A stretch of DNA of 62,861 nucleotides, counting the filler. It is 7 parts of 7 records of this genome, joined end to end, with 100 filler letters (N's around TTAATTAATTAA, not from the genome) between each part and the next. Parts side by side here need not be neighbours in the genome. Positions count along the whole stretch, not along the records: positions 1 to 8,258 come from SRR2962707_3845; 6 more parts are not named here. One strand, 5' to 3'. The notes beneath the pieces were generated by a model. It was not told the DNA's origin and ran no database searches. It worked only from the letters and a program-made list of their open reading frames with translations. How positions within the stretch are numbered: position 1 is the stretch's first letter; the number at the start of each line of letters is the position of its first letter. Made by a program: the position numbers and the translations under genes. Shown one piece after another: positions 1 to 62,861 of this stretch.

Positions 1-28
1 CGTGCGTGCGTGCGTGCGTGCGTGCGTG
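1..28. repeat. (CGTG)n microsatellite at window start
   Basis: Seven tandem CGTG units read directly. Confidence 0.95.
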
Positions 29-462
29 TTGTGTGAACCAATCATCGCCGCGCGGTTCATGGCTGGCTGGCACCCGCAGCATCGCCAGAGTCCACAGACT
101 GCTTGAGAGCGAGTGAGCGAGCGAGGCCCACGGCCCAAGTGGGAAACAGCGTGTGCAGCTCGCAAAGCAGCCTGCTTGTCGTTGTGTGTTTTGTTCTCGT
201 TTTATTGTTGTGCATATTTTGAATTGCAATTGCCGTCGCTCGCTCACGTCACCAGCGAGTACATACTGTTCGTGTCGGTGCGTCTCGGGCTGCTGCTGAC
301 TGTTCCGCACTCAATCGTTGTGTGTGTTGAGGCCCTCAGGCTTCTGTTCCTCTCACCCACGTGTTTTCTGTGAGTGTGTGCAGTGAAGTTGCAATGGAAG
401 TTGTGGAGAGGGTGTTTTTGTGAGCAGCGGCGTCGGTCAGCAAACAGAAGCGCGGCAATATA

Positions 463-3400
463 ATGCCCAACTTCAGCACCACTTTGTCTGCGTGTCAACC
501 TTGTGACTGTCCTGTGGAAAAGGACGACTACTTCGTGAGACTCACAACGAGTTGCGCTGTTGCCTCATTCCTCGGCGTATTCGGTTCTCTGTACACTATA
601 ATGTCGATTGTTGGGACCATATTCCGTCTGCAGGCGAAACTGCGCCACCGCCTGTGGAATTACCTTTTGAACGGTGGCTTTCTGATAGCCCTTCTGGCGG
701 TTGGCGAAGGCATCTTGGGCGCGACGGTTTTCAAGAGCACGATGAATTCCGCTCTGTATGGGCCTTTTTGGGGAGGACTCCAGAACTTGACCGCCGAGTG
801 CCAACTCACCGGCCGTCTGCAGCAGTTTGCAGCTTGGCTTGAGTACGTCTTGCAATGCACCTTCAATTACCCTATGAAATACAAATAAACACATTGCCAC
901 TTTCCGATCTTGCTGACGCAAGTGCTTTTCGCCGTCATGAGCTGAAGTACTTGTGTAGAGTATGGCGTTTAATTCATTGCACCCTGACTTGTGTGTGCAC
1001 ATGTTCATACGTGCGGTCTATGATGTATGCATCCTCTGCCAGGTTCATGAGCATTTTATTTCTTGGGGCGAGCTTTTACGACATCCTCAAGAACAAGCGA
1101 AATATTTCGCCACGGCTGTGTGCCATTTTTTTGTCTGTTGCTATTTTGTCGTCGTCGCTCATGACGATCCTGCCCGGCTTCACTGACAGTTATGGGGCGC
1201 TTTACCTTTGGTGCTGGATTGATGACCCAGACTTTCAATGGGGGTGCGTTACCTTCACGGTTTTGGCTGTGGGCGTCGAATTGTGCGATTCCGACTTGCG
1301 ATTAAAATGTATGAAATATATGTCATGTATGTCATATATGTGTGTCTGTGTGCGTGCATGTGCGGGCCCACCGTCTAGTTTTTACTACGCAGAAATGATG
1401 GCAGCGACTGTTGCATTGCTCGTCGTCACTCTTTTACCGCTAAATCAGTGGTCAAAGCTCCGCCAAAATAGCGACACAAAGCAGCTTGCGATTCGAATGA
1501 TGCTCTTTCCTATTGTGTGGCTTGCCTTTCGCCTTCCTGCCATCATCAATCGCGGGTTTGTTCATGCTTTTTCTGTGAGCTAGCTCGTCGAGAATTAAAT
1601 TTGTGACTGCCACTGTGTGTCATCACAGCTCCCCCTTTTGGATATTTTCTGCAGCTACTCGCTTTTTTCTGGCGGAGGAAGTTTACCGGGACTCTCTTTT
1701 GCACAAGCGGTCACTTTTCCCGCAATGGGGTTTGCAGACGCAATTGTATATGCTGCCAGTAGTGCAAAAATGCAAGAGTTTTTTACCAGTATTAAGTTTC
1801 GAATCGCAACTAGCCAGAAGCTTCGAGCTTCATTCCATGAGCGCCAGCGACGCGCAACAAAAAGGGCAGGTGGTGTTAGCACCCCTGGCGCACCTCACTG
1901 CAATGCTGGCAGTGACACTACCGACCACAGAATAAACGGCCGCAGTGCACGATCAATTAGGAAGCTGCTACAGTCCAATTCAGAATCTCTAGAGCTCAGG
2001 GGTCACGGGAAAGAGCTGCAGCGCCTTTCACGCGCTTATGCACGGCCGTTGCCACAGCGTGATAACCAGGGGACAACGAATGGCAGCAGCAGCGTGAGGA
2101 ATTCCCTTCTCCACGGGGATGTAGACGATATTCTCGCGCAACTAGTTTTGGACAGCCGCCAAGTCCAATTGAAGGAGTTGGTAGGAAACGGGCGCCTCAG
2201 TACGTTAGAATGCGTTTGTCCTACTTTCTCGCCTGGTTTCAATTGTACGCTTGTTCTCAACTCGCTGCAATATATTGCTTCAGGTCAGGTATTTCGAGGG
2301 ACCTATCGTGGCAAGACTGTTGCATTGCGGGAACGCGTGGTGTCAGAGGCAACAACATCGGCCGTGAATGCTACTTTTCAGTGAGTTCAAATATATTGGC
2401 TTGTGTGCTTGTGTGATGAGCTTTCAGCGCGCCTTTTTTTTTTTTTATTCTTTTTTGTCCTGCGCCAATGACCGCTTTCACTGCTCATGGAACAATTCTC
2501 AGGAAACTGGTTGACGAAGCATGGACATTGTTGTTTTTGCGGCATCCATACGTGGTTGGCTTCCACGGAATTTGGGACCTCCCTTGTGATTTCTTCACTC
2601 GCACTTTTCTTGTAGTTGAGTTTTGTGATTTTCAGGTTGGTTTGGGCACTCGCACGAACTTGAGTGGACGGGTCTCAGTCATGCATGTTTACAGTTGACA
2701 GTCCGTTTGTTTGCTTTCAGTTGTCACAGCGAGTGCAGGCTTTCAGATCACAGTGCTCACTCCCAGAAGATGAGTCACGTGAAGTTGCAACAAACTCTCG
2801 CAGAAGGCACATCCGCGCGGCCACATTTGTTCGTTGACGCTATGCGATGTCCGAGAACGTTGCATTCGGTGAGCTCCCTTGATTTACTTTCGATTGTTGA
2901 AATTTGTTTTGTACAGTCGCTCAATGAAGCTCCCCACCAAAATCGTTCAGTTTCGCAAAGTATGGAGCTTCCTCTGACGACATGGAAAAAGGACCAATCC
3001 CCTATCAGAGATGGCAACCCAGGGCTATTTGTTCCAAATCATCTCAAATTAAAATGGCTTCGTCAAATTGCAGAAGCTTTCAAGTTCGTTGTTTTCTTAT
3101 AATACAGATGTCTGGTTCCTATTCGACCAGAATGCACGCATGCAGATGCTGATTTTCTGCGCTGTTCACTGTCCTATTTCAGGTATCTGCACTCGAGATC
3201 GCCGCCGGTCGTCCATGCTTCCCTGAAACCAAGCAAAGTTCTGCTTTCTGCCAACGACGATGTTCGAATTTCCGACTTTTCAAGGTCCTTTCATGGAACC
3301 ACATCACATTTGCGCGTAGAAGGAAACGAATTGGAAGCTCTGCAGTGGGACGCCCGATTTACACCTCCTGGTATTCGTTGGGTTTTTGTTTTGCGCAGTA

Positions 3401-4243
3401 CTCTGTGCTGCAAACGAAGCGCGGGTATTGTCAGTGTTATTCGTATATTCGTATGCCCAGTGCTATTCTTGCAATCACTGGGATCGTAAAATTGTATTGT
3501 AGACATTCTGCGCAAAGTACGCCAATGCCTTCGAAGTAGCGGTGACGGCGTGCGTGAACAGCGTTCGCAAACTGCTGGCGGGATTAATAGTCCTGGTATT
3601 TTGCAGGTGCCGACGCGCACGAGCACCTTGGAAGTTTCACTGGAAGAAGGGATGGCATGGGACATGTATGGGTTCGTCACGCGCCCGTCATTGGCTTGTC
3701 GATGGCTCAAACACCAGTCAGCCGCGTTGCGTTTCCGTTGTGTATTTTCGGTAGTCGCGGTCGGTTGTTTGACGGTATGATTCCTCGAACGGCGGCCTGC
3801 TTGTTTCAGGTTTGGAGTTACAGCACTCTTTGTGTTGAATGAGCAACTTCCATTCAATCAGCTCACTCCGAATGCCAAAATCCAGCCTCCGCTCATCGAT
3901 GGTGCTGCTATGAGCACATCCTCGACACGAATTGGCCCATACTCGTTTCTCGCAGACAGGCTCGTTGAGGAGCAGTTTCGACCAGCGATCCCCGTGAACG
4001 TCTGTGGTGAACTCGTAAGTGTCATGATTGGTTGCAACGATCATCAAATTTTTGCTGTGGTTCCTTTGGTTTGGTGGTGTGATTCTGCTGTGTGATGTGT
4101 CTCAGCATATGTTGCTAGAGCGCGTGTTCACACCAACGCATGGGACGCGCACAGAGCTTACTTTCGGTGAAGTCGAGGCCACGCTACACCAAATTCCATC
4201 AGTGCTGAAAACTTTGACTGGCGTGACGATTGTAAAGAGTTAG
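463..4243 (+). CDS. Multi-exon GPCR (cAMP-receptor/Git3/GCR1-like 7TM) fused to a C-terminal TKL-like pseudokinase domain
   Basis: Manually spliced at GT-AG sites. Seven hydrophobic segments with extracellular C (AECQL), WCWI, TM6 MMLFPIVWLAFRLP and TM7 GFADAIVY. Kinase subdomains follow: GNGRLSQV, VALRE, LRHPYVV, YLHSRSPPVVHASLKPSKVLL, ISDFS, DMYGFGV..LPF, FRPAIP. Stop TAG ends at 4243. Confidence 0.85.
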
Positions 4244-4314
4244 CTTGATCATTTCGTGCCTGATGACTAACATGCCAAATCTGTTCCAAGTTCTGCAGAC
4301 CGGTGCAACGGGCG

Positions 4315-7300
4315 CTATTCGCGAACGAACAAAAACACCGTCTCCATGTACTGCGAGTAGCAAGCCTCACCGTCGTAACCGCACTGGGATGGTCCACCAA
4401 TATCAATTTGGTAGTCAGTGTTTGACGTGTCGTCCTGCCAGTACAATCCATCCTCCAGCGCCTGTTTGATTTCAGCACACGCAATCGTGAAAACAGGATG
4501 TTGCCAGCTTTTAGGGCAAACAACACCCCACACTTTCACAAACTGTGTTCTTACCCCAAGACCCATGTCAGCTTCCGTGCACTGGTCGTCGAAGCCGCTG
4601 ACAACACCCTACAATCATGCCACAAAGTTTCACATGGGACCGAGATAAAAAAACAAGGCAACTTTTCTCACTTCTACAATACTCAACCTTGACTGACGAA
4701 CCGAAGTGTCCCCACTGCTGTCCGTATATGCCACCGTGATGTACTCAATGCCGTCAGACTGGCCGTAGGTGTCGGATGACGTCAGCCAGTTGGGAATCTG
4801 ATATGCGAGTCCGATGCCAAAATCCATTTCAGGCAGATGTTAGTAGCGATTCAGGCAGCGATCCCCATACAAATAGCGCTAAACACACTCCGCAAATCGT
4901 AAATGAGTAGAAATGCCATGATACATACGTAACCCGAGCTGCAAGTTGCCGGAATACGTTCGTAATAGCTGCAGCTGCCGCCGTAGCCTGGGAAATCGCC
5001 GCTGCCCAATGCAGACGTGAAATAGTTGGAGAGAGTGTCGCCGAGGTAATCTCCTTTTGACGTCAAACAATAATTCGTGTGGCTCATACTGTCACGAATC
5101 ATGAGCTGCGCTGCAGGAATTGAACTCCACGCGAGTCCTTTCGCATCGGCGCCGATCAACACTAGACTTGATGTGTCCCCGTATACTTCAGCAGACATCC
5201 AATCGTCAGCGTTTCGCACCCAATGCGGTCGGTCGGCATTCGTCATCTTAGCAGCGAGAGTCCAGCCACCGCCGTCTGTTGTCATGTCGCAAAAAGCTTG
5301 GTACGTTTCGCCAGTGGTCGTGTTTACAAGTGTGTACGTACCGTCAATACCGGCGTATGTTGTTTGCTTGTCAAGGATTTCTTTGCACGAGGACCCAATA
5401 GGCATGCGCAAAGGATCCGCTTCCCGCACATAGAAGTAGACTGTTTGCGGGTATGATGTTGCGCAAGTTGTGTCAGAATAAGAACAGTACCTAAACACGA
5501 CACAGAGACCAAGATGCACTGTCACTTTTGTTGCACAGCTTTGTGCCTGATCTTCACGCTTAGACATGCCCAGCAACAATCAACATTCTAGCGATTCCCT
5601 TCACGTACGTCGGCCCGCCAATATCTTGCTGATAAGTCGGGTTGGAGCTGTCCTCCAGCCAAAGTGCCCCGTCTTCCAATGCACCCAAACCAACATCAGC
5701 TTCCCCGCAAGCGTCATTAAGTCCACTGAGCACCGCTGACGTGTCGCCATCCGCGTCGGTGTAGGCTATCGTGATGTATGACAGAGGATCTTGCGCGTAG
5801 GTAGTGCTCGAAGTGAGGACCAACCAATCTGGCTCGTATGTAGCAATGACGGGGCATCGTTCGTAGAATCCACACGCCCCACGCAAAGCGTTAGTCGCTT
5901 CGTCGTAACCAGGAAAGCCTTGGCCGAGAGCTGCCTCAAAGTAGTCGGCCATATTGGTATTTTGAAAGCAGCGTGAAGAATTGGTTGTCATCACAAAGTC
6001 ATCTGGGCTCTCATCATCCTTGAGCATGATTTGCGATGCTGGGATACTGTTCCACGCTTCACCCTTGGCGTCGTTACCAGAGGCAAGTGTTGCAGTGTCG
6101 CCGTATGCACGCGTGGATGACCAGCTTTTGGCGTTGTTAACCCAATGTTTACCGTCCTGGTTCGACATCTTGGCAGCAAGCGTCCAGCCACCCCCACCCG
6201 TGGACATGTCACAGTATGCGCCGTAGCTGCGAGTGTCACTGAGAGGGCGGTCATTCAAAAGATCGTACTTGAGAACAATTATGTCCCCATTCTCAAATTG
6301 TCCGGCAGCTGCTGTGCCATCGTCGCGGCGACCGTGCCCATCGCCCACGCGTCCCCCGTTGCTGCTGTCCCACAAAACTACCTTGCCTGTCCACAACAGT
6401 TCTCCACGGCGCCAATGCTGCACGGTTGCGGTCAGTTCCGAAAATACGGGTGTGTCTATGCAGCGAGCGACCTCGTGGTTCCAAAAATGGAAATACATTC
6501 CGTTGTAACTGGCACCGAAAGCATGCTCGTCGTCACGAACGACAACTTCACAGAACCCCGTACTGGTGAGAACATACTGACCGTCTTGCCCGTGGGTATC
6601 CGGGTACTTCTCCACGATGTCCAAACACGAGCTCCCACGAATCAAGTCGTCAGTCTCCTCTCGCACGAAGAAGAACACGGTCTCCGGGTAGTCCTCTTGG
6701 CACGTATCGTCGTCATAGTTGCACTGAGTTGGGCCTCCAATGTCTTGCTGGTATCCCTTGTTGCTCGCGCCAGGCAGCCACACAGTGCCGTCTTCGAGAG
6801 CGCCGATGGCGATGTCCGCTTCTGGGCAATAGTTTGCTGACTCGAGGCCACTAATGACACCGGCGGTGTCAGCGTTCACGTCTGAGAAGGCCATCGTCAA
6901 GTACGTGATGTCACCCGAGCCGATTTGGGTTTGACTGTACGCGTCAGCACTTGACAAAAACGCGGGGTTGTAAGTTCCCGTCGCAGAGCATCGTTCGTAG
7001 TACTGGCACGTATCGGTATTGGCAAGATCGTAGCCAGGAAAGCCCAGAAGAGCGCGCTTCCAATACTCACTCATCGTTGAGTGGCGATTGTCTCCAACGG
7101 TAGCACCAGATGCCAACGTTGTGGTGATGGACTCGGTGAGAAAACACCCAGAGTTGGCCTCGGTCATCAAGTAGTCGTAACCATTTTCGCTATCGCGAAT
7201 CATGAACTGGGCGGTCGGAACGTTGGACCAAGCCAATCCACGAGCATCGCTGCCTTCGCCAAGGTCAGAAGTATCTCCAAACGCGGTGGTGTTCGTCCAT

Positions 7301-8049
7301 GCTGCCGTCCCTGTCACCCAGTGCTTCTCGTCGGCGTTTGTCATCTTTGCGGCCAGCGTCCAGCCGCCGCCATCGGTGGTCATGTCGCAGTAGGCTTCGT
7401 ATTCTTCGGTGCCATCGGCGGTGACCAGAGTGTACGTCCCGTCACTGCCTGCGAGAGACGGGTGGTTGGTCAACAGCTGCAGACAGGAAGGGTACACACC
7501 CGGCGTCGTCGTCGTTGTGGTGGACGTGGTGGTCGTGGTGGTCGTGGTGGTCGTCGTCTTGGGAGGCAAAGTCGGCGTTCCGTCGCACTCGGACAGCAGC
7601 ACCTGGGTCAACGTGCAGTCTCCAATGAGAATGTCGTCCGTGGAGTTGACCCGGATCTTGTCGAACCGAGTGGTGTTGGTCATGTGCGCTTGTCCGTCGC
7701 CTACGCGGCGATACACGACGTCACCGTGTGCACCAAGCACGACCTGCGCGTTCGCACTCTTGATGCGTATGCCGGACCCGGCAGAAGCTGGTGGGTCTTG
7801 CAGCAGCCCGCCGCTCGAACCCGCTAGCTTGCGGCGTTGCTCGGGCTTCAGCACTGAGTGCAGCTGCTCCATCTGTCGATTCTGCGCAATCGCCAAGTCC
7901 CGAAGCAGCGCCAGTTCCTGAAACAACTTGTCCATGTCCTCACTTGCTGCTGCTGCTGCGGCTGCTGCGGCTGCCGTGACCGTAGTAGGCTTCCCTGAAA
8001 GAAACGCCGTGGCAACGCCCGCAACGGCGAGCGTGGTCAGGGGCTTCAT
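4315..8049 (-). CDS. Secreted protein with coiled coil, Thr-rich stalk and three intelectin/fibrinogen-related (GGGWTL) domains
   Basis: ATG at 8049 (MKPLTTLAVAGVATAFL signal-like). Three copies of SC..DG.Y.L..YCDM.T.GGGWTLAAKM..W....FGD..D.KG.AW, each ending TV(F/Y).(F/Y)VRE. Introns 5491-5608, 4798-4928, 4609-4701 and 4462-4554 restore the repeat register. Confidence 0.85.
7504..7557 (-). repeat. Coding ACG/ACC repeat (poly-Thr mucin-like stalk)
   Basis: Translates to TTTTTTTTTTSTTTTTT in the 865-aa ORF. Confidence 0.9.
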
Positions 8050-8234
8050 CGCCGGCAATGTTGTTGTAGCTCGCGCTTGTTCTCGGGGGGAGGGGAGAAA
8101 ACGGGGGACAGAGCAAGGACGAAAAATATTCTGGCACTCAAACACACCCACCCACACACTCCCCCCCTCCCCTCACACACAGAGTATTGAGAGTTGCAAG
8201 AGCGACGGGAGGGAGCGGGAGAGAGTATCGAACG

Positions 8235-8258
8235 CACTCACTCACTCACTCACTCACT
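8235..8258. repeat. (CACT)n microsatellite at contig end
   Basis: Six tandem CACT units abutting the N run. Confidence 0.9.
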
Positions 8259-8358
8259 NNNNNNNNNNNNNNNNNNNNNNNNNNNNNNNNNNNNNNNNNN
8301 NNTTAATTAATTAANNNNNNNNNNNNNNNNNNNNNNNNNNNNNNNNNNNNNNNNNNNN
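8259..8358. other. Artificial contig spacer (N44-TTAATTAATTAA-N44)
   Basis: Identical 100-bp unit occurs six times. The 12-mer has stops in all six frames. Confidence 0.99.
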
Positions 8359-8534
8359 TTCTTTGAAGAATGTCAGTTTGAATTATTCAAGTACTCGAGT
8401 AGTGGCGCACGCAGAAGTTGGGCAGCTGTATTTGGTGTTGCTGCTGCTGCTGCTGTCTGTCTGTCTGGGTGCTGGGTGACCGAGTCAACGAGTGAGTCCT
8501 GGAAGATTCCCACGGCCCGCCCGTGCGCGTTTGC

Positions 8535-10472
8535 CTAAGCGGTGGAATTGAACAGTGCGTGGAAGGTGGAAATGAGCGGCGGAGCCGTGGAACAATCAAA
8601 CTCGAACCAGTTCACGACGTGCGTCACTTTCACAGCACGCGCTTTGTCGCCACCAGTGGAAGTTGCTTTGGGTACCGTCTCGATAGTTTTCGCAAATGCA
8701 CCCGTTTGACCGTTCACGATCATTGGCCCGTCCACTGATTCCTTTATTGACGCAAGTGTCGAAAAGTAGGCCGCATATGATGCCTCAATCGCTGCCCGGC
8801 CGACAGCTGTCGGAGCACCACCATCAGCAGGGATAAAGTTGAGGCCGTTCTCTGAATACATGGCTGCTAGTCCGGCAGCGTCTTTCGCGTTCTGAGCGGC
8901 CTGGAAAGCCTCCATAAGAGCAACAATTTCACTTGCAGCACACTTTGCGGCGGGCACTGGTGCTCCCGATGCAGCACCAATAGATTGATTGAAACGGAAG
9001 AAATTTGCGGGGTCGAAGCTTTGCTTGATGCGGACGAGTCGGTCGTAGTAGTCACCATAGTATGCTGTTGTCCAGTTGGAGAGCAATGGGTCAATGTAAT
9101 TCAAGTATGCACCAGATACATGGGTCGCAATACTTTGCTGCAACTTCTTGCCCCAATCCATGTTCGCCTTGGTTGCTTTGCCAGTGTCATCCGGAACCCA
9201 GATTCCTTTGATTTGGTAGATGAGGTTGAAGCTTCGATGGGCAAACGCGCCATCTTGTGAGGTGCGGATTGCGCCGCCCCCATCGTGGAAGTTGATTATC
9301 GTCCGTTCTCCTGGAGTCGTGGCAAGACCATTTACAAGTCTTTCGGCCACAATTCCATCGTTCAAAGCTCCTGCCAACAGCACGCCGCTCGACATGTACC
9401 CATCATCGCCATCCACACCAGTCTTGAGGGCTCCACAGCGGCTCTCCCATTCGTAAAATGTCGCTGTTGGTCCCGCGCAGCCATCAGTCACGATATCTGG
9501 AGTTTCAGAAGCGTTGACAAACGCCACCAGAGATTCCACCTGCTCTGATACGTTGATTTCCTCAATGGCAAACAAAGTGACGCACAAATCAACGGGAGCG
9601 GGACTGGGAGTTGGAGATGTGTCGTTTCTTCTTCGGATCAGCAACGCCGGCGCGCCAATTCGGGGGTCAGCACCCCCGGTGCTCGCTTCCAGCCAAGCAG
9701 CATACTTCGGCAAGGCAAAAATAGCTGCTTCGCTTCCACGCCAGCACACTTCTTGCACGGTCGTCCTTTCTTCTCCAGGGTGAAGACGCAGAGTGAGATC
9801 GACAACAACGCCAAAGTTCCCACCACCTCCTCCACGTAGCGCCCACCAAATGTCAGCCTGGTGGCTGCCTTCCCCGGAAATATTCATGATTGTGCCATTC
9901 GGAGCCACCATTCGCAGAGCCACGAGGTTGTCGATGGCCAGTCCGTATGCACGAGACAAAAAAGACAGACCCCCTCCAAGCGTGAAGCCACTCACCCCCA
10001 CCGTACTGCACCCACCACCTGCCAAGACCAAGCCTGTCTTGTTGAGTCTCTCGTACACCTGCCCAAACCGCGCCCCAGCCTGCACCCACAACAGAGGGGC
10101 GCCAGTGACTGGGTCATACTCGACTCTGCTTGCATTCATGCGCGACATATCGACCGTGATGCCATTCGGAGCGAGTGAGTATCCTGCCGCCGAGTGCCCG
10201 CCGCCTTTCACAGTGAACGTCAGCCCATTGCGCTGCGCATACGCCATGGCTGCCGGAATATCTTCAGTGCACTCTGCCTGAGCGACGAGCGCCGGCTGGC
10301 GCAACCGACCAGCGCGCCCATTGTCAATGTAGGTCGAATTCGCAAAACCAGGCTCACCCGGAACCAAGATCGAACCGCATGGCAGACTGAACGCGTGGGA
10401 TTGTTGCAAAAACAAAAACAACACCGAACCAGCGAGAAATGATAGCAGCAACGAGGCCCGCAGCAGCGCCAT
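8535..10472 (-). CDS. Secreted berberine-bridge-enzyme-like FAD-linked oxidase with C-terminal SnoaL/NTF2-like domain, intronless
   Basis: Signal peptide MALLRASLLLSFLAGSVLFLFL. FAD motifs KGGGHS, GGGCSTVGVSGFTLGGG and WWALRGGGGGNFGVV. BBE motif AYLNYID..YYG..RL..IK..FDP.N.F...QSI. Tail LMEAFQAAQNAKDAAGLAAMYSENG..GRAAIEASY. Confidence 0.9.
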   Translation of the reverse strand: MALLRASLLLSFLAGSVLFLFLQQSHAFSLPCGSILVPGEPGFANSTYIDNGRAGRLRQPALVAQAECTEDIPAAMAYAQRNGLTFTVKGGGHSAAGYSLAPNGITVDMSRMNASRVEYDPVTGAPLLWVQAGARFGQVYERLNKTGLVLAGGGCSTVGVSGFTLGGGLSFLSRAYGLAIDNLVALRMVAPNGTIMNISGEGSHQADIWWALRGGGGGNFGVVVDLTLRLHPGEERTTVQEVCWRGSEAAIFALPKYAAWLEASTGGADPRIGAPALLIRRRNDTSPTPSPAPVDLCVTLFAIEEINVSEQVESLVAFVNASETPDIVTDGCAGPTATFYEWESRCGALKTGVDGDDGYMSSGVLLAGALNDGIVAERLVNGLATTPGERTIINFHDGGGAIRTSQDGAFAHRSFNLIYQIKGIWVPDDTGKATKANMDWGKKLQQSIATHVSGAYLNYIDPLLSNWTTAYYGDYYDRLVRIKQSFDPANFFRFNQSIGAASGAPVPAAKCAASEIVALMEAFQAAQNAKDAAGLAAMYSENGLNFIPADGGAPTAVGRAAIEASYAAYFSTLASIKESVDGPMIVNGQTGAFAKTIETVPKATSTGGDKARAVKVTHVVNWFEFDCSTAPPLISTFHALFNSTA

Positions 10473-10982
10473 CTCTCCCCGCACTCAACCCGTAAATGGG
10501 GGGTGGCGAACAATCTCAGCGAGGGGGCAGAAAAGCAATGACAAACAAAAAATAAAAATAGCGAGCGTGATCAATGCGCGTTGTGTCTGTCGCTGGGAAC
10601 TCGCACGCAGTCAACACTGAAACAAGCACGAGACGCAGGAGCGAGAAGTCACGGGGTGTGGAGGAAGAACGAGAGTTGAGTGAAGCGGGTCGTAGTTCGT
10701 TGTGAGTGGAGTGCGTCGTGAATAAAAGCGCAACAACATCATGGTGACCATGAGGGTATGGCACAGGTTCAAAATACATAGCATAGTTCTCATTATGATC
10801 GAAGTGCCACTTGATCGCATTTAATATCGGTCTGCTATGAGACTTCAATAACACATTGGGTGCTGCGTCACCATCCGGAAACCGGTGAAAAAAAGTGGAC
10901 AGGACAAGGAAAGCAACGGCAGCGTCTTGGGCTATTTGACAGCAGTGCATGTGACATTTCGACAGCTTTCGTGGGCGCTGCT

Positions 10983-13099
10983 TCACGTCGGGGGAATCAT
11001 AGTGGAGACGCGCTCCAGAAGAGTATGCGCGTCAGGTTCTCCTGTGGATGCAATGTTGTGCAAGCTGGACTCTAACTGTGGACCGAGCAAGTCAGCAGCA
11101 CACTATCAACTTGACAACAAGGCGCTGCTGCAAAGTTGGCAACATATAAATAAATGGACCAATGGCCAGACAAAAGATTATCACTTACTTTGCCCAAATC
11201 TGCTGATCCACAGAGAACTGAGCGCACCTGCCGAACATTGAACAGAAAGACAACGATCAGCGCGGTGAAAGATGAAGTGGCAGGCACGGCACTTCCGCCC
11301 AAAAACCTACCGCCGGAGCATTGTTGTTCAAGCAATCCAATACCGCATGGACCGCCTGGAAGTTACATGACCATTCACAAACCATAGTGTCTATCGCGTT
11401 CACTTTGGCATTTCACATCGACTGAAATCGCTTTACTGTGTCACCAACCGTGCGTTTTAGGGCATCGCTGTGCTGATGGCTCGAAACTCCACCGCATATT
11501 GCTTCGCACAGTGCTTCCAGTGTCTACAACCATTGGAACGTCAGTCAATCGCCAACAAAAAAGCAGGCATGTGTAAACGCAAGGGTTGAGTCGCAGATTC
11601 ATTACATACCCCATGCTGAATGAATGACGGCACAGACACAGGGTGCAGCGCCATGTTTCCGATGATCCTGGGAACAAATGCACAAGTAGCGCGGAGATAC
11701 TTGCTTGATTATTGACCAAGCTCGACGACAGGGCGAATCAGACAATCGGCACCACAAGCAACTCCTGTTGACTGCCGGTTGAGAAGTCCACTTACATATA
11801 CACCGCGACCAGTGCGCGAATATCAACATCGCGAGCGTGCACCAACTCCATCAATGCAGGCACGGTCCCAGCCTGCAAGGAAACCAAGAAGATCACTCGC
11901 GTTCATACGAACAAAAAGCAATGGTGTGATGCAAAGCTCAACAATCAGAACATGTACCGACCTCAATGATGCCTCGCGTGCCCATCTCGCTCGATGCACA
12001 TGTACCAATCGAAAGAAGATCGTCAAGAGCACTGGGCGATCCCGCGGGCGAGCACAAACCGACTTTCAGAGAGTCAAGAGCAGCTTCAAGTCCACCTGAC
12101 GCACGAAAGGCTTCCAACTCGGGAGTCGTGTCCCAGCTTGTCCTATTGCCAGCGATGTGCGGGTTTGATTGTGATGGGTCCAACTTTTGCTGAACGTGAA
12201 CTTTCATTGGTCCCTGGCGCTCATCTTGCAACGAAGGGATAATTTCATCGTCAGCATAAAAACTTGACAGAATCTAGATATGGCAGAACAAATTAGCACA
12301 GCACAAACGTGGAACTTGAGAAATCGGGGGCTAAATGCATCCACGCCACAACTAAGGTGCGCAAGTACAGTCAGCCCCTTTCGAGGCACACCTGGAAATT
12401 CTCAGACGTGACCATTCGGCCGACAGTCACCAGGTATGAGCCAACTGGGACGTTTGCGTCAATTCTAGCAACAATGGAATATTCGGCTTCCTCCATTCTC
12501 GGGTCGACGTCCCAAACTGGACCAGCATGCTCTCGCGATTGGGACGCATCGACAAAAACCACTGCCGTTTCGTCAGAATTTCTGGAGTGGTCAATTTTCG
12601 CGTCAAAAGCGCGATCCCAAGGAAGACAACGCAAGTGGCTGGGATCAGTCATTCGCTCTAAGTGATCTTCTGGGAGACCATCCGTTCTCAGTTGCTTGTA
12701 TAAATCCTTGTAAACCTGGAATCGTTCCGTGGCGTACCAGTCCTCTGGTAGAGACTGTTCTGCACCTTGCACCTTGTGAAAGTCCGTGCAGCGACCGCTG
12801 AAATTGTGCAGCAACGCTGCTGCAATCGAGGCACTTCCTGCTCCGTTACTAAACTCTCTCCACGAAGCATTCGACAAGCTATCGCCGTGTACGTTCTTAA
12901 TCACGGAAAGTGCGACGTGAACACCGTCAAAAGCGCTGTCGGTCGCACGGATTTGCGGATGCGCAGCAGCCCTGATCGCCGCGTGTGCTCGCGACCGCTT
13001 GACGACAAAGTCCTCGCCATCTCGAGTCAGAGCCCGACGTAGGAGTTGCTGAGTCGATTTTTCAGCGCCATGAAGACTGGCCTGCAGTTGCCTCCACAT
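10983..13099 (-). CDS. Multi-exon hypothetical protein: degenerate class I (DOT1-like) methyltransferase fold followed by armadillo-like repeats
   Basis: EFSNGAGSASIAAALLHNF..C and AVVFVDAS..VPVGSYLVTV resemble the protist DOT1-like pattern. Spliced IIE|AGTVPALMELVHARDVDIRALVA and IIGNMALH..IQHG|TLEALCEAI are ARM-like. Start and last exons are uncertain. Confidence 0.5.
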
Positions 13100-13448
13100 G
13101 TTGCCTTGCAAAACAGACAGTCCACCCGCCAGACTCGCCTGCCTGCCTGCCTGCACTGTTAACCTCGTGCACCTCAGCTCAGATCGTGTCGGAAATCTAC
13201 ACGCAGTGGTGCTGGTTGTTGGACAAGTGTCGTGAGCAGCGCCTGGCGAAACAGCCTTTTCAAGGCGCAGAAACAAGTGTGCCGCAAATTGTTCTTCTTC
13301 TTTTGTTATTCCACTCCCTTCTTGTGGGTGAACGCACTTTGTTTTTCTGGAAGCGGCAGCGGCTACTTGGTAGCTGCTGAGCGGATCGTTTCCAGCTCAC
13401 CACCAAGCGAAAGGAAGCAAAAAAAATAAAAAAAAAATAAAAAAAAAA

Positions 13449-13548
13449 NNNNNNNNNNNNNNNNNNNNNNNNNNNNNNNNNNNNNNNNNNNNTTAATTAA
13501 TTAANNNNNNNNNNNNNNNNNNNNNNNNNNNNNNNNNNNNNNNNNNNN
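13449..13548. other. Artificial contig spacer
   Basis: N44-TTAATTAATTAA-N44, preceded by an A-rich run and followed by CAC/CAA repeats. Confidence 0.99.
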
Positions 13549-13697
13549 ACCACCACCACCAACAACAACAACAACAGCCAATTGAACTCAAAGCTTGGCA
13601 CAACTGCGTGACGACTGTGTGTGTCTCTGCATTTGTGCATTGGCGTTGGATATTGCGTTCGCTTGCAGGGCGACCTTGTGGCACTTTGTTGCTCAAG

Positions 13698-16600
13698 TCA
13701 CACTCCGTGAGGCCTCAAATCGGCAACAACAGAGCATCGAGCACCCAATGTGCATCCCAGCGCAGAGCGCTCAGACGATGAAAGTCGCGCAGCTTCGAGA
13801 CCTGGTCCAGCGCTTTCTCGCGATATCTGGCAAATTGCCAGCTGGCGTCGACCTATCGGATTCGAATGTTTTCTCCTTACAGGCTGTTTGGGAGAGCTCG
13901 GAAAATGAGGCAGCAGCTGCATGTGTGGTGGTTGAAGGCGACCGCACTGTCGCTGACGTCCTGCAAAATCGCTTGGATGGTGCCGTCGCAAAAAGCGACA
14001 GCGTACAAACGCTTCCGAGTCGCCTTGGCTTTGAAGAAGCCGAGCAGGAGACGAGTGATTTCGGGACTGATATTCCGGAGCAAGCTCCCAGCACGCCGCG
14101 AAGGTAGTCGGCAAAACTGCTGGTCACATGTTCATGCGTTGAATGTCAAGCGGACCGAATGATCAAATGCCTCTTCCATGAATGCCCATTTTTGGCGATT
14201 GCTTGCAGAAGTTCAAAGGAAAATGCCGAGGCTGAAAGCACGCCTGCTGCAGAGATTTCCAAGCCAATTGTTGGACAGGTGTCCGACACGGATTCTGGGC
14301 GTGGTCCTGTGCCAAGCAGTTCTACGGCAGGTCTCCAAGCCTCTGCGTCAACAAGAAAACGCTTGTTACGACACAAAGATGAAACGGCTTGGAACTTTCA
14401 AATGCGGAACTACACTTTTCGCAGCACGCGACATCAAGATTTTGTAGAAGACACACACCAGGTGTGCTGGCGTCACTGCACGTCCATTGTGCTCCGCAAC
14501 CTTGGCAAATGCCGTTCGGAAGCGGCTCATGCGTTGCAGTGGCGTGTCGGAGATTCACATTCCGTGGTGCGTTTGCAGTGAGCACGTCGTGCGTTTGCTG
14601 CAATATCCAGCTGGCGTGCGAAGTCCAAACCGCGCCGTGTGTGGTGAACGAAGGTACCGAACGACGTGGCCAAAGTTATTTGGGGTCTTTATGATAAAGA
14701 CGAGCACTTGCAGCAAATCACGCAATTATGCCGCAGTGTCGAGCATGCGTCTGCAGTCTGCCGTCGAATTGTGGCAGAGCACACCGAACCTGGTGAGTGA
14801 CCACCCTCATGTCGTTCGGAAGGACCCTTGGCGATGTCCATCCCTTATTTAGCCATTGTGTGTTTTGCGACTACAGAGCAAGCTCGCCGCATTCGTAGGA
14901 TTGTAGCACTTCAGAGTTTGATTCGCGGCGCAATTGTGCGCAAAACCGTTGCAGAGTTTGGGGCTTTGAGGTTTCTAGATTTCGTTGAATTTCCAGACGA
15001 GCACGCTGCGTCACACAGTCGGCAAACGACTGACGTTGACACACTATACAAACCGCTGCGTCGAACGGCGTCCTCTTTGCTCCGATCAGAGTCCACTGCC
15101 ACCGCAAAACTGTTGCAGCAACACCCGTTAGTTAGGTCGCTTGCTCTTTTCCGCATAGTGCCGCTCGTCAAACGAACCAGCGTGTTGAATCTAGTGTCCT
15201 GCGCTTTTGCAGGTACTATGCACTCTCTGTGCTTGGGGCTGCGAGGGCAAGCAACTCACTTATACGTCTAACCTTGCGTCGGGCCACAAGAACCGAAATG
15301 CCCAAATTTTCTTGTGTAGGCAATGTTGCTGTCAAATTCATGTATTGGAGCATGCCACAGGTAGGCTCACTTTGTAAAGCGCTTTATTTGTACTGGTGTG
15401 CTGCGTTAGTAGCGGTCCCACTGGCAAACCATTTTTGCTTCTGAAGGTGTTGGTCGTTGAGGCTGGATCTGTTCTGCCCGACACAATCGAATATAACGCT
15501 GGCTTGCGCGGCAATGACGTAATTTGTGCTGTGAGCACTCGACCGCTGAACCCTGGAAGTATGGACTTACGGAGTGGCCCTAGCAACGCTGGCGCGGACC
15601 TTTGCACGCGCTTGAAGATGTGGGCCAACAGTTCCCGACTCGAACTCAACGTGGTGGTCGCGAGATTTTCGGAGTTACCATCACACGTTCAGTCTGGCCT
15701 TCGGATGACAACGGGAGATCGATGGAAGGTAAGTTCACGCCACACGTGTTGTGCAGCAAGAGTAAACTGTCGATTTCCATTTTGAGACGTGATGCACTTG
15801 TTCAGGATTTGAGAACGAGCCTTGGACAAGCATGTGCAAGATCACTGTTTACCCGCTGGGGCGAAATTCGGGAGGCCGTCACCATGAAGCGGGTCAATGC
15901 TGCAAAGGTATGTCAGCGCTGAGCTTGTGCCGAGTGAACCTCCCTCGTTTATCATCACAACCCCAATGTTTGCTTCGTCAGACTCTGCAACGTTTTTGGC
16001 GAGCTCGAAGCGCCAAGAAAAAATTTGTTGAAGCTGTAGTGCAGCGGAGTGAGCAAGAAATTAACGGGTAATGAATTGCACGCCTGCACCGCGTGAGTTG
16101 TTTTCGTCATGGCCTTTCCGTGCCTGATAATGCGGCCGCCTCAACTTTCTGGCAGGTGGAGTCCACAAATTCAGCAGACAAGCAGCGCTGCAGCAACAGT
16201 GTTCGCAGCTCAAAAGGCGGACGCAGTTTTGTTTCTGGAGATGGAAGCAGGGCGTGGGTACGTTTTTTTGACACATTACGGTCCCTCTACGTCGAACTGG
16301 ATCAATGTTGGAACTCAGCACGGCACCTTTTCTTTTTTGCCAGTCTTGGAATGCGCATAAGCTTCAACAATCCGTCGCGATTGTTGTCAAGAGTGCATCA
16401 AAGTATTGAGGTTGGTGACTCAATGTTTTTGCTCGTTTCTACAGTGTTGAAGAACGTGCACTGAGCGCGTTTCGCGTTTGTTCAGGTGCTGGAGATCACT
16501 GATGCGGAGGGAGCGGCAGCTGACGCCGGGCTGCAAACAGGTGACATTATATTTGGGCTCGATGGTGTCAACTACAGTGCAGACAGCGTCGGGTTTGATC

Positions 16601-19600
16601 CGATCGCGATCGAATCCCCGTCCGACGAGGAAGAAAGTCAGGTGTCAGACATCACGTCTGAAGCTACCGCCAATGACGCCAATGACGCCGATGGCCCCGA
16701 CAGCGACGACGAAGACACGTCGGTTTACCAAGTCGGGATCGACAAATGTTTTCCTGGCATGAGACTGGGTGCAAATGTCAACTATGGTTACGGCATGGTG
16801 TGTGCGTGCGGTTCTGTTCATGAATGTGGTACACTTTTCGTACGCCTTGTTCATTTGCTACGTTTATTTGCTGCCTTTAGAATGAATTTTGGGTCATCAT
16901 TGACGTCATAGACGTTGATGAGTTTGAAGAAGAGGTTCTTGTATGCGTGATTGACGAATCGTACGCTGCAGCAATGGAAGAGGCCGAACAAATGGCGGAA
17001 GTAACACCGCGCGTCCCAGGAGACCCCGCTCCAAAGTACGTTTACGCGGATTGCAAGAATTCAACTTTAACACCAATCGTGTTTGCCGTTCATGACGAGT
17101 TTCTGCTTGTGCAGGTTCTTCCGCAAAATTCCAGTGAAGCATTTGCGAATCCTACCCAATTGTTATTCAGCCGGTGATGTCGTCGAAGTTTTGACTCTTG
17201 ATGCAGAGGTAGGGCATCGTTGTCCTTGGCAGTTCCGATGTAGGTGATTGCTGCGTGTTTTTGCTCATGTTTTTCGTCTTTTCGATGCAAGGTCCCCAAA
17301 TGGCGATGTGCATTGGTGGAAAGCGAAGCTACCATTCTTCAAGACACTGATGAGTGGCTTCGAGTGCGCTTCATCCCCTGCGCCAACGAGGAGAAGAAGG
17401 AGGAGGAGGAAGGGAAAGAGGACTACGACGACGAGCAGGAGGCGCAGGTCTGGCTGAATCAGTGCAGTTTCTGCGAGATATGACTTTCATTTGAGAGCGT
17501 TTTGAGGTATTGACACCCCAGCTTTGTGTATGATCATGCGCCCTTGCATGTAGGCTGTCAACGTGTGCCGTTGTCGACCAGTGCAGCCTGTCCACGAGGG
17601 CGCATCAGTGGAGGCACAGACGAAATCTGGCGACTTGTGGATGCCTGGCACTGTCACTGTACGCAGCGCTTTGTTTGATGTCTGAGCTTTGCGCAGCAAA
17701 GCCGGATTGTGATTGGCAGTGTGCTATGTTGCGCTATTAGTCCAACGAAGATGAGAACTATACCATTGAATTCATCAACGGCGAAGTCATTGAAGCCGTT
17801 CCCCGCCAACAGCTGCGCGTGCTGCCATTAGACCAATACGATGTTTCCCAAGCAATGTCCAGCGCGCTTGAAATTGAAAGTGCTCTGCGAGCTAAGTGGA
17901 CAGCGAGAAGAGAGGAAAAGCGCGCAAACGACGATCATTCAATGGCTGCTACACACGTCCAGGCTGGCATGCATGTTGCGGTCAACGCGAATTATGGACC
18001 GGGCATGGTACGTTCTCTATGCAATCCACTGATTGCGGCTGGGGTAGCTTGGAGACTGTATGAGTTGAAGAACGTGGATGTGTGACCTCTATTGCTGCGC
18101 ATGTAGAAAGAGTTCTGGGTAATGGCAGAAATTGTCCAAGTGCAGCCAGACGAAAATCAGATTGTTGTGCAAATTATGGATTCAGCCTACGAAATTGCGA
18201 TGGCAGAAGCTGAAGACGCAGCTGGGATTACGCCACGGGATGAATCAGCGCCAACTCCTAGGTTTGTAGATGTGGTTTCAACACGCGGCCTGACTGTTCA
18301 CTTTTGCAAGGCGCGTCGGAAGCGCACATTCAGCGTGTCGCGCTGTGGTCACTGCAGATTTTTTCGAGCCATACCAATGGAGTTTGTGCGGCCCGGACCA
18401 GTTTTGTTCAGCAATGGTGATATTGTTGAATACCTATCCGAAGACAACGAGGTGGGCATACTTGTGCCATGCCTTTTCTGCTGGATGGTAGTCATTGCAG
18501 GGATGACTTGCCGAAATGACTTTTCAACAATGTTGGGTGTTTGTCGCACTTTAGTGGGTGCTCGGAAGCTTTCGTGGCATTGAAAACGATACCATTTCCC
18601 TTTCAACGACCCACGACAGCACGCCTCGAATCGTTCGTGTCGCACTGGCCCTTGTACCTGTGCCCTGTGCAGTGCTGAAGTCATAACTAGGACATGTGAA
18701 ATATCAGGTTCAAGTTGCAGCGCTTCGAGTTCGCATTGCCAAAACACCTGTGATAGGAGAAGCAGTCGAGGCATTATATGGCGAAGGGTCCGCATGGTTC
18801 CCAGCAACCGTCGACGTACGTCTGCGAGCGTCATGCGTGTGTGTGTTTTGCGCGCTTCGGGTTTTCTTTCATTTCATTCGTAAACCTTGGTGTGTTCTCG
18901 CAGGATGTCAATGACGATGGAACATTTTACTTAGTGTACGAAGATGGAGATGTTGAAGAGCGGGTCGAGCGAGTGAACATCCGCCACGCAAGTCCTGATC
19001 CGAATGTGCTGACTGACGCAATTGAAAGTGCTCTTGAAATGGAGTCTGCGCTGCGCGCAAAGTGGACCGTTCACCGCGAGGAAAAGCGAGAGCAAGACGC
19101 GACTCTCCACCCTGCACATTTGACACCAGGCATGCACGTCGCGGCAAACGCCAATTATGGCCGTGGCATGGTACGTGGGTGATCTGTGCCAAAACGACGT
19201 GCCTGATTTGCACGCGCAATGTATTTCATTGGCTCGCACCGGTTGTCACTTTCTTGTTTCAGGAGGAATTTTGGATAATAGCTGAGATTGTTTGTGTTCT
19301 TCCCGAGCACGATGCTGTTGTGGTGCTCGTTAGAGACACAGCGTACAATTTCGCGATGCAGGAGGCCGAGAGTGCGGCTGAGGTAACGCCGCGTGACGAG
19401 TCCGGAACATCCCCGAGGTTGGTGCTTGGACCCTATCGTCGCATCTGCGTATTGTCCCTGTTGGCTTGCTCACATGCTGCCTTTGATAACAGGTTCTATC
19501 GCAAGATACCGATACGTTTCCTGCGAGTCGCACCTGTCGTGTTCAGTTCTGGGGACGCAGTCGAGGTCATGCTTCAGGACGATGAGGTACTTTCGAGCGA

Positions 19601-22600
19601 TTGAATGCGACCAACAGTCGCCAATGTGGCATTCGCGGTGACGAACAGCACGTAATACGTGCGCCTGCGGTGTCTGTTGTTTTAATGACTGATGTTGCTT
19701 GCGTTGTAGCTTCGATTGTGGCATTTGGCCCGATTTGAGCGGGTTGACGACGGACACGTGACAGTTGAACTGTCAGCACAGGAAGCGGATGAACAAGTTC
19801 GTTTCGTGACTTCGTGAGTCTTTTCAAGTAGCGCGGCGGCGAGTCTTTATGACGTTCGTTCCAAATGCACCTGCTTGCGTATTTTTCAGGTAACAGTTCC
19901 TGTGCTACATGTGAGACCTGCTGCAGAGCTGCATGATGGCGATGCAGTGGAGTGTCTCGTCGAGGGAGGTGAAGAACCACACTGCCTGGAGTGGCTTCCT
20001 GGCTGCATTTCTCACGTTGCTGACGACAAAACGTATTCAGTCACCTTAAGTGAAGAAGATCGTGTCGAGCTTAACGTGCCACGACATGCGATCCGTTGCT
20101 TAAGAATCGCACCAGAGGACGAAGCACAGATTATTACAGACGCTGAACAAATGGAAGCTGCATTGACGGAACGCTGGCACGAAGCTTTTGAGGTGCAGGA
20201 GGAAGCCCGTTTACTAAACCGCCGCAGCAAACAGGAACAGAATCTTCTTGAGCGATTTCGGTCTGCGGTAACGGATTCTTCGGCTCCAATGGAACTTTTG
20301 GTGGCTCGGCCGACCCTTCTCAATGAGGTTTGTATTTTAAAGCAGACAATGTCGTGTATTCCAGCAAGCAGCAATTCAGCTCACACTCTGTCTGCCTTTT
20401 TTAAGCTCGAGGTTGCAAAGTGCCACGTAGCCGTCCCGGACATGCTGAAGTACTCAATTCGACGCATCGCCCAGAATCTGGTCGACACTGTGTCCAACAT
20501 TGAGTCCGAATTGCATGAACGGCAATTAGCGCGACGAGTACGATTGTCCAGTTTTGTTGCGGCGTCCTTATGTCACTGGCTCAAGTGTTGGCAACTGTAG
20601 CGACCGAACCCGTGAAGTGGTTGTGTTTGCTTTTTGGCAGGCATTGGCTGTGACGCACATACAACGTCGATTTCGAGCACAACGCAAATCGCAGCTATAT
20701 TTCCGTTCGGTTACAACGACGCAGTGGGCGACGATGCGCCAGCGCTTGCAATGCCGACGCATCGGACATTTGCATCGAGGCCCAATGAAAAACACTCTGC
20801 GCACGTTTGCGAACGAACATGCACGCAAGCAACTTGACAACATAAAAGTACGCACTCGAATTGAACGTCCCAGTGTTGCTTCGCTTTGTCCAACTCCGTG
20901 ACATGCTCCCGGTTGTTTGGCTTGTGCGGTTGCTCGGTTGACTTTTTCACAGGTTGGCGACTGGCAAATGGTGCGTTGGTGCTGGGTGCGACGCCGAAAA
21001 GAGTTTCCGACGTTTGAAACTCGTAGAGTGCTCGTCGGAAGCGACGCACCATGCCCCTGTGTCGAAATATCCATCACTCCAGCTGTCGACGCAGAATTGT
21101 GTTCCATACTCAAGGATGATGTCGAAACTGATTGTCGCATTCCATCCTCAGTGATAAAAGTCCCGGTCCTGGCAAAGGTAGTTCCGATCCACCAGCTCGT
21201 GGGTTGTGTCGATACCAGCAAGGTAAACTTCATTAATGTCGTAGGCAACGGTGTTTTTTTGAATTTTGAGAATTCCTGTGCCTCACTCGCATCTCTCGGG
21301 ATGTTTGGTTGCGCGCAGCTGTCAGCATGGCAGAAGTTCCGAGTCTCGACGAAACTTCAAACAACCTACGGGCATCCGCTTATTACGGAACAGGTCGCTG
21401 ACGAGCAGTGGATAAGTGAATGGAGTCGCCAATGGGACGACCTTGTTGAAGCATCCACATACGACTCTACTGGCTTTGACGATGATGACGAGGTTGATAT
21501 GGCTGCGAATCTACCAAACCCATCAGTGAAAGACGCAGTTGTACGTTGAACCATGTTCTGTGTAGCTGTTGTTGCAGCCAATTCGGCCGTTGGCTCACGT
21601 TGCACGTGGCTCGAATTGCAAGGCCGCTGCTGTCGCGGCTAGGACAGAGGCAGCATCAAAGCAAAGACGCGCTGATCGCAGTCTTAATTCAAGGGTGAGT
21701 CGAAGTGTGTTCCGTTTTCTTTATCGGATCGTAAAGGATGAGGTTCAATTACGGACTGTCTTGCGTGTTACCGTGGATTGTGCAGGTGTCAATGGGTTGT
21801 TTGTCCGCAATGTTCACAACGCAAATTCCCACGGAATTTTCGTTCAAGAATGCTCTTGGGCAACCAACCAAAACATTTCCGCTGAAAGAGTTGGTACGCC
21901 ACAAAAAACCGTGCAAGTTGCTGTGGAATGTATTAAATTCGTATTGATTTTCCGTGATGCCGTTTGCATAGGTCCATCGGTTGATTGAGCACATTGCATC
22001 GTTTGAACCGCCTTCGGCGCTGCGAGGGGACTCTGTCCTTCGTGCTTCTCTGCTCCAATTTGCGGATTTTCTTCACCGCCGGGTGTCGCCCCGTCACAAC
22101 CAGCTAAATGACCTGTGCAGCAACCAAAAGAAATTCCTTCACACAATGATGGAAGCTGCGGCATTCGATGTTGACGGGGATGGATATGTCAGCGTGGAGG
22201 ACATGCTTGCAGTCTTCAGACACACCAACATCCTTATCGCAGGCAGGTTCAGTGATTGGCTGTGCTTGATTGCATTTCACATTTGGATGGTGGCTGGATG
22301 AAATCACTAACAGTCGTTTGGGTTGCAGGCCATAGTCTACTCAATTCAATAGCATTCGTTGACTTCGAGCAAAGCTCTGCCAACGGCCCGCTTGCCATGG
22401 ATAGAGCACATGCTGCCGTTGACCAAGTCCCTGAAGAACCGGACGCCCTATTAGTGTCACTAATGGCGACAAAGAAACTGGCTTTGGAGGTAGGATATGG
22501 CAATCCCTCTTCTGAATCATCATTGTGCAGCACGTCAATGTTCTTTCGCGTTAACGTTTCGCTGTCGGTGCAGGTGCAGTCGCTTGGACGGCCGAGTTTA

Positions 22601-25600
22601 TCGACGTGGATATCAGCAACCGAAAATTTAACCTGCTGTATTGACTGTGTTTGGCGATCCCCATTGGTGGGGCGTTGCGTACGTCCCATTGCGTTCGGTC
22701 GAATGGCGAAGCTGTCGAATGCGTGTACGCTCTCACAATTTCTGCTTTAATGATTTGCTCGTTTCTGTTTCAGAGCAACGATCAACGTGGAGCATATTCG
22801 AATTCAGTTTTTGCGACTGCCTTTGCGTCAGTGGTCCCTCACGTGGCAGCTTCGAATGGCCTGGTGGTTTTGCATTCTGATGAAGACGATTCATGGGAAT
22901 GGCTAGCGAGAAGCATGTCGGCACCGTTGCGCCGAGTGCGCCACTCAACCAAAATTGCTACACTCCGCCGCGTCGATGCTATTCTAAACCGACAGACCGA
23001 GATGCTTGGTTCGTTCGTTTGTTTACATTAGCCCTGATCGTGTTTCGATGCTGCCAATTTAGGGTCGCAGGTACCTAACGCTGGCGCTGGTCAAATAGGC
23101 CAAGGCAGTATTCCAGTTCCGAAGCATATTGCCGCATATGGGGCCACTGGGCATGGCCTCATTTCGTCACTTGGGGCGATCGCGTCAGGGGCATATCAAA
23201 AGAGGGTGGAGCTCTTAGCGTTATGTCGAAGATTTGAACAGCACGGTTTGACTAACAGCGGCGCAGCTGCGGCCCGCTTCGTCGCGCAGACTGAAGGTAC
23301 GCTGGATGCGGACACGCATGGCTGTTGGAGTCTGCCGTTGCATCCACCATTGACGTATTGAGTTCGTGCATGCGTTGCAGCGTTGCAGCCCGCAGATGTA
23401 AGTGCCACAGACGCTGGCTTTGGGACAGCTGTTGCGAAAATACTGTCGGAACGCAAGCAACAAGATCAGGATGTAGCTGTGTCCATGGAGCTTGCATTTG
23501 AGACCCGCAAAAAAATGGGTCTTCAAGCCTGTGTACGCGAGTTTTGTTGTGCAATGGTCTGTGAAGCAACTCTGTGAATTCTTCTCAGTTGAATTGCTTG
23601 TTTCTGTAACGTTGCGTAGCAATTAGCGCAGCAATCTGCCGCAGAATCGCAGCAGGAGCTTCAGGAATTATGGAAACAGTTCGACTCCCGGCAGAGGCGC
23701 GCAGAGCGCACAATACGGCTGAGCCAACACCACTGGAATGTGGCCCGGTTGCTGCTAGTCACAGCGGACGGAAATACGTGTGCTGACATTCACCCCCAAT
23801 TTGCAACCGCAAAACTGCCACGTGGGGCTTGGGGCTACTCGCCATGGTTTGCTTCAATATCGGCCCCTCATGGACCAGATGCTGCTCCATCGTTTTCCTC
23901 AACCAATGAACGTCTGAAAGCGGCGCAGTATGGGACGGTATTTCATCGACTTGGGTTTGAGTGGCTAGCGCGGGTTCGTCTCAACGCATTTGACCAGGGT
24001 CGTGTTCCACGATGCTCCAAATCTCATGCTGCTTTTCTAAATCTGCAGGCTGCAGCAACGCTGATGAAAGCTGATGCGCGACGCAAAGCGAAGCTGCAAG
24101 CTCACGCGGGGAAAGCTGGCAGCATGGTAGCGGTTCGTTGTTCAATAGTTTGGTTGAAACCAATTGTCGCCATTGCAACTGAGGCGTTTGAAGTCCAGGG
24201 TCGCTGCTTTCTAGGCCGTCAAGAACCAAATTTTGCTCGACAAACAGTTGGGTGCGCTGCGAACTACTGTGAGCCGGATGGTGACAAATAGACGTCTGTG
24301 GGCCGACCGTTTCAATCCGTTCCACCCTGGGCTGCTGTTGTTGAAAAATGTCATCGTGCAGGCTGAGCAAGGTTAGTGAAGCTTTGAGGATGCGGTATGT
24401 GTTGTTTCACCTGTTCTGGACGAAGTTTTCGTCACTCACAAACAATGCTGCAGGTGCATTGCGCATGCCCGCCCATGGGACGACCAAAACTATCGACATT
24501 GAATCAGTTGAGCCGACCAAAAGCAGGTCGTTATCGGATATCTTAGGAATGCGCTCACCCAAGGCACATGCCGAAGCAATGCAAAGCAATCCTTTAAAAT
24601 TGCTCGTCAAGGTGCCATCTGTTGCGCAGTTTTCAGCAACGGTAGGTTGCTTGGTTTTACAAGAACGATGAGTGGGCCGTTTTTCGTTTGGCGGCAATAA
24701 CGTTCGTTGCATTACATTGCCTGTTGCAGATGACGCGATCTCGCGACGATGGGTTTGAACCAGATTTGCCAAACGGCTTGTTTTCAACACACGATGTCAT
24801 GAAGGCTGTTCACGATATTGATTCTTCCGCAGCAATCACTACGGCGCTTTGTCGTGGCTTGGCAATCGAACGTGCCTTTCAAGCTACCGTTGTAGGTTTC
24901 AAAAAGCAACAAAATGCACTTTTTGTATTTCAGTGAGTTCAACTCCTGATAGTCTGTATTACACACCACAGGTGAACGCTTTGGTAACTGAATGCAAAGC
25001 CAACGCCGACGGTGCGGCTTACGTTGTTCCTTTCACGATGGACACTGCCAGCGAAATTGGGGTCCAAACGCGGCGTCACTTTCGGTCTCCAGTTCCTGGA
25101 ATGCCGCTTGAAAGCGCAGGATTCGAAATGCGGCAGGCCCTGTATGTGTGCGCCCATGATGTCGTTCATAGTATTGAATTTTGCAAGACCATTGATGGCG
25201 TCTACTTCATTGATGGGGTAACGAGGCCATTGACGGTATCTAATGCATTGATGGGGTTGCCAATGTCTTGGTTGCCTTGAACAGGTATCCCAACTTGGCA
25301 GGTCTTCGAACAAACCATCGCCAAGGTCCGTCCCATGCTTGGGCGCGGCACAAGTCTGCACTCTGTTCTCACTTGTACGATAAGTCACCATTTTTTTATT
25401 TTTGCAGGTGTAGTCACAGTCAACAGCGTGGACTTTGTTGTGTTTTCGGAATCAGACTTGAGCGTTGTCGTGCACACACTCATCGCCGGCTCTGTTTTAA
25501 CAAACCCTAAGCAACGTCAAGGCGGCGTGGTTGATAAAAGTCAGCTGAAACAGAAAACTTTGCCGCGGCAGCGCTCCACGTGGCAGCACAGACTTTTTGA

Positions 25601-28600
25601 CCTGACCCCTCTTGCCTTTGAAGAGATCGTTGCGAACGTTCCCACCGAAGTCAACACAACGGAACACGCATGTGTCGGAGTATCCATGTTTATGGATCTC
25701 GAATTGACGCAACGATGGTCGGAACTAACCAAAAACCCTCAAGTTGCAGATGATCTGAATGATTGCTATGCTCAGCTGACAGCGTACGTTGGTCGAATGG
25801 CAGGCTGCAGGTTGATCATTACCTGCTTGGACTTCCTGTTCACGTTGCTCGTTTGTCATCACTCAAATGTAGACAAACATCAAAAGAGGAGACACGGAGC
25901 CAGTGCTTCAACCCCCGCCAGTTTACGAGAACGACGCAGAACATGCAGGATGATGATCGTTTTGCGAGAGTGGTGGTTCAGGTGCGTGTATGGCTCGACC
26001 CCGCTGTCCGCACGGCCGCGATTCAATCATTCTGGGCCATATTTCGGGCAAGCCTTCGCCCAATTGACCTATATCGTGGAATGAGGGACTGGTTGGGTGT
26101 GGGAAAGCAATTTTCACAGGCTTTGGAGTACCGTCGACGCCAGTTTACTCATGCATTAAAAGATGCTGAACAATCCCAAGCTTCAACAAAGGATTATGTG
26201 CACGGGACCCAACCTTCTTTTCCTCTGGGCAGCTCGGCCAACAGTAAAATCGCAGTGCAAACATACGGCGGACCTCGCCAAGTCGCACCCAGCGTCCGAC
26301 ACCGTGTTTTTTGCAAAGCGCGGAAAGCTGGCCGCAGCATTGCGTGCAGTGAATCAGACAGCTCTGCCGAACTTGACGAAGCGTCGACCTCCGGTGACGA
26401 CGACAACAATGCAGCGGCCGGCGCTGAGCGCGTATCCCGGCCTCAGCACCAATCGCAATCGTTGACAGAAACGCAGACAAGTACAAGCGCGGCAAAGCAG
26501 GTCGATGCATCTGTGGAAGCAGCAAGGACAAAAGCCAAGGTGGCAGCTGAAAAGTACAGTTTGATTTTACAGCAGCACGAAAAGGAGCAGCGAGAATCAA
26601 TCATCATGGCCCGAAAGCGCAAAGCGCTCATGTCATCTGCATTGAAACAGTATGTGTCGCCTGAGCTCACGTTGCCTCAGAAACTGCCTCAGTCACTGCG
26701 GCAACAACAAATTGTTTTGGTCGCGCTCATTCAGGTACCAGACACAAAATGCTGCGAAGTCTGAACGTGCTCGAATGCGAATAGCACGACGAGACCTGCG
26801 ACGACGCGCATATTTGTGGAAAAAGGGAGACGACGTATTGGCCAGAATTGTTGGAGATGCAGAAGGACGAGGTGATTGCATTGAGAAGACTGCATTGTGC
26901 CACCTTAGTGGGTACCGCACTCATGGGAATTGTGTGTTTGGATTTTAACACATGCCATGCCAGGGGCCACTCGGCGATATTTTCCTGCAAGAATTCTGAA
27001 GCCCATGTGGAGGTCCCCAGCTGAGGATGACGATATTGCAAAACGTTTCTACCTAGTATGTTACAAGCCGTATTTTTGCAGCCGTTATTGCGTGCACAGC
27101 GTTGAGCGCTGATTGTTTGATTCTCATCTGCAGGTTAAATACACAAGCAGTTTGCTTGTCAACACAGCGCCGGAAGTAATTGATGGTGCCGACATCAAAG
27201 CACACGATGATGCTAGTAGCGGTGACGAGAGTTCAGATGAGTCTGACGACTCTTCGACTGCTTCGTCAGTTGAGTACTGGAGTGCTGTGCCCATCGGCGC
27301 AACTTTTGTGGTCTTTGACGACCCTGAAAATATGGATCCCAATGAAGCAAACGTAGGGCGCTTTATGGGAATTACCTCTGCTCCGGGAACTTCTCCCCTG
27401 TAGGTTGCATTATGTCTTGCGCCCTCGTCGCGGTCTGCTGGAACTGAGCATTCGCATCTGTTGCTGATTTATTACTCTTGATTTTGTGGATGCAGCCGGG
27501 CAGCAATACAGTTCATCGATGACCGCAAGGATGAACTCGGCGTTGCTGTGACTCGATTGTTCCCCTGCGAAGTGGAAGACCCTGAATTGATGAGTACGGT
27601 CTCCAGCACCGGCCAAGTACAATCGCGGAGTGCGGAACTTGATCTCATTCGCCAATCTGCGACGGCGGCAACGGATGCGGCTAGTGTTCGTGCTCAGCCT
27701 GAATACGACTGTGTGCGCTGAACCTGCTCAATTAAATACACAAGCCTCATCAAATATGGTGTAATGGTAGGCGGCGGCAGAGCTCTCCGAACTTGAAGAC
27801 CTCAGTGCGCAGCAACAGCTGGACGCGTTGCGAGCGCAAGAGGCTGTTTTTCTTGCAACGACGTTGCGCAGCGTGGAGCGCGCAGCCAACGACATGCTGG
27901 ACACTGACTCGGGCCAAAAAATCTTGGATCATCGTGCTCAAGTTGCCTGGGCCTACGACAACGGCGTTGTGCGCAAAGTCCGTTTTTGAAACCATTCAGC
28001 AAAGCGATGAACAACCGGTCACGATTTTGTCCTGTAACTGTTCTACTTCCACGGGCTTTTCGCAGGTATTAGTTGATCGGCACGCTGATAGCTTAGGGAT
28101 TCCTCTTGGTATTGATGCTTCCGTGGAGCAGCAGGTTGTGTTGACCGTGTTAGGGCAAAGCTTGCCCATGCTGGACCCATCCCTCGTTCTCACAGGCGTA
28201 GAAACGGGCTCTCCGCTTAGTCGACACGGTGTAGCACCTGGTGATGTGATAGTTGCTTTGAATGGCGCGCGTTTTCGTGACTTGCAGCATTTTGGAGCAC
28301 AGGTGATTGTCTTGCGTCTCGTCATTAATTGTCTGTGGCTTGTCGTGTCTGGGAAGTCATGAAGTCGTTTTGCTACCGTCTCGCAGATCAAGTCCAGTCC
28401 AAGATTGCTATTCGACATCGTTCATATGCGCGGCGACGCAGCACCGCCCGTGCTCGACTCATATCGCTCCAGTGTGCGTGAAGCGCTCCTTGCCGACCTT
28501 GGCCACCGCACAATGAGCAAGGCGCGCGTAGTCTTTGCTGTGCAGCACGCTTCCGAAATTGCTCGCTTGACACGCGGGCACTCGCCGCTTGCCGGGCTGT

Positions 28601-31594
28601 TTCAGGAGCAGCAACCTCGAGTCCTTATGTCGTTCGACGATGGTGAAGCCGCGATAAGCAACGCGAGCCCACGTGAGGTGTTTGAGCAATCTGCGAGCAG
28701 TGACGTTGCCATTGACAGCACGGATCGAGAAAGTGCGCGGCGGCTGCTTCTTGAAGCTCTCGAACTGCAGGCACGCCCGGGAGTAGATAGTCACTCCGCG
28801 CTTGCTGACGAAGCATCCCTTCAGCCTGTCCTGGGTGAGATAAGGAAGGGGCTGGAAGCCCGCATGGCTGAGTACGTGACAAGTCGGACAAATGCTTTTT
28901 CTTTTCCCAAGCCAATGTACACATTTGAGACAGAACCTTCGCCCATGATCGCAGGTTCATTGACCGTCACGTGCTTCAAGCAGAGAACGAGACCCATGAG
29001 GTTCTCAATTCTACCGTCGGACAGGATATTTTAAAGTACCAGGTGCTATTATTGACGGCTCTGTTTTGTTTCTGTTGTCTGGTGCCTTTTGCCTCCACTT
29101 ACGCGTCTCGTCAAATTCGTACTGCAGGCGAAATTGCAGTGGTGTTGGGACCACAACGCCGTTCGCACAATAGATGTTGAACGTGCAAGCGTGCACGATC
29201 CTCTTGACATAGAAGCAGTCATTGCTCACCAGGTGCATGTTCGAGCAAAATGTGTCAACAAAATTGTCGTTGTTGACTGTGATCGTATCAGTCCCACTCT
29301 TGCACGCTCATGTAGGTTGATTTGGAGTTTGGAGATCTGCTGCTTCACATATCGCAGGCGGTACTTGAAGTTACCTGCGTTGAAAAACAGTCTATACTTA
29401 TTGCTCACGGCGTTTCACCCGGAGATGTTTTCCTGACCGTCAATGACAAGTCGGTTGACACGATCGAAACGTTTCGAGAAACTGTGCGGAAAAGTGAGGC
29501 GCTTCGGATCAAAGTGGCCTCCCTGCATGAAGCTCCCATTACTGAGGCTTATCTGGCGAAAGTTCGAAATGCCATCCACGCACGCATGCGGCACGAGACC
29601 CGCTTGAAGGCACAAGAATTATTTCATGCGGTGCACAAGGAAGAGTTTGCACAGGTTTGTTGTTTTTCTCACACTTCCATGAACGAAGTGCACTCTGCTC
29701 CTACTAATAAATGTGGTGCGCGGGTCTGTTCAATTGCTGCAGCGAGAACAGCGTCCAGACATTTTCAAAACGGCGTTCCATGCCCACGATCTTGACGGGG
29801 ATGGCGTCGTCGACGAACAAGAGGTTAAACCTGCACCGCTTCCAGTTCACGATTGTTTTGGGTTGATTTCGACCTTGGATTTTCTTAACGTTTTGCCCGT
29901 TTCGTAGGCTCAGCATTTGAAGGATGAAGGTCGAACTCTTCTCAGACACTTCATGAATGCCCCTTCGCACACGGAGGAAACCCTCAGCATTGCTGCTCGG
30001 CGGGCGAGGATCTTTGTTGAGCAGGTGTTTGGAACCCAACAATACATGAGTTTTCGGACACAGTATGTGTGGCAATGTGTGGTGTTTTGAGTCTGACTAA
30101 ATTTGGGCACTGCCACCACACACACACCAGGCAAAGGAAGAGCGCGCCCGCCGAGAACATGCAAAGTTCCTTGCTCGCAACCAAGCCCTCTTTGACGAGC
30201 AAGAAGCCACAAAACGCCGGACGCATCGCGAGCGAGCACAAGCCGCGATTAAGCTCCAGTTGCAGGTCCGGGCTCGTCGTGCGCGCGACGCCATTCGGAA
30301 GAAGCACGAAGATATTCTTGCAAGCTTGGGGGACAAGCAGCGGATGCATGCATGGGCAATACGACGCAGTAAAGATGAGGCAGCGGCAGCTGTTCGATTG
30401 CAGATGGTGGTTCGGATGAGAAACGCTCGCAAAACGCTCGAAATGCGTCGTGAAGCGTCCGCGGCGAAGCGGGCTGCTATTAAGCTTCAGGCCCTCTGGC
30501 GCGGAAATGACGCTCGTCGTCCCCAGTAAGTACATGGAGTTGTGCATTGGATTTCGTTTGGATGTTTGTTGGAAAACTGAGTGGGTGACCCTTTTGCAAT
30601 GGTGTTGACCTTTGTGCAATGGTTGGTGCGCCAAGATTTGAAAACCGTCGACAACGGCGCAAGCGCAGACGAGCTACACGTCGACGCCAGGAGCGTATGG
30701 CCGCTAAACATGCCCGTCAGAACTCCCGCAGTAGGGTCGATGACGCTGACAGCGACACAAGCAACTCATCTTCTTGCGACGAAGGTCCTGTGGTTGGGCG
30801 AGCGTTCCTCGGCGGCGCACCAACGGGCAGGCCACAGCACAATCACCATCAGACACTCGGCGATGAAGTGCGCACGTTCAGACAGATGGTCGAGCGGGGA
30901 AACGCAATGAAGCGATTAGAACGCGCGATGCGTTTGCTTGGACTTCAGCTGGAGCGTGCGCATTTCGAACACTGCACAGTGCAAGAAATCAGGCTTGTGA
31001 CGGCACGCTACAACCGACACAATAAGGCAAGCACAAAGCGCACCTATCGTTTCTCATCATATTTGTGTCTTTCTTCTTGTCCGAAAACGTACTTTCCTGC
31101 AAAGCCACCATCAGCCCTTTGCCTAACTCTACTTGTTTTGCATAAATTGGGTCTGTTCGTCGGCAGCAAATCCAGCGAGAGCGAAGCGCGTTCGACTTAT
31201 GGGGATGTCTGGACAGCATGGTGGAAAACGCCGCCGCTGAACGCCTGCAGCGCTCGATGCGTCGACATTGCAAACGAAAGGCCGATAAGCTTGCAAGAGT
31301 CAAAGCACAGGCTGAGAGGGACCACCAGCAACTTGAGGCACTTCGAGAGCGGCAGGTAAGCTGATTCTGCAAGCCATTTGTTGTGGTTTTGCTGGTTCAG
31401 CAACACGGGTTGGCATGCTGATGCGTTTTATTGAATATGGCGTTCGGTGCAAACACCAGCGTCTTGCCACGGCAGAACGCAAATCACGTGCAGCAGAGAA
31501 AGCTCGGCGCACTGAGGTCGCGAAGCAAGAAAAAGCTGCACGTCGAGCTGAGTTCGCCGAAAAACAGCGGCAGCGTGTTCGAGGCAGCAGCTAG
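13698..31594 (+). CDS. Very large multi-exon scaffold protein (IQ motifs, PDZ-like, Tudor/Agenet-like repeats, EF-hands, coiled coils), probably 5'-partial and possibly more than one gene
   Basis: IQ-like: LQSLIRGAIVRK, LQRFWRARSAKK, IQRRFRAQRK, LQMVVRMRNARK, LQALWRGNDARR. PDZ-like: AGLRGNDVI, AGLQTGDIIFGLDG, GVAPGDVIVALNG, GVSPGDVFLTVND. Tudor-like: GEAVEALY..WFPATV..YEDGDVEERV. EF-hands: DVDGDGYVSVED and DLDGDGVVDEQE. Continuous plus-strand exon/intron pattern, last exon ends in TAG at 31594. Confidence 0.7.
16755..20200 (+). repeat. Three tandem ~1.2 kb exon-block repeats (multi-Tudor module) within the scaffold gene
   Basis: GM...N.NYG.GM|.EFW(V/I) and (S/A)Y..AM.EAE..A.(V/I)TPR recur at ~16.76, 17.97 and 19.13 kb with identical intron positions. 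Confidence 0.85.
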
Positions 31595-32375
31595 CAATAG
31601 CAAGCAGACTTGAACGAGGAGGACAGATCTCAGAATATGGACTCGGAATGTAGTTGCGCCGTGTCGGCGGGCTTATCAAAACACGAAACGGACATTTCCT
31701 AAGCGCCACAATTTTCTGTTGCAGCAAGTAGTGATGAGGCTGTGGATTCCATGGGTATTGCTATGTCCACAGCTTGGACGCTTCAGTTTGCCACTTTGTG
31801 AGCTCGTGCACACACTGAGGACCAAGATTCATTTTACGTCAGAATGTAACTTGTAATTTTGTTGATGCAACCGTCAAGGAGGATGGTAGTCGACAAAATT
31901 TTCATAAGTAAGAACGACATTGGACATTGTCAAGATACATCGTTTGAGTTGTAAGCCAGAGAGACCCACAGGGTCGCAAGGGTGCCAATTCACTTGAAGT
32001 ACCGACATGCCAGACAGCTTGGATCAACACAAAGTTCAAGGCTAGTTAATCCGGAGACTTGCGAGGCGTAGAGGCGCAGTTGAGAGAAGGACAGGACGGT
32101 GCCTTCAGTACATCAATTGCTTGGCAAACTAGGTGCCTTTGAACACATGCTCCCGCGTCAGGGCCAATATGTCAGGGCCGATTGAATGTTTGGTGGGCGA
32201 GTCTGCTGGTTGGTTGTGCGAAGTGCACTTTGAGATGATGCGTTGAATGTGATATTGTCTTTCAAACAGCCTCCACTGCTGAAGCAAACAGAGCTAGGTT
32301 GAAAATTTAATTAAAACAAAAATAGCACCAATTAATTGGGACACACCATCTCAAAGTGCATTTCGAATTCCAACA

Positions 32376-34046
32376 TTAGGGTAATGCAGTGCAATTTTGC
32401 CACTCAATAACAAAAAAATTGGTGGCAGTGACAAAAGCATGCGTGCCCGAAGGTGATACTGCCACTTGTGACGCGCTCATGACATCAGTCGTGTCGCCTG
32501 TAAGACTGCCAACAAAAACTGGGCTGTCACTTTCAGTGACGTCGACCACAGAAAAGCCTGCTGCGATCTCGCCACACGCCACACACACAGACCCGCCATT
32601 AGGGTCAACCGCCACTCCATTGGGCCCGTTCAAATTTGTTGCATCATCCGCTATTGCACCAACTACAAGAGGAGAGTTCGGTGACGAAACATCCACTACG
32701 GCAAGAGTGTCTGACGCTCCGCCAGCGACATACACGTGGCTTCCCGACGTTGATACTGCTACACCCATTGCAGTTTTCAAGTAGCTGAAGTCTCCGACAA
32801 TGCTGCCTGTCACAAATGGAGCTGTCGGCTCTGTAACATCGACAATAGCAAGGCTTGCGGAGCGTGACCCTGTGACAAACACATATTTTCCGTTCGGGGA
32901 GGCGGCAACCCCAAAAGGTCCAGCCATGTTGACACCGTCTTCCACAATGCTGCCAACAACTTTGGGGACTGCGGGGTTGGCTACGTCGACGACAGCCAAG
33001 CTATTGGAGGCAGAACCAGTGACGTATACATAGCGGCCGCCTGGCGACACGGACACCGCATAAGCTGACTTCATATTAGTTGCGTTGACAACTGTCCCTG
33101 TCAGCGTGGGCCACTGCGGATCCACCACATTGAAGACAGAAATGCCATCACCACCAACCACCGACACGTAAACATACGAACCATCAGGAGAAACTGCAAC
33201 ACCCCACGGATTTAGAAGAGTTGAGCTATTTCTGTATGCGCCGACAACAGCGGGGCTGTCGACATTAGAGACATCAATCACTACAAGACTATTCGACGTG
33301 TAGCTGGCGACGTACACGTACTGACCATTTGGGGCAACAGCAACACCGTGGGGGCTGTGCATGTTCGTTGAGTCTCCGATGATGCTCCCAACTATAACCG
33401 GAGCACTCAATGCCGTGCAGTTGTACGTTGGCTCGGTTGTGGTTGGCGCAGCCGTTGTGCCCGAGTCGGCTGGCAGCGTCAAATTCAACGTCACAAAGAG
33501 TTCGTTTGCCGCGTTTGTCAACTCCCGTAACACCCGAGAAACGTTCTGGTGGTTGCTCACACCAATGGTAAAACCTTCAGCACAGCTGCACACCCCATTC
33601 ACGACGAGCTCAGCCCCCGTGTCAGTAGCCTGTTCATCGCATGACGGTCCAGTAAGTTTGCGACCTCTCTGCTCCGCTTCAGGCCACGGCGCCCGCACTG
33701 CTCGTAACAGCTCCTCAAGCCGACGGTCTAACCTGCTTCGCTCAGCGGAAGTGCGGCTACTTTGCCTTTCAATTGCCGCCTGCAAGGCAAGTAGTTGGTG
33801 CTGCAAGAAATCGATTTCGTCGTTTTGCCGGCGAATCTTCGCCATCAGAAGCTCTCGACTGGGGTCTTGCAGTGGCCGCACTGCAGCTATAGTTGTGGTG
33901 TGCACGTTGCTATCAGCCTCGCGGCGACTTCCAAGCGTCGCAGCACTCGGGTCGCGTATCCAGGCCGCTGCGTCAACACGCACAAACCCGGAGGATGCTG
34001 CTGCCAAGACAGCAACCGCGAGGCAATAGAATGCGGAGCATCTCAT
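32376..34046 (-). CDS. Secreted 7-bladed beta-propeller protein (YVTN/YncE/LVIVD-like repeats) with N-terminal coiled coil, intronless
   Basis: 556-aa ORF with signal peptide MRCSAFYCLAVAVLAAASS. Seven ~48-aa repeats P.VVG.I......P.GVAVSP.G.YVYV.....SLAVVDV. Confidence 0.9.
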   Translation of the reverse strand: MRCSAFYCLAVAVLAAASSGFVRVDAAAWIRDPSAATLGSRREADSNVHTTTIAAVRPLQDPSRELLMAKIRRQNDEIDFLQHQLLALQAAIERQSSRTSAERSRLDRRLEELLRAVRAPWPEAEQRGRKLTGPSCDEQATDTGAELVVNGVCSCAEGFTIGVSNHQNVSRVLRELTNAANELFVTLNLTLPADSGTTAAPTTTEPTYNCTALSAPVIVGSIIGDSTNMHSPHGVAVAPNGQYVYVASYTSNSLVVIDVSNVDSPAVVGAYRNSSTLLNPWGVAVSPDGSYVYVSVVGGDGISVFNVVDPQWPTLTGTVVNATNMKSAYAVSVSPGGRYVYVTGSASNSLAVVDVANPAVPKVVGSIVEDGVNMAGPFGVAASPNGKYVFVTGSRSASLAIVDVTEPTAPFVTGSIVGDFSYLKTAMGVAVSTSGSHVYVAGGASDTLAVVDVSSPNSPLVVGAIADDATNLNGPNGVAVDPNGGSVCVACGEIAAGFSVVDVTESDSPVFVGSLTGDTTDVMSASQVAVSPSGTHAFVTATNFFVIEWQNCTALP

Positions 34047-34339
34047 AACGACTGTCTCCCGCTAATTTTGCGACAACAACCAATATGTGCACAGTAGTAG
34101 TACAGAGCAGCAGCGACAACACCCACCCGCAGTCGTCGGCCCACCTGCTGCTGCTGGTGGTACGTTTGGGCAGCAGTTACTCACCGACCAGCGCGCGCAA
34201 CACAAACCAGAAAGAAAAAAATAAACGTCAGCAGTCACACTGAGGAACCATCCATCCAATTTCTCAACGAACGCGTTGCGTGGTTCATGCATGCACGCAT
34301 TCATGCATTGTGTTGCAACACAAGAACGTTGTGGCTTCC

Positions 34340-34413
34340 TGAGTGAGTGAGTGAGTGAAAAGAATGCAGGTGTGTCTACGGCTGTGAGTGAGTGAGAGAG
34401 AGAGAGAGAGTGA
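34340..34413. repeat. (GAGT)n and (GA)n microsatellites at contig end
   Basis: Read directly. Confidence 0.85.
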
Positions 34414-34513
34414 NNNNNNNNNNNNNNNNNNNNNNNNNNNNNNNNNNNNNNNNNNNNTTAATTAATTAANNNNNNNNNNNNNNNNNNNNNNNNNNNNNNN
34501 NNNNNNNNNNNNN
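34414..34513. other. Artificial contig spacer
   Basis: N44-TTAATTAATTAA-N44. Confidence 0.99.
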
Positions 34514-34557
34514 ATGATGATGATGACGATGATGATGATGATGTGTGTGCTGCACAG

Positions 34558-35108
34558 CCATTTTCTGGGGCTACCAAACGCGAATCGCTGACAGCATTAG
34601 TGCTGTGTTCACAGAGAGCCCATTCGAACAAGGTATTGCTTTGCCTGCTTGAACTGCGTGCTTGAACTGCGTGACATTGCATTGCAATGATTTGACTTTT
34701 TCACCCAATTGTTCCGCGCAACACAAATTCAAAGGTTACGACTTAACGATTGGTACATCTGAGCGAGGCGACTACAACGTAATGGACCCTGACTTCAAAG
34801 TGCCACCATTCCAGCACGCACTTGTCTTGTTTGGTGGTGTCGAGGGTTTGGAAGTTGCGGTTGGAAACGATGAGCGGCTATCAGTTGCTGCTGCCGACAC
34901 GAAGCGCCTCTTTGACATGTGAGTGTGCCCTGAATGACTGAAACTAAGTACTCTCAGATTTTGAGCGAGGTGCCGAACCGGTGATGACATGTACTATTGT
35001 TGTTGCAGGTGGGTAAACACGTGCCCATTCCAAGGAAGCCGGACGATTCGCACAGAAGAAGCAATCTTTATTTCGCTGGCAAGTCTCGGTAGGCATTTGT
35101 TTGTGTAG
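34558..35108 (+). CDS. SPOUT1: SPOUT-class RNA methyltransferase SPOUT1/C9orf114 homolog, 3' part (three exons)
   Basis: Spliced product FWGYQTRIADSISAVFTESPFEQ|GYDLTIGTSERG..HALVLFGGVEGLE..LFDM|WVNTCPFQGSRTIRTEEAIFISLASL. Confidence 0.9.
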
Positions 35109-35181
35109 TACGGAGTCCAATAGCTTCGTCAGAAATCCGCTTGCGCGCAAGAGCGAACTCGTTACAGGCCGCACGAATAAT

Positions 35182-38100
35182 TTATATTGTTGTTCCGAAT
35201 TCCGCTGCAATAGCATCGATGAGTTTTTGCACCTGGTTCAAGCGTCGCTTTTGCGTGATATAGACCGCAACACGAAGGTCGTTTGGCGATAGTGAACCTA
35301 GCACAGCAGACGGAACAGCTGTCAAACCAAATGATTCATCTTTCACGGGCATCGCGCTTTTGAAGGCACAAACTCTCGCACGGACCAAAGCTATTTCCTT
35401 GCAACAGTCCAAGTAACGCTGCACCTGTAGAGAAAACGGTGGCCATGTTTCGTTGGACTTCGGCAGATGCCAATCGAAAAGCAGCCATCACACCCGGACC
35501 GCCAACAAGCAGAAGAACGTGGAACAATCTGGTGAGCTGCGGTACGCCCGTGTTGTCGCCAGCGCTGACGACGACCATCGAATGTGATGTGCTTGGGCTG
35601 GCCGAGCCCTTGGCGTGCGCTGGTGAAAGCGACGTGAGTAGCTGCAGCAATACGGATGGGCTGTGCCTGGCAATAGCCGACGCGAAGAAAATCTGAAAGA
35701 CTGCGCTTGCGCGTGGATGCGTCCAGCATTGGTCTGAGTTCGCAAATTGCAGCGCCAAGTTCTTCGTTAGCTCCATATCGCTGCCACGAAGATGGTCTGT
35801 TGCTTGTGCTTTTGCCGGTGGCGGTGTGGCGCAAATTTCAACTGCGGAAAACCCAAGGGAGCTGCGGGCAATACCAAGCAGCACGTCGTCGCTGGATACG
35901 CACCCTAAAACTACCTTGACTGCGTTTCGACACTGAGGTGAATCGGCCGCGTCGTCGACAGTTGTCAATTCGATTCCTGAGCGCCAGAGTTGGTAATGAC
36001 ACCAATGAAGTACACACGCGGTGACCGCAAACGAACTGTCAATTTCAGAGCTGTTGTGATCATCTTGAGCCGTTTCAGTGGGCGATGGATTGCCACCCAT
36101 GCCGCTTGTTTGTGCAGCCGCGCGTGTGAGGCGGTGGGCTAAGGCAGCCAAAGGCAAGATCTGCAGATCTGAATATTTCGTCAATGCAGCGTCCGCGGTC
36201 GCAAGGCTCATGGTGATTTCGCAGAGAATATGCTGTGGTCGGTTGTGCGCGGGCACGTTCAAGGCAGCCTCAGCAACAAGATCAATTGCTTCTATTGGCC
36301 ATGGTTGCAAACTCAGGAAGTGTGATTCGAATAAAGACAAAAGCTGTGTTGCGGCGTCACTACTCAACGGCACCCGGCTCGAGCGAATGGGACCGGCAAA
36401 CAAGCGACAAATCAGTTGAAAACTTTTCCACTGCCAATGGCGTGGCGTGCGCGCAACACCAGCGTTGGACCCGTCACAAAAGTCCGTCCAAAATTGCTGC
36501 AGGCAAAAATGCAATGCCCCCGCGCTGCCGGTACCATCCTTTGAGCTGGTCGACACATCACTACACGCAGATGCTTCAACGGTTTCAAGCAGAATCGCTA
36601 TCACTCGGAACAGAAACATCAACTGTGGTTGGTTCCATCTGTCAGCAATTGCGCGCTCACGAATACCCAAACAGGCAATCCTAATGAAGGCGAACAGCGC
36701 CCTGTTCAGCAGCTGAAGTCCAGCCGAGCCTTCCCGGTTGTGGGTCGCCATAGTTCTAAAAAAGCTGCGCACCCACTCATCAAACTCAAATGGTTGCATG
36801 ACATCGTTGATTTCTCCTTCTGCTTGGTGTGTAGTGGACTCCATCCTCAACAACTCAAACGCAACCCACGCCACGGGTCTCGGCAATCCCCACGTTGCGT
36901 GCAGATCCGAGCTTCCCACCAATGGAGGCATTCCGCAAGCTCTGTTGCAGAATTGGAGTGAGGCCACATTGCCAAAAAGTGCAATAACGACTGAGTTTAC
37001 GGCGGCAGCCCGCGACCAAGTGGTGTGCTCACCACTCAGTTTCGACGCACGGTGTGCCAACCAAATGCAAACGTTTACGAAGCGGCAGGGAAGGTCCACA
37101 AATCGACAACTGTTCACAGGCGCTGTGCTGGCCGAATAATTTTGGTTTGCAGAGCAGTTGAAACATCTCACGCGTACCAGTCCCGTTGTGTGCTTGTAGG
37201 CTTTCAATCGAGCTTGGACCAATGCGGCTGTGAGTTGAATGATTCGGCCAAGTGCACCCATGTCGAGGTATACTTGCGCATCCGCGAGCATACGTGAGAG
37301 AAATGAGCCTGGCTTTCGAAAGAATACGGGCAAAGCAGATCGGTTGTCACCGTCATCGAAGCGTGCCAAGCCTTCTGCGATTGCCGCGAGCGCCTGGACC
37401 TGGAGAGGGTCCAGTCTCTTCTGCGATGGCGCACAAATAAATCCTTGGTGCAACAGGTGCCACACATGCTGAATGACGTTTTGTCGGAACATGGCACTAC
37501 TTCGCTTTCGAGTGAGCGGTTCACCATCTAAAGCCAACAACTTCAACGTGAGAGGCTCCAGCGAATCCACTGATGTGTCCGAGGCCGTTGGCGAGTTGCC
37601 GCAGCACAAAGCCCGTGCATGTAAATGCACGTTGATCAAACGTTGCAAATAGCCAATGCCAATTGCAGAATGTTGATTCAAATTCGCACACGTTGGCTCA
37701 GTAAGGACGCCCAAGTGATTGAGCAATCTGCTCACAAGCTCCTGAATAACTTTCAAGTTGATGCGCTGTTGTTGCAGAAGCCGTTCGTGTAGGTTCACGA
37801 CAGAAGTATTGCTGGAATTAGGTGTCTTTGGGCGCTTTTTCGGTGGTACAGTATTTCTCTCATGCTCGCCGCTCCTGCCAGCAAGTGCATTCAATCGCAA
37901 CTGCACAGCACCAATGTCGCACAGCACGCGCTCTAGCGAAGCCAGCGATCCGTCGAGGTCACTCCCTGTGGCAGGCACAGGCACGGTAGCAAGTATCCGA
38001 CGTCATGCACACGTACAATCGCAGGCAGTACTGAAGCCAACAGTGCATAAATCGCACACCTTCTTGAAGGTGCGGGTTTGTCCCAAGGGCAATGGCTTCA

Positions 38101-41100
38101 GACTTTGCGTCCGCTGCACGACGCATCTCAGTTTCGTACCTGCAAAAAATGTGAGTGCAAAGCATGTTATCGGACGGCAAACGTTGTTGCAGCCAACCAA
38201 CACAACACAGCAGTTCGTACAATCCGGAAGCGACAAACTGCTTTGACATGAGAAAGTCAAGAAATCTTGTTCGAGCATATGAGGGCAGTTGTGATTCAAA
38301 GGTAAAGCCTGCAGTCGCGACAGTGGCAGCCGCGAGGTCCGACGGGAGCGGAGGTGCTCTGATATGCGATGGAGGGACAAACTGAATACTAACAGATGTG
38401 TCGTCGGATCGACGATAGTTTCTAAAATCCTGCATGGGTCGAAACAGCTCAGGCAAAAAGGACGACTTCCACCACCGCGCGCGGAAGATGTTCCACCGCG
38501 ACACAATCGGCATGACAATTGTCTCTCCAGGACTCTGTTCGGTCGCTGTTGCTCGTTCCCGACAGTTTTCACTGCTAAAAAACAGGGCAAGTGTGAGATC
38601 AACAACTTCTGCCACCCGTGTGGACGTGCACTCGATCTGACAAGCAAAAAAGCACCATTGTGAGATGTTAGGCTTCAGAAAACAACAATCTGCACACTTG
38701 CATTGTCAACGAAGGAATCACAAAACACACCTTCTGCAGAGCAGTGTCAACGTCAACCGGCTTTGTCCCCGAATCCTTGGAGCTATTGGCCGCGCTGGAG
38801 CCAGTATTTCCGGAAGTATGAGGTTGCATAAGGTCTTGCCGGCTTTGTCCAAAATCCAGGAGCCGGGTTTCAACCATACCTGGTAACGTGAACGCAATTG
38901 TTAGGGTGTGCGGGAAAAGCAAAGATGCGGCAGTCACTGCCTCCAGAAACCATGGCAACTGGTAATACGTGCGTGAGTAGTCACTCGCGAGGCTTGTGAA
39001 ACGAGATCCAAGCCTGTGACGGGACAACAAGTCGTCAACGCAAAGTTCCACAGCAAACGCGCAAGAGGTGGTCGCCAAACAAGACTTACGCGGTTTGGAC
39101 TGCATGCTTCTGATTTCGCAACGCCCACGCATACTCAACTGACTCATCAGCTGCCACCATATTTGTAAGTGTGCCCTATGGTGACAAATGGCACGTGTTC
39201 GTTCGTGTGAGCACGGTGCTTCGTGCAGAACTTTGGATAATGCAAGCAATTGCAGCGTCGATCGGCAGATGATCCCACAGTATGTACGCACCACAATTGC
39301 TGCAGGCACGTCTCGTGATGCTGCATGCAGATCATCCACGGAACAAGAATGACTGATCATTTGAACAAGCCAAGATCGATGGTTTTTGCAAAGCTTAGTG
39401 AAGTCACTGAGAACTGTAGTATTGTTTGGTTTCCTAGCAACCCAACGCGACAAGTTCAGGTGCAATTGGCAAAAGGGCCAAGAAAGTAGCAAGCAAAACA
39501 CTGCCAACAATTTTACAAAAGGCAAACCCGTACGGGCTTGAGATGCGACTTGCTGGAAATGCGGTTGGCCCAAGCACATCGCGAGATATGAGCAACACGG
39601 CCCTCAGGGCCTGGGGCAGCAAATGAAAGTCGTTGTTGATTGCAGTTCTTTCCATTTGCGAAACAACATCCCAGTCACTGCTACGACGCCATGCAGTCAA
39701 ACATGCCGGTTGTGAGTTTATGGTGTGACCTGTGAGCGCGGCCCTGGCCAATTTGTCGAGCCACTGGGCGAGGAGTTTTGCGATTGGTTCTGAATTGTCG
39801 CATCTCCCCGAGTCCCGCCATCGAAAATGCGCAAATAGGTATCCAACGAAACGCGGGTTTAGCCCTACAAATCCATGAGCACCAATACGGACAGCCAGCA
39901 GCGTAGAAGTCACACAATTTCAAAGTAAATGCCGTGCACGAATGCTACAAGACGAAGAATATCAATAGCCGACACATACTGCGCAAGCCGTGCCCGCTCG
40001 ATGTCAAGTGCCAATTGGTCTGTTGCAGATTGAAAATCAAAAAGTCAGTGCAGGGTGATGTTAATCGAATGCCGTTCATGGAATGGGCGTACGCACGTTA
40101 AGCTGTTCGATGACCCACAACAAAGGAAAATGCGCACAAAGTACGTCCAAAACAGGCCGAAAGACATCGGCTTTGCCAAGTGCTTGCAACCGAAGCGGCG
40201 GAGGAAACGTCGCGATCACGGCAGAAACATCCTGCCCAACTGGAAGTCTCAAAAACGATGACAAAAATCTTTGCAGGAATCCATCTGCCTACAAGTCGCA
40301 TGGGCCACGAAAATGGTCATATTCAACAGCAACGGGTCCGCTGTTACTGTTTGATTGAAATCGAACAACTAAGTCACTGTTGGAAAGCATACCGCCTGGT
40401 GATGCCGCAAAGAGCGAATCACTTTGGTCAAAATGAACAGCGCAACCCCTGCATGGTCTGCATGGCCTACTTTCTGTGAGTACAGCTGTGCCATTGTTGT
40501 TTGTGTGTCAAACATCATATCAAGAGCGTGCTGGAAGAGCTTTTGAGCTTTGAGCCGCACTGCCGTTGCGACCAAAATCGCCGACGGGGATGAGCGATCC
40601 TTTGGAGCACTGCTTGCTCCAATGTGTCGGAATGAGTGGCTGCTGCTGTGACTGGCCTGTGCCAATGCGTCTTCCGAGTGTTGAATGATGTACATAAGAA
40701 TGGTTTGAAGACGTTGAAGAGCAATGCCGTCTCGTCGATGCGCAAGATCCGTGTCACAGCCACCTGCGGCTTGCAGCCTGGAAAATACCGCTTGGACTTG
40801 CTCCCGCAGCGCACTGGCGCCATTCCTGGGGCCGGAGTGATTGTTAAGTGTACTACGAGAGTGCAGCAATCCAGAATTCGTTTCTTGGTCCAGCATTGAA
40901 ACATACTCAAGAAAGCTCAAGGCATAACGCTGATGCAGCGCCCATGCAACAAACAAGTGAAGTTGGGCCGCTCCCTGCACTGTGAGTGACGACAGGCTGG
41001 TGTGCGCAAGATTGACACTCTGGTGCGTGGTCGCCGTCGGCGCCCGCCGTGGACTTTCGCGAAGAATTCGATCCACTCGAGATTCTGCCACCATGACGTC

Positions 41101-41288
41101 ATGGTCCGAGTAGCAACTCTGACGCAGCACTGACGACACATTCAGCAACTCGGTTTCTAAAGCGCTGCTGCCACTGCCATCAATAGTTGCGCCGTGGTAT
41201 CGCGAAGCATTGCACCTGGGCGTGTGTGCCGCGTCGTCTGTGTGTGAGCGTAAGGCTCGGGCCTGCTGCTGCTGCTGCTGCTGCTGCT
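35182..41288 (-). CDS. Large multi-exon helical protein resembling Fanconi anemia core subunit FANCA, 5'-partial
   Basis: Collinear motifs match my recollection of human FANCA: SLASDYSRMVETRLLDF (SLLTDYISLAKTRLADL), IFRARWWKSSFLPELFRP (IFRRPYYVSHFLPALLTP), RTRFLDFLMSKQFVASGLY (RVAFIESLKRADKIPPSLY), WVAFEL..FDEW (WLHLEL..FHQW). The frame stays open into poly-Q at the contig end. Confidence 0.65.
41263..41288. repeat. (CTG)n repeat, poly-Gln on the minus strand, at contig end
   Basis: Read directly, in frame with the FANCA-like ORF. Confidence 0.9.
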
Positions 41289-41388
41289 NNNNNNNNNNNN
41301 NNNNNNNNNNNNNNNNNNNNNNNNNNNNNNNNTTAATTAATTAANNNNNNNNNNNNNNNNNNNNNNNNNNNNNNNNNNNNNNNNNNNN
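41289..41388. other. Artificial contig spacer (eukaryote/bacterium junction)
   Basis: N44-TTAATTAATTAA-N44. Confidence 0.99.
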
Positions 41389-42377
41389 TGGCTGAAGGTG
41401 CGCCCGATGCCAGCCATGGCACTGCCGATCATATGGGAGTTCGCATCTTCACGGACCATGCGCACAAAGGTGTTGGGCACGTCCTTGCTCAGGCGCTTCA
41501 GGCCCTTCACATCCTGCTGATGATAGATGTTACTGACCAGATACAGGCTGCTCTGGGATTCGTGTTTGACGATGTCCGACAGTGCAATCACACCCCGCAC
41601 CTTGTCACCCTCCATTACCGGCAGGTGGTGCACGTTGTTGTGCAGCATGGTCAGCATGGCCTCGAAAATGAAGGCGTCGGAACGGGTGGTGATCAGCTCT
41701 TCCGTCATGATGTCGCTGATGGGTGTTTCCGACGGCAGTGCCTCGCAGAGGGCGCGGGTGCGCAGGTCACGGTCGGTAATGATGCCTGAAAGCCGGGGCT
41801 GTTTGCCGCTCTCGTCCATCAGCAAGAGGGCCGACACTCCCCGGTCCGTCATGATTCGGGCGGCCTCCTGAAGGCGCACGGTGTTGGGCGCCATCACGGG
41901 CTCGCGGGAAATCAGCCGGGTCACCCGTGCTGTCATCGGTTGATTCGATTTCTCCCGCCGTGAAAGTGCCGACCGAAGACGTGAATGGTCTTCAATTTCG
42001 ACAAAATCGGTGAAATTTTCGTCGTTTTCCCACAAATATTGAAATATTTCGTCGGGAATCAGGTAGATCAGGGAGTCTTCAATAGCCTTGGCCGGAAACC
42101 GCACGGTTTTGTTCATCAGCAGACCAAACTGACCGAAAATCTCACCTTCGGTAATGCGGTTGTATAGCTCGCCAGAGCGGCGATAAATCTCGACGGCGCC
42201 GCTGCGCACATAGTGCAGGTAGGTGTTTCGTTCGCCCAGCGTGAGAATGTCTGTGCCAGCGCGGAAATAGGCGACTTCGATGCTGGAGACGATACGATCC
42301 AGGACATTCTCCGGCATTTCATCAAACGGGGCGTGCTGGGCCAGGTGGTTGCGTATCTCGATCAGCTCTGCCTGCAT
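41389..42377 (-). CDS. cNMP-binding + CBS-pair + DUF294 nucleotidyltransferase-like protein, 3'-truncated
   Basis: HAPF..YVRSGAVEI..GEIFG (cNMP), GIITDRDLR and HHLPV (CBS pair), then the start of the DUF294 region. Confidence 0.9.
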
Positions 42378-42499
42378 TGTTCGCTTCCTTTTCGCACCGG
42401 TTACGCCTCTGGAATTTATCACGCAATATAGCAGTGGCGCTGTTTTACGGCCATGATGTTGGGCAAGATAGCGTTGGTTTACACACGAGAGGTTGGGTT

Positions 42500-43024
42500 T
42501 TGTCTGCTATTCATACACTGGTCCTTGGGGGCATTCGATCCGGCAAAACCGCGCTGGCGGAGCGTATTGCCTGTGAGGCCGGTTCACCGGTGGTTTATGT
42601 TGCAACGGCGACCGCCGACGATGAAGAAATGACCCAGCGGGTGGCCCGCCACCGGCAGAATCGGCCGCCGGAATGGGGGTTGGCAGAAGAGCCCTTGAAG
42701 CTGGCCTCCCTGCTGGATGGTTACGCCAGGGAACCACAACCACCCTTGTTGCTGGTGGATTGCATGAGCCTGTGGGTGAGCAACCTGCTGTTTGCCGGCG
42801 ATGAAGTGTTTGCCCGTGAGCGTACCGCCTTCCTGCAGGCACTGGAGAACTATCCGGGCCCAATCGTGATTGTCAGTAATGAAGTGGGCCTGGGTACCAT
42901 CGGCATGGACCCGCTCACCCGCCGTTTCTGCGATGAACTGGGGTGGCTCAACCAGGATCTTGCCGCCCGTTGTGAGCGGGTGCTGATGAGCGTGGCGGGG
43001 CTGTCGCAAACGTTGAAAGGCTGA
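42500..43024 (+). CDS. cobU: Adenosylcobinamide kinase / adenosylcobinamide-phosphate guanylyltransferase
   Basis: GGIRSGKT P-loop, YVATA..DEEM..RV..H...RP, VSNEVGLG, R.F.DELG.LNQ. TTG start after GAGAGG. Confidence 0.95.
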   Translation: MSAIHTLVLGGIRSGKTALAERIACEAGSPVVYVATATADDEEMTQRVARHRQNRPPEWGLAEEPLKLASLLDGYAREPQPPLLLVDCMSLWVSNLLFAGDEVFARERTAFLQALENYPGPIVIVSNEVGLGTIGMDPLTRRFCDELGWLNQDLAARCERVLMSVAGLSQTLKG

Positions 43025-43639
43025 TTATGCACCGTGCGTTTGCAGGCAACTGAGCAGGCCATGCTCCGAGATGTCCACGCGGATACGGCTGCGGCAGGCG
43101 TAGGGTACCGTTAACGCTGAAAAAGAGCGTTCAGTGGGGATACCCATCACCTCCGCCAGGAGCATGCGAATCACGCCGCCATGGCATACCACGAGTACCC
43201 GCTTGCCTGCCGCTTGGGTTTGCCAATCCTGCCAGGCGCTGCTGACCCTTTGCCGGAACTCGGTGATAGCCTCACCACCGGGCGGAGGATAACGAACCGG
43301 GTCGCTCCAGAAGCGGGTCAGCGCCTCGGGCGTATCGGCCATGATGTTCTCGGAGGTTCTGCCCTCCCAATCACCGAACGCAATCTCCCGCAGCCGTGGC
43401 TCCTGGTGCAACGGAATCTGACGTTGCTCCGCCAACTGTTCCGCGAAGAGGCGGCAGCGCAGCAGTGGGGAGGTGATGATCACATCCCACTGGTCATCGT
43501 CCCTGATAGCCGCGTTCATCTGCTGCCAGCCGGTGTCGCTCAGTGGATCATCCTTGCTGCCCCGGAACATGGGCCCGCCGGCAGGTTCACCATGACGGAT
43601 CAGGTCGAAAAACGCAGTGGTGTTCTGGTTATTGGTCAT
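43025..43639 (-). CDS. cobC: Histidine phosphatase family protein (alpha-ribazole phosphatase)
   Basis: RHG, SPL.RC, LRE..FGDWEG, HGGVIR motifs. Directly downstream of cobT. Confidence 0.85.
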   Translation of the reverse strand: MTNNQNTTAFFDLIRHGEPAGGPMFRGSKDDPLSDTGWQQMNAAIRDDDQWDVIITSPLLRCRLFAEQLAEQRQIPLHQEPRLREIAFGDWEGRTSENIMADTPEALTRFWSDPVRYPPPGGEAITEFRQRVSSAWQDWQTQAAGKRVLVVCHGGVIRMLLAEVMGIPTERSFSALTVPYACRSRIRVDISEHGLLSCLQTHGA

Positions 43640-43646
43640 CCCCGCT

Positions 43647-44705
43647 TCAGCCCTCGTCCTTGTCGGTCACGCCGGCGTCAGCGAAGCTGGCCATCTGGTT
43701 GTGCAGGGCACAGGCACTGCGAAGCAGCGGAACCGCCACCGCAGCGCCGCTGCCTTCACCCAGGCGCATACCCAGATCCAGCAACGGCCTGGCATTCATG
43801 GCGTCGAGCACCGCCTGGTGCCCCGGTTCCGCCGAACGATGGGCGAACACAAGCCAGTGCCGCAGTTGTGGTTGTTGGCGAACAGCTACTAAGGCGGCAA
43901 CGGAAACAATGAATCCGTCCACCAGTACGGGAATGCCGCGCGCCGCACTACCCAGAATGGCGCCTGCCAGCGCAGCAATCTCGAACCCGCCGAGGGAGGC
44001 CAGCACCGCCAGGGGATCGCGGTTGTTGCCATGCCTGGCCAACGCCTGGGCGATGACCTCACACTTTCGAGACACGCCGGCTGCGTCCAGCCCCGTGCCC
44101 GGCCCAGCCAGGTTTTCCGGGCTTTGTTCCAGCAACGCGCAGGCAACGGCGGTGGCACTGGTGGTATTGCCGATGCCCATATCGCCGCCCACAAACAGTC
44201 GGCACCCGTCATCCGCGGCGCGGGCGGCGGCCCTGTCACCACTGGCCAGCGCCTGTTCAAGCTGGCCCGGCGTCATCGCGTCGGTTGTGGCCAGATTGGC
44301 GGTGCCCGCTGCGATCTGCTCATCACGTACATCGGTCAACGGCGGAACGTCGCCGACGGTTCCGAGATTTACCACTTCCAGCGAGGCTCCCAGTTCCCGA
44401 GCCAACACGCTGATAGCCGCACCCCCGCTGGCAAAGTTCGCAATCATCTGGGCGGTGACTTCCTGGGGGTACGCGGATACGCCCTCCGCACAGACGCCGT
44501 GATCCGCCGCGAAAACAGCGATGCGGACAGGGTCGACCTGCGGATGTTGCGTGCGCTGAAGGCCCGCCAGTGTAATCGCTACGTCTTCCAGCTGCCCCAG
44601 AGACCCCCGGGGCTTGGTGAGCACGTGCTGGCGTTGCCGTGCCCGCTCAGAAAAATGGGTGTCGGAGGGTGGCAACGGTTGTGTCCAGCAGGAAGGCAGC
44701 GGCAT
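43647..44705 (-). CDS. cobT: Nicotinate-nucleotide--dimethylbenzimidazole phosphoribosyltransferase
   Basis: [44 protein letters not shown]. Confidence 0.97.
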
Positions 44706-44845
44706 GGTTGGATCCTGAGGTGGCAAAGTGTCGGGAGCCGAAGATGGTCTACCCGGCCTGAAAAAGTGTCAAGGATAGCAGCCACTCGGTTAGACTTCCT
44801 TTCGATCACGACAACCCACCGCCCGCTCGAAGAGACATTGCTGAT

Positions 44846-45799
44846 TTGAACGCCTTCATTCTCGCCGTGACAGCTTGTTGTATCGCCGTCGTATTGGACC
44901 GCTGGCTGGGTGAGCCGCGACGGTGGCACCCGCTCGTTGGCTTTGGGCATGTCGCCGCCTTCCTCGAACAGAGAATGAATCGTCTACCTGAGCGAATGGC
45001 GGGATCGATGGTTCTCGGGTTCCTGGCCCTGTTCATCGCTGTGATACCCGTACTGGCGGCAGCCGAGTGGTTGCGCTGGTGGTTGGGGAACTGGGAATAC
45101 CTGCTGGTTCAGGCTGTGGTGCTGTATTTCGCCCTGTCCATTCGTGGCCTGACGGAGCACGGCCGGGCAGTGTCTGACGCGTTGCATGGGGGCGACCTTG
45201 AGAATGCCCGGGCACAGGTCGGTCGTATCGTCAGTCGTGATGCAGCGGCGCTTGATGACAGTGGCGTAGCAACAGCCGCGACCGAGTCCATGTTGGAAAA
45301 CGGCGCCGATGCCGTGTTCGCCAGCCTGTTCTGGTTTCTCGTAGCCGGCGTTCCGGGCGTATTGCTTCACCGGCTGGTGAACACCCTGGACGCCATGTGG
45401 GGGTATCGAACTGATCGCTACCAGTATTTTGGCCGCGCTGCGGCGAGGCTGGACGACGTATTGAACTGGGTACCCGCTCGCCTCACGGCGCTGACCTACA
45501 GCCTGCTTGGCGATGTTCGTGGCGGCTTTCGTTGCTGGCGGGCACAGGCGCCGGCCTGGGACAGCCCGAACGCCGGCCGGGTCATGGCGGCAGGGGCCGG
45601 GGCTTTGAGAGTTGTACTCGGTGGCCCTGCGCCCTACGCCTTAGGCATCAAGCAACGGCCCATGCTCGGTGAAGGTGAACCGGCATCGGCCGAGACCATT
45701 GATGCGGCGATCCAACTTGTACATCGCGGCGTGTGGTTGTGGCTCGGGCTGTTGGCCGCGGTCGCCATTATCGGATGGATAACCAGCGCCGCGCCTTGA
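44846..45799 (+). CDS. cbiB: Adenosylcobinamide-phosphate synthase CbiB/CobD
   Basis: GEP..WHP, IVSRD, ESMLEN..D, VNTLDAMWGY, ARLDD.LN..PARLT, SPNAG. Membrane protein. Confidence 0.95.
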   Translation: MNAFILAVTACCIAVVLDRWLGEPRRWHPLVGFGHVAAFLEQRMNRLPERMAGSMVLGFLALFIAVIPVLAAAEWLRWWLGNWEYLLVQAVVLYFALSIRGLTEHGRAVSDALHGGDLENARAQVGRIVSRDAAALDDSGVATAATESMLENGADAVFASLFWFLVAGVPGVLLHRLVNTLDAMWGYRTDRYQYFGRAAARLDDVLNWVPARLTALTYSLLGDVRGGFRCWRAQAPAWDSPNAGRVMAAGAGALRVVLGGPAPYALGIKQRPMLGEGEPASAETIDAAIQLVHRGVWLWLGLLAAVAIIGWITSAAP

Positions 45800-45804
45800 A
45801 GGTG

Positions 45805-47118
45805 TCAGCCTGCCGCTTCAGATTCCCGTGTTTCGCTGGCCGGTATGGTCAACATTAGCAGGAAGCCAATCACCAGGAACACCAGAATGGTGCTCATGCC
45901 CCAGCGCTGGCTGTCAGTAACGGCCGTGACCCATCCCACCAACAGCGGGCCAGCAAACGCGGTGGCTTTGCCAGAGAACGCGAACAGGCCGAACATCTGT
46001 GTTTGCAGGTGCGGCGGCGCAATGCGGGCCAGGTGAGAGCGGCTGGCGGACTGCAATGGCCCCACGAAGATGCCCAGGATCATGCCCCATACCCAGAACG
46101 CGGTGGCGCCGTCCACTACCAGAATGGCGAGGGCACTGCAGCCCAATCCCACCAGTGACAGCAGGATGGTGTTGCGCCCGCCGAGGGCGTCATCCACCCA
46201 GGCGAAGCCCAGTGCGCCCAGGCCGGCGGTGACGTTCAGGGCGATGGCGAATTGCAGTACTTCCGTAGAGCCCATATTGAACGTACCCGCCGCGTACACC
46301 CCGCCGAAGGTAAAGATAGTGGCCAGGCCATCGGTGTAGAGCATGCGGGCGATCAGGAAGCGCACGATGTCCTTGTACTGGCGAACCTGGGCGATGGACT
46401 CCTTCAGTTGCCGGAACCCGGCGCGGGTGGCGGCGGCAATTCCCAGGCCGGTGGATGGGCGGTCGGGAACAAAGATAAAGGCCGGCAGGGCAAATACCAG
46501 ATACCACACCGCTACCAGCACAAACGTGGCACGCACGTGCTCGGCGCTGTCCCGATTGAGGTCGAACAGGTTGGCATCGGCTTCGATAAAGCCATACAGC
46601 GCCACGATAAGGCTCAGCACGCCGCCGGTGTAACCCAGCCCCCAGGCCCAGCCTGACCAGCGCCCGGTTCGCGCCGGGCTTGCGAGATCCGGCAGCATGG
46701 AGTTGTAGAAAATGAACGCAAACTCGGCGCCGAGTGTACCCAGGCCGACCCACAGTGCTGCGTTCCAGAACTGATTCTGCTCCGGCGTGACCGTCCACAA
46801 CATGGCGCAGGAGACCACGCAAAGCAGGGTGAAGCTGATAAACCAGGGTTTACGACGGCCGGACTGGTCTGCAATGGCCCCCAATATCGGTGCCAGGATT
46901 GCGATGAATACACCGGCAATGCCAACGATGTTGCCCCAGGCTTCCGTGCCTTTTACCTCGTCCTGCACCACTGACACGCTGAAGTACTGAGCGAAGACAA
47001 AGGTCAGAATGATGGTGAAAAAGGCGCTGTTGGCCCAGTCGTAGAGCGCCCAGGACCAGAGCGCGCGTTTGTCTTCCGGCTTGCCCTGTGTGGGGGCGAC
47101 AGGCGATTGCGATGACAT
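45805..47118 (-). CDS. MFS transporter (UMF1/Atg22-like family)
   Basis: WALYDWANSAF, P.LGAIAD..GRRK, FYNSMLP, SG..WGLGY.GG, QSASRS. About 12 TM segments. Confidence 0.9.
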   Translation of the reverse strand: MSSQSPVAPTQGKPEDKRALWSWALYDWANSAFFTIILTFVFAQYFSVSVVQDEVKGTEAWGNIVGIAGVFIAILAPILGAIADQSGRRKPWFISFTLLCVVSCAMLWTVTPEQNQFWNAALWVGLGTLGAEFAFIFYNSMLPDLASPARTGRWSGWAWGLGYTGGVLSLIVALYGFIEADANLFDLNRDSAEHVRATFVLVAVWYLVFALPAFIFVPDRPSTGLGIAAATRAGFRQLKESIAQVRQYKDIVRFLIARMLYTDGLATIFTFGGVYAAGTFNMGSTEVLQFAIALNVTAGLGALGFAWVDDALGGRNTILLSLVGLGCSALAILVVDGATAFWVWGMILGIFVGPLQSASRSHLARIAPPHLQTQMFGLFAFSGKATAFAGPLLVGWVTAVTDSQRWGMSTILVFLVIGFLLMLTIPASETRESEAAG

Positions 47119-47202
47119 GTGGGGCTGGGCTCCTGATCCTTGCAAGGTAAATCCGTGCGGTGATTGTCGCCATTATCGCCACAAATGCACAGCCCCGTGG
47201 GG

Positions 47203-47724
47203 TTAAACCCTCTTCAGGTTCCGCGATTCGTGGTCCAGCAACCACGCCTTGCGCTCCAGGCCGCCCGCGTAGCCCGTCAACGTACCATTGGCTCCGATCA
47301 CCCGGTGGCAGGGGATCAGAATGGCAATGGGGTTGAGTGCATTGGCACGAGCCACGGCACGCACCGCCTTCGGGTTGCCCAGGGTGTTTGCCAGCGCGCT
47401 GTACGAGCGGTGCTCACCCGCTGGAATCCCGGTCAGCCCCTGCCAGACCTGTTGTTGAAACTCAGTGCCGGTCAAGCGGATGTCCTTCCACGGCAGGGGC
47501 TTGATCACCCCTGAGAAGTAGGCGTCCAGCCACTCGATAATGGTCCCGGGGGCGCTGTTCGGTTGCTCGCGCCACTCCGGCTGCCGGAACCGGCGGTTTT
47601 GCAGCGAGTGCATGCGCTCTTCGTTGTCGTCGAAGTCCAGGTGCACCAGTTGGTCATCCACCGTGGCCAGCCTCAGGGGGCCAACGGGACTGGGGAAGCG
47701 GCTGACATGAATTTGAGTTGTCAT
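47203..47724 (-). CDS. ogt: Methylated-DNA--protein-cysteine methyltransferase
   Basis: GT.FQ..VW..L..IP.G...SY, RAVA.A...NP..ILIPCHRV active site. ATGA overlap with the upstream gene. Confidence 0.96.
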   Translation of the reverse strand: MTTQIHVSRFPSPVGPLRLATVDDQLVHLDFDDNEERMHSLQNRRFRQPEWREQPNSAPGTIIEWLDAYFSGVIKPLPWKDIRLTGTEFQQQVWQGLTGIPAGEHRSYSALANTLGNPKAVRAVARANALNPIAILIPCHRVIGANGTLTGYAGGLERKAWLLDHESRNLKRV

Positions 47725-49235
47725 GATGGTGTCTCCTGCCGGGGTGGATGGGTGTTCAGTGATGTCCACAGGTACTGCGCTGCGTAAGCCCGCCATGGCC
47801 GCCAGCGTTCGGCGTGGCGCGTCAGGGCTTTGGCGTCTTGCGGGCCGCCCAGATGGGCCGAAGCCTTGAGTATGCCCAGATCGCTGGCGGGAAACGCGTC
47901 TGGATCCCCCAGGCCGCGCAGGGCCAGGTAGTGGAGTGTCCAGGGGCCGATGCCCCGCATGGGGGCCAACTGCGCCAGCAGGGTGTTGCCTTCCTGCTCG
48001 GCAAAACCGGGTTCGGCAAACCGGGCGGTGATTCGTGCCAGGGTGTCTGCACGGCTGCCGGGCATACCCAGTTTGTTCAACGGCTGGCCGACGAGTGCTG
48101 CCGGTTCCGGGAATCTATGGGTAATACCCGTGCCCCCGGCAAGATCGTCGGGAAGGGCCTGGCCATAACGAACCACCAGCCGCCCAGCCAGGGTTCGCGC
48201 CGCGGAGAGGGACACCTGCTGCCCCAGAATGGCCCGAACCGCAAACTCGAACCGTTCCCAGCTGCCCGGAACGCGCAGTCCGGGATGCCGTGCGACCAGT
48301 GGTTCCAATAGCGGGTCCTGCGCCAGGTGTTCGCTGATGCCGGGCAGGTCCGCATCCAGATCAAGCAAACGGCGTATCCGCGCACTCACCTCCAGAATGG
48401 ACTGCCGTGCCGGCCCACGAAGGATAACCTGCACCCCCGGGGGATTGTCGCTTGGGCGGCAGATGACCAGCCCCGGTTGCCCAGCAATGCAGAGCGATCG
48501 CGCGTAGTGGTGCGCGCCAACCGCTTCCAGGCCCGGAATGGCCCGTGCCCGAAAGAAGGTCAGTAACTGCTCACTGTCGAACGGTGGCCGGGCCCGCAGG
48601 AACAGAACCAGGTCGTCGTGTGCCGGCAGAAAAAGATCGTCTGCACCGTTCTGTGTGGCTTTGAGCGGTGGCTTGAGACCTCTGCGGAATGCCGTCGGTG
48701 CATTGCCGTAGGCTTCTTTCAGGGTGTGATTGAAGCGGCGCAGGCTGCTGAAACCGGCAATCTCCGCGATCTCGGTCATGCTGAGGTTGCTGTCGACAAT
48801 CAACTGCCGGGCCCGCAGTAAACGCCGGGCCTGGGCGTGCTGTTGTGGGGTGGCTCCGGTGTGGCGTTTGTAGAGCTGTCGCAGGTAGCGGTCGGTAATG
48901 CCCAGCCGTTCGGCCAGGTCCGCCACGGAGCCGTTATCCAGAGCACCTTCGTCCACCAGCCGCACTGCCCGGGCCACGGTGGTGTGAACCCCGGCAGCAG
49001 CCGGGCTACCAGGTGCCGCTTCTGGCCGGCACCGCAGACAGGGTCGAAAGCCGTTGGCCATGGCCGTTTCTGCAGACGGGTAAAAACGCACGTTCCCCCG
49101 CTTGGGCGTCACCGCCGGGCAAATGGGGCGGCAGAAAATCCCGGTGGTCAACACAGCGGTGTAGAAACGACCGTCGAATCGGGCGTCACGGGTTTTCAGT
49201 GCCTGGTAGCAAAGGTCATCGTTTAATGTGTCCAT
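47721..49235 (-). CDS. alkA: AdaA-AlkA fusion: Ada Zn domain + AraC HTH + AlkA N-terminal + HhH-GPD 3-methyladenine glycosylase
   Basis: TTGIFCRPIC..GFRPCLRCRP, GFSSLRRFN, RAILGQQVS, GIGPWT, DAFPASDLG, WRPWRAYA. Confidence 0.93.
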   Translation of the reverse strand: MDTLNDDLCYQALKTRDARFDGRFYTAVLTTGIFCRPICPAVTPKRGNVRFYPSAETAMANGFRPCLRCRPEAAPGSPAAAGVHTTVARAVRLVDEGALDNGSVADLAERLGITDRYLRQLYKRHTGATPQQHAQARRLLRARQLIVDSNLSMTEIAEIAGFSSLRRFNHTLKEAYGNAPTAFRRGLKPPLKATQNGADDLFLPAHDDLVLFLRARPPFDSEQLLTFFRARAIPGLEAVGAHHYARSLCIAGQPGLVICRPSDNPPGVQVILRGPARQSILEVSARIRRLLDLDADLPGISEHLAQDPLLEPLVARHPGLRVPGSWERFEFAVRAILGQQVSLSAARTLAGRLVVRYGQALPDDLAGGTGITHRFPEPAALVGQPLNKLGMPGSRADTLARITARFAEPGFAEQEGNTLLAQLAPMRGIGPWTLHYLALRGLGDPDAFPASDLGILKASAHLGGPQDAKALTRHAERWRPWRAYAAQYLWTSLNTHPPRQETPS

Positions 49236-49298
49236 GATGGAAAGTGTACCAGCGAAATCCGGAAAAACTCGCCGGATTCGGAACTGACCGTTGAACCT

Positions 49299-50069
49299 TT
49301 ACATCGCAAGCCCAAGCAGTAGGACCAGTTCCGCAAACACCACGCTGGCCCCGAGGGTATCGCCGGTATAGCCACCCAGTTGCCGGCGTAGATACCCGCC
49401 CCAGACAATGGCCGTACCCAGCGTAGCGATAACGAGCCACAGCAGTGCCCTGGTCTCAAACGGGATGAGGGCCAGAGAGACAATCGCGGTGAACACGGTG
49501 GCAATCGCCAGTCGTGAACGCGAGAAATCTTCGGCCACCGGCTTGCTCTTGCTCTTGTCCGGGTCGGTCACATACGGCAGGAAGCCCATGATCATCAGTG
49601 GCGCGAGACGCGACACCATCGGGGCCAGGATCAGCGCCAGCCACACCGGTTGAGCTTCAGCCAGCAGCGCAAGTTTCAGCACCAACGCGACCACCAGCGC
49701 CACCGTACCGTAGGTGCCGATGCGGCTGTCCTTCATGATCCGCAACCTGGCTTCCAGGGTATACCCGCCGCCCAACGCGTCGACACTGTCGGCCAATCCA
49801 TCCTCGTGGAACGCGCCGGTAATCCACAGGTGAAAACCCAGAATAAGAATTAGACTGACCAGCGGGCTCCAAAGCTGCACCACAGCCATGTACAGCCCCG
49901 CATAAATGACGCCGAGCACCAGCCCAACCAGAGGGAAATAGACACTGCACTGATTCATCAGGCGGGGGGAATAGTCGATACGCACCAGCATGGGAATGCG
50001 TGTCAGGAAACCGATGGCCAGCCAGAAGGCTTGCCATTCCCTGGAAACGAGAGGTTTCAGTTGGCTCAA
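49299..50069 (-). CDS. cobS: Adenosylcobinamide-GDP ribazoletransferase (cobalamin synthase)
   Basis: FLTRIP, TGAFHEDGLAD..D..GGG, IMKDSRIGTYG, GGYTGD.LGA. Confidence 0.96.
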   Translation of the reverse strand: MSQLKPLVSREWQAFWLAIGFLTRIPMLVRIDYSPRLMNQCSVYFPLVGLVLGVIYAGLYMAVVQLWSPLVSLILILGFHLWITGAFHEDGLADSVDALGGGYTLEARLRIMKDSRIGTYGTVALVVALVLKLALLAEAQPVWLALILAPMVSRLAPLMIMGFLPYVTDPDKSKSKPVAEDFSRSRLAIATVFTAIVSLALIPFETRALLWLVIATLGTAIVWGGYLRRQLGGYTGDTLGASVVFAELVLLLGLAM

Positions 50070-50212
50070 TGTGCTGTCCTGCCTTTGGAGATGGTGTGAG
50101 TCTGCGGCCAGTTTAGCATTATCGTTGCGTGAGCCTGTTCCACACCGGAAATTCGGCGTTGCCCGTGGCCCCTGATCGGCGAACAGGCTTGGTCTAAAAC
50201 CGACCTCGCAGC

Positions 50213-50479
50213 CTGGAGTTATACGAACCGGTTCGCAAAACTCCAGACAAGGGGCGGCAAATCGTTATAAGTATCTGATACTGTTGAAGCTGGTTTAGAG
50301 CATTGTGGAGTTATACGCCCTTATTCGTGGGTGCGTTAGAGACCAAGGAGGGCGTATAACTCCGGCGGTAGCCGTGGTGTTTCCTGTTTAGATGTTGATT
50401 CTAAAGAAATTTATTGGATTGGAAGGAGCGGCTGGAATTGGAGTTATACGAATGGGTGATATACGAACGGGTTCGTATA
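50213..50479. repeat. Cluster of GGAGTTATACG-based inverted repeats upstream of the attI-like site
   Basis: 34-bp imperfect palindrome 50213-50246, perfect 15-bp IR 50307-50321/50349-50363, single copy 50440-50452, and TATACGAAC-GG-GTTCGTATA at 50460-50479. Confidence 0.9.
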
Positions 50480-50494
50480 ATACGCTGTTATGTG
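50475..50494 (+). mobile_element. attI-like integron recombination site
   Basis: GTATAAT-ACGCT-GTTATGT: inverse-core-like heptamer, 5-bp spacer, GTT core. No attC hairpin precedes it. Confidence 0.65.
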
Positions 50495-50507
50495 TAAGGG
50501 CAGTGAA

Positions 50508-50747
50508 GTGTTTCATCAATTTGATGTTGTGCGAATTACAGCTATCTATGAACAATTCAGTGGTTCGAGTGTCTGGCTTGGATCAGAGGCGCCTACTGTT
50601 GGTGACGAGGCCACAATAATCGACGTGCATGAAAAGCCGTTACTTGCGTACGATTTGGAATCCGTCGCTTTGGATGGAAGTACCAAATGGGCGGCCACCT
50701 TCAAATCCGGAGATGCAGACCTTGAGCTGGTTAGCAAAATCACATAA
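50508..50747 (+). CDS. Integron cassette ORF, small hypothetical protein (DUF4926-like)
   Basis: GTG start FHQFDVVRI..GDEATIIDV..AYDLESV..DGST. Lower GC than the cob genes. The stop TAA lies inside the attC R'' box. Confidence 0.7.
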   Translation: MFHQFDVVRITAIYEQFSGSSVWLGSEAPTVGDEATIIDVHEKPLLAYDLESVALDGSTKWAATFKSGDADLELVSKIT

Positions 50748-50804
50748 CAAGGCCATTCAGTTTGTTCCGGGCCTAAGGCCCTCCACCGGACGCCCTTGTC
50801 AGGG
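50742..50804 (+). mobile_element. attC site (59-base element), truncated by contig end
   Basis: R'' ACATAAC, 5-bp spacer AAGGC, L''-like CATTCAGT, internal hairpins GGGCC-TAA-GGCCC, TCCGG/CCGGA and CCCT-TGTC-AGGG. CACATAAC is the exact reverse complement of GTTATGTG at 50487. Confidence 0.85.
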
Positions 50805-50904
50805 NNNNNNNNNNNNNNNNNNNNNNNNNNNNNNNNNNNNNNNNNNNNTTAATTAATTAANNNNNNNNNNNNNNNNNNNNNNNNNNNNNNNNNNNNNNNN
50901 NNNN
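50805..50904. other. Artificial contig spacer
   Basis: N44-TTAATTAATTAA-N44. Confidence 0.99.
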
Positions 50905-51537
50905 CATGCCGGGGGCACGCATGTTCAGGAAGGTGGTGATCATGTTGATCGCGCCGAGGATCGAGGAAGCACCCGAGACGTGTACGGCAAAGATGGCGAG
51001 GTCCATGGACATGCCGCCTTCGCGCACCGATAGGGGCGGATAAAGCACCCAGCCCACGCCGGAACCGGTCTGACCATTGCCGCCCGGTGCGAGCACCGAA
51101 CAGACCGCCAGCGTGGTGCCCGCAACATAAAGCCAGAACGATAGGTTGTTCAGACGCGGGAACGCCATGTCCGGCGCGCCAATTTGCAGGGGCATCAAAT
51201 AGTTGCCAAAGCCGCCAAACAGGGCGGGGATGACCACAAAGAACATCATCAGGATGCCGTGCCCGGTGATCAGCACGTTCCAGAGGTGTCCGTTGGGTGT
51301 ACAGTCGGCGACGGCGGCCGGCCACAGGCGCGCGCCTTCCATACACATGTACTGAACACCGGGGTTCATCAGTTCCATGCGCATGTACACGGTGAAGGTG
51401 ACCGAGATGAATCCGGCTAAGCCTGCGACGATCAGGTAGAGAATCCCGATGTCCTTGTGGTTGGTCGACATGAACCAACGGGTAAAGAAACCGCGCTGAT
51501 CCTCGTGTTCGTGGCCGTGAATGGCGGCGTCTGCCAT
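50905..51537 (-). CDS. ctaD: Cytochrome c oxidase aa3 subunit I, 3'-truncated (Rhodobacteraceae type)
   Basis: [63 protein letters not shown]. Confidence 0.98.
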
Positions 51538-51647
51538 GTGTGCCTCCTCGTGGGTGATAATGTGAGGGCGCAGACGTTTAGCCGTATCCGCCCCGGCGTT
51601 CCTGACCCGTTTTAGGCAATGCGCGCGCCCCGGGCAATGACCGCTTT

Positions 51648-51674
51648 TGCCGCAGTGACGATATTATTGTCGCA
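51648..51674. promoter_or_regulatory. Possible RegA/PrrA-type binding site upstream of ctaD
   Basis: TGCCGCA and GTGAC-N9-GTCGCA resemble the degenerate GCGNC..GNCGC consensus. The position fits known redox control of cox genes. Confidence 0.4.
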
Positions 51675-51714
51675 GGCCTTGTGTCTGGGTCGATTGCACC
51701 ACAGTTCGCGCAAC

Positions 51715-51748
51715 GAAAAAAGGGCCAGTTGCTGCGCAACAGCCCTTC
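51715..51748 (-). terminator. Rho-independent terminator (minus strand)
   Basis: AAGGGC..GTTGC-TGC-GCAAC.GCCCTT hairpin with a 6-A run on the plus strand (U run on minus). Confidence 0.65.
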
Positions 51749-51947
51749 ATCTGCTGTTCAGGCAGGTAAACAAGGGGAATCAGTGCGAATTCTACAGTAT
51801 GGAGGGCGTATGGAACGCGTATGGTTTTCATATGGCTGACATCTGGCGGTTTGCGTGGTTAATCCAGCGTACGCCGGGTTTTGTGACCAAACACTTAAAC
51901 CAGACCGCAAAGGCGACAGCCTGGGACGGTTTGAGGGGGCTTTCGCG

Positions 51948-52616
51948 TCAGAGGGCGGTGACGGGGGTTTCGCTAAAAACCACATCAAAAGTGCGGCGCA
52001 GGGCGACGTCCACATCTGCCATCGTCACAGGCAGGCCCAGATCCACAAGGCTGGTCACGCCGTGTTCGGTGATACCGCAGGGCACGATTCCGGTGAAATG
52101 GTCAAGGTCCGGTTCGACGTTGATGGACAGACCATGAAAGCTGACCCATTTGCGCAGGCGGATGCCGATGGCGGCAATCTTGTCTTCGGCCACGGTGCCC
52201 GAAGCGGTCAAAGGCCTGTCATTACGTTCGATCCAGACGCCGACGCGGCCCGGCCGGATGTGGCCGGTCAGGTTGAATTCGGCCAGCGCGGCAATCACCC
52301 AAGTTTCAAGGTCCTGAACAAAGCGCCGCACGTCCCGGCCACGTCGGCCCACGTCGAGCATGACATAGGCGACCCGCTGTCCGGGGCCGTGATAGGTATA
52401 TTGCCCGCCGCGCTGGGAGGCGTGAACCGGAAAGCGGTCAGGATCAACCAGGTCGGCGGGTTTGGCCGAGGTTCCGGCGGTGTAAAGCGGTGGATGTTCG
52501 ACCAGCCAGATACATTCATCAGCTGTCCCGGCGGCAATGGCGGCGGCGCGGGTTTCCATAAACGCGACGGCCTCGGCGTAGCCGGTCAATCCTTCGCTTT
52601 GCTTCCATTCGACCAT
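51948..52616 (-). CDS. lipB: Octanoyltransferase LipB
   Basis: [38 protein letters not shown]. Confidence 0.97.
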
Positions 52617-52743
52617 CTTGTGTGCCCCGAATACGTATTGCAGGTTTCAACTATCGATTGCTGCGTTGCAATGGAACCCCGGTCGTCTGGCCCACGTTGG
52701 TCACATAAGACAATTGAAAGCCCTTGGATGGTGAGTTTGCAAA

Positions 52744-53700
52744 ATGGCCATAGCGCCCGTCGAACCGAGACTGAAGGCACAGCCTACTTTGAACAATGAA
52801 CGGGTCTGCGTTCTGATGAACACGCACGCCGGCAACGATGACAAGCAGGATGTCGCCCGGCAGTTGGAAGCAGCCTTTGAACGCTATCCCGGTCGGTTCG
52901 AGCTGCGCCAGATGGAACGGGGCACCGGAGTCGCCGATTCCTGTGCCCGAGCAATGAAGGACGGCTTCGGCATTATCGTTGCAGCGGGGGGGGATGGCAC
53001 CATTTCCGGCATCGCGGGCCAGTTGGCGGGCACGGGGCGGCGCATGGGGATTGTGCCACAGGGCACCTTTAACTTTGTCGCGCGGGGTCTGGGCATCCCT
53101 GAGGATATAGGCGAGGCTGTCGATCTGATTGCCACCGGCACATCACGCCCCTTTCCTGTGGGTGAAGTAAACGGCGAAATCTTTCTAAACAACGCGAGCC
53201 TTGGCATTTATCCGCAAATCCTGAAGGAACGTGAAGGCACCTATAAACGCTGGGGGCGGTCGCGTATTGCGGCGCACCTGTCGGTGCTGATGACGTTTCT
53301 TTCGTTCAGAACACCGGTGCGCATGAGGGTGCGTGTGGCGGGCCAGGAAATTCGCGCCAAGACGCCGCTGGCCTTTGTGGCGCGCAGTGCGTTTCAATTA
53401 GAGCATTTCGGGTTGGACGGGGCAGACTGCATCCGCAAGGGCGAATTCGCTCTGTTCCTGTTGCCCGATGTCACGCGCTGGCAGTTGGTGCTGCGTGCGC
53501 TACGGCTGGCCCGCAAGGGGATGCAGACAAAGCGCGATTTCGAACTGATCTGCGGCAACGATATCGAGATTGATACGAAATCGCCCAGCCAACTTGTCGC
53601 TATGGATGGGGAAAGGGTGCGCCTTTCCGCGCCATTCCGGTTTCGGATGCATTCCGACGCGATTCACATCATCGCCCCGGGTGATGAGACCAGAGTATGA
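52744..53700 (+). CDS. Diacylglycerol/lipid kinase family protein (YegS/DAGKc)
   Basis: AAGGDGTI, GIVPQGTFNFVARGLGIP, FLNNASLG, DGE. The start could be at 52816 instead. Confidence 0.92.
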   Translation: MAIAPVEPRLKAQPTLNNERVCVLMNTHAGNDDKQDVARQLEAAFERYPGRFELRQMERGTGVADSCARAMKDGFGIIVAAGGDGTISGIAGQLAGTGRRMGIVPQGTFNFVARGLGIPEDIGEAVDLIATGTSRPFPVGEVNGEIFLNNASLGIYPQILKEREGTYKRWGRSRIAAHLSVLMTFLSFRTPVRMRVRVAGQEIRAKTPLAFVARSAFQLEHFGLDGADCIRKGEFALFLLPDVTRWQLVLRALRLARKGMQTKRDFELICGNDIEIDTKSPSQLVAMDGERVRLSAPFRFRMHSDAIHIIAPGDETRV

Positions 53701-54494
53701 CCCGTATTATCCACCTGTCTGACATTCATTTCGGCCGCGACAGGCCGGAACTGCTCGAACCGCTGGTTGCACATGTAAACGGGCTGAACCCCGATCTGGT
53801 GCTGATTTCCGGCGATTTGACGCAGCGTGCCCGAAATCATCAGTTTGCCGCCGCGCGTGCGTTCATGGATCGGCTGAATGCGCAGGTTCTGGCCGTGCCG
53901 GGAAACCACGACACGCCGCTTGATAATCTGTACATACGGTTGATACGGCCATGGGTGCGGTTCCGGCGGCACATTGCGCGCGATCTGGAACCCTGCGTTC
54001 GGGGCGATGACTATGTCGTGGTCAGCCTGAACACTACCGATCCGATGGCCTGGCAGCGCGGCAGGATGCGCCGGTCCAGCCTGCGGCGCGCCTGCACGTT
54101 TTTGCAGGCAGAGCCGGACCAGAACCGGTTTGGTATCGTGATGATGCACCACCCGCCAGAGCATGACACAGACGTGGGCAAGCGTTTGATGCGCGGTGCC
54201 CACCGTGGATTGAAACAGTTGCGCGACTGCGGGGCAGATATCGTGTTGTGCGGGCACCTGCATTCGTGGCGTGTGGCCCCGTTCCGTGCGGCGCGGTCGC
54301 TGTTGCTGGTGCAGGCGGGCACCGGCCTTTCGACGCGGATGCGAGGAGAGCCGAACGATCTGAACCTGTTGATCCTAGAGGATGGTGCGGTGGTGGTCGA
54401 ACATCACGTATCCGAGGGCGAGGATCTGACGTTTCGCTGCGAATCGCGCAGCGTATTCCGCAAGCGTGACGGTGTCTGGAATCCGCTGCCCTGA
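53697..54494 (+). CDS. Calcineurin-like metallophosphoesterase (CpdA-like)
   Basis: DIHFG, GDLTQRA, GNHD, HH, GHLH. ATGA overlap with the kinase gene. Confidence 0.93.
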   Translation: MTRIIHLSDIHFGRDRPELLEPLVAHVNGLNPDLVLISGDLTQRARNHQFAAARAFMDRLNAQVLAVPGNHDTPLDNLYIRLIRPWVRFRRHIARDLEPCVRGDDYVVVSLNTTDPMAWQRGRMRRSSLRRACTFLQAEPDQNRFGIVMMHHPPEHDTDVGKRLMRGAHRGLKQLRDCGADIVLCGHLHSWRVAPFRAARSLLLVQAGTGLSTRMRGEPNDLNLLILEDGAVVVEHHVSEGEDLTFRCESRSVFRKRDGVWNPLP

Positions 54495-54568
54495 CCATGT
54501 GAATTGGTCCGGTCCGCGATTTGGGCGGGGCTGTGAGGCTGAGAAATGAAACTGCAATTATCCGTAAT

Positions 54569-54651
54569 ATATTAATAGGCTTCGTTATTAATATGTAATT
54601 AGCCACGTGAGGCCATAAAAGTTGACAGGAGATTGAAATCCGGCCGACAAT
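54569..54651 (+). promoter_or_regulatory. AT-rich operator-like inverted repeat and sigma70-like promoter
   Basis: ATATTAATA-N8-TATTAATAT at 54569-54594, then TTGACA(54622)-N18-GACAAT. Confidence 0.5.
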
Positions 54652-54738
54652 TGGGCGTCGGGGTGTATCAGGCTGAGGGTGCAATCTTTCGTGTCTGGCT
54701 AAATCGCCGCAATTTTAACGTTTGCGCGGGTAAAATTC

Positions 54739-56403
54739 ATGAAGTTTTTTAGTAAGGTCAATATTCTGTTGGCAGCAGCAGTCGCGTTTTCCCCTGTTCC
54801 GGCGGTCGCGAATGATGCGCTATTGGGCGGGTTGGTTGGTGGTATCATCGGCGGAGCGATTGCAAATTCAACGCCTCGCCAGAAAAAGGTCTATCGTAAG
54901 CAAACGCGTAGCACGCCGGTCAATACGGCGGCGCGGCAGGCCAATCGCGAAACGCAGAGTGCGCTGAATTATTTCGGGTTCAATTCCGGGACGCCGGACG
55001 GGGTAATGGGATCGCGGTCGCGGTCGGCGATATCGTCGTTTCAGGGACATCTGGGATATGTTCCCACCGGTCAATTGACCCAATACGAACGGGATTTCCT
55101 GATTGCGTCCTATTACAGGGCGCAATCAGGTGGGCCGACAACGGCGCAGTTGATCGCGTCGAACCCGCAGGGCGTGCGCGGATTGCTGATCGTTTATCGC
55201 GATGAACAGATGAACGGATCCGGTGGCGGTGCCACAACTTCGATCGCGGGGCACTACGGTTTGCCCAGGGATGTTGCCGCTGCCGTGAACGAGATCGCCA
55301 AAAGTTCGGACCCATCGGCCGAACAGCTTGTGCAGCGGTCTGGGTTCATTCAGTTGGCGGATATCAACGGCGACGGCCAAACGGACTATGTCCTTGATAC
55401 CTCGGTCACTGGCAGCGCCTTCTGGTGCAATGCCCAAAGTTGTGCGGTGCGAGTTTTCGCCTCGACCCCCGAAGGGTATGAGCGCAACGATTTCCAGGCA
55501 TTCAACGTCACACCTGCGATGTTTTCCTGCACCCGAGGCACCTGTTCCAAAACCGGCGCGCCGGTGACACAACTGGCCGCCGCGCCCGCACCGGCACCAC
55601 AGCCGCAGACGCAGATGGTTTCGACCCCTGTGGCGACGGCACAGCCGGTGGTGCGCGCGGTGCCCAGCTTTGCTATGGCGACCCCGGCGCTGCCGAATTT
55701 CTTTGGCGGAACGGATGCTGCGGCCCCGTCGCTGGCGTCATACTGCAACAAGGTCAGCCTGCTGACCTCGACCAATGGCGGCTATACCACTGCGGCCACG
55801 CTGAGCGATCCGACAATGGCACTGGGCGAACAGATGTGTCTGGCGCGGACCTATGCCATCACGCTGGGCGAAGAGATGATGACCAAGGTTGCCGGTGCCA
55901 CGCCGGTCGAGATCACAGCGCAGTGTAAGGGATTCGGCCCGGCGCTGGCTGAGTATGTGGCGGCCGTGTCGCTGCAACCGCGGGCCGAAGTGTTGCGCAG
56001 TGTGTCGGGCTTTGTGCTGGCATCGGGTATGTCGCCCGCCCAGCTTGATGCGACGGCGCGCATCTGCCTGTCCACCGGGTACAAATCTGACGACATGACC
56101 GTGGCCATGGGGTCGGCCCTGCTGCTGGTGTCATTGGGGCAGGCGCCCTATGCCGAATTGATTGGCCACCATCTGAGCCAAGGTTATGGCGCCACTCACC
56201 GCGACGATCTGGCGGTGTTGTGGTATGACGATGCGCTGCAGGCCGCACAGAGCGGCACCAAGCAGGTCTTTGCCCCAGGTCAGCCAGAGCGGCTTGACCT
56301 GATCCAGAAGGCATCGATGATGCTGAGCGGTACAGGTGCGGCCCCGTTTGCGACAGCTGTTCCGGCCTCGGCCACGCTGCCGGCGTTTTCTGTCACCGAA
56401 TAG
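54739..56403 (+). CDS. Secreted peptidoglycan-binding domain protein
   Basis: Signal peptide, Gly-zipper GGLVGGIIGGAI, PG_binding_1 Q.ALNYFGF..G.PDGVMG.RSR.AI..FQ..G..PTG.L, DINGDGQTD loop, Cys-containing C-terminal domain. Confidence 0.85.
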   Translation: MKFFSKVNILLAAAVAFSPVPAVANDALLGGLVGGIIGGAIANSTPRQKKVYRKQTRSTPVNTAARQANRETQSALNYFGFNSGTPDGVMGSRSRSAISSFQGHLGYVPTGQLTQYERDFLIASYYRAQSGGPTTAQLIASNPQGVRGLLIVYRDEQMNGSGGGATTSIAGHYGLPRDVAAAVNEIAKSSDPSAEQLVQRSGFIQLADINGDGQTDYVLDTSVTGSAFWCNAQSCAVRVFASTPEGYERNDFQAFNVTPAMFSCTRGTCSKTGAPVTQLAAAPAPAPQPQTQMVSTPVATAQPVVRAVPSFAMATPALPNFFGGTDAAAPSLASYCNKVSLLTSTNGGYTTAATLSDPTMALGEQMCLARTYAITLGEEMMTKVAGATPVEITAQCKGFGPALAEYVAAVSLQPRAEVLRSVSGFVLASGMSPAQLDATARICLSTGYKSDDMTVAMGSALLLVSLGQAPYAELIGHHLSQGYGATHRDDLAVLWYDDALQAAQSGTKQVFAPGQPERLDLIQKASMMLSGTGAAPFATAVPASATLPAFSVTE

Positions 56404-56427
56404 GTGCGGGCAGTTTCTGGCAGTGGG

Positions 56428-56456
56428 AAAAGGGCCGGATTGTCCGGTCCTTTTTC
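56428..56456 (+). terminator. Rho-independent (possibly bidirectional) terminator
   Basis: AAAAGGGCCGGA-TTG-TCCGGTCCTTTTT. Confidence 0.85.
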
Positions 56457-56580
56457 GTTTCGGGCGCGGGTGGATCGGCGCCGATTTCAGCCTTACGACG
56501 ATGTAGCTGAAAATGGGACATTTTCCTCTTCACAAGGCTTCGGTGCTCGTCTATACGGCCCCTCACCAAGTCAAGACTGT

Positions 56581-56605
56581 GCGGTCGTGGCGGAATTGGT
56601 AGACG
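56581..56605 (+). tRNA. 5' fragment of a bacterial tRNA-Leu, cut by contig end (anticodon not visible)
   Basis: GCGGTCG-TG-GCGGAATTGGTAGACG gives the acceptor 5' strand and the D-arm typical of tRNA-Leu. Confidence 0.8.
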
Positions 56606-56705
56606 NNNNNNNNNNNNNNNNNNNNNNNNNNNNNNNNNNNNNNNNNNNNTTAATTAATTAANNNNNNNNNNNNNNNNNNNNNNNNNNNNNNNNNNNNNNN
56701 NNNNN
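56606..56705. other. Artificial contig spacer
   Basis: N44-TTAATTAATTAA-N44, followed by poly-T/poly-C. Confidence 0.99.
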
Positions 56706-56767
56706 TTTTTTTCCCCCCCCCCCCCCCCCCCCGCCTGCTCTGGTCCTTGGCTGGTCTCCGGGGGCAG

Positions 56768-59472
56768 GCTGTGAACATCGGAGGAATCGACGCACCCTCT
56801 GGCGAGTTTGATTTCTCCCAACCATCTCCAGATGACGTAGCCTTGCGTAAACGCCAGGGCTTGGGCCGCGGCGGGCATCAAAACACCTCCAGTGCATCAT
56901 CTGGAGGCGGGGCGAAAACCTCGCAACAGAAACTTGAGGCCCCCGAAGAGGGTGTGCTCCCTCACATTAATCTTGTTGTGGTTGGCCACGTAGATGCTGG
57001 AAAGAGCACCTTAATGGTGCGCAACTCTCGAGGCTGCTGCATCTCCAGTGCTATGGTGTCCTCCCTCGTGCCTATCAACGCGCTCTTTGCACTTTGTAAC
57101 TGCCACTAATGTCTCTGCATTGGTGTGCTTTTGATTGTTGTGCGCATCAGGGACATCTGCTTTTGAAGCTGGACTTTGTCAGTAAGCAAACCCTTCAAAA
57201 ATACAAGAAACAGTCCGAGACGGCAGGAAAAGGCTCTTTTGCTTTTGCTTGGGTGCGCAATCTTGGCTTGTTCTCAAATGCAGCGCTCTTTGTGCCAGTG
57301 TCTATCGCCGTGCCGGGAAGGGGGGACGCCTCACAGTCCATCATGGTCGTTGCTGCTTTCAGGTCATGGATGAGCACGAGACTGAACGCGAACGTGGGGT
57401 CACAATTGACGTTGGGGTGACGCACTTCGCCACAGATCACCGCCGCCTTACTCTCCTCGATGCCCCCGGTCACCGGGATTTCATTCCCAACATGATTACT
57501 GGTGCATCGCAGGCCGACGCAGCGATTCTTGTGGTCCCCTGCAAGCACGGGGAATTCGAAAAAGCTTTCAGTCCGATGGGGCAAACCAAAGAGCACGTGC
57601 GTCACTGTCTCTACCGTGCCGTTGTTTGTGGTTCCGCTTCGTCGGCAATCACCACATTGCATGTGCTATGCAGTATGCGCGTGTTGCTTGTTTGAACATT
57701 TCTTCTTTATTTGCCTCCTCAAATTGTGCCGGATGCCGTTCCGTTTGTATCGTGCACGTTGCCAAATACTATGGACGTAATTCAGGCAGTTTTGGTGTTC
57801 AGTTTCGGAGTGACGAATTTGGTGGTTGCCATTAATAAAATTGACACAGTCGACTGGGACCGCGAACGTTTTGACAGTGTTGTTGCGGAAGTTCTTGGTT
57901 TCTTGCTGAAGGTTCGCACCTGCGCACGGTGGCTGGCATTGCCACTGACAATTTGAAGCATGCTTGAACGGCCTGACATTCCTTCTGTCGCTTGTGAATT
58001 GGAAAAAGGTTGGCTTTAAGCGGGAAAACGTTGTATTTGTGCCCGTCAGTGGGTTTCGCGGAGACAACCTTGTGCCAGCTAGTCGTGGCGCCGACAATGC
58101 TAACGATGGCAAGCGGGGCGACAAAGTTCCAGCCGAAGGTGATTGGTACTACGACGGCTCGCACGCTGGAATCAGTTTGTTGGAGGCTATCGACCGACTG
58201 CCTCCGCCGGTGAGTGTCTTACGTGATTTGAATTGAGATACGTAGCGCCAACCCACGGGTATGGCTCCGTCACTGATGTTGTCCTTCATTGCCAGGAACA
58301 CAATTTGAATGCCCCGTGCCGAATGACCATTGCCGATACGTACCGTGGCAAAAAGGATTCCTGCGTGGTGGCTGGAAAATTAGAGGCTGGATGCCTGCGC
58401 CCTGGTGACGACGTGATTATCATGCCCAGCGAGGTTGTGTGCAAGGTCTGGACCAAAACTCAATTGCATTGCTGTTTTCGTTCATTCTGCCCTTTTCTGG
58501 ACTTTCCCCGCCGCTTCGTTCCTTGACAGCCTCTGGGGCTGCTCTGATTGCCTGCCTTAGGTCAAGAATGTTAACGTAAATGGGCAAACCGTGAAACGAG
58601 CAGTCGCGGGAAGCAACATCGACGTGTCCTTCACGGATGTAGCTTTCGGCCAAGCGTCAACGGGCTCAGTCCTGAGCTCTTTTCCCGATGCACGCGCCCC
58701 AGTCGTCAAACGTTTTCGTGGTTCGTTGCTGCAATGCTGCTAACAAGTGCTTTTGTCTTAGATTGTTTGACCCGTGCGCTCGCTTTTTGCGATTTGCGGT
58801 TTAGTTTAACGTGTACAAGCGTTTTTTGTTGTCACTTGGTTGGAAATGCAAGGTCGAATCCGCACCCTCCCAGCTATGGACGTTCCTATGCTCAAGCGCA
58901 TGAATTACACTCTACACATTCATAATTACGTAGGCCAGTGTGACGTGAGCAAGCTCAATAAGCTTTTGGATGGCGTTGCTGTCGCCATTCAACGTCAGAA
59001 GGAAAAGGTTTGTCGCAGCTTTTTGTTCGTTCTAGTACGCTCATGCTGTCGCATAGTCGTTGGCACTGACTCGGCTTCGCACCTTCGGGATTCTCAGGAA
59101 GCAAAAATTGCAGCGACAAATGAGGGAACCGGAGGAGGCGCTCTGCCCCCAGCGACCAAGCCACGTCGCCCACGTCGCATCACGGCCAATAGCACTGCCG
59201 TCATTGAAATTGAAGCCGAATTACCCGTGTGCTGTGAGCGTTTTGCGGACCTGGCGGTAGGTCACTTAGGCTGCTTTCAACCAAGCACCCCGATTAAAAT
59301 TGATGCGCGCTCGTGCTTACCTCACTTCTTGTTGCTGCTCGCTCACTTGCGTGTGCTCCGTGTTGGATCTCAGCCGCTAGGGCGATTTCTCTTAAGAGAC
59401 AAGGGCGTCACAGTTGCTGTGGGTAAAATCCTCAAAATCTTGGAAGTGAAGCCATCGATTTTGGACAGATGA
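56768..59472 (+). CDS. HBS1: HBS1-like translational GTPase (ribosome rescue), multi-exon, 5'-partial
   Basis: [75 protein letters not shown]. Confidence 0.9.
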
Positions 59473-59722
59473 AGCGCAGAATGACAATGAGCGCTTGTCG
59501 GCGTACCGGTTCCACGCCATTCGTGTTGTATGATTTGTAAAATAACACGATGTTAGGACGCGTCCGCCAATGGTGTGCATTGTGCCATGAACGATGATGA
59601 TTGCATGTTTAGTTATTCAACTTGCATGTTTCTTCCCTACGATCAACGATGGGCAATTCGCTGGCATACGTGCAGGAAAGCGTCAAAATCTTGGAGGTTC
59701 GCGGAAGTGTGAAGTACAAGGA

Positions 59723-62537
59723 TTACGCCTTGATACCACGCTTCGAGTTAGCCGGGACAACCGCAGATTGGGCGGGTGCCGTCTTTGAGGAGTTGAACTT
59801 GGCCAAAATGGTTGGTGCGGCAATTCGTATCAACGCGTAGATGTACACAAGGGGGCACACTATCACAAGGAAGCGGTTGAACACCGTGTAATTGAAGAGA
59901 GTGCGTCGGAACTCCAAACTGGGAGGAAGTGACGTTTTGGAGGAAACCGATTGCGCGAATGTGTCAACACAAGATGAAAAAGCAACAATCAAAGTGAGTT
60001 GCTGCGCTAACCACTTTGAACCGCCCAACCATACATAAACGACAACACAAGACATGAAAAAAAACAGACCTTGTCGGCGTGTCGGGGCTCAAGTTACTCA
60101 TGTATTTAGCAAAATCCTTGCCAGATGGAGGGTCTATTCCTTGCTCAGCGTCAATGGTGATTTCGTACCTGCAATCCGTGCAAGACCAAGTGGTCAGCTA
60201 ATCCGTTGCCGCAGCCGGCACAAACAGAAAGAAAGCCTCCGCGCAACATCATCCAGCACCACGCACGTACCCAGGGAAATCAAAAAAGGTGTCCACCAGC
60301 GGTGCAATGAACACAAACTTGACATTGGGAAACGAAATTTGATGAACAGCAAAAGCGAGAACAAAGAACTTTCTTTTAGGGTCAGCGAGTTGGACGAAGG
60401 CGCAGTTGCGGGACTTCACAATGGATAGACCCGACACCATCAGGAAAAAATAAGAAGCTGCAGGCCACGAGTACCTGCATACCACAGGCCACGAGTACAT
60501 TGACCATCACCCGCCGAATGGCAGAGGTGTCTCCATCAGATTTTTGGCCAAGCTTGTAAAAAATAATTCCTGTTGAAAGGAACGTCAGCTGAATGAACAA
60601 CTGCACGGTGATGAGGCAAATATACTGCCATTCGTAGGCAATTGTGGACCCTTGGATGGTGGAAGCAAAGACCCAGTTTCTGTGCGCACCCGAAAGCAGT
60701 AGGCAGTGAGACTATAGCGAGCAAAGCAAAACATCAGATATCCTCAGCACGATCATGGATCACAACACGTACAAAGACACGGCGATGAAGTACACGACGG
60801 CGAAGATTCGAAACACCATTTTCAGCCGCCCAACATCGGAGGACGCCTTCGTCAGTGACAACGACGCCTGAAGAAACATGAAAAAAAATTCCATTACCAA
60901 TGCGAAAAAGATTCCCCCCGATACGTGGTGCCAGAAAACACTGTGCAAGTGACACTGACCTCGCCGACATTCAACCATCGAATTGTGGCCAAAATCCAGG
61001 CCATATCACCAAACAAAACAAAAATTTGACGCATCGAGTCAATTGCCAGGTTACCGCCCATGTCCACCTATCCAGAGCGCAGCAATGAGCGTCACGGTAG
61101 GTAAGCATGCGCAGAAAAGGAGCAATGCAATCAATTGCATCCCTTCAAAGCGTGAAAAGCCCTTGCCAAGGCAGTCGGAAAATAATAGTCTGCGCCACAC
61201 GTACCTTACACTCGTCGTTAATAAGAAAAGTGTTGTTTGAGACCGCGCCGGGAGTTTCAATGCGTGGACAGCGTGAGATAAAAGCCCGATCAGCCAACGG
61301 GAGGTACACATTTGGGGTCCAACATGTGCCACCTTCTGGCCCAGAACCAAGAGACCGCACCAGCGTGAGGGCGCCTTGAACCACAATCATTACAATGGCG
61401 ATGCTCAAAAGCACAAATACTGTTTCCATCGATTCAAAGGCGCACCTGCCAAATTAGCAAAGCAGTCATGTTCGTTGAAACCACGCGCACACATCAATAC
61501 GAAAGACGCGATCATCGCCTTTGCAGGATGCAACGCGCGATATGTGTACGCTCACACTGATGGCATTGGACTCACTTTTTGGTCCCCCTCAGCTTCGGAA
61601 GCGCAAGCATGACGTTAATGACGTCCTTTGCCATGAAGGCTGCAACTACGACGGTGCCGAGGAAGAAAAACCACGCCCAAGCCTGTGCACGAGTAGCAAA
61701 TGAAATCCGAAACGAAGAAGTTAGGAAAAGGCAAGAACGAGTTTCTTCAAAATCGACTCCACTCCGCTCACTTGCTTCCTGCACCAACTTATTCATTTTT
61801 TTCTCGCACGTACCGCAGCGGGGTCTGAAGCGATGTCACACGAATCACCTTCCATGAGGCTTCCACTTTTGCAAAGGCAAATGCCTGCGTGATGCCCCGA
61901 GGGTGTGATCTCGGGTGGGATTGGCCAGCACTCTTGTGAGCAGTCGCAGTCGCTCCAGTGATTGCAGTAGGTTGCGTTTGCGGGGTCTTCCATCCACGGG
62001 TCGAGCCAAGCTTCGACTGTTGTGTCCAAACCCTCAGTCATGCCAGCCCCAATCGATGGAAGGATGCCGTTTGTAGTCCCCATATTGATGAGCACTTTGC
62101 TCGAGTTGATTCCAGGGCCGAAGAGCTCGAGTAGAAAAAGGAAAACCCAGGTCACCAGCAACAGTGTTGACACAATCCACCATCCAGGAGCCTTGTCTTT
62201 GCACGAGGAGACCGCGCAACCCTGAAAGTCATTGCAATCGTGCAAACAACCTGTAAGTTCAAACGATCGCACAAGCACCTTGCAGTTGCAATCTTAATCG
62301 TCGATTCAATACCTTCCCCTTTGATCCACAGTACAATTTCCACGTGAGCCCAAAGATGATGGGCCCTCCACAATAGAAGAGCATGAAAAAGAACCAACTG
62401 CCCCCGCTGCCCCCAAACGTGCGCGGTGGCTTCGTGGCAGCCATGGCAGTTGTACCGTTACCCGCATCAAGAGTTGTGGCGTTCAGGGCAGCGAGTCCGC
62501 GGGCCCCAGCACGCAGGGCATGCTCAGTGAAAGTCAT
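59723..62537 (-). CDS. Multi-exon polytopic membrane protein with a Cys-rich loop, function unknown
   Basis: About nine hydrophobic segments across exons separated by GT-AG introns. Loop YCNHWSDCDCSQEC..CLCKSG..C. ATG at 62537. Confidence 0.7.
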
Positions 62538-62861
62538 CGGTGTTTTGAAAAAGAAAGGTGATGAGTTCTCGAAAGTGGTTGATGCTGCGGCGAGCGGGTG
62601 CTGAGACCGATGGTAAGGGTCCAATCGAAGAAACGCAAACTTTGAAACTTTATTCAAGAACAATTCTGTATTTCCGCTTTCTGCTGGATAAACTTCGTAG
62701 TGCAGCTTCAGCGTTCATTGGTAAGCAGGAGCAGAACAGGCTGTGTTGCACCAAGGCTCACAAGATCCCAGGATGCAAAAGTCCATTGGGTGCGGGCAGA
62801 GGGAGTTGAAGAAAGCGATCGTTAGATTTTGATTCTTTCATTGCCGATAAAATATCTATAT

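Follow-up and report, generated by a model that had tools for sequence, protein, structure and literature searches.

An expressed gene joining a cAMP receptor-like seven-helix receptor to a predicted pseudokinase domain

GPCR-kinase fusions and the place of the locus among them

GPCR-kinase fusions have been published for oomycetes, amoebozoans, ciliates, acanthoecid choanoflagellates and sponges, as the original prediction had stated for the GPCR-PIPK and GPCR-TKL types, and in the parts of the literature cited here none of them is a characterised protein (PMC6033456, PMC5784254, PMC12716839). The GPCR-TKL bigrams include 17 proteins in Phytophthora infestans and the Dictyostelium 7TM kinases 7TMK1 and 7TMK2 (PMC5784254, PMC6033456, PMC1420674). 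A recent study added the GPCR-TKL/K and GPCR-TK families of acanthoecid choanoflagellates and sponges and reported that 7TM-kinase fusions arose repeatedly (eLife 2025, PMC12716839), and GPCR-PIPK proteins are described as widespread in protists (PMC6033456, PMC5784254). Moreover, inactive transmembrane TKLs have been listed in the P. infestans kinome and likened to HER2/HER3 (PMC3019232).

The gene considered here occupies positions 463-4243 of the window, the whole stretch of 62,861 nucleotides that was analysed. Like the GPCR-TKL bigrams, its product (the window protein) combines an N-terminal seven-helix receptor with a kinase domain of TKL type at the C-terminus, predicted to lie in the cytoplasm. 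However, its kinase motifs are those of a dead kinase, whereas the bigram papers, in the sections cited, treat the domain as catalytic, and a DEP domain, reported for 8 of the 17 P. infestans GPCR-TKL proteins, is lacking. The term 'pseudokinase' has no occurrence in the text available from two of these papers (PMC6033456, PMC5784254), and the main text of a third contains neither 'pseudokinase' nor 'catalytically' and does not mention the status of the catalytic site (PMC12716839). A conserved dead-kinase version of a GPCR-kinase fusion was not found in the published literature. With the choanoflagellate and sponge GPCR-TKL/K proteins, the window protein shares a 7TM region followed by a C-terminal kinase in marine protists; the 7TM regions of those fusions are reported to cluster with no other GPCR family, whereas that of the window protein is related to the Dicty_CAR family. 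GPCR-PIPK proteins (Dictyostelium RpkA, oomycete GKs, Naegleria) likewise join a cAR-related 7TM region to a C-terminal signalling domain (PMC6033456, PMC5784254), but their accessory domain is a lipid kinase rather than a protein-kinase fold, and a Pfam search of the window pieces returned no match to PIPK. None of 110 relatives of the 7TM region of an ortholog (P0001, see below) is longer than 499 residues, so that none of the annotated fusions of oomycetes and amoebozoans is close to the window protein. The gene is an uncommon variant of the known, uncharacterised protist receptor-kinase fusions.

Among TKL-group pseudokinases, a scaffolding or allosteric function is known for KSR1/2, which in mammals carry Arg in place of the VAIK Lys, ILK, IRAK2/3 and MLKL, and HER3 is a receptor pseudokinase. 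To our knowledge, these proteins lack a fused seven-helix receptor, and the membrane-tethered pseudokinases described hitherto, including HER3 and the plant receptor-like pseudokinases, belong to single-pass receptors. In these proteins, as in the window protein, selection has preserved a kinase fold whose catalytic residues have been lost. By analogy, the window protein may be likened to KSR in its Lys-to-Arg change at beta3 and to HER3 and the plant proteins in the membrane tethering of a dead kinase, although its nearest solved sequences are the active kinases RIPK3/4, CTR1, WNK1 and TAK1, not KSR, ILK, IRAK, MLKL or HER3.

Gene structure and transcript evidence

Spliced contigs of one sequencing run (X1) define one expressed gene of 12 exons and 835 codons at 463-4243. 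Transcript sequence was present in this one run of one study, whose type label ('RNA?') is a guess; we take it as RNA because its contigs are spliced. The joined exons amount to 2508 nt, which is divisible by 3, with one stop, at the end, and all 11 joints span introns of the GT..AG type. Contig record 1 (2241 nt) lies on 218-3370, starting in the 5' UTR and taking in the catalytic-loop exon 9, with 505 nt of its length corresponding exactly to exons 5-8 (97+133+108+167). In addition, exon 4, a single genomic exon, encodes the kinase glycine loop together with TM7 and the linker, indicating that receptor and kinase form one gene. These data bear out the proposal that a 7TM receptor runs in frame into a kinase fold in one transcript, within the bounds of assembly contigs, from which a single molecule is not provable and an internal start not excludable. 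The gene is composed as follows.

218-462, + strand: 5' UTR, its limit set by the start of contig record 1 at 218
463-842, + strand: exon 1, encoding a short extracellular N-terminus (NFS site, Cys-rich), TM1, TM2, ECL1 (NLT site, Cys113) and the start of TM3 (joint 842>1043, hydropathy)
1043-1243, + strand: exon 2, end of TM3, ICL2, TM4 and ECL2 with the LWCWI motif (RNA joints)
1379-1555, + strand: exon 3, TM5, ICL3 and TM6 (joints 1243>1379 and 1555>1655, with stated cut shifts; hydropathy)
1655-2199, + strand: exon 4, TM7, helix 8 (AKMQEFFTSIKF), a low-conservation linker of ~120 residues and kinase subdomain I (RNA joints, translation)
2284-2380, + strand: exon 5, beta2-beta3 with VALR at 2319-2330 (Arg450 at the VAIK lysine; translation)
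2503-2635, + strand: exon 6, helix C (LVDEA, Glu472 at 2516-2518), beta4-beta5 and hinge (LVVEFCD) (translation, ortholog alignment)
2721-2828, + strand: exon 7, first part of an insert of ~80 residues between hinge/helix D and helix E (joints 2635>2721 and 2828>2917)
2917-3083, + strand: exon 8, remainder of the ~80-residue insert and helix E (LKLKWLRQIAEAFK) (RNA joints, translation, ortholog alignment)
3183-3370, + strand: exon 9, HASLKPSK at 3214-3237, DFS at 3274-3282, activation segment and start of TPPD at 3361-3370 (RNA identical to genome)
3371-3502, + strand: intron 9, also present unspliced in contig record 2 (191 nt, 3341-3531)
3503-3671, + strand: exon 10, end of the APE-like motif (Asp666), an insert of ~45 residues and the start of helix F (AWDMYG) (joints 3370>3503 and 3671>3810)
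3810-4014, + strand: exon 11, helices F to H of the C-lobe (FGVTALFVLNEQLPF ... FRPAIP) (RNA joints, translation, ortholog alignment)
4106-4243, + strand: exon 12, divergent subdomain XI and stop at 4241-4243 (joint 4014>4106, translation)

The 5' UTR contains a 9-codon upstream ORF (394-423) that ends ahead of the main ATG at 463, and a stop in frame with this ATG is found at 421-423. The RNA contigs place intron 3, which the original prediction either set elsewhere or lacked, at 1556-1654; a GTGAGC at 1575 considered as its donor was ruled out by the RNA joint 1555>1655. The glycine loop (GNGRLS) is divided between exons 4 and 5, at 2184-2199 and 2284-2285. As had been remarked, the catalytic-loop exon escapes the ORF track: with ATG, GTG or TTG starts, its frame opens only at 3310, leaving 3184-3309 in no listed ORF. 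The contig retaining intron 9 has a depth of 19.7, compared with 25.5 for the spliced joint; read in frame, retention would introduce a stop within the intron, with loss of the C-lobe. Over positions 1-4800, the contigs of run X1 show no letters differing from the genome and hence no variant encoding HRD, including at 3214-3222, in that run.

The receptor and kinase halves

Residues 1-290 form a seven-helix receptor of the cAMP-receptor-like (Dicty_CAR-related) GPCR lineage, with its N-terminus outside. In a Kyte-Doolittle scan with a 19-residue window, seven separate hydrophobic segments lie between residues 25 and 284, and no segment past residue 300 exceeds the threshold (maximum 0.98), in line with the seven transmembrane helices originally proposed. 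TM1, TM3, TM5 and TM7 are each followed by basic residues, and the N-terminus and ECL1 contain N-x-S/T sites, that of ECL1 being shared with the ortholog contig L001. Residues 291-420 comprise helix 8 and a poorly conserved linker.

The receptor's ancestry was traced with P0001, the receptor half of a seawater-metagenome ortholog, to which exon 1 is 60% identical. Using phmmer, P0001 yielded 110 matches at E<=1e-3 among 1.84 billion representatives. Dicty_CAR was detected at E<=0.01 in 44 of 61 scanned matches, 42 of these 44 at or above the gathering score; the 61 were picked by hand from 109 and are mostly longer proteins. Three of the phmmer matches, P0014, P0016 and P0017 (E 2.3e-12, 1.8e-10 and 5.2e-10), reach Dicty_CAR scores of 54.9, 37.4 and 59.6 bits, respectively, and P0002, which is 58% identical to P0001, passes PF05462 with 24.9 bits against a cutoff of 21. 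In an alignment of 61 sequences (A1), conservation reaches 90% or more at C77, W147, C148 and W149 of P0001, and the window receptor has the equivalent AEC (Cys113) and LWCWI, that is, the TM3 Cys and the ECL2 W-C-W. The TM3 and ECL2 cysteines and the W-C-W motif are typical of cARs. Thus, the receptor half resembles Dictyostelium cAR1-4 and cAR-like proteins (PF05462) in its 7TM homology, the TM3-ECL2 Cys pair, the ECL2 W-C-W and a cytoplasmic tail after helix 8. Unlike members of PF05462, however, the window pieces and P0001 stay short of the Pfam threshold, and cARs end in a Ser-rich tail without a kinase fold. None of the window exon or ORF pieces, nor P0001, matched any Pfam 7TM family, PF05462 being absent even at E<=10. 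Of the CAR/Git3 type originally assigned, the CAR part is supported by the homology of P0001 rather than by a direct profile match, and the Git3 part is weak: Git3 (PF11710) was matched by neither the window pieces nor P0001, and the nine relatives among the 61 that have a Git3 entry (E 4.4e-5 to 0.0051) all fell below the 24.2-bit cutoff. An AF2 model of P0001 (pLDDT 82.6, pTM 0.76) has seven helices plus helix 8, and a Foldseek search of the PDB with it returned at least 500 matches at E<=0.001, GPCRs making up all 50 of the matches listed; the ortholog receptor half thus models as a GPCR fold.

Residues 421-835 read as a TKL-like protein-kinase fold that is complete and contains two inserts specific to the lineage. 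In translation, the subdomains follow one another in the order GNGRLSQV, VALR, LVDEA, VVEFCD, HASLKPSK, DFS, TPPD and AWDMYGFG, with TPPD, the equivalent of APE, split between 3361-3370 and 3503-3504; the altered motifs thus occur where the original prediction had placed them. In PKA numbering, Lys72 is replaced by Arg450, a standard kinase-dead change at the VAIK lysine, Asp166 by Ser616, Asn171 by Lys621 and the Gly of DFG by Ser636; Glu472 of helix C, Asp634 of DFG (Asp184) and the HRDxK-type Lys618 are retained. In a phmmer alignment of exon 9 with the catalytic loops of RIPK4 and RIPK3, HAS pairs with HRD, the second Lys with the Asn and DFS with DFG. According to the kinome papers, in the parts cited, a competent kinase has Lys72 (VAIK), Asp166 (HRD) and Asp184 (DFG) all in place (PMC1420674, PMC3019232). 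Two of these three residues are missing in the window protein, Asp184 being kept as Asp634, and its kinase fold is by this rule a pseudokinase, predicted to be inactive.

Exon 9 scores 20.9 bits with Pkinase (cutoff 31.7) and 15.5 bits with PK_Tyr_Ser-Thr (cutoff 23.1), both below cutoff. Its 28 PDB matches comprise 20 to RIPK3/4, FLS2, BRI1, SOBIR1, CTR1 or MLT/ZAK, 5 to other kinases and 3 to Cas proteins. We take RIPK, plant RLK, CTR1 and MLT/ZAK to belong to the TKL group and WNK1 to lie outside it; on this footing, the kinase is TKL-like, as initially suggested. Taken singly, the window's kinase exons other than exon 9 gave no significant Pfam or PDB match: exon 6 matched Polo-like kinases only, at the corresponding place and with a non-significant E of ~1.3, and exon 11 had no PDB match. 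The description as a full fold follows from collinearity with the ortholog contig L001, which covers residues 434-783 (E 3e-45). The C-terminal ORF of the ortholog (P0111) exceeds the cutoffs of both PK_Tyr_Ser-Thr (65.7 bits) and Pkinase (43.7 bits), and its best PDB matches are WNK1 (top), CTR1, TAK1, RIPK4 and Roco4.

Conservation and possible role of the kinase fold

The ortholog is represented by the seawater-metagenome contigs L001/L002, a third relative by L003. The same fusion is present on L001 and L002, which are independent contigs, and partly on L003, P0003 and P0004. Three introns of L001, placed by splice consensus alone, share position and phase with introns 4, 5 and 10 of the window gene, the last of these following WDxY(G/A) in both. 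The ortholog (45%/32% identical) has the same dead-motif pattern, in which VALR and DFS are present, the catalytic Asp is missing and Lys occupies the Asn site, so that L001 shows Arg, Ala, Asp and Lys at the key positions. VALRER is identical in all three relatives that include the region (window, L001/L002 and L003). Conservation of HAS/DFS in orthologs had been proposed as a check, and DFS is indeed found in L001, whereas HAS reads HGA there (HGALRARK). The Asp166 position thus varies between Ser in the window protein and Ala in L001, which fits a loss of function at this site, with no replacement chemistry evident. In subdomain XI, L001 keeps the Arg-Pro motif (KRPSMSEI), whereas the window sequence is degenerate and lacks it. 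P0003 and P0004, known up to the first kinase exon, have canonical GxGxxG loops, suggesting that active family members may exist.

The kinase fold could in principle be a functionless or structural tail on a protein that signals as an ordinary cAR-like GPCR via heterotrimeric G proteins, in keeping with the 'inactive catalytic domain' model that van den Hoogen and Govers explicitly put forward for GPCR-bigrams (PMC6033456, Fig 2E, in the part cited). The catalytic residues are gone, the 7TM half is modelled as a well-formed GPCR fold, and conservation between window and ortholog is weak in the C-lobe tail (31/123 identical). Against this, identity in the N-lobe (56%) and catalytic segment (53%) is close to that of the 7TM region (54%), with 34/130 identical residues in the linker and 18/79 in insert 1, and with synonymous sites saturated (pS 0.70-0.96), pN is 0.33 in the N-lobe and 0.29 in the catalytic/activation segment, compared with 0.28 in the 7TM region and 0.60 in insert 1. 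The blocks VALRER, LVDEA, KYLH..VVH and DDVR.SDFS.SFH have been kept despite this saturation, and a 415-residue frame over 9 exons is still open and correctly spliced. The kinase core is thus constrained as much as the receptor core, and we consider a functionless tail unlikely. Since the dead motifs are common to relatives and pN is equal in the kinase and 7TM cores, the domain is best regarded as a maintained pseudokinase, not a decaying one, and the view that the gene is no pseudogene, being expressed, intact in frame and shared in its altered motifs with orthologs, is upheld.

An artefact, either a mis-annotated fusion of neighbouring genes or a decaying pseudogene, might be suspected from transcript support by the assembly contigs of one run and from the retention of intron 9 in one of them. 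It is hardly credible given that exon 4 encodes TM7, linker and kinase subdomain I without interruption, that one contig spans exons 1-9, that 11 introns are precisely removed to leave an 835-codon frame, and that the fusion recurs on L001/L002 and partially on L003, P0003 and P0004. Catalysis by a non-canonical site, in the manner of WNK, CASK or haspin and directed at the receptor tail or a downstream protein, is less far-fetched: the ortholog C-lobe has WNK1 as its top PDB match, the DFG Asp, helix C Glu and Lys618 are retained, some relatives have intact GxGxxG loops, and calls of 'inactive' from sequence may err, as the kinome papers concede in the parts cited (PMC1420674, PMC3019232). 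Yet Lys72, Asp166 and Asn171 are lost together, and the Ser or Ala at the Asp166 position provides no conserved substitute base. The WNK-type lysine position lies in the glycine loop, where GNGRLSQVFRG has Arg only and no Lys. We therefore regard such catalysis as quite improbable.

The best explanation, which we hold to be probable though far from assured, is one expressed cAR-like receptor-pseudokinase gene whose pseudokinase serves as a non-phosphorylating docking or allosteric module. A ligand would bind the 7TM bundle, and the cytoplasmic pseudokinase, held on a flexible tether, would act without phosphorylating, most likely by partnering a free active TKL kinase, in the style of KSR-RAF or HER3-HER2, or by binding the receptor's own loops or tail. 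We infer the scaffold or allosteric role as such; the long, poorly conserved linker argues against a rigid allosteric coupling between the 7TM bundle and the pseudokinase. Cation-independent nucleotide binding is plausible in view of the preserved Arg-Glu pair, the Asp of DFG and the basic residue in the Asn position. It is tempting to speculate, albeit with considerable doubt, that a small clade of uncultured marine protists has a cAR-type GPCR whose sole built-in effector is a nucleotide-binding dead kinase, with the ligand controlling its exposure or dimerisation and thereby activating a free TKL kinase allosterically. If true, a single polypeptide would link a seven-helix receptor to a kinase cascade independently of G proteins, and it would be the first GPCR-pseudokinase.

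A question raised in reviews is whether the accessory domain of GPCR-kinase bigrams is active at all (PMC6033456, PMC12716839, in the parts cited). At least in this lineage, the catalytic residues have gone, whereas the fold persists with its helix C Glu, its DFG Asp and surrounding blocks constrained like the receptor; this suggests that the fold has been kept for a role other than phosphotransfer. The significance of this finding is limited, in that the architecture is known, inactive transmembrane TKLs have already been noted in the P. infestans kinome (PMC3019232), and the organism is probably not tractable. The gene would extend membrane-tethered pseudokinases from single-pass receptors to a seven-helix receptor, and it may offer a natural test case for scaffold and allosteric models of bigram signalling.

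Gene model, transcript and neighbourhood

The gene under study (463..4243, plus strand) is covered by assembly contigs of X1, the sole public run that contains its sequence. The DNA is eukaryotic, with short introns: over positions 1–4800, these contigs skip 11 intervals, all of them bounded by GT..AG on the plus strand. The joints define the following exons.

Exons of the studied gene, placed by the contig joints
463–842, plus strand, exon 1
1043–1243, plus strand, exon 2
1379–1555, plus strand, exon 3
1655–2199, plus strand, exon 4
2284–2380, plus strand, exon 5
2503–2635, plus strand, exon 6
2721–2828, plus strand, exon 7
2917–3083, plus strand, exon 8
3183–3370, plus strand, exon 9
3503–3671, plus strand, exon 10
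3810–4014, plus strand, exon 11
4106–4243, plus strand, exon 12

Joined, the 12 exons comprise 2508 nt, a multiple of three, and encode 835 codons from the ATG at 463 to a single stop at 4241–4243. One contig, record 1 (2241 nt), spans 218–3370, and its 505 nt that are absent from the joint table correspond exactly to exons 5–8, so that the receptor exons are joined to the catalytic-loop exon in a single contig. The genome sequence by itself, without recourse to the contigs, shows exon 4 to be a single unbroken exon, in which TM7, helix 8, linker and the glycine loop of the kinase fold are all encoded; the receptor and kinase halves therefore belong to one gene. Together with the 11 joints, these two observations bear out the original prediction that the 7TM and kinase parts share one transcript, with the transcript support consisting of assembly contigs from one run of one study, whose 'RNA?' label was guessed and which can neither prove single molecules nor exclude an internal start. 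The contigs differ from the genome by no letter over 1–4800, including positions 3214–3222, so that X1 contains no variant encoding HRD there. Thus, the unusual codons are, in X1, neither sequencing errors nor edited. An alternative intron 3, with its donor at 1575 and acceptor at 1628, was ruled out by the RNA joint 1555>1655 and the alignment to the ortholog; the RNA places the donor at 1556 and the acceptor at 1654, and the resulting junction agrees with the intron-less sequence of the ortholog.

Several further features were seen along the transcript. Intron 9 is unspliced in a 191-nt contig (3341–3531; depth 19.7, versus 25.5 at the spliced joint). The retaining form would reach a stop inside the intron and would lack the kinase C-lobe from helix F onward, although this contig could reflect pre-mRNA or DNA carry-over instead of an isoform. 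The 5' UTR contains a 9-codon upstream ORF (394–423) in the frame of the main ORF, which ends with TGA at 421–423, before the ATG at 463. A (CGTG)n microsatellite at the start of the window (1–28) and a T-run in intron 5 (2427–2461) were passed over as repeats in the read alignment.

No paralog of the gene was found elsewhere in the window, whose other features are as follows.

Other features of the window (Pfam, except the introns, which derive from RNA contigs)
~4461–4553 and ~4608–4700, minus strand, introns of the convergent neighbour
4851–5576 and 5560–8169, minus strand, at least two Fibrinogen_C-like ORFs, convergent neighbour (4300–8170)
41337–42503, minus strand, ORF carrying cNMP_binding plus two CBS domains, at the edge of a high-GC stretch
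45805–47169, minus strand, ATG22/MFS
47721–49295, minus strand, Ada_Zn_binding, HTH_AraC, AlkA_N and HhH-GPD
49299–50261, minus strand, CobS
52735–53697, plus strand, DAGK_cat
54703–56400, plus strand, PG_binding_1

The contig record 3 (3909 nt) crosses the 3' ends of both the studied gene and its fibrinogen-like neighbour, indicating that their 3' UTRs overlap or abut. Long intron-less ORFs with bacterial-type Pfam architectures lie at 42000–50300 and 52700–56400, in stretches with a GC content of 0.59–0.63, versus ~0.50 elsewhere; either these stretches are an island gained by horizontal transfer or the assembly is chimeric here. That the window contains both a cyclic-nucleotide sensor and a cAR-like receptor is probably coincidental.

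The receptor half

A 19-residue hydropathy scan of the translation gives exactly seven separate hydrophobic segments, all within residues 25–284 and none beyond residue 300, in agreement with the seven TM helices originally proposed. Basic residues follow TM1, TM3, TM5 and TM7, and both the N-terminus and ECL1 contain N-x-S/T sites, a distribution that places the C-terminal half in the cytoplasm.

No exon or ORF piece of the window matched a Pfam 7TM family. Exon 1 matches P0001, a 370-residue metagenome protein that forms the receptor half of the ortholog (E 1.6e-27) and was the only hit found among longer proteins. When compared with 1.84 billion representatives, P0001 gave 110 matches at E<=1e-3, the longest of at most 499 residues. 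Dicty_CAR was detected at E<=0.01 in 44 of 61 relatives (42 of them at or above the gathering score), these 61 being a hand-picked set, mostly of longer proteins, from the 109 non-self matches, with 48 omitted. The remaining 17 comprise 11 proteins without any family, among them P0005, which is itself a read-through ORF from the window, and six with only GPR_Gpa2_C, 7tm_1 or 7tm_2. P0002, a database protein with 58% identity to P0001, exceeds the PF05462 cutoff (24.9 bits versus 21). In the 61-sequence alignment, the TM3 Cys and a W-C-W motif in ECL2 are almost invariant, and an AlphaFold2 model of P0001 built on it (mean pLDDT 82.6, pTM 0.76) shows seven helices together with helix 8 and a hairpin in ECL2. 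Foldseek returned at least 500 PDB matches to this model at E<=0.001, and among the 50 matches listed, all 50 are GPCRs (TM-scores 0.26–0.72). The receptor half of the ortholog is thus modelled with the GPCR fold, and homology and fold together support a cAR-type receptor, in the absence of a direct Pfam match; of the CAR/Git3 type named originally, the Git3 part found no support.

The kinase half and its relatives

The altered motifs named in the original prediction were all read in the joined translation, in kinase order, with HASLKPSK at 3214–3237 and DFS at 3274–3282 exactly as located before.

Kinase-like elements in the joined protein, from N- to C-terminus
Glycine loop GNGRLSQV, then beta3 VALR, then helix C LVDEA
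Hinge LVVEFCD, then an insert of ~80 residues
Helix E and catalytic loop KWLRQIAEAFKYLHSRSPPVVHASLKPSKVLL, then ISDFS, then TPPD
Insert of ~45 residues, then helix F AWDMYGFG, then a divergent tail

Exon 9 alone gave Pkinase and PK_Tyr_Ser-Thr matches, both sub-threshold, and is the only exon or ORF of the window to match a kinase family. Against the PDB (E<=0.01), it had 28 matches, 25 to kinases and three to Cas proteins; 20 of the 28 were RIPK3/4, FLS2, BRI1, SOBIR1, CTR1 or MLT/ZAK, which we take to be TKL-group kinases. Its alignment to RIPK4 and RIPK3 places HAS on HRD, the second Lys on Asn and DFS on DFG. Exon 6 matched only Polo-like kinases (E ~1.3) and exon 11 had no PDB match.

Activity has been described as requiring three residues, Lys72, Asp166 and Asp184 in PKA numbering (PMC1420674 and PMC3019232). 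In the window protein, Lys72 is replaced by Arg450 and Asp166 by Ser616, whereas Asp184 is kept as Asp634; Asn171 is likewise lost, to Lys621. Judged by its residues, the kinase fold fails this rule for activity.

Relatives are encoded by three seawater-metagenome contigs, L001 and L002, which are identical in sequence, and the distinct L003. With three introns placed from coordinates and splice consensus alone, L001 encodes a protein of 768 residues that shares the architecture of the window protein, and these introns match introns 4, 5 and 10 of the window gene in place and phase. Its second ORF, P0111, matches PK_Tyr_Ser-Thr (65.7 bits) and Pkinase (43.7 bits), with WNK1, CTR1, TAK1, RIPK4 and Roco4 as its best PDB matches. 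L001 reads VALRER, HGALRARK and DFS, and L003 VALRER, so that the beta3 Arg, the missing catalytic Asp, the Lys in place of Asn and the Ser after DF are common to the window protein and its ortholog. The replacement of Asp166 itself varies (Ser in the window, Ala in L001). Of HAS and DFS, whose conservation in orthologs had been proposed as a check, L001 keeps DFS and has HGA in place of HAS.

Conservation between the window protein and L001
Region; identity; pN
7TM region; 158/290 (residues 1–290); 0.28 (25–290)
Linker; 34/130 (residues 291–420); 0.43 (300–420)
N-lobe; 51/91; 0.33
Insert 1; 18/79; 0.60
Helix E to activation segment; 40/76; 0.29
Insert 2; 6/46; –
Helix F onward; 31/123 (residues 713–835); 0.45 (713–790)

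Since synonymous sites are saturated (pS 0.70–0.96), pN alone was compared between regions. With values of 0.29–0.33, versus 0.28 for the receptor core, the dead active-site region is constrained like the receptor. The glycine loop differs among relatives, reading GNGRLS in the window and GHSVTG in L001, while the database proteins P0003 and P0004, known only as far as their first kinase exon, carry a canonical GxGxxG, which counts against a uniform picture of the family.

Searches with P0111 recovered only itself at near lengths (one of 3352 candidates, E<=1e-5), no match at shorter lengths (0 of 315 candidates) and only generic kinase clusters in the ESM Atlas; no catalytic loop was recognisable in the remaining 1.2 kb of L003. 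An AF2 model of P0111 from a 4-row alignment was unusable (mean pLDDT 40.9, pTM 0.23), and a 9-row alignment of the window exons to P0111 was discarded because short exons were misplaced. Downstream of the ortholog, L001 carries a 283-residue ORF (3326–4177, minus strand) with the look of a GxSxG-type hydrolase (IGASLGG); it differs from the fibrinogen-like neighbour in the window, and synteny is thus lost.

Known fusions and possible modes of action

The architecture of a GPCR joined to a kinase is already known. As originally stated, GPCR-TKL fusions have been described in oomycetes: PMC5784254 and PMC6033456 report 17 such bigrams in P. infestans, eight of them with a DEP domain, and others in amoebozoans. 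Further papers describe the Dictyostelium 7TM kinases 7TMK1 and 7TMK2 (PMC1420674), GPCR-type transmembrane kinases in oomycetes, ciliates, amoebae and a few metazoans (PMC10463195), and both the GPCR-TKL/K fusions of acanthoecid choanoflagellates and the GPCR-TK fusions of sponges (PMC12716839). PMC12716839 also states that GPCR-kinase fusions arose repeatedly and that none has been functionally characterised. For P. infestans, most of the 19 TKLs predicted to be inactive have transmembrane domains, and an analogy to HER3 has been drawn (PMC3019232). The word 'pseudokinase' is absent from PMC6033456, PMC12716839, PMC5784254 and PMC10463195, and no paper in the collection searched combines GPCR-TKL with pseudokinase, although supplementary tables may flag an inactive 7TM kinase.

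Our results show that the gene is expressed and conserved and that it joins a cAR-like GPCR to a TKL-like kinase fold. That it arose as an artefact or is a pseudogene is barely credible, being contradicted by the unbroken exon 4, the splicing of all introns and the orthologs that share its architecture; the intact frame of 835 codons with its single stop likewise upholds the original argument against a pseudogene. The fold could instead be an active kinase of non-canonical type, a proposal that is improbable given three losses at once and the absence of a conserved substitute. Somewhat less improbable, but still unlikely, is that an ordinary GPCR carries the fold as a tail without function, an explanation weakened by the constraint data. 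Very probably, the protein is a GPCR fused to a maintained pseudokinase.

For such a pseudokinase, a scaffold or allosteric mode is a tentative proposal when taken by itself, whereas a conserved fusion that fails the activity rule and plays a docking or allosteric role other than phosphotransfer is the reading we cautiously favour overall. The cytoplasmic kinase fold, tethered by ~120 poorly conserved residues, would then act without phosphotransfer, as a docking or allosteric partner, its counterpart being perhaps a free kinase or else the cytoplasmic face of the receptor itself. Cation-independent nucleotide binding would be compatible with the retained Glu472 and Asp634 and the two basic substitutions.
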